A stretch of DNA of 64,000 nucleotides, from assembly GCA_021769965.1 (NCBI GenBank), contig JAETRU010000012.1, forward strand, positions 1,215 through 65,214, given 5' to 3'. The stretch is from Eubacterium sp. (GTDB taxonomy: Bacteria > Bacillota > Clostridia > Peptostreptococcales > Anaerovoracaceae). Positions 1 through 64,000 of the stretch are shown here, in pieces (position 1 is the first letter of the stretch; the number at the start of each line of letters is the position of its first letter). The translations under genes were made by a program, and so were the position numbers. The notes under the pieces are model-generated. The model was not told the DNA's origin and did not search any database. It was given only the letters and a program-made list of their open reading frames with translations.

Positions 1-1
1 T

Positions 2-244
2 TCTTACAGCAGTTATGAGAGAGGCATCGAGATCGAGATCGATACCAGAGAAGACTGCCGCAGGCAGGGGCTGGCGAGAATCTGCGCGGCAGCGCTGATT
101 CTGCAGTGTCTGGACCGGGGGCTGTATCCCAGCTGGGACGCGCATAACGAGGCTTCTTTAGCGCTGGCAAAACAGCTCGGTTATGTGTTTGACCATGCGT
201 ACACGGCTTACGAAGTTGATCTGAGCGGAAGATCTGGAGTATAA
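2..244 (+). CDS. GNAT-family acetyltransferase, 3' part only (5' end outside window)
   Basis: Open frame from base 2 to TAA 242-244: ...GIEIEIDTREDCRRQGLARICAAAL...YPSWDAHNEASLALAKQLGY; acetyl-CoA motif A (RRQGLA) and C-terminal N..S..LA..LG pattern. Confidence 0.8.
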   Translation, partial: SYSSYERGIEIEIDTREDCRRQGLARICAAALILQCLDRGLYPSWDAHNEASLALAKQLGYVFDHAYTAYEVDLSGRSGV

Positions 245-353
245 AACCTGCATCAGGACAAACGTGTCTGGTTAAAATACGGCATTTTTTCATTTTATGT
301 CGTGGAAATAACAGGACTTATGACGCACTCTATGAAGTAAGGAGGAATTTAAT

Positions 354-542
354 TTGAAAGTACAATCAAGAATGTCTTGTCCAGTCCGTAAAAAAGATGG
401 GACTTGGACGACAATAATAAAAGAGTTTGAAGAAGAGATTCCGGATCTAGGACGTGAAGAGCTGATATGTAATAAATGCGCATGGCCAAATTATCCGGAA
501 TGTAAAGAAACATTTTGCAAGGCATGGGTTTACCATGAATAA
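354..542 (+). CDS. small Cys-rich hypothetical protein (62 aa)
   Basis: AGGAGG RBS upstream of TTG start; CNKC...C...C cluster. Confidence 0.6.
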   Translation: MKVQSRMSCPVRKKDGTWTTIIKEFEEEIPDLGREELICNKCAWPNYPECKETFCKAWVYHE

Positions 543-688
543 GAAGTGAAAAAAACTTAGCTCGTAATTCAAGACGATATTTTGAAAATCGGAAAAGAGA
601 TTATGGAAGCGGCAGTCAGCACCACTATGACTTTCAATTAGCAGTTAAAACTATATATTGAATTTAAGTTATATTTATAACAGCTTAT

Positions 689-910
689 ATGAAAAGGGAC
701 AAAATGAAAGAAACAAAAGAAGATCGTCTGGCAGCTTTTGAAGAAATGCTGGTCTTTGTACAGAATGAGTACGAAAAGACAGCCGGCAGGATGGAAACGC
801 TGAAGGCCGAAGGCAGGGAGAAGTCGGCCACCTACAGACAGCTGATGGGCAACAAACTGACGTATCAGAACATCCTGTCCATGTACAGACTTTATGATTT
901 GATATCCTGA
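689..910 (+). CDS. small helical hypothetical protein (73 aa; start may be the second Met)
   Basis: Coding-like composition, amphipathic helix pattern, AAGGGA before the internal ATG. Confidence 0.65.
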   Translation: MKRDKMKETKEDRLAAFEEMLVFVQNEYEKTAGRMETLKAEGREKSATYRQLMGNKLTYQNILSMYRLYDLIS

Positions 911-970
911 TTTGGCAGGATGGAAAATGCGAATATGTACTGATAAGATTAAAAGGAGACGGGCAGTGAT

Positions 971-1297
971 ATTTCGTTACAATTCACAGTTAACATGGCG
1001 TACGCCACTTTTTTCGCTTTTTTGCATTCATACGGCGCCCTCGCTTTGATACGCGCCATATTTTCAGATGATTTTACAGCTACACGGCGCGCAAAGATGA
1101 AGATGTGCTGTTTTTTACTGTTTTTTGTCATCATGCGAAGCGTTCAAGCTGAAAGTATCTGTACAGCAAGGAGTGAAACGCCATATTGATGTGTTATTTA
1201 TCAAAAAAGTGGCGCGTATTCGGTAACAGGCGCCGTATGAAATGTTTTTTCTTCGAAATGTGGCGCGCAGGATGCCTGCTGTGAATCGTAACGATAT
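971..1297. repeat. non-coding palindromic element, copy A: four CGCCRY-N23/24-RYGGCG units, with 19-bp terminal inverted repeats
   Basis: Units 1003-1037, 1054-1089, 1179-1214, 1231-1265; terminal IR 971-989 / 1279-1297 (17/19 match); perfect 13-bp IR 1027-1039 / 1229-1241; colinear homolog at 41112-41380. Confidence 0.8.
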
Positions 1298-1331
1298 TTC
1301 ATCATTTCCCCGGTTTTGCTGTGCCTTTCCA

Positions 1332-1360
1332 TTGACTTCACAGCGGATGTTCTGTAAAAT
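1332..1360 (+). promoter_or_regulatory. sigmaA-type promoter of miaB
   Basis: TTGACT-17 bp-TAAAAT. Confidence 0.7.
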
Positions 1361-1393
1361 AGAAAAGTATCATATGAAGAACGGAGATTGCAA

Positions 1394-2707
1394 ATGACTA
1401 AAACATTTCATATAACGACTTTCGGCTGCCAGATGAATGAGCACGACTCTGAAATTATGGCAGGCATGCTTTTAGAAAAGGGCTTTACGCCGGTGAAGGA
1501 ACGAAAGGATGCTGACGTTGCGATTATCAATACCTGCAGTGTCAGGGAAAACGCGGACAAACGCTTTTTCGGCACCCTCGGTCAGCTGAAGCACCGCAAA
1601 AAAGAAAACCCTGACTTTATCGTCTGTGTCTGCGGCTGTATGATGCAGCAGCAGCATGTTATCGATACGATCAAGACCAAGTATCCGTGGGTGGATATCA
1701 TTTTCGGAACCCACAATATTCATCAGTTCCCGCAGCTGATCGAAAACGCTTTGAACGAGAAGAAGAAACAGATCGAGATCTGGCCCGACGGCGGTGAGAT
1801 CGTAGAAGGTCTGCCTGCCAAGCGGCTTCACCAGAGCAAAGCTCTTGTCAATATCATGTTCGGCTGCAATAATTTCTGCACCTACTGTATCGTGCCATAT
1901 ACCCGGGGCAGGGAGCGGAGCAGAAAGCCGGCGGAAATTGTTCGTGAGGTTCGCAATCTGGTCTCTGACGGTGTAAAGGAGATCATGCTTTTGGGTCAGA
2001 ATGTAAACTCCTATAAAGGAGAGGGCGGCACGGATTTCGCCGATCTGATCTACCAGCTCAACGAAGTAGAAGGGCTTGAGCGAATCCGTTTTATGACTTC
2101 CCATCCGAAAGATTTGTCGGATAAACTGATTCAGGCATTTGTAGACTGCGATAAACTCTGTAAAAATATTCATCTGCCGGTACAGTCAGGCAGCAGCAGG
2201 ATCCTCAAAGCGATGAACCGCCATTATGACAAAGAGCAGTATCTGAATTTAGTAGAAAAGCTGAAAAATGCTGTGCCGGGCATTACCATGTCCACGGATA
2301 TTATCGTAGGATTTCCGGGAGAAACAGAGGAAGATTTTGAGCAAACCCTGGATCTGATCAGCAGAGTCCGCTATGATTCTGCCTTTACCTTCCTGTATTC
2401 TATCAGAAAAGGTACGCCGGCAGAAAAATACGAAGATCAGATACCGGAAGAGATCAAACATGAACGCTTCAACCGTCTGGTGGATCTGGTGAATTCCATC
2501 AGTGCCGAAAAGAACGCCGCGTATGTGGGTACCGTACAGAAAGTGCTGGTGGAAGGTCCTGCGAAAAGCGGCAGCAAAACTTTTGCGGGCAGAACTGACG
2601 GTTTTAAGCTGGTAAATTTCCGCGGTGAGCCGCAGCTGACCGGTAAGCTGGTCGATGTAAAGATCACAAAGAGCAATACGTTCAGTCTGGAAGGAGAGGT
2701 TCTATGA
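1394..2707 (+). CDS. miaB: tRNA-2-methylthio-N6-dimethylallyladenosine synthase
   Basis: N-terminal TFGCQMN and NTCSVRE motifs, radical SAM CNNFCTYC, DIIVGFPGET, C-terminal TRAM domain. Confidence 0.95.
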   Translation: MTKTFHITTFGCQMNEHDSEIMAGMLLEKGFTPVKERKDADVAIINTCSVRENADKRFFGTLGQLKHRKKENPDFIVCVCGCMMQQQHVIDTIKTKYPWVDIIFGTHNIHQFPQLIENALNEKKKQIEIWPDGGEIVEGLPAKRLHQSKALVNIMFGCNNFCTYCIVPYTRGRERSRKPAEIVREVRNLVSDGVKEIMLLGQNVNSYKGEGGTDFADLIYQLNEVEGLERIRFMTSHPKDLSDKLIQAFVDCDKLCKNIHLPVQSGSSRILKAMNRHYDKEQYLNLVEKLKNAVPGITMSTDIIVGFPGETEEDFEQTLDLISRVRYDSAFTFLYSIRKGTPAEKYEDQIPEEIKHERFNRLVDLVNSISAEKNAAYVGTVQKVLVEGPAKSGSKTFAGRTDGFKLVNFRGEPQLTGKLVDVKITKSNTFSLEGEVL

Positions 2708-3306
2708 ACCCGAAATTAAGAGGCCTTTCTGCTGTTATTTCGGACTTTGTACCGGGCTGTGAGCAGGAAGAAAGAGACCGGAAGATCATGCTGAAGTTCC
2801 TAAAGGACAACGATAATTGTCTGGAGCGGGCGAATTTAACGGCGCATTTTACAGCCTCCTCGTGGATCGTAAACGAGGCAGGCGATGGCATGGGTGACGA
2901 TAAAGTACTTATGGTCTATCACAACCTGTATAACTCCTGGTCGTGGACAGGCGGTCACGCTGACGGCGAAGCAGACCTTCTTTCCGTTGCGATCCGTGAA
3001 GCGCAGGAAGAAACCGGGGTACAGGATTTCAAAGTACTTCGGCGCGAGCCGGTTTCTCTCGAAATCATTACCGTGGACGGTCATATGAAGCGCGGCATTT
3101 ACGTGCCGTCACATCTGCATTTAAACCTGACGTATCTGCTGCAGGCTGACGAGACACAGAAGCTGTCTGTAAAGCCTGACGAAAACAGCGGAGTCGCATG
3201 GATTCCTGCCGGAGAACTTGCTGAACGTGTCAGTGAGCCGTGGATGATGAGATGGGTCTATGAGAAGCTGATGGCGAGAGTGAAGAAAGTTTTAACTGAG
3301 GATTGA
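2704..3306 (+). CDS. NUDIX hydrolase
   Basis: Nudix box GGHADGEADLLSVAIREAQEETG; ATGA overlap with miaB stop. Confidence 0.9.
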   Translation: MNPKLRGLSAVISDFVPGCEQEERDRKIMLKFLKDNDNCLERANLTAHFTASSWIVNEAGDGMGDDKVLMVYHNLYNSWSWTGGHADGEADLLSVAIREAQEETGVQDFKVLRREPVSLEIITVDGHMKRGIYVPSHLHLNLTYLLQADETQKLSVKPDENSGVAWIPAGELAERVSEPWMMRWVYEKLMARVKKVLTED

Positions 3307-3444
3307 CGAACTCATATATAAGTGTACATATAATCGAAAAAATTCCTGAATATATGCACGTGTAATCACAAGGTCGTGCATATTTTAGGAGTTTTTTTGT
3401 TATATATGCATTTTGACATGATAAAAAATGAAGGGAGAGTGAAG

Positions 3445-4290
3445 ATGGAAGAGAGAATTCTGACTGTTGATTTGATTGAGGCATTTTGTACCTACTTGTA
3501 TCAGGAGGAGAAAAGCGAAGCAACCATTGAAAAATACCGTCGCGATGTAAAAAAATTTGCGGATTATTTAAACGGTGAAGCCGCAGTAAAGGAAAGGCTG
3601 ATTGCATACAAACAGTATTTAATTACGGAGGGCTATGCACTCAGCAGCGTCAATTCTATGCTGGTTGCAGTTAACAGCTTTTTTTCGTACGCAGGTTGGG
3701 AAGATTTGAGAATCAAACTGGTAAAAGTCCAAAAACAGATTTTTTGTGCAGAAGAAAAGGAACTGACGAGGTCGGAGTACTTACGCCTGGTAGATTGTGC
3801 GCGCAGGAGTGGAAAGGAAAGACTGGCGATGATCTTGTGGACTATGGGAACTACAGGAATCCGTATCAGTGAACTGAAGTTCATTACAGTAGAGTCAGTA
3901 AAACAAGGGAAACTGCAGGTGTGCAGCAAGTCAAAGAATCGAACTGTGTTTCTGGTAAAAAGGTTACGAAAAAAACTGCTTGCATACATAAAAAAGAAGA
4001 AAATTATATCTGGAAATATTTTTCTAACTCGCAGCGGGAGACCAGTCAATCGGACTAATATTTGGAAAGAGATGAAAACACTTTGTAAAGCAGCTGAGGT
4101 TTCAGAGAAAAAGGTTTTTCCGCATAACCTCCGGCACCTCTTCGCAAGAGTGTTTTATCAAGTGGAAAAGGATATCGCAAAATTGGCAGATATTCTGGGA
4201 CATAGCAGTATCAATACGACTCGGATTTATATGGCTTCATCGGGCTGTGAGCATCTGCGCTGCATGGAGAAAATGAAGATGTTGATGTGA
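3445..4290 (+). CDS. tyrosine recombinase (Xer/phage-integrase family), 281 aa
   Basis: Catalytic motifs GIRISEL, FPHNLRHLFA, LGHSSINTTRIY; ATG 3445 with GGGAGAG upstream. Confidence 0.93.
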   Translation: MEERILTVDLIEAFCTYLYQEEKSEATIEKYRRDVKKFADYLNGEAAVKERLIAYKQYLITEGYALSSVNSMLVAVNSFFSYAGWEDLRIKLVKVQKQIFCAEEKELTRSEYLRLVDCARRSGKERLAMILWTMGTTGIRISELKFITVESVKQGKLQVCSKSKNRTVFLVKRLRKKLLAYIKKKKIISGNIFLTRSGRPVNRTNIWKEMKTLCKAAEVSEKKVFPHNLRHLFARVFYQVEKDIAKLADILGHSSINTTRIYMASSGCEHLRCMEKMKMLM

Positions 4291-4299
4291 TAGATCAGA

Positions 4300-4327
4300 A
4301 TGCAACATAATTATGATTATGTTACAA
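4300..4327 (+). repeat. dif-like recombination site, left (IRL)
   Basis: ATGCAACATAA-TTATGA-TTATGTTACAA (11-6-11); right arm resembles the XerD arm TTATGTTAAAT; core 4306-4324 is the exact reverse complement of 4544-4562. Confidence 0.85.
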
Positions 4328-4351
4328 ATGTGTATAGCAACACATAAAAAG

Positions 4352-4380
4352 ATTATACTTTGAAATAGTGCAAAAATCAA
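4352..4380 (-). promoter_or_regulatory. sigmaA-type promoter inside the invertible segment, pointing away from the downstream operon
   Basis: Minus strand TTGATT (4380-4375)-17 bp-TATAAT (4357-4352); small IR ATGTGT-N6-ACACAT at 4328-4345 just downstream. Confidence 0.75.
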
Positions 4381-4540
4381 CATTTTCTGATAATATTTGT
4401 GACATTGATAGTTTTTTCTAATTTTGTCCATGACAAATAAGCTGTTTCGACTATTGCGGCATTAAATAACGAAAGAGCTTGTTTTGTTGTATCTGTAATT
4501 CTGTTTTGCAGTAATGGTTTTAGCTGAAAAAGAGTGCTAA

Positions 4541-4568
4541 TTATAACATAATCATAATTATGCTGTAA
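4541..4568 (-). repeat. dif-like recombination site, right (IRR), inverted relative to IRL
   Basis: Minus strand TTACAGCATAA-TTATGA-TTATGTTATAA; same 6-bp spacer as IRL. Confidence 0.85.
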
Positions 4569-4589
4569 TTGTTTTTTGAGGAGGATGAA

Positions 4590-5774
4590 ATGGCAAAGAT
4601 TGCAGATGTAATCAAGTATGAAGGAGATAACAGCACCTTTATATGGAAACATCCCAGTGAGGATTTTAACAGTTTGACACAACTGATTGTCCACGAAAGC
4701 CAGGAGGCTGTTTTCTTTATGAATGGACAGGCACTGGATTTATTCGGACCGGGCAGATATACATTGGAAACCCAGAATATTCCTAAGATCGGAAAACTCT
4801 TGAATCGCTCGACAGGAGATACAACGCCTTTTCACTGCGAGGTTTACTTTATTAATAAAACTGAACAGATGGCAATTAAGTGGGGTACTGACAGCAAAGT
4901 ACAGTACATAGAACCGACCTATGGATTTCCAATTTCTATCGGTGCTTCGGGCGAAATGAGTCTGCGGGTAGAGGATAGCAGAAAGCTTTTAATCAAGGTA
5001 GTAGGTACGGAGAGCTCTCTTGGTCAGCAGAATCTTACGACTTTCTTCCGTGGGTTTCTGATGGCTCGTGTAAAGACATATATCGCGCAGGTGATGAAGT
5101 CCAATGCGATTAATATCTTTGAAATTGACGAAAATCTGACTGTCTTTTCGGAAAACGTTCGGAATCTTTTAATAAATGATTTTGCTGATTACGGCGTCAG
5201 CCTGGAACGCTTTTTTGTAACCAACATTGTAAAGCCTGACGGTGAGCGACAGTTCGAAAAGTTCAAAGAACTGTATTTTCGCCAGTATGCTGATATTGCG
5301 GAGGCAAAGCTCCGTCAGCAGGTTGGAATCATCGACCAGCAGACCGAGGCACAGAAGATGGTGATTGAATCTCAGGCAATTGCGCAGAAACGAATGCAGG
5401 AAGGCTATACCTATCAGCAGGAAAGAGGTTTTGATGTTGCGCAGGACGCAGCTAAAAATGAGGCAGTAGGACAGTTTACCAATATGGGTATTGGACTTGG
5501 TGTCATGGGCGGCGTTGGCAGCAGTGTGGGCACTATGGTTGGCGGCGCAGTAAGCGGCGCTTTTGACGGAATGCAGGGTGTCGCAGCTGTACAGTCTGTA
5601 GGAAATACAGACACTTTTTGTGAAAACTGTGGTGCAAAGCTTGCTGCTGGTGCAGCATTTTGCGAGGAGTGCGGTATTGCCGTGCCTGTGGATACTTCAA
5701 AGTGTGTCGGCTGCGGGTTTGTCTTTGAACGTCCGGGTAAGTTCTGTCCAAAATGCGGTATGAAGAGAGGGTAG
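4590..5774 (+). CDS. SPFH/band-7 ('virion core protein'-type) protein with C-terminal double zinc ribbon, 394 aa
   Basis: LIVHESQEAVFF..GQALDLFGPGRYTL N-terminus, coiled middle, Gly-rich linker, CENC/CEEC/CVGC/CPKC; GAGGAGG RBS. Confidence 0.85.
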   Translation: MAKIADVIKYEGDNSTFIWKHPSEDFNSLTQLIVHESQEAVFFMNGQALDLFGPGRYTLETQNIPKIGKLLNRSTGDTTPFHCEVYFINKTEQMAIKWGTDSKVQYIEPTYGFPISIGASGEMSLRVEDSRKLLIKVVGTESSLGQQNLTTFFRGFLMARVKTYIAQVMKSNAINIFEIDENLTVFSENVRNLLINDFADYGVSLERFFVTNIVKPDGERQFEKFKELYFRQYADIAEAKLRQQVGIIDQQTEAQKMVIESQAIAQKRMQEGYTYQQERGFDVAQDAAKNEAVGQFTNMGIGLGVMGGVGSSVGTMVGGAVSGAFDGMQGVAAVQSVGNTDTFCENCGAKLAAGAAFCEECGIAVPVDTSKCVGCGFVFERPGKFCPKCGMKRG

Positions 5775-5778
5775 AAGG

Positions 5779-6486
5779 ATGAGTAAAAGATTTAAAATGT
5801 ACGCCTCCGTATGGGCGATTATGTTTATTGTATTTCAGATTATCTGTTTCGTAACGCCGACTGAGGCCGCAGGAATGAATAAATTCGGCGGCGCGTTTTG
5901 GGCAGGATATGTGTTTATCGATCTGGCTTTTGTCGGACAGCTGGTCTGCGCTTATATTGCACTGAAAGCAGAAAATATGCGGAAGCTGTTTTATAACCTG
6001 TCTCTGATTAATATCAGCTATACGGGACTTGTGCTTATGTTGATATGCGGTGCTGGAGTGATGATCGTGCCAGATATTCCAAACTGGGTTGGAATCATTC
6101 TATGTCTTCTAATTTTGGCCTTTACTGCAACATCCGTGATTGCGGCCAAAGCGACTGTGGATATTGTCGACCGCATGGACGATAAGTTAAAGGTTCAGAC
6201 CTTTTATATGAAAAATCTGCAGACAGAGGCGGAAACCTTGATGTCGCAGGCAAAATCGCCAGAAAGTAAAGCTGTTTGTAAAAAAGTCTACGAAGAAATT
6301 CGCTACGCTGATCCGATGAGCCACGAAGCTCTGACCACCTTAGAAGCACAGATTACTATTAAATTTGCAGAATTAAAAGAAGCCGTTGCCAGTGAAGATG
6401 ATTCGGCTGAGACTGTACAGCAATTGGCAAAAGAGGTAATTGTGCTGGTGCAGGAGAGAGGAAAGAAAGTAAAGCTGGTGAAGTAG
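5779..6486 (+). CDS. membrane protein, about 4 TM helices plus soluble helical C-terminus
   Basis: Four hydrophobic stretches in the N-terminal half; 4 bp after SPFH stop. Confidence 0.85.
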   Translation: MSKRFKMYASVWAIMFIVFQIICFVTPTEAAGMNKFGGAFWAGYVFIDLAFVGQLVCAYIALKAENMRKLFYNLSLINISYTGLVLMLICGAGVMIVPDIPNWVGIILCLLILAFTATSVIAAKATVDIVDRMDDKLKVQTFYMKNLQTEAETLMSQAKSPESKAVCKKVYEEIRYADPMSHEALTTLEAQITIKFAELKEAVASEDDSAETVQQLAKEVIVLVQERGKKVKLVK

Positions 6487-6487
6487 G

Positions 6488-7696
6488 ATGGGGAAAAGAG
6501 TATCTTTTTTATTTGGTTCAGGTGCGGATACTGCTGCATGCAAGAAGTTGAAATCAGGTGACTCTTTTGCTGAAGCGTTGCTATTGGGGAAATATAGAAA
6601 AGAAAGAAAAGAATTATTAGGTGAGGACTTTGCAGAATATCAACTTATATATCCACAGAGTAGCAAGGTCTTTATTCAAAGTATTGTTGAAAATAAAGAA
6701 GAAGCGCAAAAAATTTTCCCTGAAAAATTTGATATTTGTTATAATTATGCAACCCAAAAAGAGGAAATAGATTATAGTGGTGTGATAAGACCAATGTGCA
6801 AAGACTTTTATGATATTATCCATAGTGAAGAACAAGAAGAGACGAAAGACATCAGGAACTTCTTTTTGAAAAAAGCCGTTTTCTTTGATTCGCTAGATGA
6901 AAAATTCAACTCATTAAGGGATATTGAATTTAATAAAAATGGAAAAAGAGTTATTAATGCGTATGTTACTATTTTTATTCTCATGTTCAAAAGCCTTTAT
7001 GATATACCTGAAGAGTTTCAATGGACATATGAAAACATATTCAACGTATTGAAGAAAGACTACGATATTTTGTCCGATATAACAAATGAGAATTATTATA
7101 GTATTGTAAAGAACAGTGGAATTTCGTGTAAAATTATCACAACAAACTATACTGAATTATCGGAGAAGCTAACAGAAAAACCAGTAACATACTTGCATGG
7201 AAAACTGAATTGGTTTGAGGATTTAAAGAATTTAACTGTTTATGATTGTACGAATAAAGAGGAACTGAATAAGATGAAACCTCTTATTAAATCTTGCTGT
7301 TTAATACCGTTTATATTAATACCTAGCGGAATCAAGCCAATCATATGCAAAAGACAAATCAAAGAATTTTATAAAATGATTGAGAAATTGGATAATAGCA
7401 ATATTCTATGTGTCGTTGGATACCGATTTAATAGTGAGGATAATCACATAAATTCAATTATTGCTGAGTGGATTAGAGAACCTAATCATCAGCTATTTTA
7501 TTTCAATTTTAATGAAGATGTAAGTTTTTCAAGATTAAGATGGGCGGACTTGTTTTCGATAAAAGATATAGAATATCGTGACAATTATGAGATAAATTTT
7601 ATAAAAATCGAAGAAAAAATTGTAAATATCATTGTAAATGAGAGCAATAGTATAAAGGCATTTTCTACATTTATGAATCAACTTGAAAGGAGTTAA
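6488..7696 (+). CDS. SIR2-like (SIR2_2-type) protein, putative NADase, 402 aa
   Basis: FLFGSGAD, IITTNYT, YLHGKL, ILIPS, VVGYRFNSEDNHIN motifs in sirtuin order; very AT-rich. Confidence 0.75.
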   Translation: MGKRVSFLFGSGADTAACKKLKSGDSFAEALLLGKYRKERKELLGEDFAEYQLIYPQSSKVFIQSIVENKEEAQKIFPEKFDICYNYATQKEEIDYSGVIRPMCKDFYDIIHSEEQEETKDIRNFFLKKAVFFDSLDEKFNSLRDIEFNKNGKRVINAYVTIFILMFKSLYDIPEEFQWTYENIFNVLKKDYDILSDITNENYYSIVKNSGISCKIITTNYTELSEKLTEKPVTYLHGKLNWFEDLKNLTVYDCTNKEELNKMKPLIKSCCLIPFILIPSGIKPIICKRQIKEFYKMIEKLDNSNILCVVGYRFNSEDNHINSIIAEWIREPNHQLFYFNFNEDVSFSRLRWADLFSIKDIEYRDNYEINFIKIEEKIVNIIVNESNSIKAFSTFMNQLERS

Positions 7697-7703
7697 TCTA
7701 ATA

Positions 7704-10208
7704 ATGTCAATATTCAAATGCAAAATGTGCGGCGGTACACTGGAAATCACAAATAATGAAACTGTAGCAGTCTGTGAGTACTGCGGCACTAAGCAGACTT
7801 TACCAAAACTTGATGATGAAAAACGCGCTAATCTTTACGACCGTGCAAACCATTTCAGACGTAGTAACGAGTATGATAAAGCGATGGGAATTTATGAACA
7901 GATTCTTAACGAGGACAGCACGGATGCAGAAGCGTACTGGTCGCTGGTGCTTTGCCGCTATGGTATTGAGTATGTAGAAGATCCAGCTACTCACAAGCGC
8001 GTGCCGACAGTGAACCGTGCACAATATGCTTCTATTTTCACTGATGAAGACTATAAAGCGGCATTACAACATGCTGACGGATATCAGAGGGTAGTTTACG
8101 AAGAAGAAGCGCAGGCAATCGACAATATCCAGAAAGGTATTCTTGCTATATCACAGCGTGAAGAACCTTTTGACGTGTTTATTTGCTACAAAGAAACGGA
8201 CAATCAAGGACGGAGAACGCCTGACTCTGTGCTTGCCAACGACCTGTATCATCAGCTGACACAGGAGGGCTTTCGCGTATTCTTTGCGAGAATTACCTTG
8301 GAGGATAAGCTGGGTTCTGCATATGAGCCGTACATATTTGCAGCATTGAACTCCGCAAAGGTTATGGTTGTGCTTGGAACAAAGCCAGAGCATTTTCAGG
8401 CTGTATGGGTAAAAAATGAGTGGAGCAGATATCTTTCATTAATTAAGAATGATGCTAAGAAAATGCTGATTCCAGCTTACAAGGATATGGATCCATATGA
8501 TTTACCGGAAGAATTTTCTCATCTGCAAGCACAGGATATGTCCAAGCTTGGCTTTATGCAGGATTTGATTCGTGGAATTAAGAAAATTACGGCGTTAGAA
8601 AAACCAAAGACTACAGCAAAGGAAACCGTAGTCGTAAGCAGTGCCGCCGGCAATGCAGAATCGCTATTAAAGCGTGCCTTTATGTTTCTTGAAGATGGTG
8701 ATTTTGCAAGTGCAAACGAATACTGTGAGAAAGTGCTGGATTTAGATCCAGAAAATCCAAGAGGCTATCTGGGCAAACTGATGGCAGAGCAGAATGTCAG
8801 AACAAAAGAAGCCTTGAAAGATTGTAAAGAATCCTTTGAGGAAGCGAATAACTATCAGAAGGTGGTTCGCTTTGGTGATGCTGCTTTAGTTGCTGAACTA
8901 CAAGGATATGTTAAATATATCAATGACAGAAATGAACTGGATAGAAAGATGTTTGCTTATGATACTGCAAAATCTTTAATGGAAAGGGCTAAAAGTGAAA
9001 ATGATTTCAAAGAAGCTGCAGAAAAATTCCAGATAGCAGCAGGTTATGAGGACGCAGATAATTTGGCTGATGAATGTCTGGAAAAGGCAGAAATTGCAAG
9101 GAAAGATGCGATCTATGATGCCGCACAGATGCAGATGAAAAGAAATACAATTTCTGATTATGAGAAAGCAATAGAAGGATTTCAGAGTATTGTAGACTGG
9201 AAAGACTCAGAAGAACAGAAAGTTGTTTGTCAACAGGCGTTATCCAAACTTCAGGCTGAACGAGAGGTGAGGAGTAAGACAACTAAAAAATGGATTAAAA
9301 TATTAGTTCCTCTGGCAATTATATGTGCTGTTTTAGGAATTGTCGTAAAAACGATAATTATACCAGAAAGTCAATATAAAAACGCAATAAGTTTAATGGA
9401 GCAAAACCAATACGAAAAAGCAATTAAAGAGTTTGAAAAGCTTAATGGATACAAAGATAGTAGAAATAAAATCAGTGAAGCAGAAGAATTGTTTTTAGAA
9501 AACAAATACCAATATGCGGTTGAATTATATCAGAATAAAGAATTTGAAAAGGCCAGGAAAGAATTTGAACTGTTAGGCGATTATAAGAACTCTAAAGTTT
9601 TAATTAAGAAGTATTTAATGGAAAGTGGAGTGGATTACTCTAAAATAGGTGATTCCTATTATTTTGGATCTTATGAACAAGATAATGATAGGAGTAATGG
9701 CAAAGAGAAAATAGAGTGGCTTATTATTGAAAGAAATGATAACAAGGCATTATTAATTAGCAAGTATGTATTGGACTATAGAAAATATAATAGTGACGCT
9801 GTTGTTGTAAAGAGCCTCAACGATTACGATGAAACAACAGGAACAATGAGCTGGGAACAGTGTGATTTAAGAAGTTGGCTTAATAATGAGTTCCTAAAAA
9901 ATGCATTTACTTTAAAAGAAAGAAATCAAATACGAGATGATATTTTTATCCTATCATCGAATGAAGTTGAAAAATATTTCCCTTCGAGCGAACTTAGGGT
10001 TTGTGAGCCAACGGTTTATGTAAAGAAAAAAGGTGTTAAGACAAATTCTTATGGGAAATGCGATTGGTGGCTAATAGCTAGTGAGAGTATAGAATCTTCA
10101 TATAGATTATCTACATCAATTGTGTCTGGTGTTGGAGAAATTTCTAAAGCGGGTGTTGATTCACAAATTGGTGTTCGCCCAGCCATCTGGCTTGACCTTG
10201 CTAAATAA
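7704..10208 (+). CDS. Zn-ribbon/TPR/TIR/TPR/TM/DUF6273-like multidomain membrane protein, 834 aa
   Basis: CKMC..CEYC; TPR helices; TIR FDVFICYK...VWVKNEW with the conserved Glu; one TM (ILVPLAIICAVLGIVV); C-terminal IEW...LLISKY...W..CDLRSWLN...WWL...GVRPAIWLDL. Confidence 0.85.
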   Translation: MSIFKCKMCGGTLEITNNETVAVCEYCGTKQTLPKLDDEKRANLYDRANHFRRSNEYDKAMGIYEQILNEDSTDAEAYWSLVLCRYGIEYVEDPATHKRVPTVNRAQYASIFTDEDYKAALQHADGYQRVVYEEEAQAIDNIQKGILAISQREEPFDVFICYKETDNQGRRTPDSVLANDLYHQLTQEGFRVFFARITLEDKLGSAYEPYIFAALNSAKVMVVLGTKPEHFQAVWVKNEWSRYLSLIKNDAKKMLIPAYKDMDPYDLPEEFSHLQAQDMSKLGFMQDLIRGIKKITALEKPKTTAKETVVVSSAAGNAESLLKRAFMFLEDGDFASANEYCEKVLDLDPENPRGYLGKLMAEQNVRTKEALKDCKESFEEANNYQKVVRFGDAALVAELQGYVKYINDRNELDRKMFAYDTAKSLMERAKSENDFKEAAEKFQIAAGYEDADNLADECLEKAEIARKDAIYDAAQMQMKRNTISDYEKAIEGFQSIVDWKDSEEQKVVCQQALSKLQAEREVRSKTTKKWIKILVPLAIICAVLGIVVKTIIIPESQYKNAISLMEQNQYEKAIKEFEKLNGYKDSRNKISEAEELFLENKYQYAVELYQNKEFEKARKEFELLGDYKNSKVLIKKYLMESGVDYSKIGDSYYFGSYEQDNDRSNGKEKIEWLIIERNDNKALLISKYVLDYRKYNSDAVVVKSLNDYDETTGTMSWEQCDLRSWLNNEFLKNAFTLKERNQIRDDIFILSSNEVEKYFPSSELRVCEPTVYVKKKGVKTNSYGKCDWWLIASESIESSYRLSTSIVSGVGEISKAGVDSQIGVRPAIWLDLAK

Positions 10209-10266
10209 AAATAATTTCAATAAATTACGCTTACGGTATATTTGAAATTAACAAATAATTCATTAC

Positions 10267-10303
10267 AAATGGCACTATGCACTAGATTTGTATAGTGCCA
10301 TTT
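10267..10303 (+). terminator. stem-loop after the TIR gene (probable terminator and intron target)
   Basis: AAATGGCACTAT (10267-10278) / ATAGTGCCATTT (10292-10303) perfect 12-bp IR. Confidence 0.6.
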
Positions 10304-10309
10304 ATAGTG

Positions 10310-10420
10310 GAGTGCCGGGCATGACACAGTTCTAAGATGATCCTAAGCTCAGGTTGAGAGTCAGCACCACCAAAACAAAGGTCGTGAGACCTGCCAGGAG
10401 CAATTTCTTAGGTTTATCTT
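10310..10420 (+). pseudogene. group IIC intron relic (5' end plus reverse-transcriptase fragment)
   Basis: GAGTGCCGGGCATG resembles the IIC 5' end GTGTGCCCGGCATG, 6 nt after a stem-loop; frame from 10339 reads PKLRLRVSTTKTKVVRPARSNFLG, like RT domains 6-7. Confidence 0.55.
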
Positions 10421-10528
10421 CTGAAAAGACAGGGAATGTCTATATATAGTTGTTGCTATTTTCAAAACTGTGTGCTACAATAACTGCGTACATTATTTAT
10501 TTTTTGCGTGTGGAAAGTTGGTGTCTGC

Positions 10529-11134
10529 TTGAGTAAAAAAGAAATTTTGAAAACGGTAATTGAAAATAACGGCGGCATTGCAAAAACTTCGGATTTTGCC
10601 ACTAACGGTATAAATAAATACGAGGTAGCGGCTTTTTGTAAAGAAGGAGTCATTGAAAGAATTCGCAGAGGATTTTACCAGCTCCCCCAAAGTAAAAGCA
10701 TTACCGAAGAACAGCTCATACGGGAGCTTCTTCCGCAGGGAATTATTTGTGTGGAGTCCGCTTTGTTTCACTACGGATATAGTGATTTTTCTCCCCGTGA
10801 ATGGACGATTGCTGTACCAAGAACAGCGTCCCGTGTTGTAAAGAACATTGAAGAATTTCCGATGAAAGCTTACTATATTCAAAAAAGCTTTTTAGATATA
10901 GGTAAGTCCACAGGCAATTTTAACGGTGTAATATTGTCTGTGTATGATCGTGAGCGAACAATATGTGATTGCTTTAAGTACCGCACTAAACTTGACAACG
11001 AAATTTTTAATAAGGCTGTCAATGCCTATGCTGCTGACGAAAAAAAGAATCTTGCAAATTTGTCTAAATACGCAAAGGAAATGAAGCTTTATACAAAGAT
11101 TATGAATGTAATGGAGGTGCTGCTTAATGGCTGA
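10529..11134 (+). CDS. abiEi: type IV TA antitoxin, AbiEi family
   Basis: N-terminal wHTH (IERIRRGFY), GIICVESALFHYG, YDRERTICD; overlaps the toxin start. Confidence 0.85.
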   Translation: MSKKEILKTVIENNGGIAKTSDFATNGINKYEVAAFCKEGVIERIRRGFYQLPQSKSITEEQLIRELLPQGIICVESALFHYGYSDFSPREWTIAVPRTASRVVKNIEEFPMKAYYIQKSFLDIGKSTGNFNGVILSVYDRERTICDCFKYRTKLDNEIFNKAVNAYAADEKKNLANLSKYAKEMKLYTKIMNVMEVLLNG

Positions 11135-12026
11135 TATAGCTGCGTCCGTGCTGGCACGGCTCAAAAACAAAGCTGCTGAAAACGGCAGAAGCTATCAGCT
11201 CTGCCTGCAGCTCTTTTGCCAAGAGGAATTCTTGCGCCGTTTGGAAAAGTCTAGGTATGCTGAAAACCTCGTGTTGAAAGGCGGCTTGTTCCTCTATTCC
11301 CTCACTGACTTTGACAGCCGGGTAACGGTTGATGTTGATTTTTTGCTTCGGAAAATGCCCAATACACCGGAGCAGTTAAAGGGTATACTTGAGGAAATTA
11401 TTGCGGTTCATACCGGCAATGATTTTATTACCTTTGAGATAAAGGATGTTGCACCTATTGCTGCTCAGAAGAAATATGCCGGTATAGGTGCATCAATAGT
11501 TGCTCGTGTAAAAAACACACGCACACCCTTTGGCATTGACTTCGGCGTTGGGGATGTTATCGTGCCGAAACAGGAAAAAAGAAAGATTCCCACTCAGCTT
11601 GATGATTTTGCTGCACCTACAGTTAATACTTATTCCATTGAAACGACTGTTGCTGAGAAAATTGACGCGATCCTCAGCCTGATGGAGTTCTCCAGCCGCA
11701 TGAAAGACTATTACGATATTTATTATCTTGCCAATAAGTTTGACTTTGACGGTATGGTGCTGACCGAAGCACTCAGAAGAACCTTTGCGAACCGTGAGCA
11801 CAATTTTACGGGAGAACAGTTTGAACAGGTTATGGGCTTCGATGGAGATACGGCAATGCAGAAGAAATGGAAAGCCTTTGTCCGTAAAATCGACACGAAA
11901 ACCGATGATTACAGTACCGTGTTGAAAATAATAAAGGCTTTCCTGACAAAACCGTTTACTGCGGCGACCAGCGGTAAAGAATTTACTGAAAAATGGTCTG
12001 CAATTAATGGCAAATGGATGCAATAG
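11127..12026 (+). CDS. abiEii: nucleotidyltransferase toxin, AbiEii family
   Basis: VLKGG, RVTVDVDF, ETTVAEKIDA, SRMKDYYD motifs. Confidence 0.88.
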   Translation: MADIAASVLARLKNKAAENGRSYQLCLQLFCQEEFLRRLEKSRYAENLVLKGGLFLYSLTDFDSRVTVDVDFLLRKMPNTPEQLKGILEEIIAVHTGNDFITFEIKDVAPIAAQKKYAGIGASIVARVKNTRTPFGIDFGVGDVIVPKQEKRKIPTQLDDFAAPTVNTYSIETTVAEKIDAILSLMEFSSRMKDYYDIYYLANKFDFDGMVLTEALRRTFANREHNFTGEQFEQVMGFDGDTAMQKKWKAFVRKIDTKTDDYSTVLKIIKAFLTKPFTAATSGKEFTEKWSAINGKWMQ

Positions 12027-12101
12027 GATGTAGCTGTTCGGCCACGTCTTCACGCTCTGCCATCTGATTTAGCAGAGCTGACAGATCCCGCCGAAAAACA
12101 C

Positions 12102-13331
12102 TTACGACTTTTTGATTTGAACCTTCTCGATTTCTCCCGCCAGTTCAAATCCTTTTTTGGCGGCGATTACAGCGATGATCTCATTGATTACAGCGGCAGC
12201 GGCGATGGTTCCCTGCAGGATGCCGACAAGGGCAGGCTGCGATGCCAAAGTAGCGCAGGCGATTCCGGTAAAGACGAGGGAAACACCGGAATGGGGCAGC
12301 AGGGTAAGGCCGAGATATTTCTGTACGGTTTCGGGCATTTTAGTTGCTTTTGCGCCAAACCTGGCTCCGAAATATTTTCCGGCGCCTCTTGCCGCGATAT
12401 ATAAAACAGTGTAGGATCCGGCGCCGAGAATCAAATGATAGTTCAGCGGAGCGCCGAGGTCAACAATGGCGGCCAGCAGACTGACCGCAAGGACAGGGTG
12501 AAAATAGTCTGTGATTTCTTCCAACCGCTCTTTATCGACCATATTGGTAAATACAGCCGAGAAGGAAACCCCCATCAGCATATAGTTCAGCGTAATGCCG
12601 GACAGTATTTTTGTATTTATGAACCAGCCAATGCCGGCTGTCAGTGTGATGCCGCAAAGCAAAACGATTAATGTCTGCCCGCGGCCGCATCCTCTGCTTA
12701 ACAGCCTGCCTGCGGGAAGTCCTGTTACAAGGCCGATGATGACCGGCAAAAGGACCATCACGGGAATCATATACAGAGGAACCGTGCCGCCGGATACGGA
12801 GCTGGCCACAACGGAATTGACCGTGAAGAATACAATGATCGCCACGATATCATCTAACACTGCCATTGGCAGCAATGTGCTGGTTACAGGTCCTTTTGCG
12901 TGAAATTCATTTACAATGGATAACGCAGGCGCAGGCGCGGTAGCCAGTGCGATCCCGCCGAAGATGAAGGCGAGGAAAACAGGCACGCCCGCCGCGAGAA
13001 ACGCGATTCCAAAGACGATCGTGATGAAACAGAAAGTGCCTAAAGACTGAGTCAATGTAGTGATGATCAGTCCTTTGCCGTAGGTTTTGAGTTCTTTCCA
13101 TACGAGTTCTGTTCCGAGCATCAGACCAAAGGCGCACTGCATCCACATGATAACGGTCTTATACCATCCGGCAGTGAGGATAGAATCCGGCATGAGTCCG
13201 AGCGCGTGCGGTCCGAATATCATACCGATGATCAGCCATCCTAAAATAGAAGGAAGCTTGATTTTAGAAAACAGTTTGCCGGTAAACAGCGCCAGCGCAA
13301 GTACGAGCAGCCATCGAAGCAGTTGTATCAT
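12102..13331 (-). CDS. cation:proton antiporter (CPA2/Na+/H+ exchanger family)
   Basis: About 12 TM segments; ATAPA and AVLDD motifs. Confidence 0.85.
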   Translation of the reverse strand: MIQLLRWLLVLALALFTGKLFSKIKLPSILGWLIIGMIFGPHALGLMPDSILTAGWYKTVIMWMQCAFGLMLGTELVWKELKTYGKGLIITTLTQSLGTFCFITIVFGIAFLAAGVPVFLAFIFGGIALATAPAPALSIVNEFHAKGPVTSTLLPMAVLDDIVAIIVFFTVNSVVASSVSGGTVPLYMIPVMVLLPVIIGLVTGLPAGRLLSRGCGRGQTLIVLLCGITLTAGIGWFINTKILSGITLNYMLMGVSFSAVFTNMVDKERLEEITDYFHPVLAVSLLAAIVDLGAPLNYHLILGAGSYTVLYIAARGAGKYFGARFGAKATKMPETVQKYLGLTLLPHSGVSLVFTGIACATLASQPALVGILQGTIAAAAVINEIIAVIAAKKGFELAGEIEKVQIKKS

Positions 13332-13939
13332 TTCCGGGTACCTCCTTTTGCAATTCCGTATAACATAAAGTCAAGCAGCTTAGAAAGAGTGAGCTCATGT
13401 TCTTTGATCCGATCTTCAAGGGCCGTATTGCGGCAGGCGGGGCTGCTGAAATATCCATTGAACATTCGCTGCATCTGACGGAAATAAGCGATAGAATCTT
13501 CTTCTGTGATACCGTCCCGCAGTGTGAGGCCGGAGATCACATGACGGTATATTTTTTCGTTCATTTCTTCAAACGGTTCTAAAACCTCATTGATCCTGTC
13601 CAGTAATTTCTCCTGGGGCTGCAGAACTGCCTCAAAGAAAATGTGCGCTTCGTTAGGGCATTCTGTAAAAAAGCGCATACGCAGTTTCAGGTACTGCAGC
13701 GGATCAGAAGCGCAGCCGCTTTCCTGAATCATAGAGATCAGCTTCCGGCAGCTGTTCTCAAGGCATACAAGATAGAGCGCGTCTTTATTTTTAAAGTTAT
13801 GATAAATCAGCCCTTTGTTGATTCCTCTTTTACAGATATTGTTAATCGTTCCTTTGGCGTAACCCTTTGTGCCAAATTCCGCAAGGGCCGCTTCCAGTAT
13901 TTTTGATACAGTTAATTCTGTACGTTCGGTTCTTTTCAT
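13328..13939 (-). CDS. TetR/AcrR family regulator
   Basis: N-terminal HTH (ILEAALAEFGTKGY...INKGLIYHNFKNKDALY); overlaps antiporter start. Confidence 0.9.
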   Translation of the reverse strand: MKRTERTELTVSKILEAALAEFGTKGYAKGTINNICKRGINKGLIYHNFKNKDALYLVCLENSCRKLISMIQESGCASDPLQYLKLRMRFFTECPNEAHIFFEAVLQPQEKLLDRINEVLEPFEEMNEKIYRHVISGLTLRDGITEEDSIAYFRQMQRMFNGYFSSPACRNTALEDRIKEHELTLSKLLDFMLYGIAKGGTRK

Positions 13940-13987
13940 TTTGTTTGATCAATACCTTTCTGATAGGATTTATCTGCCACGGTGACT

Positions 13988-14019
13988 ATGGTAACATAAA
14001 TTGACCGGTTAGTCAATTT
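13988..14019 (-). promoter_or_regulatory. tetR promoter with overlapping palindromic operator
   Basis: Minus TTGACT-17-TACCAT; IR AAATTGAC (13998-14005) / GTCAATTT (14012-14019). Confidence 0.7.
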
Positions 14020-14128
14020 TCAGAATGAGAAAACTACACGGGAAGAAAAAGAGCAAAAAGAAAAAGTTGTGCGTCCTGGCCTTAAAAAGACAGATTCGCA
14101 CAACTTTCAACTTATATGATTTCAATGA

Positions 14129-14968
14129 TTATATCGCGCTGATATATTCCTCCAGGGTTTTCAGGCATTTTGGAACCGGCAGATCCGCAGACAGAATGCC
14201 TTTTTTTACGAGACTCTCAAAGAGCTCCATGGCGGCAGGCTTTTTGAGATTGGTCTGCTCGAGGATACTGTCATTGGAGAAAACCTCGACAGGCGTGCCG
14301 TGCATCAGCGTTTTGCCGCCAGCGATCAATACGATTTCGTCAGCCCATTCCAAAGCATAGTCTACGTTATGGGTGGACATGAGGACAGTAATGCCCTGTT
14401 CTACCAGCATATCTACAATTCTGTTGACGATGACAGTATGCTTGGGGTCAAGAGAGGAAGTCGGTTCATCCAGAATGATGATCTCCGGGTGCATGACTAA
14501 AACGTCCGCGATGGAGACCTGCTTTTTCTGACCGCCGGAGAGGGAATGGGTGGGTTTATGCTGAAAACCCGTGATCTCTAAAGTATCTATGACTTTCTCC
14601 ACTTCCTTTCGCGCCTCCTGCTCGGTCATACCCATGTTCAGAGCGCCAAAGGAGATCTCCTGTGTCACGGAAGCAGAAAACAGCTGGTTATCCGGATCCT
14701 GAAAGACGATGCCCACCTTGCTGCGAAGATCCAAGAGACCTTTTTTGCTGTAATCTACAGGTTTGCCGTCCAGATAGAGGGTGCCCTGCGAAGGCTTGTG
14801 AATGCCGTTTAAGCACAGAAAAAAAGTAGATTTTCCGGCGCCGTTGGCTCCCATAAACGCGACTTTTCTGCCGCGTTCAATTTCCAGATCGAGTCCGTTT
14901 AAGGAATAGCTTTTCTCATCATCATAGGAAAAATATAAATTTTCTGCTTTAATAATAATATCTTTCAT
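14129..14968 (-). CDS. cbiO: cobalt ECF transporter ATPase
   Basis: Walker A GANGAGKST, LSGGQ, ILDEPT; cluster context. Confidence 0.92.
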   Translation of the reverse strand: MKDIIIKAENLYFSYDDEKSYSLNGLDLEIERGRKVAFMGANGAGKSTFFLCLNGIHKPSQGTLYLDGKPVDYSKKGLLDLRSKVGIVFQDPDNQLFSASVTQEISFGALNMGMTEQEARKEVEKVIDTLEITGFQHKPTHSLSGGQKKQVSIADVLVMHPEIIILDEPTSSLDPKHTVIVNRIVDMLVEQGITVLMSTHNVDYALEWADEIVLIAGGKTLMHGTPVEVFSNDSILEQTNLKKPAAMELFESLVKKGILSADLPVPKCLKTLEEYISAI

Positions 14969-14976
14969 GGAAACTC

Positions 14977-15753
14977 CTATCTAAAGCATTTAAACCATAA
15001 TGTAAACAGCAAAAGGGCAGTCTCGTAAATGGCGATATAACAGATATTTCGCCTGCTGACCGGATGGCTCTCTTCCAAAACCTTTATTTCTCCGTCATAT
15101 CCTCTGGATTCCATGGCGTCATAAAGATTTCTGGAGCGTTTCATCGCCCTGACAAACAGTGCCTGTACCATAGCCGCAAAGGATTTTATGGAAGTTTTTA
15201 AATCTTTGTGACCAAGTCTTGCGTTTTGTGAAGTGGAAATGTAGTAGGCTACGTCCAGCAGCACAAAGATGTACCGGTAGATCAGCAGCATCAGCTCGAC
15301 CATCAGAGCAGGCACATGGAGTTTTCTCAGCACGCTGAGGATATCTGTCATAGTTGTGTTGAAGGACAGAAAATACAGACATGAAACAGATGCCAGCGCT
15401 GTGATGATAAGCTGCGCCCCGTGGGCGATACCCGCGAAACTTCCGGTAAGGTACCAGTTTCCAAGGGGGATCGCGAAAGCATCCAGCAGCTGCCTGCTGA
15501 TGTTGATGATAATGGCAGCAGTGCTCAGCACAAGAAAAGCCAGGGGAACCATCATCAGATTTCTGTATCTGACAGCGGAAATACCGCCGCGTACAATGGT
15601 CAGCCAGCTGTTGACCGCGATGGTAAGAATGCCGATCGCAATGGAACGACTGACGATACAGAAAATGAGCGTCAGCATTGCGAAAACAAACTTTTCCATC
15701 GGGTTTACATATCTGAGTTTTGATAAATAGCACAACTTATCTACAATGATCAT
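14977..15753 (-). CDS. cbiQ: cobalt ECF transporter T component
   Basis: TM-rich; YRYIF, ARLG and AMESRGY motifs. Confidence 0.92.
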   Translation of the reverse strand: MIIVDKLCYLSKLRYVNPMEKFVFAMLTLIFCIVSRSIAIGILTIAVNSWLTIVRGGISAVRYRNLMMVPLAFLVLSTAAIIINISRQLLDAFAIPLGNWYLTGSFAGIAHGAQLIITALASVSCLYFLSFNTTMTDILSVLRKLHVPALMVELMLLIYRYIFVLLDVAYYISTSQNARLGHKDLKTSIKSFAAMVQALFVRAMKRSRNLYDAMESRGYDGEIKVLEESHPVSRRNICYIAIYETALLLFTLWFKCFR

Positions 15754-15759
15754 GGTTAT

Positions 15760-16089
15760 TTATTCTTCCTTTTCGTCCTTCATCCATTTTCTCCTTTCGT
15801 AAAACCGGCCCATAAAGAATGCGAGGATTCCCACGCCGATACCGGTCTGTACGCAGAAGATCAGGCTTTCTATTTCTCCGGGGATCTCGCCGCCCAGATA
15901 TTTTTCCAGAACCGGTGTAAACCAGGGTTCGTATTCTTCACCCTGAATCTCTGTCACAACACCGCCGGCAGCATCATCAGAACCGCCGAATTCTGCGCCT
16001 TTGAGCGCAAGGAAAGGAACCACCGCAATGAGAATTGCCAGAATCAGAAGCAGGATCACGAGACCTTTTTTAGATTTCTTTTTGTCCAT
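15760..16089 (-). CDS. cbiN: cobalt transport protein CbiN
   Basis: FGGSDD, YEPWF, PGEIESLIFCVQ. Confidence 0.92.
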   Translation of the reverse strand: MDKKKSKKGLVILLLILAILIAVVPFLALKGAEFGGSDDAAGGVVTEIQGEEYEPWFTPVLEKYLGGEIPGEIESLIFCVQTGIGVGILAFFMGRFYERRKWMKDEKEE

Positions 16090-16090
16090 A

Positions 16091-16840
16091 TTATTTTCCC
16101 TCCTTGATAAATCCGATCGATTTCAGTTCCGGTTTCGCAAAGGATTCCAGTCCGATGACGATGATAACCGTTAAAATGCCTTCAACGATGGCAAGCGGCA
16201 CCTGTGTCGTTGCAAAGATTCCCAGAAATTTCAAAAGTGAAGCGCTGATGCCGCCCACTTCTGAAGGGTATGCCAGCGCCAGCTGCAGACTGGTAACGCA
16301 GTATGTAAGCAGATCGCCTAAGGCAGCTGCCAGAAATACGGAAAACATTTTGTTGATCTTTAACTTTTCGCACAGCTTATATACGCCGTATGCGATAAAC
16401 GGTCCCGCGATAGCCATGGAGAAGGTGTTTGCTCCAAGGGTGGTAAGTCCGCCGTGTGCCAGCAGAATTGCCTGAAACAAAAGCACGATGATCCCCAGAA
16501 TGCTGACTGCCGCCGGTCCGAAAAGGATCGCGCCAAGACCGGTTCCTGTCATATGGGAACAGCTTCCCGTGACAGACGGAATCTTCAGTGAGGAAATTAC
16601 AAAGATAAACGCGCCTGCCATAGCAAGCACAGTGATGACTTTTCTGTTATCGGCAAGAGTTTTTCTGATGGAGAAAAAACCCCAGACCAGGAATGGAATG
16701 CAGACAGCGCCCCAGACCAGGCAGTAGGTTCCGGGCAGGTAGCCCTCCATGATGTGCATGGCGCTTGCGGTAGGAACCACGCCGAAGATCAGTGAAAAAA
16801 CTGTTACAATTGATAAAACTAATTTTTGCCTTTTTGTCAT
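16091..16840 (-). CDS. cbiM: cobalt ECF transporter S component with leader peptide
   Basis: [10 protein letters not shown] mature N-terminus, GSCSHMTG; AGGAGA RBS before ATG 16840. Confidence 0.93.
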
Positions 16841-16900
16841 AATGTCTCCTTTCTCAATAAACGTAATGAACAAAACACGAAAGCCGCGGCTTTCAGGCAT

Positions 16901-16924
16901 AAAAAAACCTGTCAAATGACAGGT
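16901..16924 (-). terminator. intrinsic terminator in the cbiM leader (riboswitch expression platform)
   Basis: ACCTGTCA/TGACAGGT hairpin followed by T7 on the minus strand. Confidence 0.7.
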
Positions 16925-17009
16925 GCGGCGTTTGGAAGGTATGCAAAAAAATCTTTCCATTTCGTGTTCACACCCGGTCATCGTTCGTAACCTGTGTAAA
17001 TTGGCTGTA

Positions 17010-17180
17010 TTTGGGCAGTTCTTCTGACTTAGACATCGGACGCCCTTATCTTGCCTTCCCGGTTTCCCAGTGACATTTATTAAGAAAGAGCTACGTCATT
17101 ACAGCGGCGTGACCGTGCAGGAGTTTCACCTGCTTCTCTTTTGACCCCCCCTCAAAAGGGACCCGTATACATTCAATTGT
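17010..17180 (-). ncRNA. cobalamin riboswitch 1 (cbiMNQO)
   Basis: Minus: AAAAGAGAAGCAGGTGAAACTCCTGCACGGTCACGCCGCTGTAA...CACTGGGAAACCGGGAAGG...AAGTCAGAAGAACTGCC. Confidence 0.92.
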
Positions 17181-17186
17181 AATTCA

Positions 17187-17216
17187 ATTATATTACTGAA
17201 AGCCGCGTTTTGTCAA
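17187..17216 (-). promoter_or_regulatory. sigmaA promoter for riboswitch 1/cbiM
   Basis: Minus TTGACA-18-TATAAT. Confidence 0.7.
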
Positions 17217-17324
17217 GCGGGGCAGACAGAGTTAAACGCAAAAATTTTCCTATACAAATGAAAGATTGTATGGTACAATGACCCATGTGAGCATTTGTAA
17301 CTCGAACAAATGAATGACTGAATT

Positions 17325-17497
17325 ACAACTGAATGATAAGTATTTCTTGTCTGTTTTTACAGCAAAGAGGGAAACAGGTGTAAATCCTGTGCGGTTGCCG
17401 CCGCTGTAAGGGAGAAGTCATGCCGGTATACCACTGGGCGTAAGGGTCTGGGAAGGTGCGCATGATGCAGATACCCGAGCCAGAAGACCTGCATGAA
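17325..17497 (+). ncRNA. cobalamin riboswitch 2 (repeat-protein gene and cbiK)
   Basis: AGAGGGAAACAGGTGTAAATCCTGTGCGGTTGCCGCCGCTGTAA...CACTGGG...GGGAAGG...GAGCCAGAAGACCTGC. Confidence 0.92.
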
Positions 17498-17556
17498 ATA
17501 CAGGAAGTTCCCTGACGGTTATCAGGCATCCTGAAAACAGATACAGAAAATACGGG

Positions 17557-17583
17557 CTGTAGCACATTGTGCTGCAGTTTTTT
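17557..17583 (+). terminator. leader terminator downstream of riboswitch 2
   Basis: CTGTAGCAC-ATT-GTGCTGCAG followed by T6. Confidence 0.7.
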
Positions 17584-17657
17584 ATATTCCGGAAAGTCTG
17601 CTGCTGAGGAGAATCGGCACATCCGGCTTTCTGATTATTTGCTGAGGTGAGATCAAA

Positions 17658-18689
17658 GTGGAAGTATTAGAGTTAGAGCAGAAGAAGAGATACCTGATAG
17701 AAAAAGTCAGCCGTAACTCCGATAAACGATATGGACAGGATGAAAAAACATCTGAAGTCTGGCAGGCTTACGCGATGGCAAGCCGGCAGGGGAAAAGTGT
17801 TTATCAAAGCTTTTCTGATGAAGAGCTGCTCGCTTATTTGAGAACTCTGGCCGGGGAACTGGGCCATGGGCCTGCACAGGCAGAGGTTTTCTGGGTATTG
17901 CGGGACTACATCAAACACAGGTTTGGCAAATGGCCTTATGCGCTGCGCGCAGCCGGACTTTCCGCGTCGGCAGGCAGAGGCGGGAAAACCATGGAGCAGA
18001 TGGAAAAGGAGAAACAGCACAAGGCATCCCTTCTTGCCGCAGTCAGGAAAAAAGCGATGGAGCTTGGCAAAATTCCGCATCCGGGAGACTTACCGGAGGT
18101 CTGTGAAGAGCTGAAAAAGTATTACAGCGGATGGACTTCTGTAATCAAGGCAGCAAAGCTGGATTCTGATTTTTTTAAGAAAGCGGTCCATAAGATCCCT
18201 GATCTGGAAACAGAATATGTGGATATGCTGGAAAAGGTAAAGAATTTTGCCTATGAAATAGGAAGAAGCCCTCTTCATGGAGAGATCGATCCGGCCGTGA
18301 AACAGGCGCTTATAGAAAGGTGCGGTTCCTGGCGCAACGCGCTGTATCAGATCGATCTGGAACCGGTACTGCGGATGGAGCCTTTTCATGACATTTACAT
18401 CGATCATAGAATGGCGGAAAACAGAAAGTGTCATTCTGACAGCCTCTACGGATGTTATTATAAAGTCCTGAATCTGGATGAAAGTGACAGAAAACGTCTT
18501 GCGAAGGTCAGAAACCGCTATCTGCGGGATGGGAAAATTCCGATGAAAAAAGAAGTACCCAAACAGCTCCGGCAGGATCTGCAGGAAAAATGCGGATCCT
18601 GGGGAAATGTACTGTATCAGATCGGCGTTACGCCGAAAGAGTATTATTTGGAAAAGCATAAAAAGAAAAACATTGTTCGTGAAAAGTGA
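17658..18689 (+). CDS. protein of four homing-endonuclease-associated-type helical repeats, no nuclease domain seen, 343 aa
   Basis: Repeats ending RFGKWPYALRAAGL, YYSGWTSVIKAAKL, RCGSWRNALYQIDL, KCGSWGNVLYQIGV, each preceded by a helix and G..P; GAGGTG RBS, GTG start. Confidence 0.75.
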   Translation: MEVLELEQKKRYLIEKVSRNSDKRYGQDEKTSEVWQAYAMASRQGKSVYQSFSDEELLAYLRTLAGELGHGPAQAEVFWVLRDYIKHRFGKWPYALRAAGLSASAGRGGKTMEQMEKEKQHKASLLAAVRKKAMELGKIPHPGDLPEVCEELKKYYSGWTSVIKAAKLDSDFFKKAVHKIPDLETEYVDMLEKVKNFAYEIGRSPLHGEIDPAVKQALIERCGSWRNALYQIDLEPVLRMEPFHDIYIDHRMAENRKCHSDSLYGCYYKVLNLDESDRKRLAKVRNRYLRDGKIPMKKEVPKQLRQDLQEKCGSWGNVLYQIGVTPKEYYLEKHKKKNIVREK

Positions 18690-18700
18690 GGAGAATTGTG

Positions 18701-19501
18701 ATGATGAAACAGAAACAGGATACTGCGATTTTGGTAGTAAGTTTTGGCACCAGCTACAACGACAACAGAAAAGTTACCATCGACGCCATTGAGCAGGCAA
18801 TTGCGGAGGCTTTTCCGGATTATCCGGTGCGGCGCGCTTTTACCAGTCAGATGATTATCAACAAACTGAAAAAAAGAGACGGACTTCATATTGATAACGA
18901 AGCAGAGTCCCTGCAGCATGCGGCGGCGGACGGTTTTAGAAAGCTGGCAGTACAGCCGACTCACCTGATGAACGGAACAGAGTACCACGATCTTCTGCGC
19001 GATGTCAAGGCACACAGCGACCTCTTTGACGCAGTCGTCATGGGAGAGCCTCTTTTAACAGATCCGGAGGATTTTGAACAGGTGGCTGCCGCCATGGCAG
19101 AAGACACGAAAGCGCTGACGGACGAAAAGACTGCTGTGGTGCTGATGGGACACGGAACTGGCGCAGAAGCGAACAGGGTATATTTTGACCTGCAGGATGA
19201 ACTGAAAAAACAGGGACATCACAACTACTTTATCGCTACCGTCGAGGCAGTGCCGACCTTAGAGGACATTCTTCCTGCTTTAAAAGCAGGCGGCTATGAA
19301 AAAATCGTTCTGCAGCCTCTGATGATCGTTGCCGGCGACCATGCCAACAACGATATGGCAAGTGATGATGAGGATTCATGGAAAACGATTCTGGAAAAGG
19401 AAGGCTACGAAGTGCAGTGCGTGCTTCGGGGCATGGGCCAGATCCCGGCAATCAGGAAGATCTTTGCCCGTCATGCAGAGCGCGCGGTAAAACAGCTTTG
19501 A
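18701..19501 (+). CDS. cbiK: sirohydrochlorin cobaltochelatase
   Basis: ILVVSFGTS, AFTS, LMGHGT, LMIVAGDHANNDM. Confidence 0.95.
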   Translation: MMKQKQDTAILVVSFGTSYNDNRKVTIDAIEQAIAEAFPDYPVRRAFTSQMIINKLKKRDGLHIDNEAESLQHAAADGFRKLAVQPTHLMNGTEYHDLLRDVKAHSDLFDAVVMGEPLLTDPEDFEQVAAAMAEDTKALTDEKTAVVLMGHGTGAEANRVYFDLQDELKKQGHHNYFIATVEAVPTLEDILPALKAGGYEKIVLQPLMIVAGDHANNDMASDDEDSWKTILEKEGYEVQCVLRGMGQIPAIRKIFARHAERAVKQL

Positions 19502-19531
19502 CCGGCGGCTGAATCCGGCGTAAAATGGCAG

Positions 19532-19560
19532 TTGACAGTGGAATACGATTGTAATATAAT
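19532..19560 (+). promoter_or_regulatory. consensus sigmaA promoter of the main cbi/hem operon
   Basis: TTGACA-17-TATAAT. Confidence 0.85.
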
Positions 19561-19574
19561 TTTGTTAAGCAACT

Positions 19575-19748
19575 TGAAAATATTGGTTGATAAAATCGTA
19601 ATATGGAATCAGGTGAGAGTCCTGAACAGTCCTGCTGCCGTAATGACGGAGCTTTTTTGCAAGGCGTACAGCCAGTCACTGGGAATGTTTCCCGGGAAGG
19701 CGCATAGAGAGCATTGACGTCAGAGTCGGAAGACATCCCAATATTTGA
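19575..19748 (+). ncRNA. cobalamin riboswitch 3 (cbiD operon)
   Basis: P1 AATATTGG (19579-19586)/CCAATATT (19738-19745); GGAATCAGGTGAGAGTCCTGAACAGTCCTGCTGCCGTAA...CACTGGGAA...GGGAAGG...GAGTCGGAAGAC. Confidence 0.9.
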
Positions 19749-19868
19749 CCGTGAAAGTCACAGGATATGAGTTTTAGGGTAATAGATTTAGTTGATCTTT
19801 CGACGAACAGATTCCCGGTAAGCAGAAGATGCCCGCTCGAAGAAATCAACTTTATAGAGCAGATATCT

Positions 19869-19898
19869 AAGCCCGAATCCTGTGGATTCGGGCTTTTT
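19869..19898 (+). terminator. leader terminator before cbiD
   Basis: AAGCCCGAATCC-TGT-GGATTCGGGCTT then T-run. Confidence 0.75.
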
Positions 19899-19945
19899 CA
19901 GTTTTCGCCGGCGGCGAAAACTGAAAGGCTGGAAGAAAGGATAGT

Positions 19946-21118
19946 ATGGAGAAATTTACCGTCAAAAATGGAAAAAAACTAAAATATGGTTTTACGACCG
20001 GAAGCTGTGCTGCCGCGGCAGCTGCTTCGGCAGCGGCTATGCTTTTTTCGGGAGAAAAAATTTCAGAGGCGGAAATTATACTGCCGGCAGGTGAAAAAAT
20101 CACGCTGCAGGTCAGTAATATAGATATGCAGAAAAGTATCGTGCGCTGCGCCGTAATAAAAGACGGCGGTGATGATCCTGACGCGACCCACGGCGCGGAA
20201 ATCACCGCTGCTGTCAGCAGGAACCCTATTGATGCGGCTGTGCCGGCAGAAAGCAGAAACGGGATCACGCTCCTTGGAGGCAGCGGCGTTGGTATCGTTA
20301 CCGCGAGGGGGTTGCAGTGCTCTGTAGGCGAACCTGCCATCAACCCGGTGCCGCGGCGGATGATTTTTGAAAACGTAGAGCGGATGCGCGCAAAATTCGG
20401 AAAAACGGAAGAACCTCTGTATGTAGAAATCTCAGTGCCTTCAGGCGAGGAGACCGCGAAAAAAACATATAATCCGAGGCTGGGTATCGTCGGAGGCATC
20501 TCTATTCTCGGCACGACGGGAATTGTAGATCCGATGAGCGAGAAAGCCCTCGTGGATACCATCAAGATCGTAATTGACAAGCAGTATCAGGAAAATCCGA
20601 AGAGGATCCTGATCGCGCCGGGAAACTACGGCAGAGATTTCTGCAGAGATTATCTGGGTCTTGATGTGGAAAAGGCAGTACCTGTCTCCAATTACATTGG
20701 CGAAGCCCTGGATTATATAAAGTTTAAAGGCTTTGAGGAAATTCTGCTGGTAGGTCACACCGGAAAGCTGATCAAGCTGGCGGCGGGGATCATGAATACC
20801 CATTCTTCCTATGCAGACGGCAGAATGGAGATCATCGGCGTGCACAGCGCGATCTGCGGCGCAGACAGCGATACCGTAAAGGGCATAATGGAGTGCATTA
20901 CCACCGACGAAGCCTTCGGGCTGATTGAAACAAAACCCTATTATGAAGACGTGAAAGCGCGAATCCTGGAAAAGGTGCTGTATCATCTGCGCTTTCGTCT
21001 GAAAGAACAAGTGAAGATAGAAACAATTCTGTTTACCACAGACAGAAACCATATTATGAAAAGCGCCGGCGCGGACCGGCTTTCTGAAAAGATAAGAAAG
21101 GATATGAAACAAATATGA
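19946..21118 (+). CDS. cbiD: cobalt-precorrin-5B C1-methyltransferase
   Basis: LKYGFTTGSCAAAA, KDGGDDPDATHG, AINPVPR, GGISILGTTG. Confidence 0.95.
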   Translation: MEKFTVKNGKKLKYGFTTGSCAAAAAASAAAMLFSGEKISEAEIILPAGEKITLQVSNIDMQKSIVRCAVIKDGGDDPDATHGAEITAAVSRNPIDAAVPAESRNGITLLGGSGVGIVTARGLQCSVGEPAINPVPRRMIFENVERMRAKFGKTEEPLYVEISVPSGEETAKKTYNPRLGIVGGISILGTTGIVDPMSEKALVDTIKIVIDKQYQENPKRILIAPGNYGRDFCRDYLGLDVEKAVPVSNYIGEALDYIKFKGFEEILLVGHTGKLIKLAAGIMNTHSSYADGRMEIIGVHSAICGADSDTVKGIMECITTDEAFGLIETKPYYEDVKARILEKVLYHLRFRLKEQVKIETILFTTDRNHIMKSAGADRLSEKIRKDMKQI

Positions 21119-21801
21119 GCGGAAAATTTTATGCAGTGGGTGTGGGACCGGGAGACCCGCAGCTGCTTACAGTGAAAGCGATCAATGTGATGAAAGCCTG
21201 TCAGGTGATCGCAGTGCCGAAAAGCGGCGCGTCAGAAAATATTGCGCTGAAAATCGCCGGTGATTATATTCGCGGCAAAGAGATCCTGGAATGCGACATG
21301 CCTATGATCAAGGACAAAGAAGAACTGGAGCGGTATCACGAGCAGTCGGCGGATACGATTGCGGAAATTCTGACGCAGGGAAAAGACGTCGCTTTTCTGA
21401 CCCTGGGAGATCCTGCGATTTACAGCACGGTCATGTATGTACACAGAAAATTGACAGCGCGGGGTCATGAGACCGCTATGGTACCGGGCATCCCGTCTTT
21501 TTGCGGCGCGGCGGCAAGTCTGAACACGTCTCTGTGCGAGCGGGATGAAATGCTGCACGTGATTCCGGCAACCTATAAGGGCAGTCAGGCGGAAGTTCTG
21601 GACGGTACCAGAGTGCTGATGAAGTCAGGCAGAAGCATCATGCAGATCAAAGAGCAGCTGGCTGAGAAAAAAGCTATGATGGTAGAATGCGCCACCATGG
21701 AAAACGAAAAGGTCTATCATGATTTAAACGACCTGAAAGAACAGTCCAGTTATTTTTCGTTAATCGTAATTCCTTCAGAAGACAGACAAAAGGAGAGTTA
21801 A
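21115..21801 (+). CDS. cbiL: cobalt-precorrin-2 C20-methyltransferase
   Basis: GVGPGDPQLLT, FLTLGDP..YST. Confidence 0.9.
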   Translation: MSGKFYAVGVGPGDPQLLTVKAINVMKACQVIAVPKSGASENIALKIAGDYIRGKEILECDMPMIKDKEELERYHEQSADTIAEILTQGKDVAFLTLGDPAIYSTVMYVHRKLTARGHETAMVPGIPSFCGAAASLNTSLCERDEMLHVIPATYKGSQAEVLDGTRVLMKSGRSIMQIKEQLAEKKAMMVECATMENEKVYHDLNDLKEQSSYFSLIVIPSEDRQKES

Positions 21802-21804
21802 ACT

Positions 21805-22554
21805 ATGATCTATTTTATCGGAGCAGGACCGGGCGCGGCGGATCTGATTACGGTCAGAGGCGCGGAGCTTCTGAAAAAAGCAGATGTTATCATCTATGCG
21901 GGTTCTCTTGTGAATCCGGCGCTTCTGGACTACGCAAAAGAAACATGCAAGATTTATAACAGCGCGAAAATGACATTAGAAGAAGTCATCGATGTAATGA
22001 GAGAAAATCGCGGCAGGGAGGTCGTGAGACTTCACACGGGTGACCCCTGCATCTACGGCGCCATCAGAGAGCAGATGGATATTCTGGACCGGGAGCAGAT
22101 GGAATATGTTTCGGTACCGGGCGTCAGCTCCTTTATCGGCGCTGCCGCAGCGCTGAACGCAGAGTACACTCTGCCGAATGTGAGCCAGACCGTGATTCTG
22201 ACAAGAATGGCAGGAAGAACGCCGGTGCCTGAAAAGGAAGAGATTTCCAAACTGGCGGCCCACGGCGCGACCATGGTCGTTTTCCTGACTTCCACGATGC
22301 TGGAGGAGCTGTCTGAACGGCTCATCGCAGGCGGCTATGAACCGGACAGTCCGGCAGCCATCGTCTATAAAGCGACCTGGCCGGATGAAAAGGTAATTCG
22401 CACTACTGTGAAAGATATCGCGAAAGCCGCGGAAGAAAACGGCATCAATAAGATGGCACTGATTATGGTAGGTGGTTTTTTGGGCAGTGAATATGAGCGT
22501 TCCAAACTCTATGATCCATCCTTTACCCACCTGTTTCGAGAGGCAACGAAATAA
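21805..22554 (+). CDS. cbiF: cobalt-precorrin-4 C11-methyltransferase
   Basis: FIGAGPGAADLITVRG, RLHTGDP, SQTVILTR. Confidence 0.93.
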   Translation: MIYFIGAGPGAADLITVRGAELLKKADVIIYAGSLVNPALLDYAKETCKIYNSAKMTLEEVIDVMRENRGREVVRLHTGDPCIYGAIREQMDILDREQMEYVSVPGVSSFIGAAAALNAEYTLPNVSQTVILTRMAGRTPVPEKEEISKLAAHGATMVVFLTSTMLEELSERLIAGGYEPDSPAAIVYKATWPDEKVIRTTVKDIAKAAEENGINKMALIMVGGFLGSEYERSKLYDPSFTHLFREATK

Positions 22555-23567
22555 TGAAGAACATCGGTATTGTGGCCTTTACGGCAAGAGGCTGTCATCT
22601 GGCGCAAAAAATCGCAGGAAAAATCGCAGCAGATCTGCAGAATGCTTACAGCGTAGAGCTGTTTGAAAAAGAAAAAGAAGGCGCCAGAGAATATCTGGAA
22701 AGAAATTTCAATAAAAAAGACACCTTCCTTTTTATCTGCGCTGCGGGAATCGCGGTCCGTCTCATCGCGCCGCTGATCAAATCCAAAGACCAGGATCCCG
22801 CGGTGGTAGTCATGGATGAGTTCGGCAGATTTTCTGTTCCGCTGCTTTCCGGCCACCTGGGCGGCGCAAACGAAGCCGCGGCTGAATTCGCGAAGATGAC
22901 AGACGCGCAGCTGGTACTGACCACAGCCACCGATATCAACGGACAGTTTGCGGTGGATGTCTGGAGCAAATACGCAGGCTGTCACATCATGGACATCAGT
23001 AAGATCAAACTGGTTTCATCAGCCGTGCTGCGGGGAGAAAAGGTCGGCATTTCCAGCGGGTTTCCGTTTGAAGGGGATATGCCGGGCGCTCTGACCCTGG
23101 ACGATGTGGAAACCGGCATCTGCGTCAGTCTGGCAGGAAACCAGAAGACTTATGAGAATACCCTCAATCTGGTGCCCCGCATTGTGACAGTGGGCGCAGG
23201 CTGCAGAAAAGGCGTCAGCGCGGAAGTCTTTGAAAAATTCATTCTGAAGCAGCTGGCAATGAAAAATATCGCAATTGAGGCGGTAGAACAGGTTGCTTCC
23301 ATTGAACTGAAAAAATATGAGCCATGTATACTGGCTTTCTGTGACAAATACAAAATTCCTTTTGTCACTTTCACTGCCGAAGAGCTGCAGCGCGTGGAAG
23401 GCGACTTTCCGTCATCGGACTTAGTGAAAACAGTCACCGGTACGGATAATGTCTGCGAGCGCAGCGCAGTGCTGGCGAGCAGTTACGGAACAAGAATATT
23501 ATCGAAGACCAGCGGAAGCGGGTGTACCTGCGCCCTGGCTATGAGAGATTGGAAGTGTAAATTTTGA
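22554..23567 (+). CDS. cbiG: cobalt-precorrin-5A hydrolase
   Basis: AAGIAVR, KDQDPAVVV, LSGHLGGAN, VGAGCRKG, VCERSA. Confidence 0.93.
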   Translation: MKNIGIVAFTARGCHLAQKIAGKIAADLQNAYSVELFEKEKEGAREYLERNFNKKDTFLFICAAGIAVRLIAPLIKSKDQDPAVVVMDEFGRFSVPLLSGHLGGANEAAAEFAKMTDAQLVLTTATDINGQFAVDVWSKYAGCHIMDISKIKLVSSAVLRGEKVGISSGFPFEGDMPGALTLDDVETGICVSLAGNQKTYENTLNLVPRIVTVGAGCRKGVSAEVFEKFILKQLAMKNIAIEAVEQVASIELKKYEPCILAFCDKYKIPFVTFTAEELQRVEGDFPSSDLVKTVTGTDNVCERSAVLASSYGTRILSKTSGSGCTCALAMRDWKCKF

Positions 23568-24568
23568 ATATCATCATGTCATATATCGACTATAACATGG
23601 CGGGACTGGGAGAGAGAGAAGTATTCTCCTGCACCAAAACGCAGACTGCGGACATTTATGACAAGCTGAAAGCAAAGAAAGAAATACTGGGCGCGGTGCT
23701 GATCGCCACCTGCAACAGGACAGAGCTTTACCTTTCTCTTGCAGAAGGAGCGAGCCTGAATCCTTTCAGAGAGCTTTGCGCGGCGATCAATGTGGATTAT
23801 GATGCTTATGCGCATATGAACAGAACGATAGCGGGAGATGAGGCAATCGTTCATCTCTGCAAAGTCGCTTCAGGCGCGGAGTCTCAGATCTGGGGAGATG
23901 ATCAGATCGTGACACAGGTGGATGACGCTGTAAAAGCCGCACAGAAGGCAGGGGCTACGGATACGTATCTCAATGTGATTTTCCGAAATGGCGTCAGCGC
24001 CGGTAAAAAGGTGAAGACGCTGGTGGATTTTAAGGTGGATGATAATTCTACCGCTTCAAGGGCAGTCAGACTGATTCGTACCAACCCGGCGATCCACAAG
24101 GTGCTTGTCATCGGAAACGGGATGATCGGCCGTCTGGTAGCGGAGCTTCTGGCAAAAGAAGGACTCTCGCCGATGATGACCCTGCGTCAGTACAGACATG
24201 GGGAAAATATTATCCCAAAAGGCGTGGAAACGGTGAACTACGGCAGCCGCTACGAGGCCATCGCCAAGGCAGACGCAGTAGTCAGCGCGACTCTGAGTCC
24301 CCATTACACAGTGACTTATGAAGAAGTCAGCCGCATGGAAAGGATTCCGGAGGTTTTCATCGATCTGGCAGTGCCGAGAGATATCGATCCGAAAGTCGAG
24401 GAGATCTCCCATGTGCGCTATTACGATATCGACACCCTTGGCAGAGATGTAAGAGATGCCAAGCAGGAAGAACAGATGCAGGAGATCGAAGCGATCATTG
24501 ATAAATATATGGACGACTTCCACAAATGGCTCAGCTTTCGGGAGCGTCTTTTGAAAGAGGAAAACTAA
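23564..24568 (+). CDS. hemA: glutamyl-tRNA reductase (short form, 334 aa)
   Basis: ATCNRTELY catalytic motif, ESQIWGDDQIVTQV, VIGNGMIG, DLAVPRDID. Confidence 0.88.
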   Translation: MNIIMSYIDYNMAGLGEREVFSCTKTQTADIYDKLKAKKEILGAVLIATCNRTELYLSLAEGASLNPFRELCAAINVDYDAYAHMNRTIAGDEAIVHLCKVASGAESQIWGDDQIVTQVDDAVKAAQKAGATDTYLNVIFRNGVSAGKKVKTLVDFKVDDNSTASRAVRLIRTNPAIHKVLVIGNGMIGRLVAELLAKEGLSPMMTLRQYRHGENIIPKGVETVNYGSRYEAIAKADAVVSATLSPHYTVTYEEVSRMERIPEVFIDLAVPRDIDPKVEEISHVRYYDIDTLGRDVRDAKQEEQMQEIEAIIDKYMDDFHKWLSFRERLLKEEN

Positions 24569-25300
24569 ATGAAAATATATGTAGTAGGGATCGGTCCCGG
24601 AAATAAAGAATATATGACGCCGCAGGCAGAAGCTGCCATCAGAGAGAGCGACGTCGTGGTAGGCTACACACTGTATGTGGATCTGGTAAAAGATCTGACC
24701 GCTGGAAAAGAAATCAAATCAACCGCGATGAAACAGGAAGTGGATCGCTGCAAGCTGGCACTGGAATCTGCTCTTTCCGGAAAGACAGTTGCCTTTGTCT
24801 GCAGCGGCGACGCCGGCGTTTACGGCATGGCAGGGGTCATGGCAGAAGTAGCGGAGGAACATCCGGAAGTGGAGATCGTCACTGTGCCCGGCATTACAGC
24901 GGCATGCAGCGGCGCGGCAGTTCTGGGAGCGCCGCTGATCCACGACTTTGCGGTCATTTCCCTGTCTGACCTTCTGACGCCGTGGGAAAAGATCGAAAAG
25001 AGACTGCGCCTTGCGGCGGAAGCGGATTTTGTAGTCTGCATGTACAATCCGAAGAGCAAGAAGCGTCATGACTATATTGATAAAGCAGCCGAGATTATGA
25101 GCTGCGCCAAAGCATGGGATACGCCATGCGGCTATGTGAAAAATATCGGCAGAGACGGCGAAACCGCAGTAGTCTGCACTCTGGCTGATTTAAAGAACAA
25201 CGAAGATATCGACATGTTTACGACCGTTTTTGTGGGAAACAGTCAGACGAAAATCATCAACGGAAAGCTGGTAACTCCTCGTGGATACAAAGGCGTGTAA
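24569..25300 (+). CDS. cbiH: cobalt-precorrin-3B C17-methyltransferase
   Basis: VVGIGPG, SGDAGVYGMAG, ISLSDLLTPW, TPRGY. Confidence 0.95.
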   Translation: MKIYVVGIGPGNKEYMTPQAEAAIRESDVVVGYTLYVDLVKDLTAGKEIKSTAMKQEVDRCKLALESALSGKTVAFVCSGDAGVYGMAGVMAEVAEEHPEVEIVTVPGITAACSGAAVLGAPLIHDFAVISLSDLLTPWEKIEKRLRLAAEADFVVCMYNPKSKKRHDYIDKAAEIMSCAKAWDTPCGYVKNIGRDGETAVVCTLADLKNNEDIDMFTTVFVGNSQTKIINGKLVTPRGYKGV

Positions 25301-26066
25301 GAAAAAGAGGATTCTGGTCTTTGCCGGTACGAAGGAAGGACATCAGCTGGCAAAGGCATTCGAGGAGAAGGGATTTTTGCCCTTTGCTGATTTCTGCGTC
25401 GCCACAGAATATGGCAGCGAAGTGCTCTCCGATATCCCAGGTCTTTCTGTGATGGAGGGAAGGCTTACCCTTTCCGATATGAAGAAGCTTTTAGGAGATA
25501 AACCATACGGCCTGGTAATTGACGCGACGCATCCTTACGCTGCCGTCGTCACGGGAAATATCAGAAAGGCCTGCGAAAGCCGGACCATACCTTATGTAAG
25601 GCTTCTCCGGGATGCGGGAAGTACAGAATATGACGGCATTACGGCGGTTGCGTCCATCGAAGAGGCAGTAGAACTTCTGAATCGGTGCGACGATAAGGTC
25701 CTTTTGACGACCGGCGCCAAAGAGCTTGGAAAGTATAAGGGAATTAAAAATCTGAAGGAACGTGTGGCCGCCAGAGTCCTGCCAAGTCCTGCGTCGCTGG
25801 AAAGCTGCAGGGAGGCAGGAATCGCGCCAAAGCATATTATCGCCATGCAGGGACCTTTTACTGAAAAGATGAATCTGGCGATGATGGAGCAGTACGGATG
25901 CACGATTCTTGTGACAAAGAATACAGGTAAGGCCGGCGGGTTTGATGATAAGGTGGCATGCCTGCGCGCGGGATACCGGCTGATCGTTATCGGCAGACCT
26001 GCTGAGGAGACGGGTTTTAGCCTCGAAGAAGTGATGAGGAAAGTGGTGGCGTTTTATGCAGAATAG
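25281..26066 (+). CDS. cbiJ: cobalt-precorrin-6A reductase (start uncertain)
   Basis: ILVFAGTKEG, IDATHPYA, IAMQGPF, LVTKNTG. Confidence 0.92.
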   Translation: MDTKACKKKRILVFAGTKEGHQLAKAFEEKGFLPFADFCVATEYGSEVLSDIPGLSVMEGRLTLSDMKKLLGDKPYGLVIDATHPYAAVVTGNIRKACESRTIPYVRLLRDAGSTEYDGITAVASIEEAVELLNRCDDKVLLTTGAKELGKYKGIKNLKERVAARVLPSPASLESCREAGIAPKHIIAMQGPFTEKMNLAMMEQYGCTILVTKNTGKAGGFDDKVACLRAGYRLIVIGRPAEETGFSLEEVMRKVVAFYAE

Positions 26067-26520
26067 ATATTTTCCGATATTTGTACCTTCTGCGGAGAAA
26101 ACAGTGGTCGTCATCGGCGGAGGCAATATCGCTTCCAGAAGAATCAGGACCCTGATGGAATTTGACTTTCAGGTAACAGTGGCTGCGCCATGGGTTTCCG
26201 ATGAGGTGAAAGCGCTTTCCGAAGCGGGTAAACTGAAATGGATAGAGAAACCTTATGAAAAGCAGGTCATTGCGGACGCTTTCATGGTTCTCGCCTGTAC
26301 CGATGACAGAGAGACCAACAGAAGAATCGGTCTTGACGCAAAAGCCGCCGGCATTTTAGTCAGTGTCTGCGACAGCAGAGCAGAGTGCACGTTCTATTTT
26401 CCTGCCATTGCGGCGGGAGAGGAAGTGACCTGCGGCATTGTGGGAAGCGGCAAAGATCATCACGTAACCCGCAGGGCAGCGAAAAAAGTAAGAGAAATCA
26501 TAAAAGGAAAGGCGTACTGA
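26056..26520 (+). CDS. sirC: precorrin-2 dehydrogenase / sirohydrochlorin ferrochelatase family (SirC/CysG N-terminal)
   Basis: VVVIGGGNIASRR, LACTDD...N. Confidence 0.8.
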   Translation: MQNRYFPIFVPSAEKTVVVIGGGNIASRRIRTLMEFDFQVTVAAPWVSDEVKALSEAGKLKWIEKPYEKQVIADAFMVLACTDDRETNRRIGLDAKAAGILVSVCDSRAECTFYFPAIAAGEEVTCGIVGSGKDHHVTRRAAKKVREIIKGKAY

Positions 26521-27395
26521 TGAAAGTAATAGTAGGAAGCCGGGAAAGCAAACTGGCGGTGATCCAGTCAGAGATGGTAATTGACGCCATCAGAGAATTT
26601 GACAGTAACATAGATGTCAGCCTGATTACCATGAAGACTACAGGCGACATGATTTTAGATAAAACCCTTGATCAGATCGGCGGAAAAGGGCTTTTCGTCA
26701 AGGAGCTGGATAAGGCGCTCCTTGACCATCGGGCAGATCTGACAGTGCACAGCCTGAAAGATATGCCGATGGAAGTTTCAGAGGAGCTTCCGCTTCTGGC
26801 ATTTTCAAAGAGAGAAGATCCCAGAGACGCGCTGGTTCTTCGGGCGGGAATTTCAGAACTTCCCAAAAATCCGGTCATCGGCTGTTCTTCGAAGAGAAGA
26901 ACGCTGCAGGCGCAGAAACTGTACCCGGACGCAGTGATCAAACCAATTCGGGGCAATGTACAGACCAGACTCAGAAAACTGGACGAAGGCCAGTTTGACG
27001 CGATCATTCTGGCTTATGCGGGCCTGAAAAGACTGAATCTTGAGCCGCGGGTCAGTAAGCTGTTTTCGACTGAAGAAATTCTGCCCGCAGCCTGCCAGGG
27101 AATTCTGGCAGTACAGGGAAGAGCAGGCTATCAGGTGTCTTTCCTGAAAGATTTTGCCGATGAAGAGACAAAGCTGATCGCGCTGGCGGAAAGAAGCTTC
27201 GTGCGGACGCTGGACGGCGGCTGCAGTTCACCGGTTGCGGCTTACGCCGTGATAGACGGCGAAAGTATCACGATCACTGGTTTTTATGTAGATGAAAAAG
27301 AAAACCAGTACATAGATGCAGTTACCGGCAGCAAATATGAGGGAGAAGCTTTGGGAAGACAGCTGGCGCTGGCAATGAAAGGAGGCAGATCATGA
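26520..27395 (+). CDS. hemC: hydroxymethylbilane synthase
   Basis: GSRESKLA, GGKGLFVKE, VHSLKDMP, LDGGCSSPV. Confidence 0.96.
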   Translation: MKVIVGSRESKLAVIQSEMVIDAIREFDSNIDVSLITMKTTGDMILDKTLDQIGGKGLFVKELDKALLDHRADLTVHSLKDMPMEVSEELPLLAFSKREDPRDALVLRAGISELPKNPVIGCSSKRRTLQAQKLYPDAVIKPIRGNVQTRLRKLDEGQFDAIILAYAGLKRLNLEPRVSKLFSTEEILPAACQGILAVQGRAGYQVSFLKDFADEETKLIALAERSFVRTLDGGCSSPVAAYAVIDGESITITGFYVDEKENQYIDAVTGSKYEGEALGRQLALAMKGGRS

Positions 27396-28870
27396 GCAGA
27401 GGTAAGGTATATTTAGTGGGAGCAGGTCCCGGAGACAAGGATCTGCTGACTGTAAAGGCGGTCAGACTTATCGGTGAAGCCGACGTCATCGTCTATGACC
27501 GGCTGGTCAGCGAAAGCATCATGGATCTGATCCCTGATGGCGCGAAGCTGATCGATGTAGGCAAAAATGTCGGAAACCATCCGGTGCCCCAGCATGAGAT
27601 CAACAGAATTTTGCTGAGAGAGGCTGAGGCAGGAAATATGGTCGTACGCCTGAAGGGCGGTGACCCTTTCGTCTTTGGAAGAGGCGGTGAGGAACTGGAG
27701 CTGCTGTCTGAGAACGGGATACCTTTTGAAGTCGTTCCGGGCATTACGTCTTCCATTTCTGTGCCGGCATACGCGGGAATTCCTGTGACCCACAGAGATT
27801 TCTGCTCATCCCTGCATATTATCACAGGCCACGCGAAGGCGGGCGCAGAGCTTGATATTGATTTTGAGGCCCTGGTAAGACTGAAGGGAACACTGATCTT
27901 CATGATGAGCGTATCTACTGTCGGGCGCATTGCGAAAGGCCTGATGGAAGCAGGTATGGAGCAGGATATGCCATGCGCTGTCATTGAAAACGGGACTTAT
28001 CCGAAGCAGAGAAAGTTTATTTCGGATCTTGCGCATATAGAGGAAACGACAGCAGTAAATCATGTGAAATCTCCTGCAGTGATTGCAGTGGGAAAGGTCT
28101 GCAGTCTGTCCGATCGATTTGACTGGTTCAGCAGAAAACCTCTGAAGGGTAAACGTGTTCTGGTAACTCAGCCTCAAAGCAAGGCATCAAAACTGGAACA
28201 GAAACTGCGGAATCTGGGCGCGGATACGAAGTTATATCCATGTATCCGAACTGACTTTATCAGACCGATGGATCCTCCTTTTGAGGATTACGATACGCTG
28301 GTGTTTACCAGTACCGAGGGTGTTCGTTCTTTCTTCAGATGGCTGATGGAAGACGGCAGGGATGTTCGTGCGGCAGCTGGCAAACGTTTTGCCTGCATCG
28401 GCACAGCGACTGCGAAGGCCCTGGAAGAGTTCGGGCTGAAAGCCGACTTTATTCCGTCTGCTTTTTACGGAGAAACCCTGGGCAAGGAAATGGTATCAAC
28501 AGGATTTGTTACACCTGACAGTAAAGTGATCCTGCTTCGCGCAAAGATTGGAACCGCGGATCTGACCGATGCGCTGGATGCAGGAAACATTGCCTATCTG
28601 GATTATCCTGTTTACAATACAGATTATGTAGAACACGAGGAAATCGAAAACCTGGATGCATGGGATTATGTGACTTTTACCAGCAAATCCTGTGTAAACG
28701 GATTTGTGAATACACAGAAGCGAAAGGATTTTTCCGGCGTAAAAGCCCTCTGTATCGGTACGCAGACCGCATCTGAAGCGGCAAAGTTCGGATTTGACAC
28801 AGTGATTTCAGATATAGCGACCATCGACAGTATGGTAGAAAAAGTAAGGAGTGATTGCAATGATAACTAG
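27392..28870 (+). CDS. cobA-hemD: uroporphyrinogen-III C-methyltransferase / uroporphyrinogen-III synthase fusion
   Basis: LVGAGPGD, RLKGGDPFVFGRGGEE; C-terminal HemD (VFTSTEGV, TFTSKS). Confidence 0.93.
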   Translation: MSRGKVYLVGAGPGDKDLLTVKAVRLIGEADVIVYDRLVSESIMDLIPDGAKLIDVGKNVGNHPVPQHEINRILLREAEAGNMVVRLKGGDPFVFGRGGEELELLSENGIPFEVVPGITSSISVPAYAGIPVTHRDFCSSLHIITGHAKAGAELDIDFEALVRLKGTLIFMMSVSTVGRIAKGLMEAGMEQDMPCAVIENGTYPKQRKFISDLAHIEETTAVNHVKSPAVIAVGKVCSLSDRFDWFSRKPLKGKRVLVTQPQSKASKLEQKLRNLGADTKLYPCIRTDFIRPMDPPFEDYDTLVFTSTEGVRSFFRWLMEDGRDVRAAAGKRFACIGTATAKALEEFGLKADFIPSAFYGETLGKEMVSTGFVTPDSKVILLRAKIGTADLTDALDAGNIAYLDYPVYNTDYVEHEEIENLDAWDYVTFTSKSCVNGFVNTQKRKDFSGVKALCIGTQTASEAAKFGFDTVISDIATIDSMVEKVRSDCNDN

Positions 28871-29840
28871 ACCTAGAAGACTGAGAGCCAATCCGCTGAT
28901 TCGCGGCATGGTAAGAGAAACAAGAGCATCCGCAGACAGCCTGATCTATCCTGTTTTCTTTGAGGAAGGCAGCAATATCAAGGCGCCAATTGCAGCTATG
29001 GACGGACAGTTCCGCTACAGCCCTGACCGGGCGAAGGAGATCGCCGACCAGTGTCTGGAGCACGGCGTAAACAAGCTGCTTCTCTTCGGCATTCCGAAGG
29101 AAAAGGACGAAAAGGGCAGCCAGGCTTATGCGGAAAACGGCATCGTGCAGCAGGCCGTGCGCGCGCTGAAAAAAGAGTACGGCGATCAGCTTTATGTCAT
29201 TACCGATGTATGCATGTGCGAATATACGTCTCATGGTCACTGCGGCATTCTCTGCGGTCACGATGTAGATAACGATGAGACTTTGCAGTATCTTTCAAAG
29301 ATCGCGGTTTCCCATGCTGCAGCTGGCGCGGATATGGTCGCGCCGTCGGATATGATGGACGGTCATATTGCGGCTCTGCGGGGAGGTCTTGACGAAAACG
29401 GATTTAAGAATACGCCGATCATGAGCTATGCTGTAAAATACGCGTCCAAGTTCTATGGTCCGTTCAGAGACGCGGCGGGCAGCGCACCGTCTTTTGGCGA
29501 CAGAAAGACTTACCAGATGGATCCTCATAATCTGAGAGAGGGCATGAAAGAAGCCGCCATTGATGAGGAAGAGGGCGCAGACATTCTCATGGTAAAACCG
29601 GCGCTTTCCTATTTAGATGTGATCAGAGAGCTTTCCTATAACACGAATCTTCCGATTGCAACTTACAGTGTCAGCGGCGAATACGCCATGATCAAAAACG
29701 CCGGAAAAGCTGGACTCATCGATGAGTACGGCATCATGTGCGAAACAGCTGCATCCATGTACAGAGCGGGTGCGGACATCATCATGACTTATTACGCCAT
29801 GGAGATCGCAGACGCTATCAGAAAAGGAGATATCGGATAA
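28860..29840 (+). CDS. hemB: porphobilinogen synthase
   Basis: RPRRLR, DVCMCEYTSHGHCG, APSDMMDG, MVKPA. Confidence 0.96.
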   Translation: MITRPRRLRANPLIRGMVRETRASADSLIYPVFFEEGSNIKAPIAAMDGQFRYSPDRAKEIADQCLEHGVNKLLLFGIPKEKDEKGSQAYAENGIVQQAVRALKKEYGDQLYVITDVCMCEYTSHGHCGILCGHDVDNDETLQYLSKIAVSHAAAGADMVAPSDMMDGHIAALRGGLDENGFKNTPIMSYAVKYASKFYGPFRDAAGSAPSFGDRKTYQMDPHNLREGMKEAAIDEEEGADILMVKPALSYLDVIRELSYNTNLPIATYSVSGEYAMIKNAGKAGLIDEYGIMCETAASMYRAGADIIMTYYAMEIADAIRKGDIG

Positions 29841-31111
29841 TGGGAAAGAATTCAGAAACGCTCTTTGAGAGAGCAAAAAAAGTGATGCCCGGCGGCGTCA
29901 ACAGCCCGGTCAGAGCATTTAAGTCTGTAGGGATGACCCCGAGATTTATCGACAAAGCCTGCGGCAACAAGATCTATGATATAGAAGGAAAAGAATATCT
30001 GGATTATGTCGGCTCCTGGGGTCCGATGATCTTAGGCCACGCAGACCCGAAAGTGATCGCGGCGGTACAGAAGAGAGTGGAAAAAGGACTCAGCTTCGGC
30101 GCCTGCACAGAGCTTGAAGTGGAGCTGGCGGAACTGATCTGCGAGAACATTCCGCACGTGGAGATGATCCGCATGGTCAACAGCGGCACAGAGGCGGTCA
30201 TGAGCGCTCTCCGCGCAGCCAGAGGTTATACGAAGAAGAACAAGATCATTAAATTTGAAGGCTGTTATCACGGCCACAGCGACGCCATGCTGGTCAAAGC
30301 AGGTTCCGGCGCTATGACCTTCGGAGATCCTGACAGCGCGGGCGTGACAAAAGGCGCGGCAGAAGACACTTTGCTGGCCAGATATAACGACCTTGCCAGT
30401 GTGGAAGCGCTGATGAAGGAGAATAAAGAGGACGTAGCCTGTGTAATTGTAGAAGCAACGGCGGCTAACATGGGCGTAGTACCTGCGGCAGAAGGATTCC
30501 TGGCCGGTCTGCGCGCCCTCTGCGACAAATACGGCGCGCTTCTGATTTTCGATGAGGTCATCACGGGCTTCCGTCTTGCCTTTGGCGGCGCGGCAGAGTA
30601 TTTTGGCGTTACGCCGGATCTGGTAACTTACGGAAAGATCATCGGCGGCGGTATGCCGGTGGGCGCTTACGGCGGTAGAAAAGAGATCATGGAATGCGTT
30701 TCTCCGCTGGGCAGTGTATATCAGGCAGGCACTCTGTCAGGAAACCCGATCGCCATGACCGCGGGAATCGAAACACTGAAGCAGCTGCTGGCTGATCCGG
30801 GCATCTACGACCGGCTCAATGAGATGGGCGCTTATCTTGCAGACGGCCTGCGTCAGAGCTGCGGCTTCACGGTCAACAACATCGGATCCCTGGCCTGCAT
30901 GTTCTATACGACAGAGCCGGTAACCGATTATGAGAGCGCCCAGAAATCGGATACAGTCCGTTTCAGCCATGTCTTTTCCGGACTGCTGGACGCTGGCATC
31001 TATGTGGCGCCGTCTCAGTACGAAGCCATGTTTATCAACAGCTGCTTTACCAGAAGCGAGCTGGACTACACCATCGAAACCTATAGCAAGCTGATCAATG
31101 GAGTGAAATAG
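29840..31111 (+). CDS. hemL: glutamate-1-semialdehyde 2,1-aminomutase
   Basis: PGGVNSPVRAF, NSGTEA, FDEVITGFR, YGKIIGGGMP, QAGTLSGNP. Confidence 0.96.
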   Translation: MGKNSETLFERAKKVMPGGVNSPVRAFKSVGMTPRFIDKACGNKIYDIEGKEYLDYVGSWGPMILGHADPKVIAAVQKRVEKGLSFGACTELEVELAELICENIPHVEMIRMVNSGTEAVMSALRAARGYTKKNKIIKFEGCYHGHSDAMLVKAGSGAMTFGDPDSAGVTKGAAEDTLLARYNDLASVEALMKENKEDVACVIVEATAANMGVVPAAEGFLAGLRALCDKYGALLIFDEVITGFRLAFGGAAEYFGVTPDLVTYGKIIGGGMPVGAYGGRKEIMECVSPLGSVYQAGTLSGNPIAMTAGIETLKQLLADPGIYDRLNEMGAYLADGLRQSCGFTVNNIGSLACMFYTTEPVTDYESAQKSDTVRFSHVFSGLLDAGIYVAPSQYEAMFINSCFTRSELDYTIETYSKLINGVK

Positions 31112-32323
31112 ATGAAAGTGATCGTTGCAGGCGCCGGTCCCGGCGCAGCTTCAACCTATACCGTACAGGCGCTGGAGTGCATCAGAGATTCTGACGTGGT
31201 CCTGACGGCGGCCCGGCTGGCAGAACCGCTGAAAGCGCTGCGGCCCGATGTGAAGGTCTTAGGCGTTATGGATACAGTGGCGTATATCAACAGCCATGCG
31301 AAAGAGGATATGACCGTCTGCGTCGCTGCCTCCGGAGATACCGGTTTTTACAGCATCGCCTCTACTATCGCCAAGCGGATCGATGAATCGGCAGAACTTG
31401 AATTTATCAGCGGTATCGGCAGCCTGTCCTATTTTACGTCGAAGCTGAAGATGGGATATGAGGATCTGAAGCTGATCAGTCTTCACGGACGGAACGCATC
31501 TATCGTGCCTTACGTATGCTATAACCCAAGGGTCTTTGCGCTGACCGGCGGGGCAGTCAAAGTGGGAGATGTAGTAAACCAGCTGGTGGAAGCGGAGTTG
31601 ACAGAGGTGAGGGTCCATGTTGGAGAAAATCTGTCTTCAGAAAAAGAACGGATCGTCAGCAGTACGCCGGAGGAACTGGCAGGACAGGACTTTGACGATC
31701 TGGCTGTTGTGATCGTCGAGAATAAGGATTATGTAAACCGATACAGAACGCTGAAAGACAGTGATTTTATCCGGGGTAAAAGCCCGATGACCAAAGAAGC
31801 CGTGCGGAATCTGGCTGTGGCAGCGCTGGAGATCCAGCCGTCTGATATCGTTTACGACATCGGAGCCGGAACTGGTTCCGTGACCTGCGCCATGGCCTGC
31901 AGAGCCTGTGAGTCCATGGTCTATGCTGTGGAGAAAGAGGACTATGCCGTAGAACTGGTCCGGGAGAATATGAAAAAGACCGGCGCGCGGAACATCGTCA
32001 TCAGGCAGGCTCTGGCGCCGGAAGGACTGGAAGCTTTTCCGCCTGCGGATAAGGTTTTCATCGGAGGAAGCACCGGCAATCTGGCGGAGATCATGACGGC
32101 GGTTCTGGACCGGAATGAACACGCTGTTTTCGTTGTCACGGCTGTAACTTTGGAGACTATCGCCCAGACTGCCGATGTATGCGGCGCGCTGGGCCTTGAA
32201 ACAGAAATTACCTGCGCCAACATTTCCACGGCGCAGAAACTGGGACGATATCATCTGATGAAGGCTGAGAACCCGGTATATATCATTAAAGGAGCAAAGA
32301 AATTTGAAAACGGATGTGAATAG
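31112..32323 (+). CDS. cbiET: cobalt-precorrin-7 C5-MT / cobalt-precorrin-6B C15-MT fusion
   Basis: ASGDTGFYS, SLHGR; TKEAVR, DIGAGTGSV, FIGGS. Confidence 0.92.
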   Translation: MKVIVAGAGPGAASTYTVQALECIRDSDVVLTAARLAEPLKALRPDVKVLGVMDTVAYINSHAKEDMTVCVAASGDTGFYSIASTIAKRIDESAELEFISGIGSLSYFTSKLKMGYEDLKLISLHGRNASIVPYVCYNPRVFALTGGAVKVGDVVNQLVEAELTEVRVHVGENLSSEKERIVSSTPEELAGQDFDDLAVVIVENKDYVNRYRTLKDSDFIRGKSPMTKEAVRNLAVAALEIQPSDIVYDIGAGTGSVTCAMACRACESMVYAVEKEDYAVELVRENMKKTGARNIVIRQALAPEGLEAFPPADKVFIGGSTGNLAEIMTAVLDRNEHAVFVVTAVTLETIAQTADVCGALGLETEITCANISTAQKLGRYHLMKAENPVYIIKGAKKFENGCE

Positions 32324-33662
32324 GATCATGCTGGTCGGCACCGGCAGCGGCTGCGGCAAGACCACAGTCACCTGCGGGCTGCTGCAGGCGCTGAAGGACA
32401 GAGGGATCAAGGCTGCCAGCTTTAAATGCGGGCCAGATTATATCGACCCCATGTTTCACAGCGAGATCATAGGAACCAAATCCAGAAATCTGGACCTGTT
32501 TCTGTGCGGTGAAAATACAGTCAGATATCTCCTTTCGGAAAATGGAAAGGATGCAGATATCGCTGTGATAGAAGGAGTCATGGGCATGTATGACGGCCTG
32601 GGTTTTGAAGACGACAGCTTTTCCGCCAACCACATTTCCCGCGTCACCGCAGCGCCGGAGATCCTCATTGTCAGCGCAGGCGGCAAGAGTATTTCCCTGC
32701 TTGCGGAGCTGTCCGGCTACCTGAATTTCGGAGAAAATCAGATCGCCGGAGTGATCCTGAATCACTGCTCTGCCGGTATGTATCCGGTCTATAAGAACAT
32801 GATAGAAGAGAAGCTGTCTGTCAGGTGTTACGGATTCATGCCGAAGGTCGCGGAAGCTGAACTGGGCAGCCGTCATCTGGGACTGGTCACAGCGGAAGAG
32901 GTCGATGACCTTCGTGACAAGATGGAAGCCCTTGGCAGGGCCGCCGCTGGTTCTCTGGATATCGACGGCATTCTGGAACTGGCCGCTTCAGCGCCGTCAC
33001 TGGAATGTGAGGAAATCCGCGTCGCGCCCGTCACGGACCGGCCGGTAAAGATCGCCGTGGCCCGGGACAAAGCTTTCTGCTTTTACTATGAAGATAATTT
33101 CATGCTGCTGCGGCGTCTGGGCGCGGAGCTGATCCCTTTTTCTCCATTGGAGGACATAGGACTACCGGATGGGATCAGCGGTATGATCTTAGGCGGCGGT
33201 TACCCGGAGGAGCATCTTGAAAAGCTGTCTGCCAACAAGGCCATGCGCTGTGCCGTCAGACAGGCGGTACAGTCCGGCATGCCGGTCTACGCCGAGTGCG
33301 GCGGCTTCATGTATCTGGGTGAGTCAATAGAGAGGAATGGCAGAGCTTATGCTATGGCCGGGGCGCTGCCGGGATGTTCTCATATGACAGAAAAACTGGT
33401 CCGCTTCGGTTATAAGACTTTGACAGCCAATGAAGACAACCTGATGTGCAGCTGCGGCGAGCAGATCCGCTGCCATGAGTTTCATTACAGTGACAGCGAT
33501 AATGCGGGAGACGGATTTACCGCTTCCAAAGGGAAACGGAGCTGGCAGGCTGTTCAGACAGGGGATACGGTCTTTGCCGGTTATCCTCATCTTCATCTGT
33601 GGAGCAATCTGCGCTTCGCGGAGAATTTTGTGAAGAAATGTGAGGCGTTCAAATGGAAATAG
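32304..33662 (+). CDS. cbiA: cobyrinate a,c-diamide synthase
   Basis: SGCGKTT, FKCGPDYIDP, YAECGGFMYL, HEFHYS. Confidence 0.95.
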   Translation: MKTDVNRIMLVGTGSGCGKTTVTCGLLQALKDRGIKAASFKCGPDYIDPMFHSEIIGTKSRNLDLFLCGENTVRYLLSENGKDADIAVIEGVMGMYDGLGFEDDSFSANHISRVTAAPEILIVSAGGKSISLLAELSGYLNFGENQIAGVILNHCSAGMYPVYKNMIEEKLSVRCYGFMPKVAEAELGSRHLGLVTAEEVDDLRDKMEALGRAAAGSLDIDGILELAASAPSLECEEIRVAPVTDRPVKIAVARDKAFCFYYEDNFMLLRRLGAELIPFSPLEDIGLPDGISGMILGGGYPEEHLEKLSANKAMRCAVRQAVQSGMPVYAECGGFMYLGESIERNGRAYAMAGALPGCSHMTEKLVRFGYKTLTANEDNLMCSCGEQIRCHEFHYSDSDNAGDGFTASKGKRSWQAVQTGDTVFAGYPHLHLWSNLRFAENFVKKCEAFKWK

Positions 33663-34618
33663 TCATCGTGGTTCTGGCAGGATTTGTGCTGGACTGTCTC
33701 TTTGGAGACCCCCAGTGGCTGCCTCATCCCATCCGCTTCATCGGATGGCTGATCTCGTCAGGAGAAAAACTGCTGCGGAAGATCTTTCCGAAGACCAGAG
33801 GGGGAGAGATCGCAGCGGGCGCGGTGCTGGCCGCTGCGGTTCCAGCTGTATCCTTCGCCGTTTCGTGGCTGATCCTTGAGGGAGCGGCCCTGATACACGT
33901 GTGGCTTAAGTATGGGCTGGAAGTTCTGTTCTGCTATCAGATATTTGCGGCCAGATCCCTGCGGGACGAGAGCATGCGGGTCTATAAGCATATCAAAGCA
34001 GAAGATATCGAAGGTTCCCGGAAGTATCTGTCATGGATCGTGGGAAGAGATACGGAGCATCTGGATTTCAGACAGATCACGAAAGCGGTGGTGGAGACTA
34101 TCGCGGAAAATACCTCTGACGGCGTTATCGCGCCTATGATCTTTATGGTTCTCGGCGGCGCGCCCCTGGGCTTTCTGTATAAGGGCGTCAATACGCTGGA
34201 TTCCATGGTCGGGTACAAGAATGAGAAGTATATCAATTTCGGAAAAGTATCTGCGATTTCCGATGATGTGTTCAACTACATACCGGCCAGACTGACGGCA
34301 CTGGCTATGGTGGCGGCGTCTTTCTTTACCGGATTTGATGGAAAGAACGCGTGGAAGATATACAGGCGGGACAGGCATAACCACGCAAGTCCCAACAGCG
34401 CCCATCCGGAATCAGCCTGCGCCGGCGCGCTGCGGGTCCAGCTGGCGGGGGACGCCTACTATTTTGGCAGACTGTATAAAAAGAAGACCATCGGAGACGA
34501 TCTGCGTCCTGTAGAAGCGGAGGACATACCTCGGACAGCACGGCTGATGTACGGCGCAGCGTTTCTGAGCCTGGCGGTCTATGAAGGAATTAGAATAATA
34601 TTGGTGAATGCATTATGA
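33653..34618 (+). CDS. cbiB: adenosylcobinamide-phosphate synthase
   Basis: GDPQWLPHP, IVGRDT, ENTSDG, NTLDSMVGY, SPNS. Confidence 0.95.
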   Translation: MEIVIVVLAGFVLDCLFGDPQWLPHPIRFIGWLISSGEKLLRKIFPKTRGGEIAAGAVLAAAVPAVSFAVSWLILEGAALIHVWLKYGLEVLFCYQIFAARSLRDESMRVYKHIKAEDIEGSRKYLSWIVGRDTEHLDFRQITKAVVETIAENTSDGVIAPMIFMVLGGAPLGFLYKGVNTLDSMVGYKNEKYINFGKVSAISDDVFNYIPARLTALAMVAASFFTGFDGKNAWKIYRRDRHNHASPNSAHPESACAGALRVQLAGDAYYFGRLYKKKTIGDDLRPVEAEDIPRTARLMYGAAFLSLAVYEGIRIILVNAL

Positions 34619-35700
34619 TGAAAGAAATCCACGGCGGAAATATCTACAAATTTGATCATCGGGTCTATGATTTTTCTGCCAACCTGAACCCTCTGGGCAT
34701 GCCTCAGGAGGTCAAGCAGGCGCTCATTGACAATATAGACAAATATGAAAGTTACCCCGATCCCTGGAATCGCGAGCTGACGGCTGCCCTGAGCCGGTAT
34801 CACGACGTGGATCCGGACTGTATCTGCTGCGGCAACGGCGCGGCTGACATCATCTTTCGGGCAGTACTGGCGCTGCGGCCGAAGAAGGCTTTGATTGTGT
34901 CGCCGACCTTTTCGGAGTATGAACAGGCCCTTCAAAGCGCAGGCTGCTGCGTCGATCACTTCCTTCTGCGGGAAGATCAGGAATTCCGGCTGGGGGAAGA
35001 CGTTCTTGCGGCTGTTGACGGATCCTATGACATGATGTTTCTCTGCAATCCCAACAATCCGACGGGACTGCCCGCTTCCCGGGAGCTGGTTCTTGCTGTT
35101 GCGGAGAAATGCGGCCAAAGCGGCGTGATCCTGATGCTGGACGAGTGTTTTTCCGAGTTTCTTGCTGAGGAAGAGAAATACTCTGTTCTGAAGGACATCG
35201 GCCGCCTGCCCTCGGTGGTGATCCTGAAAGCCTTTACCAAGCTGTACGCCATGGCCGGTCTGCGGCTGGGGTACTGCATCTGCGGTGACAGAAATATCTG
35301 TGAGAAGATCGCGGGAACTCTGCAGCCGTGGGCTGTATCCACGCCGGCATCAAAAGCGGGAGTCGCGGCGCTGAAGACCGCTGAAACAGGCTTTGTGGAG
35401 AGGACAAAGCTTTATGTGGCTGAGAACCGGTCTTTTCTGGCGGACGGGCTGAAGGCTCTGGGGTACCGTGTCTACGACGGGCAGGCAAACTATATCTTTT
35501 TCCGCAGCGAATCTGATCTGACCGGACCTTTGATGGAGCGGAACATTATGATAAGAAGCTGCGCCAATTATATTACATTAGATGAACACTACTATCGCAT
35601 CGCGGTACGGACCCGGGAGGAAAATGCGTACTTCCTTCAGAGTCTGGCAGCGGTAACGAAGAGAAATGAGGGAAATTATGACAGACAGATCAAAGGCTAA
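34615..35700 (+). CDS. cobD: L-threonine-O-3-phosphate decarboxylase
   Basis: [35 protein letters not shown]. Confidence 0.9.
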
Positions 35701-37162
35701 GACGATCATGGTACTGGGTACCTGTTCCAACGCGGGAAAAAGCCTGCTGGCGGCCGGCCTGTGCAGGATCTTCAAGCAGGACGGATACAGGGTGGCGCCG
35801 TTTAAAGCGCAGAACATGGCGCTGAATTCCTTTATCACCAAAGACGGATTTGAAATGGGCAGAGCGCAGGTCATGCAGGCAGAGACCTGCCAGATCGAAC
35901 CGGACTGCCGGATGAACCCTATTCTGCTGAAGCCGACCAGCGATCAGGGTTCTCAGGTCATCATCAACGGTGAAGTTCATGGCAATCTGACAGCAAAGGA
36001 ATTCTACGCCTGCAAAGACAATTTCCGCACCGAGGTGAAGAAGGCTTTTGATTCTCTGGCAGAAGAATATGACGTCATCGTCCTGGAGGGAGCAGGAAGT
36101 CCGGCGGAGATCAATCTGATGGAAAACGATCTGGTCAATATGGGCATGGCGAAAATGGCCGACGCTCCGGTGCTGCTGGTAGGCGACATCGACCGGGGCG
36201 GCGTATTCGCGTCGCTGGCTGGAACTATGCTGCTCTTTGACGAAGAGGACAAGGCGAGGGTCAAAGGCGTGGTCATCAACAAATTCCGGGGCGATGTGAC
36301 CATTCTGCAGCCGGGACTTGACATGCTGGAGGATATCATCAAAGTGCCGGTGGCAGGTGTGGTTCCGTATATGAAGCTGGATGTAGACGATGAGGACAGC
36401 CTGACAGACCGCTTCGCCGGAAGAAAGGCAGAGTCCATCATCGATATCGCGGTGATCAGAACGCCTCGTATCTCCAACTTTACAGATTTTAACGCACTGG
36501 AATATATAGACGGCGTAGGCGTGCGCTATGTAGGATCCGTCCACGAGCTGGGAGATCCGGATCTGATCATCCTGCCGGGAACAAAGAACACCATGGGCGA
36601 TCTTTTGTGGCTGAGACAGTCCGGCCTGGAAGCTGCGATCCTGAAATTTCACGCCAGAAACAAGCCGATCTTCGGCATATGCGGCGGCTATCAGATGCTG
36701 GGCCAGAGCCTGTCAGATCCAAACGGCGTAGAACATGGCGGAGACATGGCAGGGATCGGCCTGCTGCCTCACAGTACAGTTTTTGAGGATGAGAAGGTTA
36801 GAACCAACGCAACCGGGGTACTTTCTAATGTAGGAGGCATTTTTGCCGGCCTGTCGGGGAAGGCCTATCAGGGATATGAGATCCATATGGGCGTTTCCGG
36901 CGTCGACGGCAATCTGATCAACGAAGGAAATGTTTACGGAACCTATATCCACGGCGTCTTTGACAGGGAAGAGATCGCGAGAACCATCATTGAGGCGCTC
37001 CTTGCGGCCAAGGGGCTCGATTTTTCCGATGTGAAAGCCTTTGATGTAGACGCGTACAAGCAGGAACAGTACGACATTCTTGCTGACGGCCTGCGGAAGT
37101 CGCTGGATATGGATCTGATCTACAGAATTTTAAACGGGGAGGATAATGATGAAAAAGAATGA
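35678..37162 (+). CDS. cbiP: cobyric acid synthase
   Basis: [45 protein letters not shown]. Confidence 0.96.
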
Positions 37163-37685
37163 TTTAGGATTGGTGCACATTTATTGCGGTGAGGGAAAAG
37201 GCAAGACCACTTGCAGCGTAGGTCTGACAGTGCGAGCAGCCGGATACGGCCTGCGTGTGCTGTTCATGCAGTTCCTCAAATCAGGAGACAGCAGTGAACT
37301 GAAGGTGCTGCGCAGTCTGGACAATGTGGAAGTGGTCGGCATGAAGCCGGTAAAGAAATTTTCTTTTCAGATGACTGAGGAGGAGAAGGAAGAGACCAGA
37401 AACTCCAACGCGGAGCAGTTTGCTGATGTGGTAAAGAGGCTGGAGACGGAACACTTTGATATGCTGGTGCTGGACGAGACCTTAGGCGCTATCGAGGCGG
37501 GACTGCTGGACGAAAATGTGATCGCGGACTTTCTGGAAAACAGACCGGAGCAGCTGGAAGTGGTCATGACCGGCCGTTATCCGTCTGAGAGACTGGTCGA
37601 GCTGGCAGACTACGTATCCAGGATCGATAAAGTAAAACACCCGTTTGACAGGGGAATCGGAGCAAGGGCAGGTATCGAAGGTTAA
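37149..37685 (+). CDS. cobO: cob(I)yrinic acid a,c-diamide adenosyltransferase (CobO/BtuR type)
   Basis: [26 protein letters not shown]. Confidence 0.92.
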
Positions 37686-38311
37686 TGAAGATAGAAAACA
37701 TCAAACCCGATCAGATCGAAACGAGAAGTTTCGAGATCATAACAGAAATTCTGGGCGATAAAAAACTGGACCCAAGATATGAGGCAGTGATCAAGAGGTG
37801 CATCCATACATCGGCGGATTTTGAGTATGCCGACAGTCTGTATTTTACGGAGGGCATTATCGAGAAGATCCAGGACGCCATCAAAAGCGGCGCTTATATC
37901 GTTACTGATACCCGTATGGCTCAGGCGGGCATCAACAAAAGAAGGATAGAAAAATACGGCGGTGAAGTCCTGTGCTTCATCGGTGACGCGGATGTTGCGG
38001 CAGAAGCCAGAGAAAGAGGCGTTACCCGATCTCTGGTCAGCATGGAGAAGGCCAGCCGTCTGGACAGACCGGTGATCTTCGCCATCGGAAACGCGCCGAC
38101 AGCACTTTTGTCTATCTATGATCTGGTCAAAGCCGGCAGACTGGATCCGGCAGCTGTAGTCGGCGTGCCGGTAGGCTTTGTCAATGTGGTAGAGTCCAAA
38201 GAAAAGCTCATCGAGCTGGGCGTTCCGGCCATCGTGGCACGAGGCCGCAAAGGAGGCAGCAACATTGCCGCGGCCATCATCAACGCCATCCAGTACAAAA
38301 TCGAAGACTAA
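37685..38311 (+). CDS. cbiC: cobalt-precorrin-8 methylmutase
   Basis: RCIHTSADF, IGNAPTAL, PVGFVNVVESK, GRKGGS. Confidence 0.95.
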   Translation: MKIENIKPDQIETRSFEIITEILGDKKLDPRYEAVIKRCIHTSADFEYADSLYFTEGIIEKIQDAIKSGAYIVTDTRMAQAGINKRRIEKYGGEVLCFIGDADVAAEARERGVTRSLVSMEKASRLDRPVIFAIGNAPTALLSIYDLVKAGRLDPAAVVGVPVGFVNVVESKEKLIELGVPAIVARGRKGGSNIAAAIINAIQYKIED

Positions 38312-38320
38312 AACTTTCAG

Positions 38321-38358
38321 GAACCGTCCCAGAATCGTCATATCCGGGACGGTTCTTT
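38321..38358 (+). terminator. hairpin ending the cbi operon
   Basis: GAACCGTCCC ... GGGACGGTTC then TTT. Confidence 0.6.
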
Positions 38359-38366
38359 CATATATT
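38338..38366 (+). promoter_or_regulatory. probable sigmaE promoter of spoIVA
   Basis: TCATATC-14 bp-CATATATT matches sigmaE geometry. Confidence 0.55.
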
Positions 38367-38399
38367 CTCATAGAGTTATGTGAGAAAGAGGACGAAGGT

Positions 38400-39881
38400 A
38401 TGACGGATGGAACGATTTATAAGAATATAGCAGAAAGAACGGGAGGAGAGATCCACGTAGGCGTTGTGGGGCCTGTCAGAACAGGGAAGTCGACGTTTAT
38501 CAAGCGGTTCATGGAACTGTTTGTGGTACCGGGCATCGAAAACACCTATGTGAGAAGCCGGGTTGTAGACCTGCTGCCGCAGAGCGGAGACGGCCGGACC
38601 ATCACTACGACGGAACCCAAGTTCATCCCGGAAGAAGCGGTGAAGATCAAAGTGGGAAGCGCTTCCATGTCTGTTCGGCTGGTGGACTGTGTCGGGTATC
38701 TGGTGCCGGGCGTCCTGGGACATCAGGAAGAGGGCAGGAGCCGTATGGTCAAGACGCCATGGAGCGGCGAGCCGATCCCCTTTGAGGAAGCCGCGGAGCT
38801 GGGAACGGAAAAGGTCATTACGGATCACTCTACTGTGGGCGTGCTGCTTACCTGTGACGGCAGCTTCGGAGAACTGCCCAGAGAAAGCTACATCAAAGCG
38901 GAAGAAAAGACGGCGGCGCAGCTGAAGGCGCTGGGCAAGCCATTTGTGATCGTATTGAACAGCAGTCAGCCGGCCGCGCCGAAGACCAGAGAACTGACTG
39001 GCTTTTTGGAAGAGACCTACGGCGTGCCTGTCATCGCGGCAGACTGCATGCATATGAACAGTGACGTGCCGGGGCAGATCTTTGACGCGCTGCTGCGGGA
39101 ATTTCCGGTCAGCGAAATATGTATCGATTTGCCGGAATTCATGGACGCACTGCCGCCGGATCACAGTATCAAAGCTGGTCTGGTCGACGCTGTACGGGGC
39201 TGGATGGAGACCGTGGATACGGTCAGCAGCGCAGCGGCGTCTGTAGGAATGCTGTCGGCGTGTCCTTTTGTGAAGAAGGCTTCCGTGAGCAGCTGCGAGA
39301 TGGCTACAGGAAGGCTGTTTGTGGATATCGGTCTGCAGGACGGACTGTATTATGAGATCGTCAGTGAGCTGCTGCATCATCCTGTGGCTGATGATCGGGA
39401 AATGTTCCTGCTGATGAAGGATTACGCCAAGGCGAAGGAATCCTACGACACCATGGAGGCAGCGCTGATGAATGTGGGACGCACTGGTTACGGCATTGTT
39501 CATCCTAAACTGTCACAGATGCACCTGGGTCAGCCTGAGGTATTTCATCAGGGAAATAAATACGGCGTGCGTCTGGTGGCTTCGGCTCCGTGCCTGCATA
39601 TCATCCGCACGGATATCACTACGGAGATATCGCCTATCGTGGGAAGCGAACAGCAGTCGGAAGATCTGGCAAAATATCTGATGGAGAAATTCCAGGCTTC
39701 GGATGAAGAAGAGGATATCTGGGAGACCAACCTCTTTGGAAAGTCCCTGCAGGATATGGTGGTAGAGCAGATGAACGGAAAGCTGACATCCATGCCTGCT
39801 GTGCTGCAGGATAAAGTTCAGAAGTCTCTGCAGAAGATCAGCAACGAAGGAAAAGATTATTTTATCTGTATCATATTGTAG
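38400..39881 (+). CDS. spoIVA: stage IV sporulation protein A
   Basis: IAERTGGEIHVGVVGPVRTGKSTFIKRF, TTEPKF, LVDCVG; 493 aa. Confidence 0.95.
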   Translation: MTDGTIYKNIAERTGGEIHVGVVGPVRTGKSTFIKRFMELFVVPGIENTYVRSRVVDLLPQSGDGRTITTTEPKFIPEEAVKIKVGSASMSVRLVDCVGYLVPGVLGHQEEGRSRMVKTPWSGEPIPFEEAAELGTEKVITDHSTVGVLLTCDGSFGELPRESYIKAEEKTAAQLKALGKPFVIVLNSSQPAAPKTRELTGFLEETYGVPVIAADCMHMNSDVPGQIFDALLREFPVSEICIDLPEFMDALPPDHSIKAGLVDAVRGWMETVDTVSSAAASVGMLSACPFVKKASVSSCEMATGRLFVDIGLQDGLYYEIVSELLHHPVADDREMFLLMKDYAKAKESYDTMEAALMNVGRTGYGIVHPKLSQMHLGQPEVFHQGNKYGVRLVASAPCLHIIRTDITTEISPIVGSEQQSEDLAKYLMEKFQASDEEEDIWETNLFGKSLQDMVVEQMNGKLTSMPAVLQDKVQKSLQKISNEGKDYFICIIL

Positions 39882-39921
39882 GCGTTGTTGGCGGCGAGCA
39901 GGCGCGCGCTGCGAAAAAAGA

Positions 39922-39970
39922 AACCCCTGACAGAGGCCGGGACCGCGTTGTCCGAACTGTCAGGGGTTTT
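39922..39970 (+). terminator. hairpin after spoIVA
   Basis: AAACCCCTGACAG ... CTGTCAGGGGTTT. Confidence 0.6.
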
Positions 39971-40056
39971 GGGCTAACAGGCTGGATTCTACTTTTAAGG
40001 GGTGTTCATCTGTTCAAATAACAGATATAATTACTTTGAAGGGAGGCAGCATCAGC

Positions 40057-40956
40057 ATGGATCTTATCAAAATAGGAAAGCATATTGCAGAGAAGCGAAA
40101 AGACTTAGGATTAACGCAAAAACAGCTCGCGGAGAAACTGGGCATGAGTGATAAATCCGTTTCCAAGTGGGAACGGGGCATATGCCTGCCGGACGTATCG
40201 GTCTATATGGAGTTATGTAATATCCTTGGGATCAGCATCAATGAATTCCTGGCCGGGGAAGATATCAAAGAGGAAGATATAGCAAAGCGGTCTGAAGATA
40301 ATCTGATTCAGATCACAAAGGACAGCAGACACAGGCAGAAGAATCTCAAAACCATCATAGCTGTTCTGATCATCATTACGATGATCGCGGTTGTTTCACT
40401 GGGAACTGTTATATTCCGCAGTTCAAGTCAGCCGCAGAATTACATCACCGCTTTTGACCGGGACAGCGCGGAGATGAAGACGGCACAGCTATTGTCCGGC
40501 ATAGACGGCGCGCTGCTTTTCAGATATTATTCAAAAGAAGAATTTAAGCAGCTGACGATATACATGTCCGAATACCGGTCAGGAAAGCTGATAACAAAGG
40601 AGTGTGCTGCGTCTTTCTCATATGAAGACATTGATTCTGCATCAGAGGGTATCATCGCCATTGTACCGGATTTTGAAGATTTTACGGTCAAGCTGGTCGT
40701 CGCAGATCAATCTGGCAGCGTTTCAACGGATATTCCGATTCTGGAGAATGTAAAGGACAGAGAATACTACGGAAGATCAGCTGTGCAGATCGAAGAAGCG
40801 GTCCCGATTCAGTATAGTGAAGAGCAGGGGCTGGCGGCGCTAATATACGGCAAAGACGGGCTGCATGCCAGTCCTGTTTCTGACATGGAAAGCGGGAATT
40901 TTGATACCGATAATGATTATGTCTACTATTTCTCATTTCAGTTTGAAAAATATTGA
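40057..40956 (+). CDS. membrane-anchored XRE-family HTH protein with C-terminal extracellular domain
   Basis: RKDLGLTQKQLAEKLGMSDKSVSKWERG HTH; one TM (IIAVLIIITMIAVVSLGTVIF). Confidence 0.88.
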   Translation: MDLIKIGKHIAEKRKDLGLTQKQLAEKLGMSDKSVSKWERGICLPDVSVYMELCNILGISINEFLAGEDIKEEDIAKRSEDNLIQITKDSRHRQKNLKTIIAVLIIITMIAVVSLGTVIFRSSSQPQNYITAFDRDSAEMKTAQLLSGIDGALLFRYYSKEEFKQLTIYMSEYRSGKLITKECAASFSYEDIDSASEGIIAIVPDFEDFTVKLVVADQSGSVSTDIPILENVKDREYYGRSAVQIEEAVPIQYSEEQGLAALIYGKDGLHASPVSDMESGNFDTDNDYVYYFSFQFEKY

Positions 40957-41111
40957 ATCGCGTGCGTTGCAGTAAGCTGTGCGTAAAGCTCGATCAGGAA
41001 CTGAGCAGAGGTTTTAGAACGGCCTTTACTCAGTTTTTTAGTGCGCTAAATTTTTATGCAGGTGAGTTTTTCTGTGATATCTTTCAAATAGGTATTAGAT
41101 ACAATCTGTGC

Positions 41112-41380
41112 CGCCGCTTTTTTTGCTTTTTGGCGCTTATACGGCGTTGCCTGACTGTCGCGCGCCGCTTTTTCGCAGTATTTTACGGATATACGGCGCG
41201 AAAAGACAGATGTAAGCTTGCTTTTACTTTTTCTTTACAGCTGCATGGAGCATACAGACTGAAAATATCTGTACAGCAGAGTGCAGCGCGCCGTATAGCC
41301 GCATTATGGATCATAAATGTAGCGTGAATCAGATAACGGGCGCCGTATGAGGCATTTTTTTCGCAAAAAATGGCGCGCAG
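41112..41380. repeat. non-coding palindromic element, copy B
   Basis: Units 41112-41146, 41163-41198, 41289-41324, 41341-41375; motif blocks align to copy A at constant offset 40109-40110. Confidence 0.78.
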
Positions 41381-41666
41381 TCGGTACAATACAAGAATTC
41401 TCCGCAGAAAAGATGGATCATTCTGTACGGCAGCAGGTTTTACATGGCGGCTGTAGAGTAGAAAACAGCAATTGACTGTGAACAGTAATATGTATGTAAA
41501 GGCATACACAAACTTTCCAACTTTTCTGTGGCATATCGCGGAAGAGTATGATAAAATATTCCTGTTAGTGTATATTAAGAAGAGAAACGAAAGCGCGTTT
41601 CCGCGTTTCAAAGAAGAGATTTCCAGACTACGTCTGATATATTATAACCAGGAGGAATGAAGAAAC

Positions 41667-43019
41667 ATGAAATTTTATCTCGCACTGTGGTTTGCGAAAC
41701 TGATCAACGTGATCATTAACATTGTGGACAAGAGCTGCGGATCCAACTTTTCCGGGGAGAAGGCCATGCGGATCGATCCGCAGATGGTAGCTCACTTTAA
41801 GGGGATCGACTATTCCAAGGTCCTTTTTATCACCGGAACCAACGGCAAGTCCACCACGAATAACCTGATCACTCATATTTTCCGTTCAAACGGCAAGAAG
41901 GTGGTGGCCAATCTGGAAGGAGCTAATCTGATCTATGGTGTGGCTACGGCTTTATCAAAGGCTTCTACGCTGACGGGCCGCATCAAGGCGGATTATATCA
42001 TCTTTGAGACGGACGAGCGGTATCTGCCGCTGATCCACAAGCAGCTGCCTGCCGGCAACATCATGATCACCAATCTGCAGAAGGATCAGGTGCAGAGAAA
42101 CGGAGACCCGGATTTCATTTACCGCAAGATCTTTGACGGACTGCCATCGGGAATCAGATTCTTCCTCAATAACGAAGAACCGAGGACCCGTTCTTTCGAC
42201 GCCAAGTCTGATCATATCGTTACCTACGGCGTGGAGCGTCATCCGGAATCCTTTACCAAAGGCGGCAGCTTTCCGACCATGGCGTGTCCGCGGTGCAGAC
42301 ACAAGATCGTCTTTGATTATTACAACAATGACGGCGTGGGAAAATTCCACTGCAGCCACTGCGATCTGGCCAGCAGCGAGAAGGCAGATTACACGATCAC
42401 TGATGTGGACTTTGCGGGCCGCAGCTTCAAGCTGGGCGATGTGGCGTTCACGATGCCGTACGATACGCCGTATATGTGCTATAATTACGCTGGGGCGCTG
42501 GCCGTGGCAAAGGAGCTGGGCGGCATAGAGCCTGCGGACGCAGCAAAGGCTTTCGGCAGCTTCAAAAATGTGGGCGGCCGGTTTGAGATCCTGAAATACA
42601 AGGATAAGACGATCAAATACATGCGTATCAAACAGGAAAATCCAGAGACGCTGCAGACCTGTATCAACGTTATGGCGGCGGATCCTGAGAAAAAGATGAT
42701 CTGCCTGGGGCTGTGTCCTCTCATCGACATGATCCCGCATTACACCAATTCTTTCTACGCGTTTGACTGCGATCTGTCTGAGCTGGTGAAATCTGATGTG
42801 GAAAAGTATTTCTGCTTCTCGGAAGCAGTCTGCTACGATACGGCAAACCGTCTGATCTATGAAGGAGTGGACCCGTCTGTGATCTCCATTGAAGAAACGG
42901 AAGAGGTGGAGACCATTTTCCGCCAGATCGAAGAAGCGGAGACAAAGAATATTTACCTGATCACATGGCTGCATACCTTTGATCATATGAAGAAGTACAT
43001 TGAAAAGGAGGGAAAATAA
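41667..43019 (+). CDS. murT: MurT-like Mur ligase (lipid II amidotransferase ligase subunit, divergent)
   Basis: ITGTNGKSTT P-loop, CPRC/CSHC zinc finger, VGGRFE; adjacent to gatD-like gene. Confidence 0.8.
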   Translation: MKFYLALWFAKLINVIINIVDKSCGSNFSGEKAMRIDPQMVAHFKGIDYSKVLFITGTNGKSTTNNLITHIFRSNGKKVVANLEGANLIYGVATALSKASTLTGRIKADYIIFETDERYLPLIHKQLPAGNIMITNLQKDQVQRNGDPDFIYRKIFDGLPSGIRFFLNNEEPRTRSFDAKSDHIVTYGVERHPESFTKGGSFPTMACPRCRHKIVFDYYNNDGVGKFHCSHCDLASSEKADYTITDVDFAGRSFKLGDVAFTMPYDTPYMCYNYAGALAVAKELGGIEPADAAKAFGSFKNVGGRFEILKYKDKTIKYMRIKQENPETLQTCINVMAADPEKKMICLGLCPLIDMIPHYTNSFYAFDCDLSELVKSDVEKYFCFSEAVCYDTANRLIYEGVDPSVISIEETEEVETIFRQIEEAETKNIYLITWLHTFDHMKKYIEKEGK

Positions 43020-43781
43020 ATGAGAGAGTTAAGAATCGCATGGCTTTTCCCTGATACCCTGTATCTTCACGGAGAGAGAGGGAATATACTGGCATTACAG
43101 AGGATCATCGCTCTGAAAGGACTGGAAGCGGCGGTGGATCAGATCGACTTTGAAACAGAGGGCTTTGACCCGATGAATTACGATATCATCTTCTGTCCGC
43201 CGGGAGAAATCGTATCTTTTCCTGTAGTGTTAGAGTATCTAAAGCCGTTAAAGTCCAGGTTTGAGGAGTTCGTGTCCGATGGACGCCCTTTGATCGCGAC
43301 GGGAACATCTGCAGGTCTGTGGTGCCGTCAGGTGCAGCGGGCTGACGGAAGCTCCTTTGAGGCGATGGGGCTTCTGCAGGCGACAGCAAAGGAGAATGAA
43401 GCCGTTTACGGGGACGACGTGTATTTTACCTGTCAGTACGGCGGCGCGGAAATGGAGGTCCTGGGCAACCAGATCCAGATGGCGGATCTTATTTCGGAGG
43501 GCGAGGAGCCTTTCGGACGGCTGATCTACGGCTACGGCAACACGGGCAGAGACCGGCAGGAGGGATTCAGGAAGGAAAACTCTGTTTTCACCAATACTCT
43601 GGGGCCGATGCTGGTGACCAATCCGTGGCTGACGGAAAAGATCGTGGAAACGGCGGCAGAGAAGGCCGGACTTGCGATATCCGGCGGAGCGCTGGATACC
43701 AGTCTGGAGCAGAGATCCTTTGACGCGAAGAAAAAGTTTATAGCGGGCAAGACGACCCGGTTAACGAATTGTAAAGAATAG
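43020..43781 (+). CDS. gatD: GatD/CobQ-like glutamine amidotransferase subunit, catalytic residues apparently lost
   Basis: WLFPDTLYLHGERGNILAL N-terminus, GYGN, GPML..NP; G in place of the catalytic Cys and L in place of His. Confidence 0.75.
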   Translation: MRELRIAWLFPDTLYLHGERGNILALQRIIALKGLEAAVDQIDFETEGFDPMNYDIIFCPPGEIVSFPVVLEYLKPLKSRFEEFVSDGRPLIATGTSAGLWCRQVQRADGSSFEAMGLLQATAKENEAVYGDDVYFTCQYGGAEMEVLGNQIQMADLISEGEEPFGRLIYGYGNTGRDRQEGFRKENSVFTNTLGPMLVTNPWLTEKIVETAAEKAGLAISGGALDTSLEQRSFDAKKKFIAGKTTRLTNCKE

Positions 43782-43798
43782 CTTTAGGAGGAAGAAAT

Positions 43799-44062
43799 AT
43801 GGCTTTTTTGGACAAATTAACAGACGCGGCTGCAGCCATCGGCGATAAAGCCAGTGACGCAGTAGAGATCACGAAAATCAAGACAAAGATCAACGGGGAA
43901 AAGAAGGATGTTGAGGCAGAGCTGGCAAACCTGGGCCGGATCTTCTATGAGAAGGCAAAGGCAGGCGAAGCGCTGACACCGGAGGCAATGGAGATCGTAT
44001 GCCGTGTCGACGGGCATTATGATGAGATCGCGACGCTGGAGGATCAGCTGGCTCAGATTTAG
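43799..44062 (+). CDS. small coiled-coil hypothetical protein (87 aa)
   Basis: AGGAGG RBS; heptad pattern. Confidence 0.75.
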   Translation: MAFLDKLTDAAAAIGDKASDAVEITKIKTKINGEKKDVEAELANLGRIFYEKAKAGEALTPEAMEIVCRVDGHYDEIATLEDQLAQI

Positions 44063-44084
44063 CCGCGGGCGACGGAGGAAAACT

Positions 44085-44336
44085 ATGGAGAAGGAAAAAA
44101 CATGCAGGCCCTGCAGGATCAAGGCATTTCTGGAAAGAGAGCATACGCCGGCGGAGAAGGGCGTTATGGCGGCTGCCGCGCTGCTGACAGGTGTGGCGTT
44201 AGGCTTGTTTTTGGCGCCTGCCACAGACGGGATCCATCTGGAGATTTCCATCGGTTCCCATAACGGCTGCTATAACAGAGACTGCGGCAGCAATAACAGC
44301 AGCAAAAGCTTAGCTAAGAAAAAGCGGGCGAAATAA
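44085..44336 (+). CDS. small single-TM hypothetical protein (83 aa)
   Basis: GGAGG RBS; hydrophobic segment; stop lies within the 22-bp direct repeat. Confidence 0.7.
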   Translation: MEKEKTCRPCRIKAFLEREHTPAEKGVMAAAALLTGVALGLFLAPATDGIHLEISIGSHNGCYNRDCGSNNSSKSLAKKKRAK

Positions 44337-44360
44337 GTATTGAGAAAAAGGAACGGACTT

Positions 44361-44894
44361 TTATTGCAGGTTATGGCTTGCGGGGAGAGCCGTTTCTTTT
44401 TTGATATTCAGCATGTCGTACAGATATAACTTGTTATCAGCAGAATGACGAACAAGAAGCTCTGCACGAAATGTATTATAACGAATCAATTTGCCATGAT
44501 TATCAAACACGGGGAGGGCGAAACGTGTAGTATAATGATACCAGCCGTTTCTTGCATGATATTGGTGTTTGACGGCTTTGTTCGCAGTATAATATTTGTC
44601 TGAAGCAATTTTAATCATTTCTGGAAGCCCTAGAGAAGCGTTAGCTTTGGCCTTTGCGAGGGTTCCTTTTAACTTCGCAGTATATTTTGAACTGGAAAAT
44701 TCATCAGGAAAATCATTGCCGATAGAGATAAGATCGGATGTTTCTAAAATCCGATAGGCTGTACCGATATATTGTTTCAGATGATGTTCGACCTGGTTCC
44801 AGTTGATGTGCTGCCGCCCTTCAAATTCAATGTTGTGGATAAGCACTACATTTTTTCCTTGATCATCTATTATGATTTCTGTGTCTTTAATCAT
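44361..44894 (-). CDS. LPD3-like (polyvalent-protein-associated, predicted BECR-fold) protein, 177 aa
   Basis: GAGGAG RBS; FPDEF, KAKANA, GWYHY.TRF, YLYD..NIKKET motifs recalled for this family (not database-verified). Confidence 0.55.
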   Translation of the reverse strand: MIKDTEIIIDDQGKNVVLIHNIEFEGRQHINWNQVEHHLKQYIGTAYRILETSDLISIGNDFPDEFSSSKYTAKLKGTLAKAKANASLGLPEMIKIASDKYYTANKAVKHQYHARNGWYHYTTRFALPVFDNHGKLIRYNTFRAELLVRHSADNKLYLYDMLNIKKETALPASHNLQ

Positions 44895-44942
44895 GATGTC
44901 ATCTCCTCAATATTCTTGTGGAAGTAGTTTAATTGTAACATA

Positions 44943-44954
44943 GAACACATGTTC
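44943..44954. promoter_or_regulatory. LexA (Firmicutes SOS) box between the -35 and -10 of the LPD3-like gene
   Basis: GAAC-ACAT-GTTC inside minus-strand TTTACA-18-TACAAT. Confidence 0.65.
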
Positions 44955-45003
44955 TTGTAAACAAAAGATTGACAAAATGATCCGACTAAGTTAAACTATC
45001 AAT

Positions 45004-45060
45004 AGAAACGAGTTTTTAACCGTACGGCTAGCGCTTAAGCGGGGTACCCGTTTCTTTTTT
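45004..45060 (+). ncRNA. candidate ~57-nt sRNA
   Basis: TTGACA (44969-44974)-17-TAAACT (44992-44997); AGAAACG/CGTTTCT closing stem followed by a T-run; no ORF. Confidence 0.45.
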
Positions 45061-45113
45061 ATATTTATTTCCTGTAAGCCGTGTCTACGGGCGAAATAAG
45101 TATTGAGAATATG

Positions 45114-45151
45114 AAAGGGACATCGAAGCACGCATGCTTTGATGTCCCTTT
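45114..45151. terminator. bidirectional terminator
   Basis: AAAGGGACATC ... GATGTCCCTTT between convergent genes. Confidence 0.7.
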
Positions 45152-45165
45152 TATCATGTCATTTC

Positions 45166-45531
45166 CTACAGCGGAATGACCAGTTCTGTGCCGATCATCA
45201 GATTATACGGGTCGATAGCAGGGTTTGCTCCCATGATATCGTCCAGTTTTACGCCGTGTTTCTTTGCGATTAAGTAAAGTGTGTCGCCGGCTTCGACCAT
45301 GTGAACGGTCTGCTGCGGCCGGGAAGGTTCTTCTTCAGCAGGAGGCTTCGGCAGCTGGGAAGGATCGCCGGGAATGCAGAGCCTGGCGCCGATCTGCAGA
45401 TTGTATGGATTGGTGATACAGTTGACTTTCATCAGAAGAGCCACTGGCAGATCGTATTTTTCCGCGATGCTGTAAAGGGTGTCTCCGGCAGAAATCGTAT
45501 AGACGTCGACACAGACAAGTGAATGATTCAT
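45166..45531 (-). CDS. two-LysM-domain protein (possibly spore coat associated)
   Basis: YTISAGDTLYSIA and HMVEAGDTLYLIA LysM motifs, Pro-rich linker, no signal peptide. Confidence 0.88.
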   Translation of the reverse strand: MNHSLVCVDVYTISAGDTLYSIAEKYDLPVALLMKVNCITNPYNLQIGARLCIPGDPSQLPKPPAEEEPSRPQQTVHMVEAGDTLYLIAKKHGVKLDDIMGANPAIDPYNLMIGTELVIPL

Positions 45532-45626
45532 AAAAAAACCACCTTTCGTTTTTTAGGCTTTGTAATATCATATTTGCAAACCGGCGGAAATGTGATAAAA
45601 TATTAGAAATATATTGGGAAGGAGTA

Positions 45627-46349
45627 ATGTTTTTGAAACGATTTATCAAATCGCCAGCGTTTATCATCATTATCGCGCTGGTCGTTCTTAATTTTTTAGA
45701 CGGAGAGTTCAGCGATCCTATGGGCTGGCTGATGAATAAGCTGATTTTGCTGCCGGGTATCGTCATCGGACTTTCTTTTCACGAATTCGCTCATGGTATT
45801 GTCAGCTACGCGCTCGGGGATCCTACGCCAAAGCAGCAGGGCAGACTGACGATCAATCCAGCTGCCCATATGGATCCTTTCGGATTCATAGCTTTGCTTT
45901 TTGCCGGATTCGGCTGGGGCGTTCCTGTACAGATCGATCCAAGATATTATAAGCACCGCCGCAGAGACGAACTGCTGGTATCTCTGGCCGGCGTGGTCAT
46001 GAATTTCATCATCGCTGTGATCTTTGCCTTTCTCGTAAAGCTGCTCTTTATGACCGGCCCCGGCTGGCTCAGCGGCAGTATAGGCGAGATCGTCATTGAG
46101 ATCATGATGTATGTGATCCAGATCAATCTGGTTCTGATGATCTTCAACCTGCTGCCGGTACCGCCGCTGGATGGTTTCGGCATTATCACCGAGCTCTTTG
46201 ATCTGCGGAAATACAGCTGGTATTATAATGTCTACGACAAAGGTTTTCTGATCCTGCTGGTGCTGATCCTGCTGGGCATTACTGATAAAGTGCTGACGCC
46301 GGCAGTAACTGTCGTGTGGAGCTGGATGGTGAACAGTATTATCTTTTGA
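45627..46349 (+). CDS. site-2 protease (M50 family)
   Basis: HEFAH and FNLLPVPPLDG motifs. Confidence 0.92.
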   Translation: MFLKRFIKSPAFIIIIALVVLNFLDGEFSDPMGWLMNKLILLPGIVIGLSFHEFAHGIVSYALGDPTPKQQGRLTINPAAHMDPFGFIALLFAGFGWGVPVQIDPRYYKHRRRDELLVSLAGVVMNFIIAVIFAFLVKLLFMTGPGWLSGSIGEIVIEIMMYVIQINLVLMIFNLLPVPPLDGFGIITELFDLRKYSWYYNVYDKGFLILLVLILLGITDKVLTPAVTVVWSWMVNSIIF

Positions 46350-46422
46350 TCAAACGGCGTAAGAAGAACTTCACGGCCTGTAAGAGGCTGAGAGGTTCTT
46401 TTTTTGCGCCAGAATAAAATTA

Positions 46423-46449
46423 TTAGCACTCTTTTGAGGTGAGTGCTAA
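46423..46449 (+). promoter_or_regulatory. CIRCE element (HrcA operator)
   Basis: Perfect TTAGCACTC-N9-GAGTGCTAA. Confidence 0.95.
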
Positions 46450-46532
46450 AAAAGTACTTTACTTTTTGTTTCTGCGGGTATAGAATAATACCAGAGTTTG
46501 AAACTATTCGTATATATATTGGGGGTGACATT

Positions 46533-49124
46533 ATGAATATAGAGAAATTTACACAAAACGCGCAGTCTGCTATCATGGACTGTCAGAACATCGCGATCTC
46601 GGAAGGTCATCAGATGCTGGATGGAGAACATCTGCATCTGGCGCTGCTGATGCAGAAGGACGGTCTGATCGGAAAGCTTCTGAAATACATGGAAGTGGAG
46701 CCATCTTATCTGATCGCTGATCTGCAGGCAGAGATCGAAAAGCTGCCGAAGGTTTCAGGGGACGCAGGCAATATCTACGCCTCCAGACGGCTGAATCAGA
46801 TCCTGATGAACGCGGAAAAACAGGCAGAGCAGTTTAAAGACGAGTATGTCAGTGTGGAACACCTGTATCTGGCGCTTCTGTCCGAGAGAGGAACTCCATC
46901 CGCAAAGATCTTCGCGAAGTACCATATCACGAAGGACAAGTTTCTGGAAGCCCTGGCAAAGGTCAGAGGCAATCAGAGAGTGACCAGTCAGAATCCGGAG
47001 GAAAACTACGACGCGCTCAACAAATACGGCCGTGATCTGGTTGAGATGGCCAGAGAAGGCAAGCTGGATCCTGTTATCGGAAGAGACAGCGAGATCAGAC
47101 ATACGATCCAGATCCTGTCCAGGAGAACCAAAAACAATCCGGTCCTCATCGGCGAACCGGGCGTCGGCAAGACGGCGGTCGTCGAAGGTCTGGCGCAGCG
47201 TATCTTAAACGGAGATGTGCCGGAAGGGCTGAAGGATAAGACCATCTTTGCTCTGGATATGGGAGCGCTGATCGCGGGCGCTAAGTTCCGCGGCGAGTTT
47301 GAGGAACGTCTGAAAGCCGTACTCAGCGAGGTGGAAAAATCTGAGGGCAGAATCATTTTGTTCATCGATGAGATCCACAATATCGTCGGAGCAGGACGGA
47401 CAGAAGGATCCATGGATGCCGGAAACCTGCTGAAGCCGAAACTGGCAAGAGGAGAACTGCACTGCATCGGCGCGACCACGCTGGACGAGTACAGAAAATA
47501 TATTGAAAAGGACGCCGCGCTGGAACGTCGTTTCCAGAAAGTGCTGGTCGATCAGCCAAGCGTCGAGGATACGATCTCTATCCTTCGCGGCCTGAAAGAG
47601 CGGTTCGAGATCCATCACGGCGTGAGAATCACAGACAACGCTTTGATCGCCTGCGCGACTTTGTCAGACCGGTATATCAGCGACAGATTCCTGCCGGATA
47701 AGGCCATTGATCTGATGGACGAGGCGGCATCCAAGATCAGAACAGAGATCGACAGTCTGCCGACAGAACTGGATGAGATCTCGCGTAAGATCATGCAGCT
47801 GGAGATCGAGAAACAGGCACTTTCCAAAGAGAGTGACCGCGGCTCTGCGGCGCGGCTGGAAACGCTGGAAAAAGAGCTTTCCCAGCTGAAGGAAGAGAAC
47901 GCGGCCATGCGCGCGCAGTGGGAAAATGAGAAGAAAGCCATCACCGAGCTGAAGGGAACAAAGGAGCAGATCGAGGAAGTCCGCCGTCAGATGGAAGACG
48001 CGGAGAGAAACTATGATCTGGAAAAGCTGGCGCAGCTGAAGTACGGCACGCTGCCGGAACTGGAAAAGAAGCTGGACGCAGAGAAAATCAAGGCAGAAGC
48101 GGCCGAGGAAAACCGTCTGCTGAAGGAAGAGGTAGGCGAAGAGGAGATCGCAGAAGTTGTATCCGGCTGGACCGGTATCCCGGTAGCAAAGCTGGTGGAA
48201 TCAGAGAAGGAGAAGCTGCTGAAGCTGCCGGAGATCCTGCACCAGAGAGTGGTCGGCCAGGAGGAAGGCGTGCTGGCTGTTTCCGAGGCGATCCTGCGCG
48301 CGAGAGCCGGTCTGAAAGACGAGAACCGGCCGATCGGATCCTTCATTTTCCTGGGGCCTACCGGCGTAGGAAAGACCGAGCTGGCAAAGGCTTTGTCCGA
48401 ATCCCTCTTTGATACAGAGAAAAACATGATCCGTATCGACATGTCGGAGTACATGGAGAAGCATTCTGTGTCCAGACTGGTAGGAGCGCCTCCAGGATAC
48501 GTAGGCTACGATGAGGGTGGACAGCTGACTGAGGCGGTGCGCAGACGGCCGTACAGCGTGATACTTTTCGATGAGATCGAGAAAGCGCATCCGGATGTAT
48601 TCAACATCCTGCTGCAGCTGCTGGATGACGGACGGCTGACCGACAATCAGGGAAGAACTGTGGACTTTAAGAATACCGTGGTCATCATGACTTCCAATAT
48701 CGGCAGCAGCCAGCTGATCGACAATATCAAAGCTGACGGCACCATCGACGCTGCTACCAAGGAAGCGGTGGAAAACCAGCTGAAAAACTATTTCCGTCCG
48801 GAATTCCTCAACCGTATCGACGATATCGTGGTGTTCAGTCCGCTGACCGAAGCGCAGATCATGCAGATCATCCAGCTTTCCTTAAAGGGTCTGGAACATC
48901 GGCTTGCCGAACGGGATATCAGACTGGAGCTGACCGAGAAAGGCAGAAAATTCATCGCGAGAGAAGCCTACGATCCGAATTACGGCGCGCGTCCTGTCAA
49001 ACGGTTCCTGCAGAAGAACGTAGAGACGGCGCTGGCGTCAAAGCTGATCAAAGGGGAAATCGTCGACGGAGATACTGTCGTCATAGATTCCGATGGAGAC
49101 AAGCTGACCTTTACAGCAAAATAG
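46533..49124 (+). CDS. clpB: ATP-dependent disaggregase ClpB
   Basis: Two AAA+ modules ([16 protein letters not shown]), long coiled-coil middle domain; 863 aa. Confidence 0.96.
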
Positions 49125-49256
49125 AGATAGATATATGGGGAGAATCGTCATTGCGGCGGTTCTCTTTTTTATTTTACCGATATTTTACACGATCATGATT
49201 TCAGTGTTAACACAGGCAGACTAGAATATTATATTGAATTAGAGAGGAGATGAAAC

Positions 49257-50192
49257 ATGTATTTTGTAATAGATATCGGTTCCAATACCATCCGGGCTGT
49301 GGTCTTCAGAGTCGAAGAGGGCCATCTGATCCCGGTCCTGAACAAAAAGTATTCTGCCGGACTGGTCAACTACGTCGGACTTGACGGCGCTTTGAACAGA
49401 GAAGGCATAGAAGTGTGCGTAGACGCGTTGTCGGAGCTTAGGATCATTCTGGACGCGTTTCCCTTTGACGGCGTGTATCCTTTTGCTACAGCGTCCCTTA
49501 GAAACATCACAAACACCGCGGAGGTGGTCGGTGAGATACACAGGCGGTGCGGTCTTTGCGTGCGGGTTCTGTCGGGAAGAGAGGAGGCCTTCTTCGACTA
49601 TTACGGCTCAGTGAGTCAGAGCGGAGAGACAGAGGGCATTTTGATCGATATTGGAGGCGGCAGTACAGAACTGGTGCTCTATAGAGACGGAAAGCCTCAG
49701 CTCATTGAATCTCTGCATATGGGATCGCTGAATATGTATAACCGCTTCGTGAACGGCGTGCTGCCGGCAAAAGAGGAGCTGAAGGCGATCCAGTGTGCGG
49801 CGAAGAAGCAGCTGGCGGACATATCGGCGTTAAACCGGCGTCAGGATGTGGAAGCCGGTCTTGGCCGCCTGAAGCAGATCAAAGCCGTTGGAGGAAGCGC
49901 CAGAGCGATCCTGAAGCTGTATCAGGGCATGTACAGCCAAGAGAAGAACTGCATATCATATCCTCAGAAATATCTGAAGACGCTGCTTTCGATGAAATGG
50001 GAAGAAAAGAAGATAGCGGGCTGCATTCTCAAATACGCGCCGGAACGGATCCACACACTGCTTCCGGGCGCGGCTATTCTGTACGCGGCGGCAAAGTTTT
50101 ACGACGCTGATGTGATCACCACCGGTTCTCACGGTGTAAGAGAGGGGTATCTGCAATATATACTGGATCAGGAGGGATGCGCCTATGTATAG
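49257..50192 (+). CDS. ppx: Ppx/GppA family exopolyphosphatase
   Basis: IDIGSNT, SGREEA, DIGGGSTEL, GVREG. Confidence 0.88.
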   Translation: MYFVIDIGSNTIRAVVFRVEEGHLIPVLNKKYSAGLVNYVGLDGALNREGIEVCVDALSELRIILDAFPFDGVYPFATASLRNITNTAEVVGEIHRRCGLCVRVLSGREEAFFDYYGSVSQSGETEGILIDIGGGSTELVLYRDGKPQLIESLHMGSLNMYNRFVNGVLPAKEELKAIQCAAKKQLADISALNRRQDVEAGLGRLKQIKAVGGSARAILKLYQGMYSQEKNCISYPQKYLKTLLSMKWEEKKIAGCILKYAPERIHTLLPGAAILYAAAKFYDADVITTGSHGVREGYLQYILDQEGCAYV

Positions 50193-52308
50193 GGATTACA
50201 CGCAGAACAGAGAGCTGTCATGGCTGAAATTTAACGAAAGAGTTCTGATGGAGGCTGTGGATGAGACAGTGCCGCTGCTGGAACGACTCAGGTTCATCGC
50301 CATTTTTACCAGCAATCTGGATGAGTTTTTTATGATCCGGGTAGGAAGCCTGTCGGAACTGATGCGGCTGAAGGAGAGCAGCGTAGATAATAAGTCAGGC
50401 ATGAGTCCGGAGGAACAGCTGAAGGCTATCTACAAGGAGGTCAGAAGGCTCTATGAGAAGAGAGAGAAGATTTATCAGGATCTGAAGCGTGAGCTTCGGA
50501 TCCATGGGATCTGCAATCTGTCTTATCGGGAAACAGACAGCGCGGACCGGAAATTTCTAAAGAAGTATTTTTTCGAATATGTTCAGCCTATCCTGTCTCC
50601 GCAGATCGTCGACGAGCATCATCCTTTTCCGCATCTGCAGAACAAGACGGTGCATATCGGTGTCAGACTGAGTGTCAAAGGCAGGGACGTCTTCGCGTTT
50701 ATTCCGCTGCCCGCAGTGCTGCCGCCGGTTCTGTATCTGGACGAGGATGAAGCCAGATATATCCGGATGGAGGAAGTCGTCAGCGCGTACGCGGAGGACA
50801 TCTTCGCCAGCTATGAGGTAAAGGAAAAGATCTGTTTCTGCGTTACCAGGAACGCGGATATCAACGCGGAGGATGAGGAGTTCGATTTTGGCTATGATTT
50901 TCGAAAGAAGATGAAGAAAGTCCTGAAAGAGCGCAGGCGGCTTGCTGCTGTCCGGTTGGAGCTGTCGGGCGAGATCAGCAAAGGGTTTCAGGCGTATCTG
51001 TCCGATAAGCTTAACGTTTCACAGGAGCAGATCTACGTCACCAGTCTGCAGTTTAAGATGAGCTATGTATTTTCTGTGGGCGCGCATCTTTCGCCTGAGA
51101 AGGTCTGCGCGCTGTCCTATCCTGATTACGTTCCACAGGCAAATCCTTTGATCGATCTTTCCCGGAGCATTATCAGCCAGGTGGAAAAGAAAGACCTGGT
51201 TCTGTCACTGCCGTATGAATCGCTGCAGCCGTTTGTTCTGCTTTTGAAAGAGGCATCAGAGGATCCAGCCGTGATCTCCGTAAAAATTACGATTTATCGG
51301 CTGGCAAGCAATGCCAAGGTGGTGGACTATTTGTGCAATGCGGCGGAAAACGGCAAGGATGTGACGGTCATCATCGAGCTTCGGGCCAGATTTGATGAGC
51401 AGAACAACATCGACTGGCCGGAGCGTCTTGAAGAGGCCGGATGCAATGTGATCTACGGTCTGGAAGGGTACAAGGTACATTCAAAGATCTGCCTGATCAC
51501 CAGACGGGAGAAGAACGGCATCCGCTATATCACTCAGATCGGTACGGGTAATTACAATGAGAAGACCGCCTGCCAGTATACGGATCTGTCTCTGATCACG
51601 GCAGACCCGGGCATCGGCATGGACGCCGTTCGGTTCTTCCACAACATAGCTATCGGCGACCTTGCCGGAAGCTATGAGCATCTGCTGGCAGCGCCGAACT
51701 CTCTGAAGAACCATATTATCGCCTGCATCGATGAAGAGATAGTAAAGGGAAACGAAGGCCGTATCCTGCTGAAGCTGAACTCCATTACGGATCTGGACAT
51801 CATTGAAAGGCTGAAGCAGGCTTCCTGCGCCGGTGTGCAGATACAGATGATCGTAAGGGGTATCTGCTGTATTCTGCCCGGGGTGGCGGGGAAGACGGAG
51901 AATATCTGTGTGAAAAGCATCGTTGGGCGCTTTCTGGAACACGCAAGGGTCTATTGCTTCGGCAGCGGAGATTCGGAAAAGATGTTTATTTCCTCAGCGG
52001 ACTTTATGACCAGAAACACAGAGAGGCGGGTTGAAGTGGCCTGTCCGGTCTTTGACAGGGAGGCAAAGGAAAAGATCCACCGCATACTGGATGCCTGTCT
52101 GGCGGATAACACAAAGAGCAGGATACTGGGAAGTGACTCATGCTACCGCATGGTGCCTGTGAGTGAAGACGGAAAGAGGGTGGACTGCCAGCAGAAGCTG
52201 ATGCAGGACGCTGTCAGAGCCGCTGCGGAGCGTAAACAAAAAACAGGGGAAAGAAGGCCTGTGATTAGACGCTTTCTCTCTGCCCTGTTTGCACGCGATG
52301 CTATTTAA
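50185..52308 (+). CDS. ppk1: polyphosphate kinase 1
   Basis: NRELSWLKFNERVL, SNLDEFFMIRV, ELRARFDE, KVHSK, GRFLEHAR. Confidence 0.95.
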   Translation: MYRDYTQNRELSWLKFNERVLMEAVDETVPLLERLRFIAIFTSNLDEFFMIRVGSLSELMRLKESSVDNKSGMSPEEQLKAIYKEVRRLYEKREKIYQDLKRELRIHGICNLSYRETDSADRKFLKKYFFEYVQPILSPQIVDEHHPFPHLQNKTVHIGVRLSVKGRDVFAFIPLPAVLPPVLYLDEDEARYIRMEEVVSAYAEDIFASYEVKEKICFCVTRNADINAEDEEFDFGYDFRKKMKKVLKERRRLAAVRLELSGEISKGFQAYLSDKLNVSQEQIYVTSLQFKMSYVFSVGAHLSPEKVCALSYPDYVPQANPLIDLSRSIISQVEKKDLVLSLPYESLQPFVLLLKEASEDPAVISVKITIYRLASNAKVVDYLCNAAENGKDVTVIIELRARFDEQNNIDWPERLEEAGCNVIYGLEGYKVHSKICLITRREKNGIRYITQIGTGNYNEKTACQYTDLSLITADPGIGMDAVRFFHNIAIGDLAGSYEHLLAAPNSLKNHIIACIDEEIVKGNEGRILLKLNSITDLDIIERLKQASCAGVQIQMIVRGICCILPGVAGKTENICVKSIVGRFLEHARVYCFGSGDSEKMFISSADFMTRNTERRVEVACPVFDREAKEKIHRILDACLADNTKSRILGSDSCYRMVPVSEDGKRVDCQQKLMQDAVRAAAERKQKTGERRPVIRRFLSALFARDAI

Positions 52309-52963
52309 ACTTTCTGTCCAGCGCGTTTTCCATATGCCGGGCCATGGCCAGCGCGCCGCCTTCGACGTCTTCCGCGATAAACGCGTTGTAGATGGCGCGG
52401 TGCTCTTCCAGAACAACAGATAAGTAATCCGGAACGTAAAAGTTTGACGGATTGCAGTATTTCAGATAGTTTTGATAGCTTAACAGCTGCTGCTGCAGCA
52501 TCCGGTTGTGGGTGGCGGCGTATATGATCTGATGAAAGGCGGCATTGATGCTCTGCATTTTGTTGATGTCGTTTTTCATCGTGTAGAATTCCATGAACTC
52601 AAATGTTTCATCCATCTCATCCCGTTCTTCATCTGTAATACGCTCAATGGCCCATCTGACCGCCTGGATCTCGCAAGAGGTGCGAAGAAGCTGCATATCC
52701 TGAATATCCTGCGCAGACAGTCCGAGGACAAAAGCGCCCCTGTTAGGAATCTTTTCAATCAGGCCGTCTATTTCCAGCTGGTGCAGAGCTTCTCTGACCG
52801 GGATCCGGCTGACCTTGTATTCGTTGCATATCTTCTGCTCTGTCAGCTTTTCTCCGGGCTGCAGTTTTCCCGTCAGGATGTCCTCCTGCAGTTCCGCGTA
52901 CAGATTGGTGGACAAAGGCTGATTTCCGGTTTTTCCGTCCTCTAAATATTGTATAATAGACAT
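52301..52963 (-). CDS. GntR family regulator (FCD type)
   Basis: wHTH LQPGEKLTE...VSRIPVREAL, FCD C-terminus. Confidence 0.92.
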   Translation of the reverse strand: MSIIQYLEDGKTGNQPLSTNLYAELQEDILTGKLQPGEKLTEQKICNEYKVSRIPVREALHQLEIDGLIEKIPNRGAFVLGLSAQDIQDMQLLRTSCEIQAVRWAIERITDEERDEMDETFEFMEFYTMKNDINKMQSINAAFHQIIYAATHNRMLQQQLLSYQNYLKYCNPSNFYVPDYLSVVLEEHRAIYNAFIAEDVEGGALAMARHMENALDRKFK

Positions 52964-52991
52964 GATCTTCCTCCTGCTCTGAACCTATACA

Positions 52992-53020
52992 ATTATATGG
53001 GCATGTTTTTCTTTTGTCAA
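52992..53020 (-). promoter_or_regulatory. sigmaA promoter of the gntR gene
   Basis: Minus TTGACA-17-TATAAT. Confidence 0.75.
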
Positions 53021-53031
53021 GAGATGGGTGG

Positions 53032-53060
53032 TTGTCAAAAAAGATTTTTTTTTGTATAAT
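53032..53060 (+). promoter_or_regulatory. sigmaA promoter of nth
   Basis: TTGTCA-17-TATAAT, 7 bp before the ATG. Confidence 0.7.
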
Positions 53061-53067
53061 TCTAAGT

Positions 53068-53691
53068 ATGAAGAAAGAAACAGTAAACAAAATTTTAGAT
53101 GTGCTGGAGGATACTTATCCGGAGGCGGAATGCGCCCTCCATCACCAGAACGTATTTCAGCTTATCGTGGCGGTGGCTTTGTCAGCTCAGACCACGGATA
53201 AGAGTGTCAATCAGGTAACGCCCGCTCTGTTTGAGGCATATCCAGACGCTTTCGCGCTTGCAGAAGCCGACCCGGAGGAGGTCAGTCAATACATAAAAAG
53301 GATCGGCATGTATAAGACCAAGTCGAAGAATATCGTGGGTATGGCGAAGGTCCTTGCGAAACAGTATGACGGACAGGTGCCTGATGATTACGACAAGCTG
53401 GTCGCATTGCCGGGTGTCGGCCGGAAGACGGCTAACGTAGTCCTGTCGGTAGGGTTTAACCATCAGAGGATCGCTGTGGACACCCATGTGTTCAGAGTTG
53501 CCAACCGGATCGGTCTGGTCTGTGAGAAAGACGTACTGAAGACGGAACTGGCTTTGATGGAATGTATTCCGGAGGACCGATGGTCCCGGACCCATCACTC
53601 TTTGATCTTTCATGGAAGAAACTGCTGCGCGGCGAGAAAGCCGGACTGCGCGCATTGTACGATCGCGGATCTGTGCGAGAAGCATCTTTGA
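53068..53691 (+). CDS. nth: endonuclease III
   Basis: LSAQTTD, HhH LPGVGRKTA, VDTHV, 4Fe-4S C-x6-C-x2-C-x5-C. Confidence 0.96.
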   Translation: MKKETVNKILDVLEDTYPEAECALHHQNVFQLIVAVALSAQTTDKSVNQVTPALFEAYPDAFALAEADPEEVSQYIKRIGMYKTKSKNIVGMAKVLAKQYDGQVPDDYDKLVALPGVGRKTANVVLSVGFNHQRIAVDTHVFRVANRIGLVCEKDVLKTELALMECIPEDRWSRTHHSLIFHGRNCCAARKPDCAHCTIADLCEKHL

Positions 53692-53703
53692 CAGGAGGAA
53701 ATG

Positions 53704-54834
53704 ATGAAAAAGAAATTTGTACCTCTTTTGATAACGGTATTGATGATTTTCTGCGCTGTGCCTTTTGAAGCTGCAGCGTGGAGCGCGACCTTTGATCAGT
53801 CGCCGCTTACCGGAAGCGACTGCACGTCCAATAAGACGGCAGCGGCAACCATTGACTACGTGCTCAACAAGTATAAGCAGGATGCGGTCTATCCCGGAAG
53901 CGGGGAGTGCTGGGGTTATGCGGAAAAAGTCAGCACTCTGCTGGCGTCTTCCCGCGATACCAGATACTATACCGGACTGAAATTCAACGCCGCTAATTTT
54001 AAGAAAAAATGCCTGGGCGCCAAGGCCGGGACGCACATCCGGCTTGGCAACGACAAGAAATTCAACGGGTGGAGCGGTCATTCCGTGGTGCTTCTGAAGG
54101 TCACGGAGAATCAGATGATCTGGGCGGACAACAACTTTGGCCGCGACAACCGAGTATGTTATTACTCCGGCACTCTGGACGATTTTCTCTGGACCTACGG
54201 ATACACGTATCTGCAGATGGTATCAGAGCCGGTCAGTTACAGGACTTACAAGGAGCCTCAGGTTTCTTCCGGTCTGGACAGTCAAAAGAGCGGCGTCCGG
54301 CTGACCTGGGTGAAGACGGCTGGCGCGGCCCGTTATGACATATACCGCAGCTATGCCAAAACCGGCACATACAAGCGGATCGCGAAGGTGACGGGAACCA
54401 GCTATACTGACGTTTCGGCTGTTTTGGGAAAGACTGCGTATTACAAGGTCAAAGCGGTGAAAAGCAGCGGCAGCAAGTACAGCAATATAACCAGCCGCAT
54501 GGCAAAACTCTGCGCGCCGCAGGCCGTGTGGAGCAATGAAGAGGGAACAGGCCGCATCGTACTCAGCTGGAACAAAGTGCCGAAGGCTGACAGGTATGCT
54601 GTCTATCGGTATGATTTTTCCTTAAGCAAGTACAGGCTGATCAAAAAAACTACAGAATGCACGTTTACTGATATAACAGCCGATGGCAGCGGAGGCGAAT
54701 ACTATTTCTACAAGATCCGCGCGGTCTGCGATGCGGATTCCAAAGGAAATTCCGCGTTTGCCTTTGTAGATTACTGCTATTATGATCCTCCGTATGATCC
54801 CGGATACGACGATACAGATGAAGAAGAATGGTAG
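53704..54834 (+). CDS. secreted protein: papain/CHAP-like Cys-His domain plus two FN3-like repeats
   Basis: Signal peptide; ECWGYA and GHSVVLL; FN3-like (RLTW...YDIYRS, VLSWNKV...YAVYR); acidic tail. Confidence 0.7.
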   Translation: MKKKFVPLLITVLMIFCAVPFEAAAWSATFDQSPLTGSDCTSNKTAAATIDYVLNKYKQDAVYPGSGECWGYAEKVSTLLASSRDTRYYTGLKFNAANFKKKCLGAKAGTHIRLGNDKKFNGWSGHSVVLLKVTENQMIWADNNFGRDNRVCYYSGTLDDFLWTYGYTYLQMVSEPVSYRTYKEPQVSSGLDSQKSGVRLTWVKTAGAARYDIYRSYAKTGTYKRIAKVTGTSYTDVSAVLGKTAYYKVKAVKSSGSKYSNITSRMAKLCAPQAVWSNEEGTGRIVLSWNKVPKADRYAVYRYDFSLSKYRLIKKTTECTFTDITADGSGGEYYFYKIRAVCDADSKGNSAFAFVDYCYYDPPYDPGYDDTDEEEW

Positions 54835-54847
54835 GACGAGGTGAGCA

Positions 54848-55351
54848 ATGGAGCTGTATAACAAAGTCATAGATAAACTGAAAGAACTTGGCATCGAATT
54901 TGAAATCGTTGAACACGAGCCGGCGCTGACCACAGAGCAGGCGGACGCTTTCATTGAAGGTATCGAGGGCGTTCGTACGAAAACGATGTTTTTGACGAAT
55001 AAGAAGAAGACCCTGTACTATCTTCTCATTATGGATGATCAGAAGAGACTGGACATGAAACAGTTTGGCGAACTAGTGCAGGCGAAAGGCATCAAAATGG
55101 CGTCGGCAGACAGCTTATACGAAAAGATGCTGCTGCCGCCGGGCGTAGTGTCGCCCTTCGGACTTCTGAACAACCCGGAAAGAGATATTCAGGTGTTTAT
55201 TGACCGTGAGATCATCACAGAAAAGCGTATGAGTTTTCATCCTAATACCAATGAAAAGACCATTTTTCTGGATACGTCAGATTTGCTTAGATTTATGGAA
55301 TCCTTAGGCTATGGAGTGAATGTTATTGAATTTAACATTGACAATCGGTAG
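54848..55351 (+). CDS. YbaK/ProX-family (PrdX-like) aminoacyl-tRNA editing protein
   Basis: EHEP..T.E, KTMFL, PGVVSPFGL, FHPNTN. Confidence 0.88.
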   Translation: MELYNKVIDKLKELGIEFEIVEHEPALTTEQADAFIEGIEGVRTKTMFLTNKKKTLYYLLIMDDQKRLDMKQFGELVQAKGIKMASADSLYEKMLLPPGVVSPFGLLNNPERDIQVFIDREIITEKRMSFHPNTNEKTIFLDTSDLLRFMESLGYGVNVIEFNIDNR

Positions 55352-55430
55352 AATTTTCGGTAAAATTTAATAGTAACTATGAGGGTAATGGGCCTGGAGA
55401 TGAACATTTTGTTCAATCTGAGGAGGACCC

Positions 55431-56246
55431 ATGAAGAGAAAAATACTGACTGCTTTTTTTGCAGTGATCTTGTCGGCAGCAGCGCTTCCGCTGTTTACAG
55501 CAGAGGCTGCAGCCTACAGCGAAGGTGCTACGTATCGCGGCGCCGACTGTACGGAAAATGAAACCGCGGCGGCTACCATCGATTATCTGATGGGCCGTTA
55601 TCCCCACGGAAAGGCTTTTGACAGCGCCGGAACCTGCTGGGGCTACGCGGTGAAGATCAACGAACATCTGTCAGACGACAATAAGACCAGTTATTATAAC
55701 GGGCTTCGCTTTACCAAAGCGAATTTTAAGAAAAAGTGTCTGAACGCCAAGGCGGGGACACACATCCGGTTTTCCCGCGGCAGCTCTTTCAACAGAGGCT
55801 ATGGCCACTCTGTCATATTGTTGAGCGTCGATGAAAACAAAGTGTACTGGGCGGACAATAACTACTACGCGTACAATACAGTCTGCTATTACCAGGGCAC
55901 GATGAACGATTTCTATAATTGCTATGGCCAGTACGGGTATATCAATATGGTATCAAAACCGACCGGATACAAGAGCTATGTGACGCCGAGAGTATCCGCA
56001 AAGGCGTTGAAGGCGGCGGGGAGTATCCGTCTGACATGGCTGAAATCCACATCGGCGGACAGCTACCAGATCTACCGCAGCTATGCAAAGGACGGCGATT
56101 ATAAGCTGATCGGCGAAGTTCAGGCAGACACCTTCCGTTATACCGATGATACAGTCAAAGAGAACAAAAAGGCATGGTATAAGGTGAAAGCCATCAGGGA
56201 AAGCGGAAATAAGTGCAGCGCGGCTGTAAGCTGCACCGCCAACTGA
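55431..56246 (+). CDS. secreted paralog of 53704-54834 with one FN3-like repeat
   Basis: Signal peptide; TCWGYA, GHSVILL, WADNN; shared ANFKKKCL.AKAGTHIR. Confidence 0.75.
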   Translation: MKRKILTAFFAVILSAAALPLFTAEAAAYSEGATYRGADCTENETAAATIDYLMGRYPHGKAFDSAGTCWGYAVKINEHLSDDNKTSYYNGLRFTKANFKKKCLNAKAGTHIRFSRGSSFNRGYGHSVILLSVDENKVYWADNNYYAYNTVCYYQGTMNDFYNCYGQYGYINMVSKPTGYKSYVTPRVSAKALKAAGSIRLTWLKSTSADSYQIYRSYAKDGDYKLIGEVQADTFRYTDDTVKENKKAWYKVKAIRESGNKCSAAVSCTAN

Positions 56247-56387
56247 ATAAAGATCCATACTGCGCAGTGTTTTCAGCGCCGGGTGCGGCGGTGAAGTGAA
56301 ACTGCGCAGTTTGTATGTGGAGAAAAATCTCGTTTTGGTGCATAGCTTTATAAATCAGCACGGTAAACGCGCGAAAACGAAGTAGTG

Positions 56388-56647
56388 TGACAAATGTCCG
56401 TGATTTCTTTATTTTTGTCAACATTTCATTCAATTTGTTCTCGAAGACGCCTGTAAATCAATCAGTTCAGTGACAAAAGTGACAAAAAATCAAAAAAGTG
56501 TCACTCCTGTCAACATTTCAGAATATTAACGTTGACAAAAGTGACAGATTATCGAATTTCTGTCACTTTTGTCAATGCTTAAGGGTATTTTAATCCACCG
56601 TTCAGAACATTTGTTGACTAAAATACGCAAAATAATGAAATTTGTCA
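56388..56647. repeat. array of six TGACA-N23-TGTCA inverted units
   Basis: Starts 56388/56416, 56471/56499, 56480/56508, 56533/56561, 56542/56570, 56615/56643 (last left box TGACT); perfect 17-bp IR 56532-56548 / 56559-56575. Confidence 0.8.
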
Positions 56648-56776
56648 CCGCTGATAGAATAAAAGAATTTTCCTATGCTTACCACGATAAATCAGCAGTA
56701 ACCCTTGATTTCGGAACTGAAATATGTGATACTAAACCTATATAATTATCTTTACCCGAAAGTACGGAGGTGCGAA

Positions 56777-57381
56777 ATGGCGCTTGAAAATAAATTAGGA
56801 CTGACAAGTTCCGCTGACCTTGCCCGTGAAGAAGAACGAATCAGTAAAAAAAGGCTGCGGAGCTTTTTGAAAATGGTATACTGGATCAGATCAAGCCCGG
56901 TAATTTTTCCGCACTTCAGGCAATTCACAGATATCTCTTTGATGAAATTTACAGGTTTGCCGGAGAGATCAGAACCGTGAATATCGCAAAGGGTAATTTC
57001 CGCTTTGCCCCGGTAATATATCTTGAGGCAGCGCTTGAAAATATTGATAAAATGCCGCAGTCAGACTTTGATGAGATCGTCGAGAAGTATGTGGAAATGA
57101 ATATTGCTCACCCGTTCCGCGAGGGTAACGGCCGCAGCACCCGCATCTGGCTGGATCACATCCTGAAAAGTAAAATCGGCAAGGTGGTGGATTGGAGTAG
57201 GGTAGATAAGGAAGATTATCTGCTCGCAATGGAGCGCAGCCCGATCAGGGATATTGAGATCAAATACCTGCTCAAAAACGCCTTGACCGATGACATCGAC
57301 AGCCGCGAAATCTATCTGAAGGGTATCGACCACAGTTACTACTATGAGGGCTATACAGCCTTTAAGACGGAAGAATTGTAA
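56777..57381 (+). pseudogene. fic: class III Fic AMPylase (NmFic-like), frameshifted in an A7 tract
   Basis: GGAGG RBS, MALENKLG start; one extra A at 56846-56852 restores [13 protein letters not shown]...; [12 protein letters not shown] and C-terminal SYYYEG. Confidence 0.85.
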
Positions 57382-57398
57382 AGAGTGTTTTTGTTAAA

Positions 57399-57478
57399 AT
57401 GATGGCTGAACTTTAAGATGTCAGTGTATCTGTGATAGATCATCACATAAAAAGATATTTGATGATGGGGATAGATTA
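57399..57478 (+). pseudogene. RhuM-family fragment
   Basis: MMAEL*DVSVSVIDHHIK then, after a frameshift, KIFDDG; resembles the RhuM N-terminal motif. Confidence 0.5.
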
Positions 57479-57649
57479 AAGTTTTCTTGCACGAATAACA
57501 AAACACACCTCTGTCCAAAGCAGGGTGTTCATATGACAGCTAACAGTCACAGTAATTTGCTCTGCTGTGGCTGTTCTTGAATCCTTTCCTGTTATGTAAT
57601 AGTATGAAGCCAAACAGACCTACAAATCGGAATTGATAGAGGTATTACA

Positions 57650-57844
57650 ATGTATCCAGTTAGTGAAATGTTTCACAAAAAATACTACGATATGTATGAT
57701 AAGATTGTAAAAGTAATCTTCAAAGATGGCTCAGAGCGTGTAGGCTTGTTCAATGATGAATTTTTTGAAGATAGTGCTATTTTAGTAAGTTGTGAAGTGA
57801 TTAAAATAGCAGATATTGAAAGAATGGAATTAGTAGAGGATTAA
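57650..57844 (+). CDS. small acidic AT-rich hypothetical protein (64 aa)
   Basis: GAGG RBS; beta-rich pattern; flanked by inverted 13-bp motifs. Confidence 0.65.
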   Translation: MYPVSEMFHKKYYDMYDKIVKVIFKDGSERVGLFNDEFFEDSAILVSCEVIKIADIERMELVED

Positions 57845-58014
57845 ATTCCAGTTTGTCGAACAGATAAGAATGCACTTCTATACACTGCTCGGCGTAGTGC
57901 ATAACAGGAAAATCCGACCTATGATTGCAGCCATGGGTCGGACTGTTTTGGGCGCTTTAGCTTGAGAAAAAATACCCCATCCAATCGGACGGGGCATTGA
58001 TTTATTTAGATTTT

Positions 58015-58515
58015 TTAAGCATTCTTCCCGCAGCACTTCTTATATTTCTTGCCGCTGCCGCAAGGACACGGGTCGTTTCTGCCAGGTTTCTTTTCTACAT
58101 GAACGATCTTGGAACGCTTGTAAGCTTTGACGATCGCGAGACGCTTTTCCTCGCTGAGTACGTCCTCCCATGCAGGGATCGTGAACAGATAGTCGGCTTC
58201 TGCCTTCAGCATGTTGAAGAAGAGCTTCTCAAAGTCGATATCCAGATCGATGGCAGTATCGTCTGTAACTGCTTCCAGATCGATCTCCGTGTTAAGACTG
58301 CTATTGATGCCGTCCAGGAAACCGACGAAGATCGTCTTACTGCATTCAAACTTTTCCACAAGCTCTGCGACGGTGCCGGTCATATGCTCAGCAGGGTTTT
58401 CCAGAATATGCGTGTAAAGCTTTGTCTCTGTAGCGGAATATTCCTTCCAGAAATCCTCAAAAGTCGCTTCGGTCTGATTGTTGATCAGTTCTTTCCAGTC
58501 TTGATATAAGCTCAT
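58015..58515 (-). CDS. SEC-C motif protein
   Basis: C-terminal [18 protein letters not shown]. Confidence 0.92.
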
Positions 58516-58545
58516 AGTGTAAATTTCCTCCTAATTAACCCAGTA

Positions 58546-59511
58546 CTACAGTTCTTTGGCAATAGCCAGAATATCTCCGACGATAGCGCTGCCGGTAGGC
58601 AGGGCTCCGGCGCCTTTACCGTAGAACATGACCTCGTCTACAGCATTGCCGGTGACGTAAATGGCGTTGAATTCATTGGATACGCCGGCCAGAGGATGAG
58701 AATTTTCGATCTCCATCGGTTTAACACTGTATTCAACAGTATCGCCGGCCTTTTTAGCGCAGGCGATCAGCTTGATCCTGCAGTTCTTTGCCTTAGCCGC
58801 TTCGATGTCTTCCATAGTGATCTTGCTGATGCCTACGGTAGGGATCTCTGTCGGCGGCACGTATTTGTCAAAGCATAACGCCATGAGAATAGACAGCTTG
58901 TTGGCTACGTCGATACCTTCTACGTCGGCTGTCGGGTCTGCTTCTGCGAATCCTTTTGCCTGTGCGTCTTTCAGAACGTCGGCATAGTCAAGGCCCAGAT
59001 CAGTCATCTTTGTCAGAATGTAGTTTGTGGTGCCGTTGAGGATGCCCATGACCTCTGTGAACTCGTTGCCGGCCAGAGCTTCCTGGATCGCAGTCAGAGC
59101 AGGGATACCGCCGCCTACGCTGGCTTCAAAACGGAAAGACACACCGTGGTCGGCAGCAGTTTTCTGCAGCTTGTCGAAGTTTGCCGCGACGGCGGCTTTG
59201 TTCGGGGTGACTACGCTCTTGCCGTTTTCCATGGCAGTCAGCATGAAAGTGGTGGACGGTTCAATTCCTCCCAGAGATTCTACTACGATGTCGATCTCAG
59301 GATTTTTCAAAATATCATCAGGATCCTGTGTCGCGCACGACTCAGGCAGCCCAAGGGTCTTCAGTCTGTCCATATTCTTTTCCAGGACCCGCACGACTTT
59401 GATCTCTTTTCCGATTCTTTTCTCAATCAGTTCCTTGTTCATGTCCAGGATCTGGTAGGTTCCTCCGCCTACAGTACCCAGACCGAGTATTCCGATTTTT
59501 ACTGTTTTCAT
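58546..59511 (-). CDS. hom: homoserine dehydrogenase (no ACT domain)
   Basis: IGILGLGTVGGG, EASVGGGIP, GILNGTTNYIL, AEADPTADV, GKGAG. Confidence 0.93.
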   Translation of the reverse strand: MKTVKIGILGLGTVGGGTYQILDMNKELIEKRIGKEIKVVRVLEKNMDRLKTLGLPESCATQDPDDILKNPEIDIVVESLGGIEPSTTFMLTAMENGKSVVTPNKAAVAANFDKLQKTAADHGVSFRFEASVGGGIPALTAIQEALAGNEFTEVMGILNGTTNYILTKMTDLGLDYADVLKDAQAKGFAEADPTADVEGIDVANKLSILMALCFDKYVPPTEIPTVGISKITMEDIEAAKAKNCRIKLIACAKKAGDTVEYSVKPMEIENSHPLAGVSNEFNAIYVTGNAVDEVMFYGKGAGALPTGSAIVGDILAIAKEL

Positions 59512-59631
59512 AACAGCCTCCTTGTACAATTTTTACGCTAAAAAAATTATATACTAAAATTCGTTTTTTGTCTTTAAATTTTTGCAAAAAACCTTTATGA
59601 TGTTAGAGGAATTGTTTTTTAGGAGGAAAAA

Positions 59632-60102
59632 ATGTCACTGCATATTGTTTTTGTCGAACCTGAGATACCGCCTAATACAGGAAATATTGCCAGAACCTGT
59701 GCCGCGACGGACACCTGTCTGCATCTTGTGGAGCCTCTGGGATTTTCCATTGACGACAAGGCTGTCAGAAGAGCGGGGCTGGATTACTGGCCCTATGTGA
59801 AACTGGAGGTTCATCCGAGTCTGGAAGCTTTCATGGACAAATACGGAGATCGAAACATGTATCTGGCCACGACTAAAGGCGGAATGCTGTACACGGAACC
59901 CGCTTACCGGGATGAGGATATGTTCCTCTTCGGCAGAGAAACAGCCGGACTTCCGAAGGATTTCATTCAGGAGCATCAGGACAGGGCTATCCGTATTCCC
60001 ATGAGCGAGAGCACGCGGCTGCGTTCTTTCAATCTTTCTAATTCTGCGAACATCATCCTGTTTGAAGCGCTGAGACAATTAAACTTTCCGGGACTGAAAT
60101 AA
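59632..60102 (+). CDS. trmL: tRNA (cytidine/uridine(34)-2'-O)-methyltransferase
   Basis: PEIPPNTGNIAR, RRAGLDYW, FGRETAGLP, NLSN. Confidence 0.95.
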   Translation: MSLHIVFVEPEIPPNTGNIARTCAATDTCLHLVEPLGFSIDDKAVRRAGLDYWPYVKLEVHPSLEAFMDKYGDRNMYLATTKGGMLYTEPAYRDEDMFLFGRETAGLPKDFIQEHQDRAIRIPMSESTRLRSFNLSNSANIILFEALRQLNFPGLK

Positions 60103-60157
60103 GCGTTGAAATAAACCCTTGCAGTATGGTATACTATTTGCATAGGAGATGGGAAAC

Positions 60158-61519
60158 ATGAAACTAGGTTACGAGCTAACAATTGAACAGACCCAGAAGC
60201 TTTCTATGACGCCGGAGCTGATACAGGCCATCCAGATCCTGCAGTTTAATAATCAGGAACTGGTGGACTATGTACAGAACGAGCTGATGGAGAATCCTGT
60301 GCTGGAAGCAGAAAAGAGCTATGACGCTCAGGATGTGGACATCAGAGCCAAGATCAGGGAAGCAGATTATGAGGAGCAGAGTTTCCGTCAGTGGGAGTAT
60401 TCACCTGATGACGATGATGACTATACCTATGAACAGTATGCCTGGGAAGAGGATACGCTGACAGATTATCTGCTCAGCCAGCTGCAGTTTTCTTCCCTGA
60501 AGGATATCAAAGCCAAAATTGGCCGTTATATCATTGAGGCTATCGATGATAACGGCTATTTGACTGTGTCTGTAGAAGAGATCGCGGAAGCGCTTCACGT
60601 GGAGACGGATATCGTGGAGGAGACGCTTAACTTTATTCAGACGTTTGAGCCATCCGGCGTGGCGGCGAGAAATCTGCGGGAATGCCTGATCATCCAGCTG
60701 GCGGCAAAGGGTCTCCTTACCGATGAGATCGAATATATCATAGAAAATATGCTGCAGGATCTGGCGGATAACCGTATCGCTTTCATTGCCAAAACGCTGG
60801 GAATGAAGAATCAGGAGGTCCAGCAGATCGCGGACCTGATCCGTACACTGGAACCGAAGCCGGGCAGACTGTTCTCTTCCGGCGAGACGATCCGTTACGT
60901 GGTGCCGGATATCTTTGTTGAAAAGGTAAACGGCGAATATGTGGTCACCAATAATGATACCAGTGTGCCGAAGCTGATGGTCAGCTCGTATTACAATAAG
61001 CTGACGGCGGAAGCCGATAAGGATGAAGAACTGGACAAGTATCTGAATGACCGGTTCAACGCCGCGGTATGGCTGATACGCAGCATCGAGCAGCGCAAGC
61101 AGACCATCTTCAATGTTGCCAGTGCCGTGGTCAAATATCAGCAGGAGTTTTTTGACAAAGGAGAAAAGTTCCTGAAAACTTTGACGCTGAAGCAGATCGC
61201 CGACGAGATCGGTGTCCATGAGTCTACGGTCAGCCGGTCTATAAACGGAAAATATATGCAGAGCCCCCGGGGCGTCTTTGAGATGAAATATTTCTTCTCC
61301 AGCGGCGTGTCAGGCGGCGATGGGGAAGGCGTCTCGTCCAACAGCGTCAAATCCATCATCAAAGAGATCATCGCGGAGGAAGATCCGAGAAAACCTTACA
61401 GCGATCAGGATATGGTAGAGATCCTCAAAGAGAAGGGCATCGATATATCCCGCCGGACGGTGGCAAAATACAGAGAAGGTATGAATATACTGTCTTCTTC
61501 AAAACGAAGAAGATTCTAG
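60158..61519 (+). CDS. rpoN: RNA polymerase sigma-54 factor
   Basis: L.QAI.ILQ region I, HESTVSR HTH, RpoN box SRRTVAKYRE. Confidence 0.96.
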   Translation: MKLGYELTIEQTQKLSMTPELIQAIQILQFNNQELVDYVQNELMENPVLEAEKSYDAQDVDIRAKIREADYEEQSFRQWEYSPDDDDDYTYEQYAWEEDTLTDYLLSQLQFSSLKDIKAKIGRYIIEAIDDNGYLTVSVEEIAEALHVETDIVEETLNFIQTFEPSGVAARNLRECLIIQLAAKGLLTDEIEYIIENMLQDLADNRIAFIAKTLGMKNQEVQQIADLIRTLEPKPGRLFSSGETIRYVVPDIFVEKVNGEYVVTNNDTSVPKLMVSSYYNKLTAEADKDEELDKYLNDRFNAAVWLIRSIEQRKQTIFNVASAVVKYQQEFFDKGEKFLKTLTLKQIADEIGVHESTVSRSINGKYMQSPRGVFEMKYFFSSGVSGGDGEGVSSNSVKSIIKEIIAEEDPRKPYSDQDMVEILKEKGIDISRRTVAKYREGMNILSSSKRRRF

Positions 61520-61567
61520 TAAATATAATATAACTTTAATCCAAAAAAAGAGATATGGAGGTAAATT

Positions 61568-62587
61568 ATGGCAATTAAAGTTGGTATTAGCGGATTCGGA
61601 AGAATCGGAAGAGTGGTAATCAGAGCGGCAATGGATATGCCTGATATTGAGATCGCAGGCATCAACGTTCGTAACGCGGACATCGATTATCTGATCTACA
61701 TGTTGAAGTACGACACCACCTTTGGACGTTTTCCGAAGAGTCTGGAGAAGTATGAGGAAGGCATCGTTATCGACGGAAAAAAGGTTCCTGTATACAGTGA
61801 ATCCGAAGCAAAGAACATTCCGTGGAGCAGATGCGGAGCTGAATACATAGTTGAGGCTACTGGTGCCTATACTACTACAGAGAAAGCTATGGATCATATT
61901 AAAGCCGGAGCGAAGAAGGTCATCATCTCTGCGCCTGCAAAGGACAAGACGACCCCTACCTTCGTCTTTGGTGTCAACTCCGATGAATATACCAGCGATA
62001 TGCATGTTGTTTCCAACGCGTCCTGTACTACGAACTGTCTGGCGCCGCTGTGCAGAGTTCTGGAAGAGAACTTCGGTATCGAGCAGGGTCTCATGTCCAC
62101 GATCCATTCTGCTACAGCAAAGCAGAAGGTCGTAGACGCTCGTTCTATGAAGGACTGGAGAACCGGCAGAAGCGTATTCGGCAATGTGATTCCGTCTACC
62201 ACAGGAGCAGCCAAGGCGGTAGGTCTGGTTATTCCTTCTCTGGCAGGCAAGATGACAGGCATCTCCTACAGAGTGCCGACCGCAGACGTATCCGTGATCG
62301 ACCTGAACGTAGTTCTGAAGAAATCCGCATCCTATGACGCTATCTGCAGAGCTGTCAAGAAAGCATCCGAGACTTATCTCCACGGCGTTATCGAATATGT
62401 GGATGATGAAGTGGTCTCCGGTGATTTCGTAGGCGATCCGCATACTTCCATCTTTGATGCGAGAGAAGGTATCGAACTGAACGATAAGTTCTTTAAACTG
62501 ATCGCCTTCTATGACAACGAGTACGGTTATTCCAGCAAAACTCTGGAACTGATCCGTCATATGTACGAAGTTGACAATGCGAAATAG
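61568..62587 (+). CDS. gap: type I glyceraldehyde-3-phosphate dehydrogenase
   Basis: GFGRIGR, SNASCTTNCL, FYDNEYGYS. Confidence 0.96.
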   Translation: MAIKVGISGFGRIGRVVIRAAMDMPDIEIAGINVRNADIDYLIYMLKYDTTFGRFPKSLEKYEEGIVIDGKKVPVYSESEAKNIPWSRCGAEYIVEATGAYTTTEKAMDHIKAGAKKVIISAPAKDKTTPTFVFGVNSDEYTSDMHVVSNASCTTNCLAPLCRVLEENFGIEQGLMSTIHSATAKQKVVDARSMKDWRTGRSVFGNVIPSTTGAAKAVGLVIPSLAGKMTGISYRVPTADVSVIDLNVVLKKSASYDAICRAVKKASETYLHGVIEYVDDEVVSGDFVGDPHTSIFDAREGIELNDKFFKLIAFYDNEYGYSSKTLELIRHMYEVDNAK

Positions 62588-62661
62588 ACTTTGATTTTCA
62601 TGGGGAAATGCTGCGGCGCAGTGTTTCCCCATAGCTTATGACAATAAAGAGGTATACTACG

Positions 62662-63846
62662 ATGAAAAAAACAGTGAGAGATATTGATGTGAAGGGCAGA
62701 AGATGCCTGGTGCGCTGCGACTTTAACGTGCCGCAGAAGGACGGAAATATCACAGATGATAAACGTATCGTCAGCGCGCTGCCTACGATCGATTATTTGA
62801 GAGAGCATGGCGCGAAGATCATTTTGATGTCCCATCTGGGCAGACCAAAAGGTGAGCCGAAGATGGAATATACTCTGAAGCCGGTCGCGGACAGACTCTC
62901 TGAACTGCTGGGCACAGAAGTGAAGTTCCAGAGCTGCCCGACGGTGGTCTGCGATACCATAAGAGCTATGGCAGACAGCCTGCAGGACGGCGAAATCATG
63001 CTGCTTGAGAATGTCCGTTTCCGGAAGGAAGAGACAGAAAACGGCGCTGAATTCGCAAAAGAGCTGGCTTCTCTGGGAGACATCTTTGTGCAGGAGGCCT
63101 TCGGCACAGCTCATAGAGCCCACGCGTCCACAGCCGGTGTGGCAGATTATCTGCCGGCAGTTTCCGGATTTCTCATTGAGAAAGAAGTGAAATTCCTGGG
63201 AAGCGCTGTGGAGGATCCGCAGCGGCCGTTTATCGCTATCATGGGAGGCGCAAAAGTCGGCGATAAGATCCCTGTGATCGAAAATCTGCTGCAGAAGGTA
63301 GATACGCTGATCATTGGCGGCGGCATGGCATATACTTTCTTTAAAGCCATGGGCCTTGAGATCGGCACATCCATTCTAGATGAAGAGAATATCGGCCTTG
63401 CCGGAGAACTGCTGGCGAAAGCGGAAAAAGCAGGCGTTAAAATGCTGCTGCCTGTAGACGTGGTCTGCGCAGAACGTTTTGAAAACGACGCTCCGTCAAA
63501 GGTGGTCAGCAGGGAGAATATACCGGCAGATATGATGGGACTGGATATCGGACCTGCTACAGTAGAACTGTACAGAGAAGCGCTGCAGGAAGCAAAGACA
63601 GTGGTCTGGAACGGCCCGATGGGCGTTTTCGAGATGCCGTCCTTTGAAAAGGGAACCAAGGCTGTCGCGGAGATCCTGGCCGGCAGCGATGCTGTAACAG
63701 TTATCGGCGGAGGAGATTCTGCCGCGGCTACAGAGCAGTTCGGACTGGCAGATAAGATGACACACATTTCCACTGGCGGCGGCGCTTCGCTGGAGTTCCT
63801 GGAAGGCAAAGTCCTGCCGGGTATCGCGGTCATCGAAGACAAATGA
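62662..63846 (+). CDS. pgk: phosphoglycerate kinase
   Basis: [40 protein letters not shown]. Confidence 0.97.
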
Positions 63847-63875
63847 GAAGATAAGGATAGAAGGGAAGTATCGTA

Positions 63876-64000
63876 ATGAGAATACCGTTCATTTGCGGCA
63901 ATTGGAAGATGTATAAAACAAAGGAAGAAGCGGCGGCCTTTGCCGCCGCCTTCCGCAAACTGTACGAGGAAGCGGACACTGATATCAGGGCTGCCATCTG
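63876..64000 (+). CDS. tpiA: triosephosphate isomerase, 5' part only
   Basis: MRIPFICGNWKM after pgk. Confidence 0.9.
   Translation, partial: MRIPFICGNWKMYKTKEEAAAFAAAFRKLYEEADTDIRAAI

Follow-up and report, generated by a model that had tools for sequence, protein, structure and literature searches.

The window analysed here comprises 64,000 nucleotides of a contig assigned to Eubacterium sp., and the gene of interest occupies positions 7704..10208 of its forward strand, where it encodes a TIR receptor-like protein of 834 residues. The gene is real and this copy is intact: the open reading frame extends from 7683 to 10208, the ATG at 7704 has an AAAGGAG sequence 11 nt upstream, and the product ends in GVRPAIWLDLAK. 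It closes a conserved operon on the same strand, whose first gene (4569..5774) specifies a 401-residue SPFH protein (Pfam Band_7_1, 139.4 bits, E 1.6e-40) with a C-terminal double zinc ribbon (DZR, 2.5e-8) and no hydrophobic, membrane-spanning helix. The second gene (5779..6486) encodes a 235-residue protein with four hydrophobic segments (residues 7–25, 39–57, 79–97 and 104–122) and a soluble helical C-terminal half, referred to below as the 4-TM protein; it matched no Pfam model above the curated cut-off (MFS_1, 19.3 bits vs 33.4) and no NCBIfam model, and none of the 5027 PADLOC models matched the TIR, SPFH or 4-TM protein. A slot between the 4-TM and TIR genes is filled by a gene of 29.5% GC (6488..7696, forward strand) for a divergent SIR2/AbiH-like protein of 402 residues (PADLOC SIR2, E 9.9e-4). 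Downstream, outside the module, a neighbouring AbiEi/AbiEii abortive-infection pair on the same strand (10508..12026; PADLOC AbiEi 4.5e-62, AbiEii 1.7e-92) shares with the operon a low-GC island (29–45% GC vs 49.5% for the genome). Between 4200 and 12200 we counted 33 promoter-like sites, too unspecific to define a transcript (23.2 ± 4.7 in shuffles), and 7 terminator-like sites (5.0 ± 2.4 in shuffles).

The N-terminal head of the protein combines a zinc ribbon (C6, C9, C24, C27; 7719..7784), modelled as four short strands, with a TPR (Pfam TPR_14, residues 43–79), a TIR domain (residues 154–299; 8163..8600) and a further TPR (Pfam TPR_2, residues 318–351). The TIR assignment draws on Pfam (TIR_2, PF13676, residues 158–281; 42.7 bits, above the curated threshold of 28), on the predicted fold and on an invariant glutamate. 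In the head model (pLDDT 78.1), residues 154–299 adopt a flavodoxin-like TIR fold, matching the TIR domain of L6 (Z 10.5, rmsd 3.5, 132 residues aligned) and those of RUN1 (Z 9.4), SARM1 (Z 9.0), SPARTA (Z 8.8) and AbTir (Z 8.7). In sequence searches of the PDB, the whole protein and the head profile matched mainly designed TPRs, a search with just the TIR segment produced nothing beyond a chance RRM match, and the best TIR among the matches of the TIR profile was TLR15/TLR2 (E 1.7e-4). The four zinc-ribbon cysteines as well as W235, N238, E239 and W240 are unchanged in 73/73 aligned heads. W235 and E239, which form a W-x3-E motif, sit in a modelled helix (234–248) that follows a modelled strand (220–224); such a motif in the helix after strand C presumably holds the catalytic glutamate of TIR NADases (SARM1, AbTir, plant TIRs). 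Motif and invariance mark E239 as the putative counterpart of this residue. A first-pass annotation of this DNA had placed a zinc ribbon, TPRs and a TIR domain with the conserved glutamate N-terminal to a single membrane helix, and every one of these elements was recovered.

The head is followed by a helical stalk, predicted to be cytoplasmic (residues 390–534; 8871..9305), with hairpin repeats at residues 435 and 486; from the stalk (residue 390) onward, identity to the closest relatives falls, and the low-GC3 part of the gene starts here as well. The stalk leads into the only hydrophobic helix of the TIR protein (residues 535–553; 9306..9362; Kyte-Doolittle 2.68). Six K/R residues lie in the 15 residues preceding this helix vs one following it, the same bias was seen in 69/69 relatives' open reading frames having a TM helix, and no signal peptide was found in the TIR protein. 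Beyond the membrane helix, residues 556–640 (9369..9623) are modelled as TPR-like helical repeats (helices at 2–89 of the model, pLDDT 89–98). Repeats had been ascribed to the part after the membrane helix; of the motif Y/F-x-K/E-A-x3-F-x5-Y/W-K/E-D/N-S/A, two copies indeed lie there (residues 570 and 614), but two more precede the helix (residues 435 and 486), so that the repeat does not mark the outer part specifically.

The C terminus is formed by DUF6273, a C-type-lectin-like domain (residues 641–834; 9624..10205), which was detected with Pfam (PF19789, residues 679–834; 56.4 bits vs a cut-off of 23.5) and modelled with a pLDDT of 90.9. The model matches a solved DUF6273 structure (9qa6; Z 15.1, rmsd 3.1, 166 residues aligned, 22% identity), the C-terminal domain of Lcl (Z 8.2), TvpA (Z 7.3) and C-type lectin domains (Z 6.2–6.4), which bears out both the DUF6273-like and the C-lectin-like character proposed for this C terminus from its sequence. 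In addition, 16 viral models matched the outer domain in Foldseek at E ≤ 1e-3. Within the lectin domain, family-wide variability (entropy) peaks at residues 797–826. DUF6273 also occurs at the end of Ser/Thr receptor kinases; in the available text of PMC12402451 it makes up the N-terminal domain of an IgA peptidase that is secreted and anchored to the wall, and the accessible portions of PMC10743442, PMC11792537 and bioRxiv 10.1101/2024.10.15.618418 place it in phage receptor-binding proteins. The missing signal peptide, the K/R bias here and in all 69 relatives, and the presence of DUF6273 on secreted and virion proteins together predict a type-I (N-in, C-out) single-pass topology with the TIR domain inside and the recognition module outside, and as a prediction the Toll-like topology of the earlier reading stands.

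The head defines what is apparently an undescribed and very large TIR receptor-like family of gut Clostridia. At least 8000 scored candidates were obtained, all at E ≤ 0.001; at E ≤ 1e-30, the head profile matched 4599 representatives at 50% identity, and checks of 303 candidate stretches from species genomes upheld 297. The head was N-terminal in 150/150 proteins among the matches listed, with lengths of 573–3073 residues. A literature search found no description of a TIR receptor family of this kind; supplements of DGR papers may list TIR-bearing Firmicutes targets. Head identity is 74–84% in 70/72 relatives' heads, while four-fold sites of identical codons in the heads are mostly only 20–40% identical, that is, saturated. 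The head is therefore under strong purifying selection and has not spread recently, which rules out a recent horizontal sweep as the cause of its conservation.

The tails behave differently from the heads. Among 50 representatives chosen by head score alone, 13 carry DUF6273, seven BspA-type LRRs and three RCC1 repeats, one each has a PASTA, RHS, WG repeat, Listeria-Bacteroides repeat, YARHG, ankyrin or L12-C tail, and 20 lack any non-TPR Pfam domain. Comparison of homologs, which the first-pass annotation had proposed as a check, gave conserved heads and TIR domains and C termini that are non-homologous or highly variable among relatives. On a head tree, from which eight of 81 open reading frames were dropped as truncated or lacking the N terminus, tail types are scattered, the seven RCC1 tails corresponding to six changes; tail labels were set by regular expression, and five rows labelled "other" (L006, L017, L034, L042 and L078) actually carry DUF6273, which leaves the RCC1 count unaffected. 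Moreover, for 43 rows, the head alignment rejects the tail tree and the tail alignment the head tree (delta lnL 386 and 366; AU p 5e-91 and 1e-62). Breakpoints are visible at the nucleotide level in three pairs: L012 and L014 are 100% identical over nt 226–750 and 62–69% thereafter; L005 and L007 are 84–94% identical in the head to about nt 900 (79–85% to about nt 1350) vs about 35% in the tail; and in L076 and L078 a tail of about 45% identity lies between a head of 71–89% and a downstream flank of 78–86%. In two of 80 relatives (L029 and L023), a reverse transcriptase and a template repeat lie downstream of the gene, and over the final 127 nt of DUF6273 most mismatches to the template fall at adenines (24/26 in L029, 16/17 in L023); the stretch rewritten by these DGRs corresponds to residues 785–828 here and spans the variability peak. 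Sequence comparison across the family thus supports the notion that outer domains have been swapped by recombination, and in this respect the proposal that they are exchanged to vary specificity fits trees, breakpoints, tail types and DGR targeting alike.

For the window's own copy, the same proposal fared less well. The AT shift placed at about 9290 is real in that it exceeds chance, and amino-acid composition does break close to the membrane helix: GC at first codon positions is 0.538 before codon 522 (about nt 9270) and 0.394 after it (2/500 permutations). However, GC3 drops from 0.406 to 0.256 already at codon 389 (nt 8871; support interval codons 316–398; reached in 0/2000 permutations), and with amino acids fixed the 3' part has 99/430 G/C-ending codons vs 168 expected from the codon choice of the head. 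The synonymous break hence lies about 400 nt upstream of the amino-acid break, at the end of the conserved head and within the predicted cytoplasmic part. One explanation, which we consider rather doubtful, is that the AT-rich 3' part was recently imported and recombined onto a resident head. The sharpness of the GC3 break and its coincidence with the end of the conserved head would fit such an event, as would two proteins with heads 97% identical to that of the TIR gene and tails only 36–46% (P0004) and 8–38% (P0005) identical, the demonstrable head-tail recombination in other family members, and a shallower dependence on host GC for tail GC3 (slope 1.02) than for head GC3 (1.53). Against it, the break falls in the stalk and not at the membrane, and tail GC3 is below head GC3 in 59/64 relatives' loci (mean difference -0.10; open reading frames <600 residues or flanks <3 kb were left out), so that the contrast is family-wide and not an event in this gene. 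In addition, the closest tail among 5.8 billion proteins, at 57% identity, belongs to P0003, which is also among the closest heads; none of 642 matches offered a closer tail that could serve as donor, and fast tail evolution, saturating near 40% identity, would yield the same identity profile.

Diversification of this copy by a DGR was ruled out. A local repeat search of 4000–13000 gave only short chance matches in place of a template repeat, and blastn with the tail of the TIR gene found no repeat. The genome's only template repeat, on contig C70, pairs with one variable region, also on C70, and in its best fit within 9501–10300, 66/97 mismatches are non-A. Four runs belonging to three studies, one of them possibly the source's own, have contigs that show 0–3 differences per listed piece and 0–1 differences in the tail. 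Intact, not hypermutated, present with so few differences in these contigs and accompanied by a rare SIR2-like gene, this copy makes a convenient operon to clone.

Based on these results, we suggest that the TIR operon is a surface-sensing defence module in which binding outside the cell would be relayed to a TIR output and then to arrest or death, a reading to which we give a probability of roughly 0.55. The head (zinc ribbon, TPR, TIR, TPR; residues 1 to about 355), nearly constant across thousands of Clostridia proteins, would be cytoplasmic. The outer domain would bind a surface-exposed ligand, most plausibly a tail or receptor-binding structure of a phage, or another foreign surface molecule; binding may cluster the receptor on the SPFH scaffold, upon which TIR domains would come together and either cleave NAD+ or produce a nucleotide signal. 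The cell would then arrest or die (abortive infection), possibly via the gene in the variable slot, here encoding a putative SIR2-like NADase.

A context of defence is suggested by the low-GC island shared with AbiE, by a patchy distribution, a head-bearing homologue being present in one of 25 same-genus genomes, and by the contents of the slot, which in 20 relatives include DUF2971 (six), HEPN-type (four), DUF4365 (two) and stand-alone TIR genes (two). SPFH and 4-TM genes were matched in 57/80 (by tblastn) and 56/80 relatives' loci, respectively, together in 52/80 and in the order SPFH-4TM-TIR in 46/80; 19/80 loci have neither, nine of these with at least 4.1 kb of upstream DNA, and the link is therefore not obligatory. 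Several observations count against the defence reading. Head identity of about 80% across Clostridia families is an unusual degree of constancy for an immune protein and would suit a housekeeping or regulatory role as well; the same helical repeat stands on either side of the membrane; the SIR2-like gene is rare, and slot genes could be independent cargo; and the tail of the window copy shows no diversification. A bolder form of the proposal is a bacterial counterpart of Toll-like receptors, in which a shuffled, sometimes DGR-hypermutated outer domain (lectin, LRR or propeller) senses phage or foreign surfaces at or before DNA entry and a TIR head held in SPFH rafts triggers NAD+-based arrest directly or via a slot effector; this we advance as a tentative idea, with the odds leaning against it.

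An alternative that we regard as unlikely is that the outer domain monitors the state of the wall or membrane of its own cell, with the TIR head as a regulatory output, as in an envelope watch of the SamGHI/YdjGHI and PspA kind. The locus does hold a SamGHI-type arrangement, namely a Band_7_1 protein with a zinc finger next to a 4-TM gene and a zinc-ribbon membrane protein. In the available parts of PMC8581546, PMC9239133 and PMC13713150, B. subtilis YdjG is described as a zinc-ribbon membrane protein, YdjH as a membrane protein and YdjI as a soluble band-7 protein ending in a zinc finger, and judged by layout and these descriptions the operon parallels SamI/SamH/SamG (YdjI/H/G). The Band_7_1 profile also matches in a B. 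subtilis control genome, one relative bears a PASTA tail, and the extreme constancy of the head would suit this role. On the other hand, Pfam detected no PspA domain in the six open reading frames of 4569–12026, the gene is accessory in its genus and sits in a low-GC island beside AbiE, the slot carries HEPN, DUF4365, TIR and SIR2-type genes, and shuffled tails, two of them DGR-hypermutated, fit varying foreign ligands rather than the own wall.

We also deem it improbable that the membrane TIR protein makes a nucleotide signal for the adjacent SIR2-like protein as an NAD+-depleting effector, in the manner of Thoeris. The SIR2-like gene is tightly packed, starting 1 nt after the 4-TM stop and ending 7 nt before the TIR ATG, and it adjoins TIR-family genes in four arrangements (the window, L073, L015 and G293). 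Although Pfam gives nothing for the window protein at E ≤ 0.1, weak SIR2_2 matches occur in 19 of 39 relatives (best E 4e-4), PDB 8w9l ("SIR2-like domain-containing protein") is matched by the family profile (E 1.2e-3), and the atlas neighbours of the protein are SIR2-like and AbiH clusters. Across the 39 relatives, G10, G12, N220, Y221 and G238 show no variation and H237 next to none, giving GxG, TNY and H-G positions. However, Pfam detected no SLOG, Macro or other signal-binding domain in the SIR2-like protein, PADLOC returned no Thoeris match, and NCBIfam ThcB4 scored 23.4 bits vs a cut-off of 220. Moreover, the SIR2-like gene is scarce (2/80 loci; 5/399 class genomes) and in G066 lies 277 kb from the TIR gene. 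As 78/80 relatives lack it, the TIR protein must work without a SIR2-like partner.

Very unlikely, in our view, is a role outside immunity, in which the protein would be a surface receptor or adhesin that recognises glycans of host or diet and signals by TIR-TIR contacts, with no enzymatic role: the lectin-like fold, the gut habitat in relatives' record titles and DUF6273 on receptor kinases and, in the text available, a host-directed IgA peptidase would agree with it, but the invariance of E239 and its neighbours in all 73 heads, NADase TIRs among the closest structural matches, and the defence island and slot contents speak against it.

To our knowledge, the bacterial TIR systems described so far (Thoeris, TIR-STING, SPARTA, CBASS and Pycsar effectors) sense what happens within the cell. 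The family considered here, thousands strong, would place a TIR head behind a membrane helix with interchangeable, sometimes retroelement-diversified outer binding domains. If our main reading holds, bacteria would survey their surface with a repertoire of receptors, as animals do with Toll-like receptors; in the bolder form of the proposal, this would be immune sensing outside the cell by a germline-diversified repertoire. DUF6273 and SamI-type SPFH scaffolds would gain a testable role, and the exchangeable slot genes (SIR2, HEPN, nuclease-type) would offer a direct handle on events downstream of the receptor.

Animal Toll-like receptors have the same predicted layout of a variable ligand-binding ectodomain, one TM helix and a cytoplasmic TIR domain, and LRR ectodomains also occur on seven of the 50 surveyed relatives. 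However, chain order is reversed here, with an N-terminal TIR domain, a C-terminal ectodomain and no signal peptide; the ectodomain of the window protein is DUF6273 lectin-like and not LRR; the head adds a zinc ribbon and TPRs, and the operon SPFH and 4-TM genes. The TIR domains of Toll-like receptors act as scaffolds, whereas the one studied here keeps an NADase-type glutamate motif. The resemblance is one of logic and gives no evidence of shared descent of the whole receptor. In Thoeris (TIR sensor ThsB, SIR2 effector ThsA), a TIR gene likewise has a SIR2-like gene as its neighbour within a defence island, with TIR-based NAD+ chemistry as the likely output, predicted in our case; unlike Thoeris, the TIR protein here would span the membrane and carry an outer sensor, and given the model scores, the SIR2-like protein without SLOG or Macro and its presence at two of 80 loci, we do not assign the operon to that system.

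The DGR-diversified C-lectin "antigen sensors" of multicellular bacteria (Thiohalocapsa and cyanobacteria), as far as the available text of PMC10907252 describes them, belong to STAND, CHAT or MoxR NTPase systems and are mostly cytoplasmic. Like the present family, they join a C-lectin-fold sensor to conflict-type effectors including TIR, and two relatives here (L029 and L023) similarly have a lectin tip rewritten at adenines; unlike them, the TIR family lacks an NTPase, is predicted to be single-pass, occurs in gut Clostridia and is tied to SPFH and 4-TM genes, and its window copy lacks a DGR. In comparison with SamGHI/YdjGHI, known from the pspA operon, the locus has no pspA, and its zinc-ribbon membrane protein bears TIR, TPRs and a large ectodomain. 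Finally, the outer domain has Pfam family and fold in common with receptor-binding proteins of phages that carry DUF6273 ("tentaclins", Mtd-like DGR targets) and with the T. ramosa IgA peptidase. In the accessible text of PMC11792537 and bioRxiv 10.1101/2024.10.15.618418, the variable region of such receptor-binding proteins lies at the C-terminal end of the domain, and in that of PMC10743442, the variable region of the tentaclins lies close to the gene's 5' end. Those DUF6273 domains belong to virion or secreted proteins, whereas the one described here would be tethered through a TM helix to a cytoplasmic TIR head.

The TIR gene of the window (7704–10208, + strand) lies in an ORF spanning 7683–10208, starts with an ATG at 7704 that is preceded by AAAGGAG 11 nt upstream, and encodes a protein of 834 residues. 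Pfam places a TPR_14 unit at residues 43–79, a TIR_2 domain at residues 158–281 (42.7 bits; cut-off 28), a TPR_2 unit at residues 318–351 and a DUF6273 domain at residues 679–834 (56.4 bits; cut-off 23.5). Across 73 aligned heads (residues 1 to about 355 of the window's protein and the corresponding regions of 72 relatives), the zinc-ribbon cysteines C6, C9, C24 and C27 are invariant, as are W235, N238, E239 and W240. A single hydrophobic helix follows at residues 535–553, with six K/R among the 15 residues before it and one among the 15 after it. One such helix is present in 69 of 81 ORFs (the window's and those of 80 relatives), and its upstream side is the K/R-richer one in all 69. Because a signal peptide is absent and the Cys4 ribbon sits at the N-terminus, we predict an N-in, C-out topology. 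The first-pass annotation, which proved largely right as a whole, had likewise put the TIR domain inside and a recognition module outside the cell; with no signal peptide and the K/R bias before the helix, this arrangement is well supported as a prediction. It had also described sequence repeats after the membrane helix, and copies do lie there, at residues 570 and 614, but they are not confined to this side, as further copies lie before the helix at residues 435 and 486. The repeat is thus a helical-hairpin unit of the stalk, found on both sides of the membrane.

In a model of the head (residues 1–360, alignment of 73, pLDDT 78.1), the predicted fold of residues 154–299 matched the TIR structures of L6 (Z 10.5), RUN1 (Z 9.4) and SARM1 (Z 9.0) as well as SPARTA TIR-APAZ (Z 8.8) and AbTir (Z 8.7). 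E239 is a putative catalytic glutamate, a label that rests on the motif and its invariance. The ectodomain model (residues 557–834, alignment of 45, pLDDT 90.9) predicts five helices followed by an α/β globule. In a structural search of the all-against-representatives type, the modeled globule matched the C-terminal domain of Legionella Lcl (Z 8.2), the classical DGR variable protein TvpA of Treponema (Z 7.3), PvdO (Z 6.5) and several animal C-type lectin domains (Z 6.2–6.4). A Foldseek search of the modeled C-terminal region agreed with these C-lectin-type matches, and in addition returned 16 viral models at E ≤ 1e-3, mainly phage DUF6273, tail or receptor-binding proteins. The accessible parts of three reports describe a C-lectin-like DUF6273 that DGRs target in gut phages (PMC10743442, PMC11792537, bioRxiv 10.1101/2024.10.15.618418), and in the accessible part of another an IgA peptidase domain annotated as DUF6273 resides in a secreted, sortase-anchored protein (PMC12402451). 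The predicted structural matches and this literature therefore bear out the earlier remark that the C-terminus resembles CLec-like variable domains.

An alignment of homologs showed a conserved TIR part and variable C-termini, as anticipated, with tails of different kinds. The three closest proteins (P0003–P0005) are 94–97% identical to the window's protein over residues 1–300, 70–73% over residues 301–530 and 38–55% in DUF6273; the corresponding values for other relatives are 75–91%, 44–51% and 37–44%. Head identity to the window falls between 74 and 84% in 70 of 72 relatives. Comparison of four-fold sites in identical codons gave third-base identities of mostly 20–40%; because synonymous sites are thus saturated, the constancy of the head reflects purifying selection rather than recent transfer. 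Among 23 ORFs lacking a DUF6273-like ending, seven carried RCC1 propellers, one RHS repeats and four DUF6273 after all, while 11 had no further domain. We also surveyed the tails of 50 representatives chosen on head score alone (every third of 148) and found DUF6273 in 13, BspA-type LRRs in seven and RCC1 in three, one case each of a Listeria-Bacteroides repeat, WG repeat, PASTA, RHS, YARHG, L12-C and ankyrin, and 20 tails without a domain beyond TPR. Among the protein matches, Ser/Thr protein kinases (Pkinase plus DUF6273; P0245, P0249, P0251, P0261 and others) likewise finish in a DUF6273 tail, so this outer module is shared with receptors whose cytoplasmic output differs.

The family is large. 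A set of 5.8 billion proteins yielded at least 8000 scored candidates, all at E ≤ 0.001, the best 120 of which all combine TIR_2 and DUF6273. A head profile retrieved 4599 representatives at 50% identity (E ≤ 1e-30); the head is N-terminal in all 150 representatives listed, whose lengths range from 573 to 3073 residues. Candidate stretches in species genomes were confirmed in 297 of 303 cases, and the best 80 relatives belong to Oscillospiraceae, Acutalibacteraceae, Ruminococcaceae, Lachnospiraceae and other Clostridia. The TIR gene itself is accessory: it is present in one copy in the source genome, a head-bearing homologue occurs in only one of 25 same-genus genomes (G009, E 3e-177), and any match is found in nine of 61 relatives, the source genome counted. 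In two sequencing runs (X3 and X7), high-depth contigs from other organisms (depth >100, against about 6 for the strain) match only the head portions 7604–7991 and 8186–8573 of the window, at 80–90% identity, and then run on unlike; these samples also house other, more abundant family members.

The first-pass annotation had attributed the outer domain to a swap by recombination, a claim that holds for the family but is unproven for the window's own copy. On a head tree of 73 rows, from which eight truncated ORFs were left out, the seven RCC1 tails require six changes, at least four of them forced by the starred branches alone; 113 of 500 label shuffles gave a count of six or fewer. Among 43 DUF6273-type members, head and tail alignments each reject the tree of the other (head alignment against tail tree: ΔlnL 386, AU p 5e-91; tail alignment against head tree: ΔlnL 366, AU p 1e-62); the test is liberal, as it pits a region's own best tree against a foreign one, but the differences are very large all the same. 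Joints are also visible at the nucleotide level. Two paralogues in one MAG, L012 and L014, are 100% identical over nt 226–750 of the gene and 62–69% identical just after; they are unrelated upstream, and their flanks and stalks are 40–69% identical (L012:7001–7800, L014:7001–7800), which suggests gene conversion between paralogous heads. Loci L005 and L007 share 84–94% identity in the head to about nt 900, 79–85% to about nt 1350 and about 35% thereafter, and L076 (RCC1) and L078 (DUF6273) share 78–86% in the downstream flank and 71–89% in the head, with tails at about 45%. When the window's tail alone (residues 556–834) served as the query, the closest of 642 matches was P0003 (57% identity), which is also among the three closest heads. 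P0004 and P0005 have equally close heads, and their tails are at family background level; a swap at some point within the small clade could account for this, as could rapid divergence that has reached saturation.

A shift to AT-rich DNA had been noted at about 9290, and breakpoint analysis found two breaks in the TIR gene. One, at codon 522 (about nt 9270; 2 of 500 permutations), lowers first-position GC from 0.538 to 0.394; this step in amino-acid composition at the membrane matches the noted position. The other is synonymous and comes earlier, in the cytoplasmic part at the end of the conserved head: at codon 389 (nt 8871; support interval, codons 316–398; reached by 0 of 2000 permutations), GC3 declines from 0.406 to 0.256. 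The 3' part has 99 G/C-ending codons out of 430, compared to 168 expected from the head's usage, and thus differs in codon choice and not only in amino-acid content. The contrast is a family property, not a peculiarity of the window's gene: in the 64 relatives with enough flank, GC3 is lower in the tail than in the head in 59 (mean difference −0.10), and the slope on flank GC is 1.53 for head GC3 and 1.02 for tail GC3. Candidate explanations are that tails are younger and come from a pool richer in AT, or that head and tail are under differing regimes of selection or conversion.

Two of the 80 loci carrying relatives have, immediately downstream of the TIR gene, a reverse transcriptase of the DGR type. 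In one (L029), the VR (6520–6646) and the TR (7213–7339) differ at 26 positions, 24 of them template adenines; in the other (L023), 16 of 17 differences are at template adenines. Both VRs map to residues 785–828 of the window's protein, within which residues 797–826 form the most variable stretch of the lectin domain across the family (2.2 bits, compared to 0.7–1.3 in its core); immediately ahead of the domain, the linker (residues 632–646) goes up to 2.5 bits. The source genome contains one DGR, complete and outside the window, in a prophage-like stretch of contig C70 (G000:C70:38849–42133), comprising a 428-residue, DUF6273-ended target, a VR (39995–40129), an Avd-like ORF (40188–40634), a TR (40656–40790), which mismatches the VR at 24 positions, 23 of them template adenines, and a reverse transcriptase (40850–42133). 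We rejected the window's TIR gene as a target of this system, the best fit of the C70 template in the tail having 66 of 97 non-A mismatches; the template matches its own VR only. The lectin fold is thus present in two copies in this genome, a hypermutated one on a phage protein and a static one on the TIR receptor. Four runs from three studies, one study possibly being the source's own, gave Logan contigs that carry the tail with 0–1 differences (for example, a 2894-nt contig spanning 7281–10174); because such contigs drop rare variants, this agreement indicates a stable majority sequence and nothing more.

The TIR gene closes a compact operon of an SPFH gene (4569–5774), a 4-TM gene (5779–6486), a SIR2-like gene (6488–7696) and the TIR gene, with spacings of 4, 1 and 7 nt. 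The SPFH protein matches Band_7_1 (E 1.6e-40) and has a double zinc ribbon and no TM helix; the 4-TM protein has 235 residues and four TM helices. By tblastn, SPFH was found in 57, 4-TM in 56 and both in 52 of the 80 loci, in the order SPFH-4TM-TIR in 46. Neither was found in 19 loci, whose available upstream DNA is <1.5 kb in nine, 2.7 kb in one and at least 4.1 kb in nine. Among the 50 loci with an upstream 4-TM gene, the gap to the TIR gene is at most 150 nt in 21, and in 20 a gap of 300–2000 nt holds an ORF of at least 100 codons, encoding DUF2971 (six loci), HEPN-type (four; one above and three below cut-off), DUF4365 (two), a stand-alone TIR protein of 141 residues (two), a Zn-ribbon/RCC1 protein (one) or no Pfam family (five); larger gaps contain further TIR-family paralogues. 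This slot, seen in L004, L005, L016, L019, L022–L024, L026, L045, L048, L051, L054, L058 and L069 and at 6488–7696 in the window, resembles an effector position open to exchange, or a hotspot embedded in the operon. The window's slot gene (29.5% GC) encodes 402 residues matching no Pfam family, and its 226 relatives are all unnamed. We consider the product probably SIR2-like, given a match of its family profile to a solved "SIR2-like domain-containing protein" (E 1.2e-3), weak SIR2_2 matches in 19 of 39 relatives, and SIR2-like and AbiH clusters as atlas neighbours. Its relatives also adjoin TIR-family genes in L073, L015 and G293, lying between two of them in the last; in G066, the SIR2-like gene is 277 kb from the TIR gene.

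The operon belongs to a six-gene, low-GC stretch (4569–12026) in a genome of 49.5% GC: SPFH, 45.4%; 4-TM, 43.1%; SIR2-like, 29.5%; TIR, 37.8%; AbiEi, 38.3%; AbiEii, 44.0%. The overlapping AbiEi/AbiEii genes, an abortive-infection pair (10508–12026), directly follow the TIR gene within this island; beyond them come a Na+/H+ exchanger and genes of core type with a GC of 50% or higher. A tyrosine recombinase gene (3376–4290) precedes the island; after it, immediately ahead of the SPFH gene, comes an inverted repeat of 25 nt (4303–4327/4541–4565; 92% complementary), which may be an island border or an operator. Further along, between cobalt-transport genes and cbiK, the window also encodes a 343-residue protein of HNH_repeat units (17658–18686; homing-endonuclease-associated repeat, E 6e-37).

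We suggest, with moderate confidence, that the operon most likely serves defence, as a surface-sensing TIR module that would rest on an SPFH scaffold and would here have a SIR2-like companion. No PADLOC model covers the TIR, SPFH or 4-TM protein, and at 23.4 bits the NCBIfam model for Thoeris ThcB4 stays below its cut-off of 220. Nothing on TIR proteins was found in the accessible literature on DUF6273, nor any description of this receptor family in that on TIR combined with SPFH, DGR, C-type lectin or RCC1. The SPFH/4-TM/TIR layout parallels YdjI/SamI, YdjH and YdjG of B. subtilis, in whose genome, used as a control, Band_7_1 was detected; the accessible text describes YdjI/SamI as a soluble band-7 protein bearing a zinc finger at its C-terminus and YdjG as a zinc-ribbon membrane protein (PMC8581546, PMC9239133, PMC13713150). 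The nearest published match to the receptor family, as far as the accessible text goes, is a set of C-lectin sensors, diversified by DGRs, that multicellular bacteria carry on STAND, CHAT and TIR proteins; these sensors are mainly cytoplasmic and NTPase-centred (PMC10907252).

Follow-up and report, generated by a model that had tools for sequence, protein, structure and literature searches.

The NUMOD-type modules of I-TevI and I-HmuI are small helical modules that lie in series beside a nuclease and are thought to read extended DNA sites, and a beads-on-a-string layout is typical for the DNA-binding modules of homing endonucleases. In a different setting, Listeria AspocR/PocR and Enterococcus EutX are regulatory RNAs under the control of a B12 riboswitch, which act on known regulators. 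The genes of cobalamin-riboswitch regulons usually belong to four classes, namely biosynthesis, cobalt transport, B12 transport and B12-independent isozymes (PMC3766115). The AP_endonuc_2-type gene CbiR was shown to be a cobamide-remodelling enzyme (PMC7733943). As for the repeat family PF18780 (HNH_repeat), a single mention was found in the literature, in a structure-modelling table of a repeat-modelling paper, and no experimentally shown activity; in the literature on cobalamin riboswitch regulons, no report of the four-repeat family described here was found. This family lies outside all four usual regulon classes, and its novelty is that of a known, catalogued repeat in a new and strongly conserved regulatory and physiological setting.

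The window, i.e., the whole stretch of 64,000 nucleotides that was analysed, contains three cobalamin riboswitches according to Rfam. The second of them is followed by a bicistronic unit made of a gene for a 343-aa repeat protein and cbiK, with the following features:

16997-17181, minus strand: cobalamin riboswitch serving the divergent cbiMNQO operon
17251..17279, plus strand: promoter-like site of riboswitch 2 (TATACA, 17 nt spacer, TACAAT, TG extension)
17330..17510, plus strand: cobalamin riboswitch aptamer RF00174 of riboswitch 2 (Rfam 112.1 bits, E 2.8e-27, full model 1-189)
17511..17526, plus strand: post-aptamer hairpin CCUGA-CGGUUA-UCAGG (centroid fold and cross-locus comparison)
17554..17586, plus strand: intrinsic terminator of the expression platform (hairpin 17554-17580 with a 12-bp stem, plus U-run; z = -3.6)
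17644..17649, plus strand: RBS GAGGTG of the repeat-protein gene, with the GTG start 8 nt downstream
17658..18689, plus strand: CDS of the 343-aa four-repeat PF18780 protein (GTG start, TGA stop)
18688..18693, plus strand: RBS GAGGAG of cbiK, overlapping the stop codon of the repeat gene
18701..19501, plus strand: cbiK, sirohydrochlorin cobaltochelatase, second gene of the bicistronic unit (ATG 18701; PF06180, E 1.5e-85)
19567-19756, plus strand: cobalamin riboswitch of cbiD and the other genes of a complete anaerobic cbi/hem cluster

The frame of the repeat gene, 17658-18689 (+), coincides exactly with that of the initial annotation. Its GTG start and RBS are kept in the orthologs L001-L004, the RBS having the form GAGGAG in L001-L003. 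The stop codon, previously described as adjoining the RBS of cbiK, does so to the point of overlap, as the TGA at 18687-18689 falls within GTGAGGAG, which is the RBS region of cbiK. When compared with NCBIfam, cbiK matched NF047852 with an E of 2.2e-77, under the equivalog cutoff. The host-like codon style attributed to the repeat gene was also found: its codon usage is typical, the correlation with the other genes of the window ranking 23rd of 48, and its GC content is 47.1%, against 47.9% for the window. No paralog of the repeat gene was found in the window. The runs holding the sequence of the locus were DNA metagenomes only.

No gene lies between the RF00174 aptamer, which is on the same strand and above the gathering score, and the repeat gene. 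The riboswitch control initially proposed for this gene is borne out by the sequence, with a 112-bit aptamer, a terminator behind it and no promoter-like site seen between the terminator and the GTG start codon. Since an aptamer and an intrinsic terminator precede the gene, the protein is expected, by known riboswitch logic, only under B12 scarcity. The repeat gene belongs with high confidence to the cobalamin-riboswitch regulon. Upstream, the promoter-like pattern T(A/G)TACAAA / TG-n-TAnAAT is kept 5' of the homologous riboswitches of L001-4, L010, L013 and L061. Downstream of the aptamer, the hairpin loop CGGTTA is invariant at 10 loci and its stem covaries (CCTGA/TCAGG, GCCGA/TCGGC, TTCGA/TCGAA, ATCAA/TTGAT); by analogy with published cobalamin riboswitch structures, the hairpin probably corresponds to the P13/L13 kissing-loop element of the expression platform. 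When leaders and promoters were compared by eye for a candidate operator, only the promoters, the aptamer, the L13-like hairpin and the terminator stood out.

The coding sequence is organised as follows:

17814..17960, plus strand: repeat 1 (aa 53-101), with a conserved basic face, R82, K86, R88 and K91
18018..18164, plus strand: repeat 2 (aa 121-169), with a near-invariant P140-H141-P motif
18210..18359, plus strand: repeat 3 (aa 185-234), with the motif RCGSWRNALYQI
18360..18479, plus strand: family-specific linker (aa 235-274), in which F243 and H259 are invariant and C266 and Y268 nearly so
18480..18629, plus strand: repeat 4 (aa 275-324), with the motif KCGSWGNVLYQI

Pfam PF18780 was matched in four stretches of the 343-aa protein with an E of 6.4e-37 (126.1 bits vs a cutoff of 26), this being the homing-endonuclease-associated repeat that the initial annotation had expected to find. 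The four units it had described are alignable along a common pattern, made of a long helix, G-x-x-P and [FYC]-[GS]-[KGS]-W-x-x-[AV]-[LI]-x-x-[AI]-x-[LV]. Nineteen columns are invariant in an alignment of 96 family members, and invariant residues are also found outside the repeats: G45 belongs to the N-terminal segment, F243 and H259 to the linker that joins repeats 3 and 4. The four-repeat family is basic, with a median pI of 9.1, a median net charge of +9 and conserved Arg/Lys clusters. Comparison of the repeat gene with its closest orthologs gave dN/dS values of 0.06-0.10, and the purifying selection on the family is strong.

The absence of a nuclease motif claimed at the outset was confirmed, as no HNH, GIY-YIG or LAGLIDADG family was found in the protein by Pfam down to E<=1, and neither NCBIfam nor PADLOC returned any match. 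Judging from these profile searches, the protein very probably has no nuclease. A nuclease or defence role was likewise considered and rejected, given the blanks of the Pfam nuclease families, NCBIfam and PADLOC. No Pfam family of the HTH type was found in the protein. Known cobalt/B12 chaperone or binding families (CobW, B12-binding domain, transcobalamin-like) gave no match in Pfam, NCBIfam or PDB sequences and no significant structural match.

An AlphaFold2 model built with the family alignment was all-helical, with a pLDDT of 92.8 and a pTM of 0.79. Each of the four repeats is modelled as one long helix followed by two short ones, and the linker (aa 235-274) is the least confident part (pLDDT 65-70). 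The high pTM of the model points to one rigid body and not to a beads-on-a-string arrangement. Searching the full model with Foldseek retrieved nothing at E<=0.001 either from the PDB (best E 0.15, sigma-70 chains) or from BFVD (best E 0.12, helicase-associated-domain proteins), and nothing at the same threshold was retrieved from the PDB with a two-repeat R1-R2 model (best E 3, DsrC family, a local and non-significant match). All the Foldseek matches are non-significant (best E 0.12-3, TM <= 0.41), and those ranking at the top of them were sigma factors, LexA, MntR, TetR, recombinases and helicase-associated domains. Among PDB sequences, a profile search retrieved no relative apart from one chance match at E 0.05.

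The genomic context of the homologs was scanned in one genome per GTDB species, which gave 72 loci, 71 of them usable once one fragment was dropped. Homologs are present in Anaerovoracaceae (Emergencia, Senimuribacter, Ihubacter, Anaerovorax), Lachnospiraceae (Blautia, Anaerocolumna, Fusicatenibacter, Lacrimispora) and Oscillospiraceae (Flavonifractor, Intestinimonas, Lawsonibacter), and further in Clostridium collagenovorans and Alkalibacter. Riboswitches were screened with an nhmmer profile derived from 15 Rfam-verified aptamers, which regained all the Rfam matches in 11 loci and whose negatives were upheld by Rfam in 12 further loci. A cobalamin riboswitch on the same strand is located directly 5' of the homolog in 51 of the 71 loci, ending 120-860 nt before it, and is absent in 20. 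For comparison, 197 genomes examined in a published survey had 535 cobalamin riboswitches, or about 2.7 each (PMC3766115); the chance that a random gene lies first behind a cobalamin riboswitch is far below 1%. The initial annotation depended on orthologs not occurring in random contexts, and their position directly behind a riboswitch (51/71) is not random. Of the double linkage it had named for checking, with a riboswitch and with cbiK, the former stood, while cbiK is the next gene in only 4 of the 71 loci. Neighbour clustering and Pfam annotation gave the following downstream contexts, with transporters 3' of the homolog in about 43 of the 71 loci:

15 loci: ECF-type B12 importers (CbiQ-like T, fused ATPase, S component, often DUF4430)
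16-17 loci: Nik/Opp-type ABC importers
7 loci: BtuFCD-type importers
5 loci: CbiMNQO
4 loci and the window: cbiK
3 loci: AP_endonuc_2, CbiR-like genes
3 loci: LRR_5 / phosphoribosyltransferase genes

Three homologs of Anaerovorax, without riboswitch, are located directly 3' of the B12-dependent ribonucleotide reductase NrdJ. The median gap between the homolog and the next RBS-preceded start is 19 nt (40 loci), and in the ECF-type loci the repeat gene overlaps the next gene by 4-32 nt; independent gene calls on metagenome contigs gave the same ECF arrangement, with an overlap of 11 nt between the repeat gene and ecfT. Tight or translational coupling joins the repeat gene, as first cistron, to the gene behind it, which is cbiK in the window and a cobalt/corrinoid importer in most relatives. 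Some genomes have two or three paralogs, each in a different operon.

In a neighbour-joining tree of the proteins, those linked to cbiK form a young clade inside the ECF-linked Anaerovoracaceae proteins, and the remaining clades follow taxonomy and operon type. The Anaerovoracaceae riboswitches 5' of the repeat gene form one clade as well, which mirrors the protein tree and stands apart from the riboswitches that these genomes have at cbiMNQO and cbiD; the terminator sequence and the L13-like hairpin are common to the cbiK-type and ECF-type leaders. As the riboswitch tree mirrors the protein tree and leader elements are shared, riboswitch and gene spread as one module, and riboswitch and coding sequence were duplicated jointly, as a unit. 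The repeat gene is a vertically inherited and genuine member of the cobalamin-riboswitch regulon of Clostridia. Coupling to cbiK, on the contrary, does not hold as a trait of the family, being confined to the young Anaerovoracaceae clade (the window and L001-L004) while the usual partners are transporters; judged by the trees, the cbiK link is a recent and local placement of the riboswitch-gene module.

An exhaustive profile search of 1.84 billion cluster representatives returned at least 1,883 matches at E<=0.001, with 108 at E<=1e-30. About 25-30 of these are full-length and single-stretch, of about 320-360 aa, and the remainder are larger repeat arrays. Full-length homologs of the protein are numerous; in a homolog search of its own, all 120 among the matches listed carry PF18780 only and no nuclease domain, and in the databases homologs go by the name 'hypothetical protein' or 'homing endonuclease associated repeat-containing protein'. 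The initial annotation held that such repeats normally accompany homing endonucleases. This is true for a part of the 18 multi-repeat PF18780 relatives that were scanned, one of which has an HNH domain (P0233); two have the SF2 helicase modules ResIII/Helicase_C (P0216, P0218), two have HHH_5, a helix-hairpin-helix (P0222, P0242), and 13 are repeat-only, with up to 22 copies. No metal, cofactor or transport domain was found fused to the array among these 18 relatives. The fusions to HNH, SF2 helicase and HhH are the best available evidence that the repeat unit works with nucleic acids. Tblastn against 50,697 phage records returned no homolog, and the sole PHROG match is an unannotated family.

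The repeat protein is neither a homing endonuclease nor specific to cobalt chelation; in the response to B12 starvation it probably fills a missing accessory or regulatory role. That it is a DNA- or RNA-binding regulator or accessory factor, as put forward at first, is plausible, with indirect support from the domain fusions, the basic charge and the helical three-helix units. The mechanism we tentatively propose, giving it somewhat less than an even chance, is that the protein binds nucleic acid through its repeats and works as an effector when B12 is limiting. A cytoplasmic, basic and all-helical protein with four PF18780 repeats would be made when B12 is scarce, and its array would bind nucleic acid, as the arrays joined to HNH, SF2 helicase and HhH presumably do; on DNA the protein might adjust transcription of B12-related genes, or on its own leader or mRNA it might tune the output of the riboswitch-controlled operon. 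Against a nucleic-acid effector count the lack of any DNA- or RNA-binding family detected by Pfam besides PF18780, of a significant structural match and of a conserved candidate operator, together with the 20 of 71 loci without riboswitch and the rigid single body of the model, unlike the layout of homing-endonuclease modules. A role as cis-acting RNA partner of its own riboswitch is a special case of the nucleic-acid-binding reading. Here, the target of the protein would be the leader or nascent mRNA of its own operon, with feedback on termination, mRNA stabilisation or processive antitermination as parts of a protein-assisted riboswitch module, which we consider improbable. It would be consistent with a riboswitch and gene inherited and duplicated as one unit, whose phylogenies mirror each other within Anaerovoracaceae, with a repeat gene that is always the first cistron, with one paralog per operon and with a basic protein. 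However, simple tandem duplication accounts for the co-inheritance without any interaction, 20 of the 71 homologs have no riboswitch to bind, and no extra conserved RNA element was found beyond aptamer, L13-like hairpin and terminator. Moreover, to our knowledge, cobalamin riboswitches function without a protein in all studied cases, which also counts against such a partner.

With up to three paralogs per genome, each heading and coupled to a different uptake operon, a subunit or adaptor fits at least as well as a regulator. A protein-binding adaptor that handles cargo is the main rival and a serious one, if somewhat less likely: the rigid helical array would attach to cobalt/corrinoid importers from the cytoplasmic side, and to CbiK, CbiR and NrdJ, and there take up, keep or pass on Co2+ or a corrinoid, and it might recognise the nucleotide loop or the adenosyl group of cobamides by means of a fold that binds nucleic acid elsewhere. 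This would be in accordance with a first cistron that overlaps or abuts genes for B12 enzymes and for transporters, the latter of four unrelated architectures, with paralog clades that follow operon type, with the three homologs directly after the AdoCbl-dependent NrdJ and without riboswitch, and with the single defined body suggested by the high pTM. A number of invariant or near-invariant residues (H141, H259, C222, C266, C312, N227, Q231, N317, Q321) could ligate metal or corrinoid, but the Cys of repeats 3 and 4 sits at the core Phe/Tyr position of repeats 1 and 2 and may therefore be structural. CbiR, a member of the AP endonuclease 2 superfamily recruited to cobamide chemistry, is a precedent (PMC7733943). 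On the other hand, the protein resembles none of the known B12, cobalt or metallochaperone families, the cargoes of the partner systems differ (Co2+ vs corrinoids), the transporter operons are already component-complete, and the fusion partners of PF18780 elsewhere are all nucleic-acid enzymes. We give very little credit to a degenerate selfish element or passenger, i.e., a homing-endonuclease remnant that lost its nuclease and hitch-hikes behind riboswitch DNA with no B12 role. In favour of such a remnant are the name of the repeat family, which refers to homing endonucleases, one relative with an HNH domain, several occupied riboswitch-proximal sites within a genome, and related operons that work without the repeat gene. 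Yet a remnant agrees poorly with dN/dS values of 0.06-0.10, with full-length conservation to about 40% identity across three families and with invariant residues outside the repeats; the clades match taxonomy and operon type with no sporadic spread, codon usage and GC are host-like, no nuclease domain occurs in the 120 homologs among the matches listed, and there is no phage homolog.

Coming back to the nucleic-acid-binding effector, we regard as doubtful its extension to a co-evolving two-part module of riboswitch and repeat protein, in which the protein produced by the riboswitch would bind its own leader or chromosomal sites. If true, such a module would give gut Clostridia an undescribed layer of B12-starvation control exerted by a protein, or a cobalamin riboswitch that works with the help of one. 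Among gut Anaerovoracaceae, Lachnospiraceae and Oscillospiraceae, dozens of species have the repeat gene as the first one after a riboswitch, before four importer types. Cobalt and corrinoids shape competition in the gut, and the activity of the repeat protein could expose an unrecognised step in the sensing, import or allocation of cobalt/corrinoids by gut Firmicutes, besides giving PF18780 its first functional handle.

When compared with the PF18780 arrays of HNH endonucleases, SF2 helicases and repeat-only giants, the four-repeat family shares the three-helix unit of ~50 aa, in tandem copies that score far above the Pfam cutoff. It differs in having exactly four copies together with a conserved N-terminal segment and a family-specific linker, no catalytic domain, a compact body predicted with confidence and a B12-riboswitch context, whereas the other arrays have 5-22 copies and occur in unrelated contexts, as in L076, where the array is located between two-component systems. 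The likeness to the NUMOD-type modules, small helical units in series, is by description only, and differs in that the repeat protein has no nuclease and its modules appear rigidly packed in the model (pTM 0.79). As with CbiR (PMC7733943) and the DUF4430/transcobalamin-like proteins, a gene outside the pathway is found behind B12 riboswitches and beside uptake or salvage genes; indeed, CbiR-like and DUF4430 genes share operons with homologs of the repeat protein. Those, however, are enzyme or ligand-binding folds, the activity of CbiR having been shown, while the repeat family has no recognisable domain of this kind. If the protein is a regulator, the closest parallel would be AspocR/PocR and EutX, where a B12 riboswitch governs a regulatory molecule and not an enzyme or transporter; unlike AspocR and EutX, the product here is a protein, co-translated with uptake or biosynthesis genes.

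Homologs of the repeat protein were found immediately 3' of the gene for NrdJ, the B12-dependent ribonucleotide reductase, at the Anaerovorax loci L029, L031 and L032, where none is accompanied by a riboswitch. This position ties the family to an enzyme that uses B12 and not to B12 acquisition.

In the window, the following features were located around the cobalamin riboswitches, of which riboswitch 1 precedes the divergent cbiMNQO, riboswitch 2 the repeat gene and cbiK, and riboswitch 3 the cbiD cluster:

17216-17187, minus strand, riboswitch 1 promoter, perfect sigma-70 consensus (12/12)
17323-17622, minus strand, 99-aa ORF antisense to riboswitch 2
19532-19560, plus strand, riboswitch 3 promoter, perfect sigma-70 consensus (12/12)
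19946-38311, complete anaerobic cobalamin and tetrapyrrole cluster, downstream of riboswitch 3
38265-39881, SpoIVA, directly after this cluster

The promoters of riboswitches 1 and 3 read TTGACA-17/18-TATAAT; riboswitch 2 has a weaker, TG-extended promoter (9/12) with a -35-like box, T(A/G)TACAAA, kept in related loci. The antisense ORF is almost certainly not a gene. The biosynthesis cluster comprises CbiD, three TP_methylases, CbiG, HemA, CbiJ, HemC, CobA-HemD and HemL, together with CbiET-like, CbiA, CbiB, CobD, CbiP, CobO/BtuR and CbiC.

Other features were recorded at homologous loci:

L076:3833-9942, a pair of neighbouring giant PF18780 arrays of 583 and 1313 aa
L073-L075:2634-7484 and L077-L078, surface-type proteins of very large size (1616-1882 aa)
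L027:10226-10345, molybdenum-cofactor riboswitch, a few kb 3' of the homolog
L064:10199-10297, TPP riboswitch, a few kb 3' of the homolog

Both giant arrays, the longer one with 22 repeats, consist of PF18780 without further domains and are flanked by two-component systems and ABC transporters. The surface-type proteins (domains Big_3, FIVAR, DUF4430 and fn3) are encoded behind their own separate cobalamin riboswitches, adjoining ECF B12 importers, and might serve cell-surface corrinoid capture in Gram-positive gut bacteria. The molybdenum-cofactor and TPP riboswitches are probably unrelated neighbours. In the BtuFCD/LRR-type loci L040, L041 and L046, a conserved 98-aa ORF without Pfam match lies between cobalamin riboswitch and repeat gene, and a DUF2325 gene just 5' of the riboswitch.

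DsrC has a sirohaem enzyme as a partner. The DsrC family (7syb, 1yx3, 2xsj_C) gave the top local structural match, not significant (E 3-6.5; RMSD about 4 Å over 63-73 columns), of md0052de6cedb, the predicted two-repeat sub-model (aa 50-172) of the window's repeat protein; for PF18780, PMC8078820 lists one of these three structures, 2xsj_C.

Follow-up and report, generated by a model that had tools for sequence, protein, structure and literature searches.

A MurT/GatD-like gene pair of Clostridia with a conserved GatD-like subunit predicted to lack glutaminase activity: a candidate amine ligase of the cell wall

The window analysed here is a stretch of 64,000 nucleotides (64 kb) from a Eubacterium sp. 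of the Anaerovoracaceae, and it contains two adjoining genes which encode a MurT-like Mur ligase and a GatD-like subunit (Table 1). The two reading frames are translationally coupled; the ribosome-binding site of the GatD-like gene, AAGGAGGG, lies within the final codons of the MurT-like gene, and the stop codon TAA of the latter directly abuts the ATG of the former. The same order, MurT-like and then GatD-like, was found in most of 80 related loci, with a MurT-like gene present in 78 and a GatD-like gene in 75 of them. The pair is followed by a small conserved ORF for which no Pfam family was matched. In 14 related loci of the Anaerovoracaceae, homologues of this ORF come directly after the pair, and it is possibly a third gene of the operon, its membership being uncertain. 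Promoter-like hexamers are present at 41528-41576, but they are no commoner than in shuffled sequence; hence, no promoter is claimed upstream of the MurT-like gene.

Table 1 Features of the MurT-like/GatD-like locus (positions in the window)
Feature	Position	Strand	Remarks
Ribosome-binding site of the MurT-like gene	41650..41657	+	AGGAGGAA; read directly; 9 nt upstream of the ATG at 41667
MurT-like Mur ligase	41667..43019	+	ORF of 450 aa
Translational coupling junction, MurT-like/GatD-like	43005..43022	+	read directly
GatD-like subunit	43020..43781	+	ORF of 253 aa
Small conserved ORF	43799..44062	+	87 aa; ribosome-binding site TAGGAGGAAG; ATG 17 nt past the GatD-like stop

The MurT-like protein exhibits the architecture of MurT, namely a middle domain with a P-loop, Mg/ATP residues and a Cys4 ribbon, together with a MurT_C domain. 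It also has the features common to the Mur ligase superfamily, i.e. the P-loop, a Mg-binding Glu, the conserved Asn/Asp/Arg and a Rossmann-like C-terminal domain. The Pfam scores were 52 bits for MurT_C and 36 bits for Mur_ligase_M, with PF08245 and PF08353 both exceeding their cut-offs, and the match to S. aureus MurT (6GS2_B) had an E value of 6e-39. The NCBIfam model for MurT gave 146 bits against a cut-off of 800, which places the protein outside that equivalog. The best Foldseek matches of its AF2 model (pLDDT 85.8) were solved MurT chains. The P-loop GTNGKS is found at residues 57-62 and the Cys4 ribbon is made up of C207, C210, C229 and C232; P-loop, Mg/ATP residues and zinc ribbon are invariant across 119 homologues, the conserved ligase core consisting of TGTNGKS, E114/D116/E117, TN..KDQ..R.G, GR.E, K322-N325-P326 and the four Cys. 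From this conservation, the ATP-ligase half of the protein is predicted to be intact. Compared with canonical MurT, the C-terminal domain has been remodelled, with QE added inside the K-NP motif (KQENPE, residues 322-327) and DMIPHYTN in place of the loop DxDADGxD. On alignment to solved MurT with HMMER, N361, the first residue of NSFYAFDCD (361-369), falls opposite D349 of the S. aureus protein, a correspondence that was reproduced independently by MAFFT alignment with seven canonical MurTs. Position 361 is Asn in 108 of the 119 homologues and Asp in none. An earlier sequence-only reading of this DNA had described a MurT that keeps its P-loop and zinc finger and diverges in its C-terminal motifs, a description which these results bear out; all the motif strings that it quoted for the two proteins are present within the coordinates that it gave.

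The GatD fold appears to be complete in the second subunit, whose AF2 model (pLDDT 96.8) agrees with solved S. aureus GatD with a TM of 0.88-0.93 and an rmsd of about 2 A. Residue-level alignment was carried out with 5N9M, 6GS2 and 9SQ9 as references. The string DGRPLIATGTSAGL occupies residues 87-100, GNQIQ residues 149-153 and FTNTLGP residues 190-196. In the HMMER alignment to solved S. aureus GatD, G95 of TGTS stands opposite C94, L194 of FTNTLGP opposite H189 and GNQIQ opposite GFENH, and the glutamine-binding Arg128 is replaced by A128. No residue of the triad is left in the pair, C94 and H189 of GatD having become G95 and L194, and D349 of MurT having become N361. The score for Pfam GATase_3 was 17 bits, under the cut-off of 27, and the protein lies outside the class I triad amidotransferases; with 76 bits against a cut-off of 400, it also lies outside the NCBIfam GatD equivalog. 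It was reported that the mutations GatD-C94G and MurT-D349N abolish glutamine-dependent activity (PMC6113224; PMC3266927). Since G95 and N361 reproduce these published mutants, the glutaminase is judged to be dead, as the sequence-only reading had suggested for this subunit, and alignments indicate that the triad is missing from both subunits throughout the family. The pair of the window carries naturally the Gly at the Cys94 position and the Asn at the Asp349 position which were introduced into the S. aureus enzyme (Muench 2012; Noeldeke 2018). The engineered mutants are otherwise wild-type and have only weak NH3-dependent activity at high pH; in the present family, roughly a dozen other positions of the pocket changed together with the equivalents of C94 and D349, and these too are conserved. 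In public annotation the GatD-like protein is called 'cobalamin biosynthesis protein CobQ', which is a mislabel; genuine CobQ and CobB genes are located upstream within the window.

The canonical systems used for comparison were the glutamine-hydrolysing lipid II isoglutaminyl synthases MurT/GatD (EC 6.3.5.13), as known from S. aureus, S. pneumoniae, S. pyogenes and M. tuberculosis (6GS2, 6H5E, 7Q8E, 6FQB, 9SQ9). The two-gene operon order, the MurT architecture, the GatD fold and the interface motifs (YGxGN..EG, NP) are shared with these, at 22-25% identity to the solved chains in fold alignments, whereas different residues, themselves conserved, stand in place of the triad and the glutamine-binding Arg. 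The ATP-dependent acyl-phosphate chemistry is common to MurD, MurE and MurF, and the remodelled C-terminal loop corresponds by homology to DNPR / D(D,N)P(N,A) of MurE, the site that sets the specificity for the incoming amino acid. Unlike these ligases, the MurT type lacks the UDP-binding N-terminal domain, has a lipid-linked substrate and needs a GatD-type partner. We know of no Mur ligase that joins a residue to the D-Glu alpha-carboxyl. The fold family of the GatD-like subunit is that of the GATase_3 glutaminase domains of CobQ/CobB, from which it differs in having neither a synthetase domain nor the Cys/His and in being paired with a MurT-like ligase.

Conservation of the replaced residues was assessed in 121 close GatD-like homologues (49-99% identity). 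The motifs TGTS, GNQIQM and FTNxLGP were invariant or nearly so, and G95, N192, L194, P196 and M154 were kept in all 121. Across 74 diverse representatives of the clade, over which the mean column identity is about 31%, Q151 was conserved in 100%, D133 in 97%, I152 in 96% and G95 in 93%. In the tree, the Cys-less pair forms a well-supported clade of 79 cluster representatives, separate from the canonical one. Owing to this near-invariance and to the support for the clade, chance and sequencing error are ruled out, and the replaced catalytic residues are a family trait. The term 'pseudo-enzyme partner', proposed in the sequence-only reading, holds for the loss of glutaminase and fails where it suggests decay. 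As the substitutes for the catalytic residues are among the most conserved of the clade, 'repurposed subunit' would describe the partner better than 'pseudo-enzyme in decay', and the pair appears to be under selection. A second Cys-less clade exists, and several such clades with differing motifs were seen; some loci carry tandem pairs together with an ATP-grasp ligase.

Searches of the 97%-complete source genome for MurT_C, the NCBIfam GatD model and GATase_3, made for the canonical paralogue that the sequence-only reading had advised looking for, gave no canonical MurT/GatD; the other hits were CobQ and CobB only, and the pair is the only MurT/GatD homologue of this genome. The wider genome scan was based on alignment A2, alignment A1 being too diverse. 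The type-I pair is patchy in the Anaerovoracaceae (about 13 of 120 genera sampled), a clade-A member occurs in about 9% of the sampled genomes of the class Clostridia, and the pair was found across at least two named families. The G+A+R+P-rich relative P0169, followed up with a view to the link in Actinobacteria, proved to be the second copy of the tandem rumen pairs, and no named Actinobacteria were present. In the 80 loci, the neighbours of the pair include cardiolipin synthase, GpsA/MiaB, MnmA, GlmM, GlmS, a K+-channel-like protein, a LysM protein, an M50 peptidase and ClpB, and in Acetobacterium it is next to glmM and glmS, a cell-wall gene context. No racemase or D-amino-acid gene adjoins the pair in these loci. 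No riboswitch or T-box that could name an amine was found upstream of the pair, where only glmS ribozymes were detected, in the Eubacteriaceae loci. The dcw cluster of the source genome has an mDAP-type MurE (DNPR), and mDAP is atypical of group-B walls. A second MurE with EDPR is also present; with two MurE genes, the motif is ambiguous and was discarded as a predictor of wall type for this genome.

A contrast was found within the Eubacteriaceae, where 43 of 53 genomes have one high-scoring type-I orthologue (244-328 bits). Among the carriers are E. limosum, E. maltosivorans, E. barkeri and Acetobacterium species, all of which have the dead type only, plus a stand-alone ornithine-racemase-like gene. 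Seven genomes have the canonical type only, with ICGGYQ/GFENH/HG in every one; four of these are named Pseudoramibacter and one 'Eubacteriaceae bacterium'. The Orr-like racemase (377-449 bits, always under the Orr cut-off of 480) is present in 41 of the 43 type-I carriers and in none of the seven canonical-only genomes, and in the Eubacteriaceae it sits in a housekeeping leuS/rnhA context. The sub-cut-off Orr-like racemase of the source genome was rejected as a sign of wall D-Orn, as it belongs to a catabolic cluster of MttB, URO-D and racemase genes. The walls of the two Eubacteriaceae genera Eubacterium and Acetobacterium are described as being of group B, with cross-links through D-Glu. Acetobacterium and E. 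barkeri were reportedly assigned to group B, and Pseudoramibacter to the A type (Kandler & Schoberth 1979; Tanner 1981; Willems & Collins 1996). According to PMC4791908, the E. limosum wall contains Ser, Glu, Orn, Lys and Ala; the wall type given for Eubacterium in PMC11382707 is B2-alpha. The contrast between type-I carriers and canonical Pseudoramibacter is new in this analysis and, read from gene content, the taxonomic pattern favours an amino-acid ligase over plain ammonia use; it is no statistical proof, since it represents only one or two evolutionary events. A literature search gave no data on the wall chemistry of Anaerovoracaceae.

The function proposed here, on which we are close to evenly divided with a slight lean to doubt, is that of an ATP-dependent ligase by which the D-Glu alpha-carboxyl receives an amine that is not ammonia from glutamine and is probably D-Orn or D-Lys. 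The product of the two genes would be a Mur-type ligase of two different subunits, ATP-dependent and akin to MurT/GatD, in which the MurT-like half would activate a stem-peptide carboxylate as an acyl-phosphate. By homology, the acceptor would be the alpha-carboxyl of D-iso-Glu on lipid II. Glutamine hydrolysis would be no source of nitrogen, the GatD-like subunit being without the Cys, the His and the glutamine-binding Arg and the MurT-like subunit without the triad Asp. The GatD-like subunit would be kept as an obligatory partner, and its former active-site pocket, rebuilt and conserved, may serve in substrate binding. The nucleophile would be a free amine larger than ammonia, the likeliest candidate being a D-diamino acid (D-Orn or D-Lys), and such a residue linked to the alpha-carboxyl of D-Glu would form the cross-bridge of group-B peptidoglycan. 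The more specific claim that the orthologue group is the missing group-B enzyme, a MurT-derived ligase with a non-catalytic GatD attaching D-Orn or D-Lys to lipid-linked D-Glu, is a serious possibility that we hold with distinctly more doubt than belief. Against D-Orn or D-Lys stand the mDAP-type MurE of the source genome, the patchiness of the type-I pair in the Anaerovoracaceae, the lack of an adjoining racemase in the 80 loci and the fact that NH3 use is biochemically possible. The broader suggestion of the sequence-only reading, an ammonia-dependent or neofunctionalised ligase with a pseudo-enzyme partner, is supported as far as evidence of this kind goes.

The main rival is that the pair is a lipid II isoglutaminyl synthase which still makes D-iso-Gln, from free NH3, and that the GatD-like protein is kept solely because MurT is inactive without a partner; this we consider unlikely, if well worth weighing. 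Anaerobes of gut and rumen that ferment amino acids have free NH3 in abundance, and the present hosts are fermenters which produce ammonia, the source genome containing a catabolic cluster with Orr and MttB; the ligase core, too, is intact. S. aureus MurT/GatD-C94G retains NH3-dependent amidation at pH 8.5, MurT alone being inactive, but at pH 7.5 the mutant was without NH3 activity (PMC3266927). Moreover, the former GatD pocket is not relaxed but rebuilt from clade-invariant residues. E. limosum and Acetobacterium have this pair only, and their D-Glu alpha-carboxyl reportedly bears the cross-bridge and no amide. The Cys-less paralogues, and the tandem duplicated pairs with an ATP-grasp ligase, are likewise hard to explain by amidation alone. 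A ligase for another amine, such as glycine or a polyamine (putrescine, cadaverine), or for another carboxylate of the stem peptide or of an envelope polymer, would fit the wholly remodelled specificity loop of MurT (DxDADGxD to DMIPHYTN, with QE in K-NP), the several Cys-less clades with their different motifs and the mDAP-type MurE; in various bacteria, glycine, glycine amide, D-Ala amide and cadaverine are known to occur on the alpha-carboxyl of D-Glu. Such a ligase is nevertheless rather improbable, given that the hallmarks of MurT against MurC-F (truncated N-terminus, zinc ribbon, MurT_C domain) are retained and that the orthologue group follows taxa in which D-Glu is known to bear D-Orn or D-Lys.

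Two further explanations concern the GatD-like subunit and the fate of the pair. A glutamine amidotransferase could in principle use an alternative nucleophile, namely Cys102, the Thr/Ser of TGTS or His17. C102, found in LWCRQ (residues 100-104) seven residues past G95, is present in the protein of the window and had been raised as a caveat in the sequence-only reading, and H17, which takes the place of the active-site-capping Tyr17, is present in 73% of the clade. However, C102 occurs in only 55 of the 121 close homologues, 61 of which have Gly there; positions 96 and 97 vary over the clade (T, S, N, A, G, L), the elbow residue is Gly, and the equivalents of His189, Asp349 and Arg128 are lost as well. 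As the elbow has no conserved Cys, Ser or Thr, C102, T96, S97 and H17 were all rejected as nucleophile, the caveat offers no rescue, and this explanation is very improbable. Still less credible is a decaying, non-functional MurT/GatD remnant. The catalytic residues are gone and the scores are far under the NCBIfam equivalog cut-offs, yet the frames are intact and translationally coupled, the pair is kept in most of the 80 loci, the sequences are strongly conserved and the models are confident; a remnant is refuted by this conservation.

In staphylococci, pneumococci and mycobacteria, the MurT/GatD step is essential to wall synthesis and is a drug target. The group-B wall type has been on record for over 50 years and, to our knowledge, no gene has been assigned to the attachment of the cross-bridge at the D-Glu alpha-carboxyl of group-B peptidoglycan; in a literature search, neither Cys-less GatD nor bacterial MurT-like ligases for B-type walls were found to be the subject of any paper. 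The pair is a concrete candidate for this step, with a natural contrast between Eubacterium and Acetobacterium on the one hand and Pseudoramibacter on the other, and the candidate role is directly testable because both E. limosum and Acetobacterium woodii can be cultured and manipulated genetically. In public annotation, the labels 'CobQ' or glutamine-hydrolysing GatD on Cys-less proteins are wrong, and they are spreading. If the pair does attach D-Orn or D-Lys, Emergencia, Ihubacter, Mogibacterium and other Anaerovoracaceae carriers should have D-Glu-cross-linked (B-type) walls, and the other Cys-less MurT/GatD clades would be a ligase family with different amine specificities. A large sister family without the glutaminase and with the ligase would imply that many Clostridia, among them gut, rumen and acetogenic ones, have a wall modification not yet described, and substitution of D-Glu would alter the recognition of gut peptidoglycan by host NOD receptors and lysozyme-type enzymes.

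Both proteins belong to the MurT/GatD families at some distance from their canonical members. The 450-aa MurT-like protein matches Pfam MurT_C (52 bits), Mur_ligase_M (36 bits) and the solved MurT of S. aureus (E = 6e-39), and the 253-aa GatD-like protein matches solved GatD chains with E = 1e-13 to 3e-17. The NCBI equivalog models give them 146 bits (MurT; cut-off 800) and 76 bits (GatD; cut-off 400), and the GatD-like protein reaches 17 bits with Pfam GATase_3, under the threshold of 27. In public databases, GatD-like proteins are named 'cobalamin biosynthesis protein CobQ' or 'lipid II isoglutaminyl synthase (glutamine-hydrolysing)'; judged by sequence, both names are contradicted by the absent catalytic residues.

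It had been noticed in the sequence-only reading that the catalytic motifs of GatD are replaced, and the HMMER alignment bears this out. ICGGYQ of S. aureus GatD becomes ATGTSA (C94 to G95), GTYLHGP becomes FTNTLGP (H189 to L194), GFENH becomes GNQIQ, and the glutamine-sequestering R128 pairs with A128. The third triad residue, D349 of MurT (GRDTSW), pairs with N361 (YTNSFY) of the MurT-like protein, and the DNAADG loop of S. aureus MurT reads DMIPHY; both changes were reproduced in a MAFFT alignment including seven canonical MurTs. It was reported that GatD-C94S/G and MurT-D349N abolish activity while the protein remains folded (Noeldeke et al., PMC6113224), and C94G was likewise inactive with glutamine (Muench et al., PMC3266927). 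Hence, two published inactivating substitutions are the natural sequence in the window. A Cys seven residues downstream (C102, LWCRQ) had been raised as a caveat; it is not conserved, the position holding Cys in 55 homologues and Gly in 61 others.

On the alignments, the loss of the glutaminase is a family trait under selection, with no decay. G95, N192, L194, P196 and M154 are present in 120/120 GatD-like homologues (49-99% identity), and T94, T96, S97, Q151, I152 and Q153 each in >92% of them. When 1.84 billion cluster representatives were searched exhaustively, 952 matches were obtained (62 below 1e-30), and the best 150 of these fell into three clades on alignment and tree building. Clade A (79 rows, support 100; xGTS / GxQIQ / FTNxLGP) includes the protein of the window, clade B (32 rows; TGN / GF(I/V)NK) is a second Cys-less group, and clade C (30 rows) has the canonical ICGGYQ / GFENH / HGP. 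When 74 clade-A representatives were compared with 15 canonical ones, fold and interface positions were common to both, whereas a dozen pocket positions were changed to other, equally conserved residues (Y17H, C95G, G96T, G132D, N133D, E151Q, N152I, H153Q, R156D, Y192N, H194L). Conservation within clade A is 100% for Q151, 97% for D133 and 96% for I152, against a mean column identity of 31% in a comparable alignment. A pocket that is simply useless should drift, whereas the former pocket was rebuilt. The AlphaFold2 model of the GatD-like protein (pLDDT 96.8) fits S. aureus GatD at TM 0.88-0.93, with an rmsd of about 2 A.

The ligase half of the pair, the MurT-like protein, is, from its motifs, intact. 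The P-loop TGTNGKS and the four zinc-ribbon cysteines, already picked out as retained, are invariant in 119 homologues (>=55% identity), as are E114/D116/E117/R118 and TNLxKDQxxRNG; G304-R305-x-E307, K322, P326, D354, D367, D369 and R395 also stay invariant when canonical MurTs are added. The differences from canonical MurTs are concentrated in the C-terminal domain, whose motifs had been described as divergent. The alignment locates a two-residue QE insertion in the K-NP motif (KQENPE), a three-residue insertion ahead of the next C-terminal loop, and the replacement of the acidic loop DxDADGxD by DMIPHYTN, a loop homologous to the DNPR/DDPN specificity loop of MurE. The MurT-like model (pLDDT 85.8) has low confidence at this very loop (354-359), and its closest structural matches are solved MurT chains.

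The MurT-like gene has a strong ribosome-binding site, AGGAGGAA, 9 nt 5' of its ATG. Its TAA stop is followed without a gap by the ATG of the GatD-like gene, whose site, AAGGAGGG, lies within the final codons of the MurT-like gene; the two are therefore coupled in translation. The small third ORF matched no family in a Pfam search, and its homologues lie directly 3' of the pair in 14 related Anaerovoracaceae loci. In the region 5' of the pair, an Rfam search returned no element and promoter-like hexamers were not more frequent than in shuffled sequence. A cardiolipin synthase gene is found directly 5' of the pair in most relatives; in the window, this place is occupied by an HTH_3 (XRE-type) protein that includes a membrane segment, together with ~700 bp of non-coding DNA in which a palindromic element lies.

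Coordinates of the features in the window, in contigs (C) of its own assembly, and in loci (L) and genomes (G) from the searches
Feature	Position	Strand	Remarks
MurT-like gene	41667-43019	+	450 aa ORF
GatD-like gene	43020-43781	+	253 aa ORF, co-oriented with MurT-like gene
Third small ORF	43799-44062		87 aa, own RBS, 17 nt past GatD-like stop
HTH_3 protein and non-coding DNA	40036-41666		
Two MurE-type ligases	C82:24956-26365 and C14:110859-112235		loci L128, L127
Probable catabolic cluster	C79:38600-45100		L153:5644-12141
Orr-like racemase genes	L154:6838-7896; L155:6211-7383; L156:6725-7891		L154, E. limosum
Tandem Cys-less pairs	L077, L081, L082, L083, L085		rumen Clostridiales and Mogibacterium MAGs
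Second Cys-less GatD type	L095-L107		G024 (same genus), G003, G015, G021, G027, G031, G067, G068, G082, G096, G112

Searches of the 2.99 Mb, 97%-complete assembly with MurT_C, the GatD model and GATase_3 gave no second MurT/GatD pair, and thus no canonical paralogue; the remaining GATase_3 matches are CobQ and CobB of the cobalamin cluster 5' of the pair. The MurT-like protein is 91% identical to that of Ihubacter sp. rT4E-8 and the GatD-like protein 84% to that of an Emergencia MAG; by such named relatives, the organism belongs to Anaerovoracaceae, close to Emergencia and Ihubacter. The GatD-like protein diverges much faster than its partner (71% vs 91% to Ihubacter, 50% vs 63% to E. limosum). 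Among 80 related loci (MurT-like in 78, GatD-like in 75), the order MurT-like then GatD-like holds in most, with housekeeping genes as neighbours: cardiolipin synthase or GpsA/MiaB 5' and the small ORF, a LysM protein, an M50-type peptidase and ClpB 3' in Anaerovoracaceae, and MnmA, GlmM and GlmS under glmS ribozyme control 3' in Acetobacterium.

A GatD-like gene of any kind occurs in 37/120 genera of the window's own family; about 13 carry the window-like, glutaminase-dead orthologue (type-I), five a canonical one, and most others a clade-B-like Cys-less type, also found in one genome of the window's own genus. Of the MurT/GatD forms in the family, this second type (TGNAxE(I/V)FG ... GFKSQF ... 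ATYxIGP) is met most often, with two copies 3-4 kb apart in some genomes. Across the class, clade-A matches of 140 bits or more occur in 35 of 399 sampled genomes; type-I orthologues scoring 250 bits or more occur in 11, which span at least six families.

The genome of the window has two MurE genes, one with the motif DNPR (mDAP-type, beside MurF within the dcw cluster) and one with EDPR, the latter 58% identical to the sole MurE of E. minutum; the motif of E. limosum and Acetobacterium is DNPA. The organism sporulates (a SpoIVA gene lies 5' of the pair), and the two MurEs may therefore be divided between vegetative wall and spore cortex, or may serve different position-3 residues.

The first interpretation, of an ammonia-dependent or neofunctionalised ligase with a pseudo-enzyme partner, is thus supported by the comparisons and the observation behind it confirmed; the functional hypothesis is now specific and testable. 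By homology, the MurT-like protein would bind ATP together with the lipid-linked stem peptide, forming an acyl-phosphate on the alpha-carboxyl of D-Glu. The nucleophile would be a free amine, with no ammonia tunnelled from a glutaminase, and would be bound where the remodelled C-terminal loops of MurT meet the rebuilt GatD-like pocket; D-Orn or D-Lys is the best candidate for the type-I group. The main competing explanation is NH3-dependent amidation, in which the GatD-like protein would serve only as a structural partner. This has a real precedent: MurT/GatD-C94G amidates lipid II with NH3 at pH 8.5 but not at pH 7.5, and MurT on its own is inactive (PMC3266927). Against this explanation are the conservation of the rebuilt pocket, the D-Glu alpha-carboxyl of E. 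limosum, reportedly taken by the bridge, and the tandem dead pairs with an ATP-grasp ligase. The latter occur in Mogibacterium-like rumen genomes, where two diverged dead pairs are followed by the ligase (CPSase_L_D2-like) and another conserved gene and preceded by a ~720-aa protein; the locus looks like a multi-step peptide-building cassette. In full-text literature searches, no paper turned up that describes Cys-less GatD homologues or assigns a gene to the bridge ligase of B-type walls.

Group-B peptidoglycan has E. limosum (formerly Butyribacterium rettgeri) as its archetype: the D-Glu alpha-carboxyl of one stem is joined through D-Lys or D-Orn to D-Ala in a second stem. The same type is found in A. 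woodii and E. (Clostridium) barkeri, and Pseudoramibacter was separated partly on its different wall type. The wall peptidoglycan of E. limosum contains Ala, Glu, Lys, Orn and Ser (PMC4791908), and Eubacterium is listed as type B2-alpha in a recent review (PMC11382707). Type-I orthologues are present in E. barkeri and eight named Acetobacterium species (MurT 61-65%, GatD 44-51% identity) and in genomes of 4.3-4.4 Mb that exact-sequence matches identify as E. limosum and E. maltosivorans, E. callanderi being a member of the same cluster. In a search of all 53 genomes of Eubacteriaceae, 43 had one high-scoring type-I orthologue (244-328 bits), seven only a 100-117-bit match, two a diverged clade-A paralogue (about 227 bits) plus a canonical copy, and one, an incomplete assembly, only a fragment at a contig end. 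Among the weak-scoring genomes are three Pseudoramibacter (alactolyticus, porci, sp.) and one Eubacteriaceae bacterium. Five weak matches (including that of genome G169) were all canonical on alignment (ICGGYQ, GFENHSGK, TYSHG), against TGTS / GNQIQM / FTNTLGP in the Eubacterium proteins. Hence, within one family, the D-Glu-cross-linked lineage has only the dead pair, whereas the canonical, amidating pair is found in its sister genus.

A protein resembling ornithine racemase (Orr) was found in all five named type-I genomes examined (375-437 bits; NCBIfam cut-off 480), while nothing but alanine racemase and YggS was found in P. alactolyticus. Among the 53 genomes, 41 of the 43 high-scoring type-I carriers have the Orr-like gene (377-449 bits); of the two others, one is a highly fragmented assembly, and in the other the gene is split into two pieces. 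None of the seven canonical-only genomes has it. As relatives are not independent, this co-occurrence amounts to one or two evolutionary events and is given no statistic. The sub-cut-off Orr-like racemase of the window's genome lies in a catabolic cluster, although the genome also has a true Orr (521 bits); the cluster (alanine-racemase-like, URO-D/MtaA-like, Orr-like racemase, MttB-family methyltransferase, Na+/H+ antiporter-family transporter) probably serves to break down a methylated amine or amino acid. The Orr-like gene of E. limosum, A. carbinolicum and E. barkeri adjoins leuS and rnhA, divergent from them and away from ornithine-fermentation genes, and this distinct subfamily is a candidate supplier of D-Orn or D-Lys for the wall. 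What is new is the contrast of Eubacterium and Acetobacterium with Pseudoramibacter, together with the co-distributed racemase, through which the acetogens would have a housekeeping source of D-diamino acid alongside the dead pair.

Follow-up and report, generated by a model that had tools for sequence, protein, structure and literature searches.

A repeat-bounded, integrase-less gene cassette with predicted antisense RNA elements at the 3' end of a small membrane-protein gene in gut Lachnospiraceae

The cassette and its site

The window, by which we mean the whole 64-kb stretch of DNA that was analysed, contains a gene for an 83-aa single-TM protein at 44085..44336 on the forward strand, recognised from its open reading frame and translation. 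Orthologues of this host gene, with 71–84% identity, occur in only a few related species. Its last 12 nt, including the stop, lie inside the left copy of a 22-bp direct repeat, CGGGCGAAATAAGTATTGAGAA, which occurs exactly twice in the window, at 44325–44346 and 45088–45109, with a spacing of 763 bp. The repeat is composed of CGG GCG AAA TAA, the host's last three codons and stop, followed by 10 nt of 3' UTR. When up to three mismatches were allowed, the search still returned only those two copies in 64 kb, and 100 shuffles gave an expectation of zero. Likeness between the two sites runs on imperfectly to 34 nt at 88%; the core holds a small dyad (AATA-AG-TATT), and the arms beside it are alike at 8 of 12 nt.

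One nucleotide past the right repeat stands the native bidirectional terminator (45111..45154), a 20-pair hairpin with a T-run. It is common to the LysM gene (45166–45531), which is convergent to the 83-aa gene, and, in the empty allele described below, to the 83-aa gene itself. A homologous terminator hairpin is present in a sister species (L184, 5770–5805).

Between the repeats lies a 741-bp segment (44347..45087; 763 bp with one repeat copy) whose GC content is 0.33–0.40, as against 0.5–0.58 in the flanks. Its only open reading frame is an intact cassette gene on the reverse strand (44361..44894), encoding a 177-aa protein with an LPD3-like predicted fold. The gene is preceded by a GAGGAG ribosome-binding site and, according to a promoter scan, by a promoter-like site, TTTACA-18-TACAAT with TG, on the same strand (44932..44961). 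The insert contains no integrase or recombinase, no terminal inverted repeats and no tRNA, and examination of its open reading frames together with Pfam and PHROGs searches revealed no fragment of a phage or ICE gene anywhere in its 741 bp. It consists of exactly one protein-RNA module of the family described below and one orphan RNA element.

The exact repeat that includes the host's last codons and stop, the terminator after its second copy, and the single opposite-strand gene with its own promoter had all been named in the original prediction, and each of them stands. These observations support a discrete, integrase-less segment whose two borders are copies of one stretch from the 3' end of the host gene.

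Empty and filled alleles

Public metagenome contigs placed on the region separate the runs into two groups, empty and filled. In contigs of eight rodent-gut metagenomes, exactly 763 bp are missing and a single copy of the repeat is left. In contigs from X5, X6, X7, X8, X9 and X11, position 44324 is joined to 45088, with the 22 nt fitting either side, and a contig from X15 runs from 44346 straight into TATGAAAGGG. The filled allele is carried by contigs from X1–X4, X14, X16 and X17, and by 11 Logan contigs. The empty-site allele that the original prediction had looked to in related strains therefore exists, in contigs of near-identical strains, with a single repeat and the insert skipped exactly. 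Since both filled and empty contigs are found, a rodent-gut species of Lachnospiraceae is polymorphic at this locus for a precise insertion/deletion. None of the contigs of filled samples showed an empty allele beside the filled one, no back-joining (circle-type) contigs were seen among the assembled contigs of the examined runs, and in all the runs examined, 44346 and 45088 had no junctions other than those of the two alleles.

The empty strains are about 99.95% identical to the window over 36–41.5 kb and 45.1–54 kb. SNP tables and contig pieces delimit a divergent tract of about 2.7 kb at 41577..44324, comprising the murT, gatD-like, 87-aa and 83-aa genes, in which filled and empty strains differ at about 45 sites (about 2%) and which abuts the cassette at about 44.3 kb. 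The window-type tract is found in all filled samples and the other tract type in all empty samples. Because tract type and cassette status are perfectly linked, the two changed together, in a single homologous-recombination event, the right end of which is at the right repeat or within about 200 nt of it.

The cassette protein family

The cassette protein has 1,342 uncharacterised relatives in the protein database, mostly from Lachnospiraceae. The nearest relatives outside the window species are only 55–60% identical, and the window protein retains all invariant residues of the family. Family loci number 433 in GTDB genomes, almost all of them in Lachnospiraceae or other Clostridia, and at least 474 in metagenome contigs. 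In phage and plasmid collections, the family is represented by six IMG/VR loci, one INPHARED record and no plasmids. The flanks of approximately 140 loci fall into about 90 different contexts, and these have no target in common. Among 166 loci, 61 encode a fusion to an N-terminal XRE helix-turn-helix (HTH) and 78 encode the domain alone. The family proteins fused to an HTH could act as regulators and not as toxins.

The AlphaFold model of the cassette protein is confident (pLDDT 92) and predicts a soluble alpha/beta protein. A Foldseek search of BFVD with this model matched internal domains of phage polyvalent proteins, several of which are annotated as LPD3 (TMq 0.5–0.69, E 1e-5 to 5e-8), and a search of the PDB gave nothing convincing, with weak NTF2-like matches at a TM of about 0.27. 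At the sequence level, the window protein had no match in Pfam, PHROGs, PADLOC or NCBIfam and no useful match among PDB chains. The Pfam LPD3 entry (PF18798) did not match the window protein and matched one of 23 family members weakly (E 0.025). The predicted likeness to LPD3 would thus be at the level of the fold only, below the Pfam gathering score. A type III toxin–antitoxin (TA) system of the ToxN-like kind was considered and set aside, there being no upstream RNA repeats and no fold match.

The distribution of the family bears on one account of the segment, in which a larger prophage or ICE was integrated here and its interior was later lost, so that attL, attR and a moron-like module are the stump that remains. 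Low GC content and att-like repeats would fit this account, as would a cargo of the addiction type, which is common at prophage ends. However, an insert that amounts to one module plus an orphan RNA, with no phage or ICE gene fragment in 741 bp, gives no trace of the larger element of which the original prediction thought it might be a remnant. The family is scarce in phages and plasmids, as counted above, no larger element with this core was found in the JGI metagenome contigs or IMG/VR, and the examined runs show no alternative junction at either end of the insert. We consider a stump very improbable.

A conserved antisense RNA

Alignment of the 3' gene ends of 70 family loci showed that the last ~12 codons (NIKKETSTPLEP and stop) and about 30 nt downstream are conserved at the DNA level to a degree that goes far beyond the needs of the protein. 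Past the conserved block, TAT.AT follows about 17 nt on and GTCAA another 17 nt on; read on the opposite strand, this is TTGACA-17-TATAAT. Such an antisense sigma-70 promoter (score ≥10/12) is present at 130 of 162 loci, compared with 9 of 145 control regions, and the 17-nt spacing occurs in 140. The RNA predicted to start from it is about 60 nt long and forms a single long imperfect hairpin followed by a U-run, with the stop of the gene usually in the apical loop.

We built a covariance model of the element, R1, and searched 86 family loci with it; the element lies antisense to the 3' end of the gene in all 86. Of the pair cells, 97.6% are standard pairs, and compensatory cells number 46, where shuffles gave 9.5. 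G-U pairs predominate at two positions; the sense strand would have C-A there, so the antisense strand is the folded strand. RNAalifold likewise found no structure for the sense-strand alignment, whereas the antisense strand folds. Rfam 15 gave no relevant match at gathering score for the window region or for five canonical loci, and a tRNA scan was negative. None of the RNA sequencing runs contains the cassette, and the RNA contigs of L087 are unstranded.

By analogy with bsrG/SR4, the RNA would govern the mRNA of the cassette protein by pairing with its 3' end. The combination of protein and RNA appears to be an undescribed module. Since the protein is large and soluble, we keep as our leading view that the module works like a type I TA system and do not claim membership of that class. 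We infer the function of the RNA, the toxicity of the protein and, as discussed below, the origin of the duplication.

Two RNA elements in the window

The window contains two R1 matches, both inside the insert. Element #1 (44347..44402, forward strand; R1 match 44332–44406, 30.6 bits, E 7e-4) is a divergent hairpin with a U-run. The hairpin is very stable (MFE −27.1 kcal/mol, z −6.4); the element covers the last codons and stop of the cassette gene and begins 10 nt past the stop of the host gene. The left end of the insert coincides with the predicted 5' end of this RNA. Element #1 has no promoter of its own, because the position expected for its -10 box is taken by the host 22-mer. Since it lies 10 nt past the host stop, it probably serves as the terminator of the host gene and be transcribed from it, and the host-gene transcript probably now both ends in the antisense RNA and supplies it.

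Element #2 (45004..45060, forward strand) is a canonical orphan, detected with R1 (match 44987–45063, 67 bits, E 8e-12) and with nhmmer. It sits upstream of the cassette gene and its own promoter is intact: TTGACA-17-TAAACT, at 44969..44997 on the forward strand, divergent from the gene promoter and homologous to the conserved family promoter. Its complement reads ...KKETGTPLKR and stop, and it is accompanied by 27 nt (45061..45087, reverse strand) that resemble the decayed remnant of a coding sequence, so that element #2 would be the orphan partner of a family gene that has been lost. The duplex predicted between element #2 and the 3' end of the cassette mRNA has an energy of −41 kcal/mol, compared with −21.6 ± 3.5 kcal/mol for shuffles.

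Such arrangements recur in the family. Gene remnants comparable to that at 45061–45087 stand beside orphans in L080, L174 and L147, orphan RNA elements or pseudogene stubs lie upstream of intact copies in L019, L040, L174, L177 and L147, and tandem copies are found in L035, L080, L082 and L180, with a tandem array also in L040. One reading of these patterns is that the 3' element, comprising the RNA gene, hairpin and promoter, is itself the recombination module of a cassette system that is independent of recombinases or depends on those of the host. Were this so, new cassettes would insert beside elements or terminators already present, duplicate their target and build tandem arrays, and orphan RNAs would be left over. 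This would explain why one site is occupied time and again in sister species, and the system would be a new sort of minimal mobile gene cassette in Firmicutes. We regard this as rather improbable.

Related loci in sister species

In the closest species (L184), where the 82-aa orthologue of the host protein is 84% identical, the stop of the small gene is followed at 36 nt by an orphan RNA element (77 bits), and three unrelated genes stand between it and the LysM gene. A third species (L188) has a degenerate element that resembles element #1 at the same position after the small gene. Element #2 and the L184 orphan have in common an unusual ending, ...PL(K/E)R and stop. The sister-species loci contain no matching att repeat. 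To judge by these sequences, either insertions have struck this site more than once or the module has long resided there. Orphan RNAs at the same site in sister species could also mean that the site is a specific target, a point against the explanation that we favour below.

If the module was ancestral to the species group, the empty allele would be the product of a precise deletion from one 22-bp repeat to the other that was then spread by recombination. Short direct repeats do promote precise deletion, and an orphan antisense RNA directly after the orthologous small gene, the resemblance of the L188 version to element #1 and the shared unusual ending are all as expected of a long-resident locus. 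Yet this history leaves unexplained why the host's last codons were copied 740 bp downstream. The flanking DNA of these species is about 18% divergent, and 22/22 identity would be unexpected in a non-functional copy older than their separation; set against that divergence, the identity indicates that the duplication itself is comparatively young. Additionally, the RNA element is so conserved throughout the family that likeness between two loci says little about orthology. We think an ancestral module unlikely.

Site-specific integration

Cassettes elsewhere in the family are also flanked by direct repeats. In L050 and L023, these are 166–190 nt long and derive from the miaB 5' region, with shorter exact remnants in L018 and L032; in L040, repeats of 214 nt, containing a small gene and terminator, surround a two-cassette array; and in L116 they measure about 100 nt. 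Flanking repeats of such varied length argue against a transposase or integrase of fixed geometry. Insertion sequences, MITEs and transposons do not describe the segment either, as it has no terminal inverted repeats and the family's flanking repeats range from 22 to 214 nt rather than being of fixed length.

Duplication of a gene's 3' end had been taken in the original prediction as the signature of site-specific integration, and the segment as a minimal satellite mobilised in trans. In such a CIME-like arrangement, the 22-mer would be an att core and an integrase encoded elsewhere would move a 763-bp circle. Much at the locus is compatible with this: the direct repeats duplicate the target and are reduced to a single copy in a precise empty site, the exact repeat keeps the 3' end of the host gene intact, the core contains a dyad and is bordered by partly similar arms, and the module remains at the same site in sister species, as repeated att targeting would give. 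The wider evidence points the other way. The insert encodes no integrase, and searches of the JGI metagenome contigs and IMG/VR found no copy of the 22-mer core, and hence no helper or larger element that uses it. The other cassettes of the family occupy some 90 contexts without a common target and have flanking repeats of about 100–214 nt, and no matching att repeat occurs at the sister-species loci. Cassette status is tied to a homologous-recombination tract, and the contigs of filled samples show no accompanying empty allele. A site-specific satellite is, on balance, improbable, and the earlier reading of the segment is supported only in part.

Three further candidates were rejected. IS200/IS605-type ends, suggested by GTCAA, fail because this motif belongs to a promoter, as the -35 box that stands 17 nt from a -10 box, and because the protein is not a Y1 transposase. 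An integron attC was discarded on the same ground, and because the cassette gene is served by a promoter of its own and there is no IntI. Retro-insertion of a read-through antisense transcript does not fit the right end, which lies 27 nt past the terminator U-run, nor the arrangements in L040 and L116.

Proposed origin and behaviour

The explanation to which we give first place, with about an even chance of being right, is a type I TA-like protein-RNA module that arrived by duplicative insertion without a recombinase and whose present exchange or loss is due to homologous recombination and to deletion between the repeats. The segment would then be a non-autonomous accessory cassette, one copy of a two-part Lachnospiraceae module. 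The first part would be a soluble protein of 174–177 aa with an LPD3-like fold, often fused to an XRE HTH, and the second an RNA hairpin of about 60 nt that has a sigma-70 promoter to itself and runs convergently into the last ~12 codons and the stop codon of the gene. If the RNA controls the mRNA, the module would be a selfish gene pair of the addiction or defence type. In the window, read-through from the 83-aa gene would transcribe the promoterless element #1, which would in turn act as the terminator of that gene, and the RNA of the orphan element #2 would pair with the same cassette mRNA.

Under this explanation, the 22-bp repeat would be a piece of the target duplicated by a recombinase-independent insertion. 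Two routes seem likely. A recircularised fragment that included a short piece of the target may have integrated by a single crossover, or homology may have anchored an illegitimate joint. Afterwards, the cassette would move between strains, or be lost, together with flanking DNA by homologous recombination, and the 22-bp repeats would also permit its precise deletion. We found no donor that has the cassette with a different right junction. At 22 bp (34 bp with 88% identity), the repeat offers very little length for a RecA-mediated single crossover, which speaks against this explanation.

Significance

This analysis exposes a large unnamed family of gut Clostridia, with over 1,300 proteins, that is paired with a conserved predicted antisense small RNA in all 86 loci searched. 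Should the RNA prove to be an antitoxin, control of the type I kind would reach as far as a large, soluble effector that resembles parts of polyvalent proteins, and LPD3-like domains would gain a first functional handle. The locus is also a clean natural case of a recombinase-free single-gene cassette that is gained or lost between near-identical gut strains, and the precise empty site, together with the one-sided recombination tract, makes it useful for the study of accessory-gene turnover in non-model anaerobes. The module appears to have spread by ordinary recombination rather than by an integrase of its own.

Comparison with known systems

Integrons offer a structural parallel. Like integron cassettes, the units described here hold a single gene, measure about 0.7–0.9 kb, have a structured element at the 3' end of the gene and form tandem arrays (L040, L180). 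They differ in having no IntI or attI and in carrying their own promoters, and GTCAA is spaced from a TATAAT-like box as a -35 element rather than being an R' core. To our knowledge, integrons are essentially unknown in Firmicutes.

CIMEs, known from the CIME/ICESt work in Streptococcus thermophilus, are att-flanked, integrase-less elements that are mobilised in trans. The segment resembles them in being short and free of recombinase genes, in its direct repeats that include a gene 3' end and in the empty sites of relatives. Unlike CIMEs, it has no cognate ICE, integrase or second element with the same core that we could find, and its family has no common att site, with long and variable flanking repeats elsewhere.

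Recircularised fragments that integrate by a single crossover have produced duplications of 109–950 bp in experiments (PMC3240628). The likeness lies in foreign DNA flanked by a host duplication of variable length, and the process yields a spread of lengths such as the repeats elsewhere in the family show; in the window, no more than 22 bp are duplicated (34 bp imperfectly), and the process is not known from Lachnospiraceae. Homology-facilitated illegitimate recombination (de Vries & Wackernagel 2002, Prudhomme 2002, as cited in PMC5361080) is comparable in that one side of the insertion is anchored in homology, which would match a divergent tract on only one side of the cassette. In its classical form, recipient DNA is usually deleted rather than duplicated.

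Arrays of orphan immunity genes, as in the T6SS of V. cholerae and in Rhs/CDI systems, have been ascribed to homology-facilitated displacement of effector-immunity modules (PMC5361080). There, as seemingly here, the protective partner of an older module and a 3' stub of its effector gene stand beside a newer intact module, and tandem arrays occur. The retained partner in our case would be an RNA rather than an immunity protein, and no secretion system is involved.

LPD3 has no assigned function, and domains of this sort are also known in stand-alone form (Iyer et al. 2017, PMC5512222). The predicted fold of our family matches domains that lie inside phage polyvalent proteins; in contrast to these, the family is chromosomal, stands outside virion and T4SS neighbourhoods and is paired with an antisense RNA.

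Type I TA systems with convergent antitoxin RNAs that overlap the 3' end include bsrG/SR4 and txpA/RatA of B. subtilis and clostridial systems (PMC3834814, PMC6563280). The toxins are hydrophobic peptides of <60 aa, whereas the protein here is soluble, has 174–177 aa (177 in the window) and an LPD3-like fold, and is often fused to an XRE HTH; the RNA, at only about 60 nt, is essentially one long terminator hairpin. In common with these systems, sequence and covariation indicate a cis antisense RNA gene, a predicted small convergent RNA with its own promoter and terminator that overlaps the 3' end of the protein mRNA, and the distribution is sporadic and accessory, with orphan copies. The cassette would join type I-like control to an integrase-less, repeat-flanked insertion, both of them known kinds.

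Allelic and interspecies variation around the cassette site

The site occupied by the cassette, a 763-bp segment between two 22-bp repeats (44325-44346 and 45088-45109), was compared with its orthologue in sister species (loci L184 to L188). All five have an orphan antisense-RNA element, that is, an element for the predicted hairpin RNA of about 60 nt that in cassettes lies over the 3' end of the family gene, directly 3' of the small membrane-protein gene (3285-3362 in L184, likewise present in L185, L186 and L187, and about 455-535 in L188). Between it and the LysM gene lie three genes, which encode a membrane protein of 162 aa, a Crp-like regulator and a methyltransferase. The orphan element of L185 is chimeric, its 3' half being similar to the window's element #1 (44347-44402).

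To the left of the cassette lies a divergent tract of 2.7 kb, which has the cassette as its right end and a 34-bp indel (41577-41610) as its left end. The indel has a 9-bp direct repeat, AAGAAGAGA; the window contains these 34 bp, and three metagenome runs with the empty allele (X5, X8 and X11) lack them. Inside the indel is a mini-hairpin, GAAACG-AAAGCG-CGTTTC, similar to the antisense RNA's outer stem. On the right flank, position 45306 is C in the window and T both in the other samples with the filled allele (X1-X4) and in empty samples (X5-X7); the difference among filled samples places the filled allele on at least two right-flank haplotypes.

Promoter regions and miaB-associated loci

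Where the family gene is fused to an XRE helix-turn-helix domain, a palindrome, TCCGAATATTCGGA, occurs about 70-90 nt past the stop codon and directly adjoins the antisense-RNA promoter at its -35 box (for example in L035, L037, L046, L060, L062, L066 and L082-L087). This palindrome may be the operator recognised by the fused XRE domain.

The family gene is located directly upstream of miaB in 14 of the 80 genome loci (L018, L019, L020, L022, L023, L025, L028-L030, L032, L041, L047, L050 and L095), at about 5001-5525. In these loci, a second, truncated copy of the 5' end of miaB (55-60 codons followed by TGAGTAA) is found 5' of the family gene, and the spacer of the antisense-RNA promoter contains the miaB ribosome-binding site. 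In L019, the orphan RNA element has its promoter region (within 4675-4760) split by an insertion of about 60 nt that is GC-rich and forms a hairpin.

Tandem cassettes and arrays

Two tandem cassettes, the first of them degenerate, are present in L040 (3751-5824). They are bordered on both sides by a 214-nt direct repeat (89% identity) that holds a gene for a hydrophobic peptide of 42-63 aa together with its terminator. In L055 (1100-5640), at least five units form an array. Each opens with a leader of about 400 nt, near-identical between units and including CTTGTAAAATCGTGCGAAGCA, and continues with a different gene, so that the array resembles a series of cassettes with a common 5' region. Its genes include the family gene and those for a 364-aa and a 205-aa protein, which, from reading their sequences, we take to be DUF1016/YhcG-like and Rpn-like, respectively.
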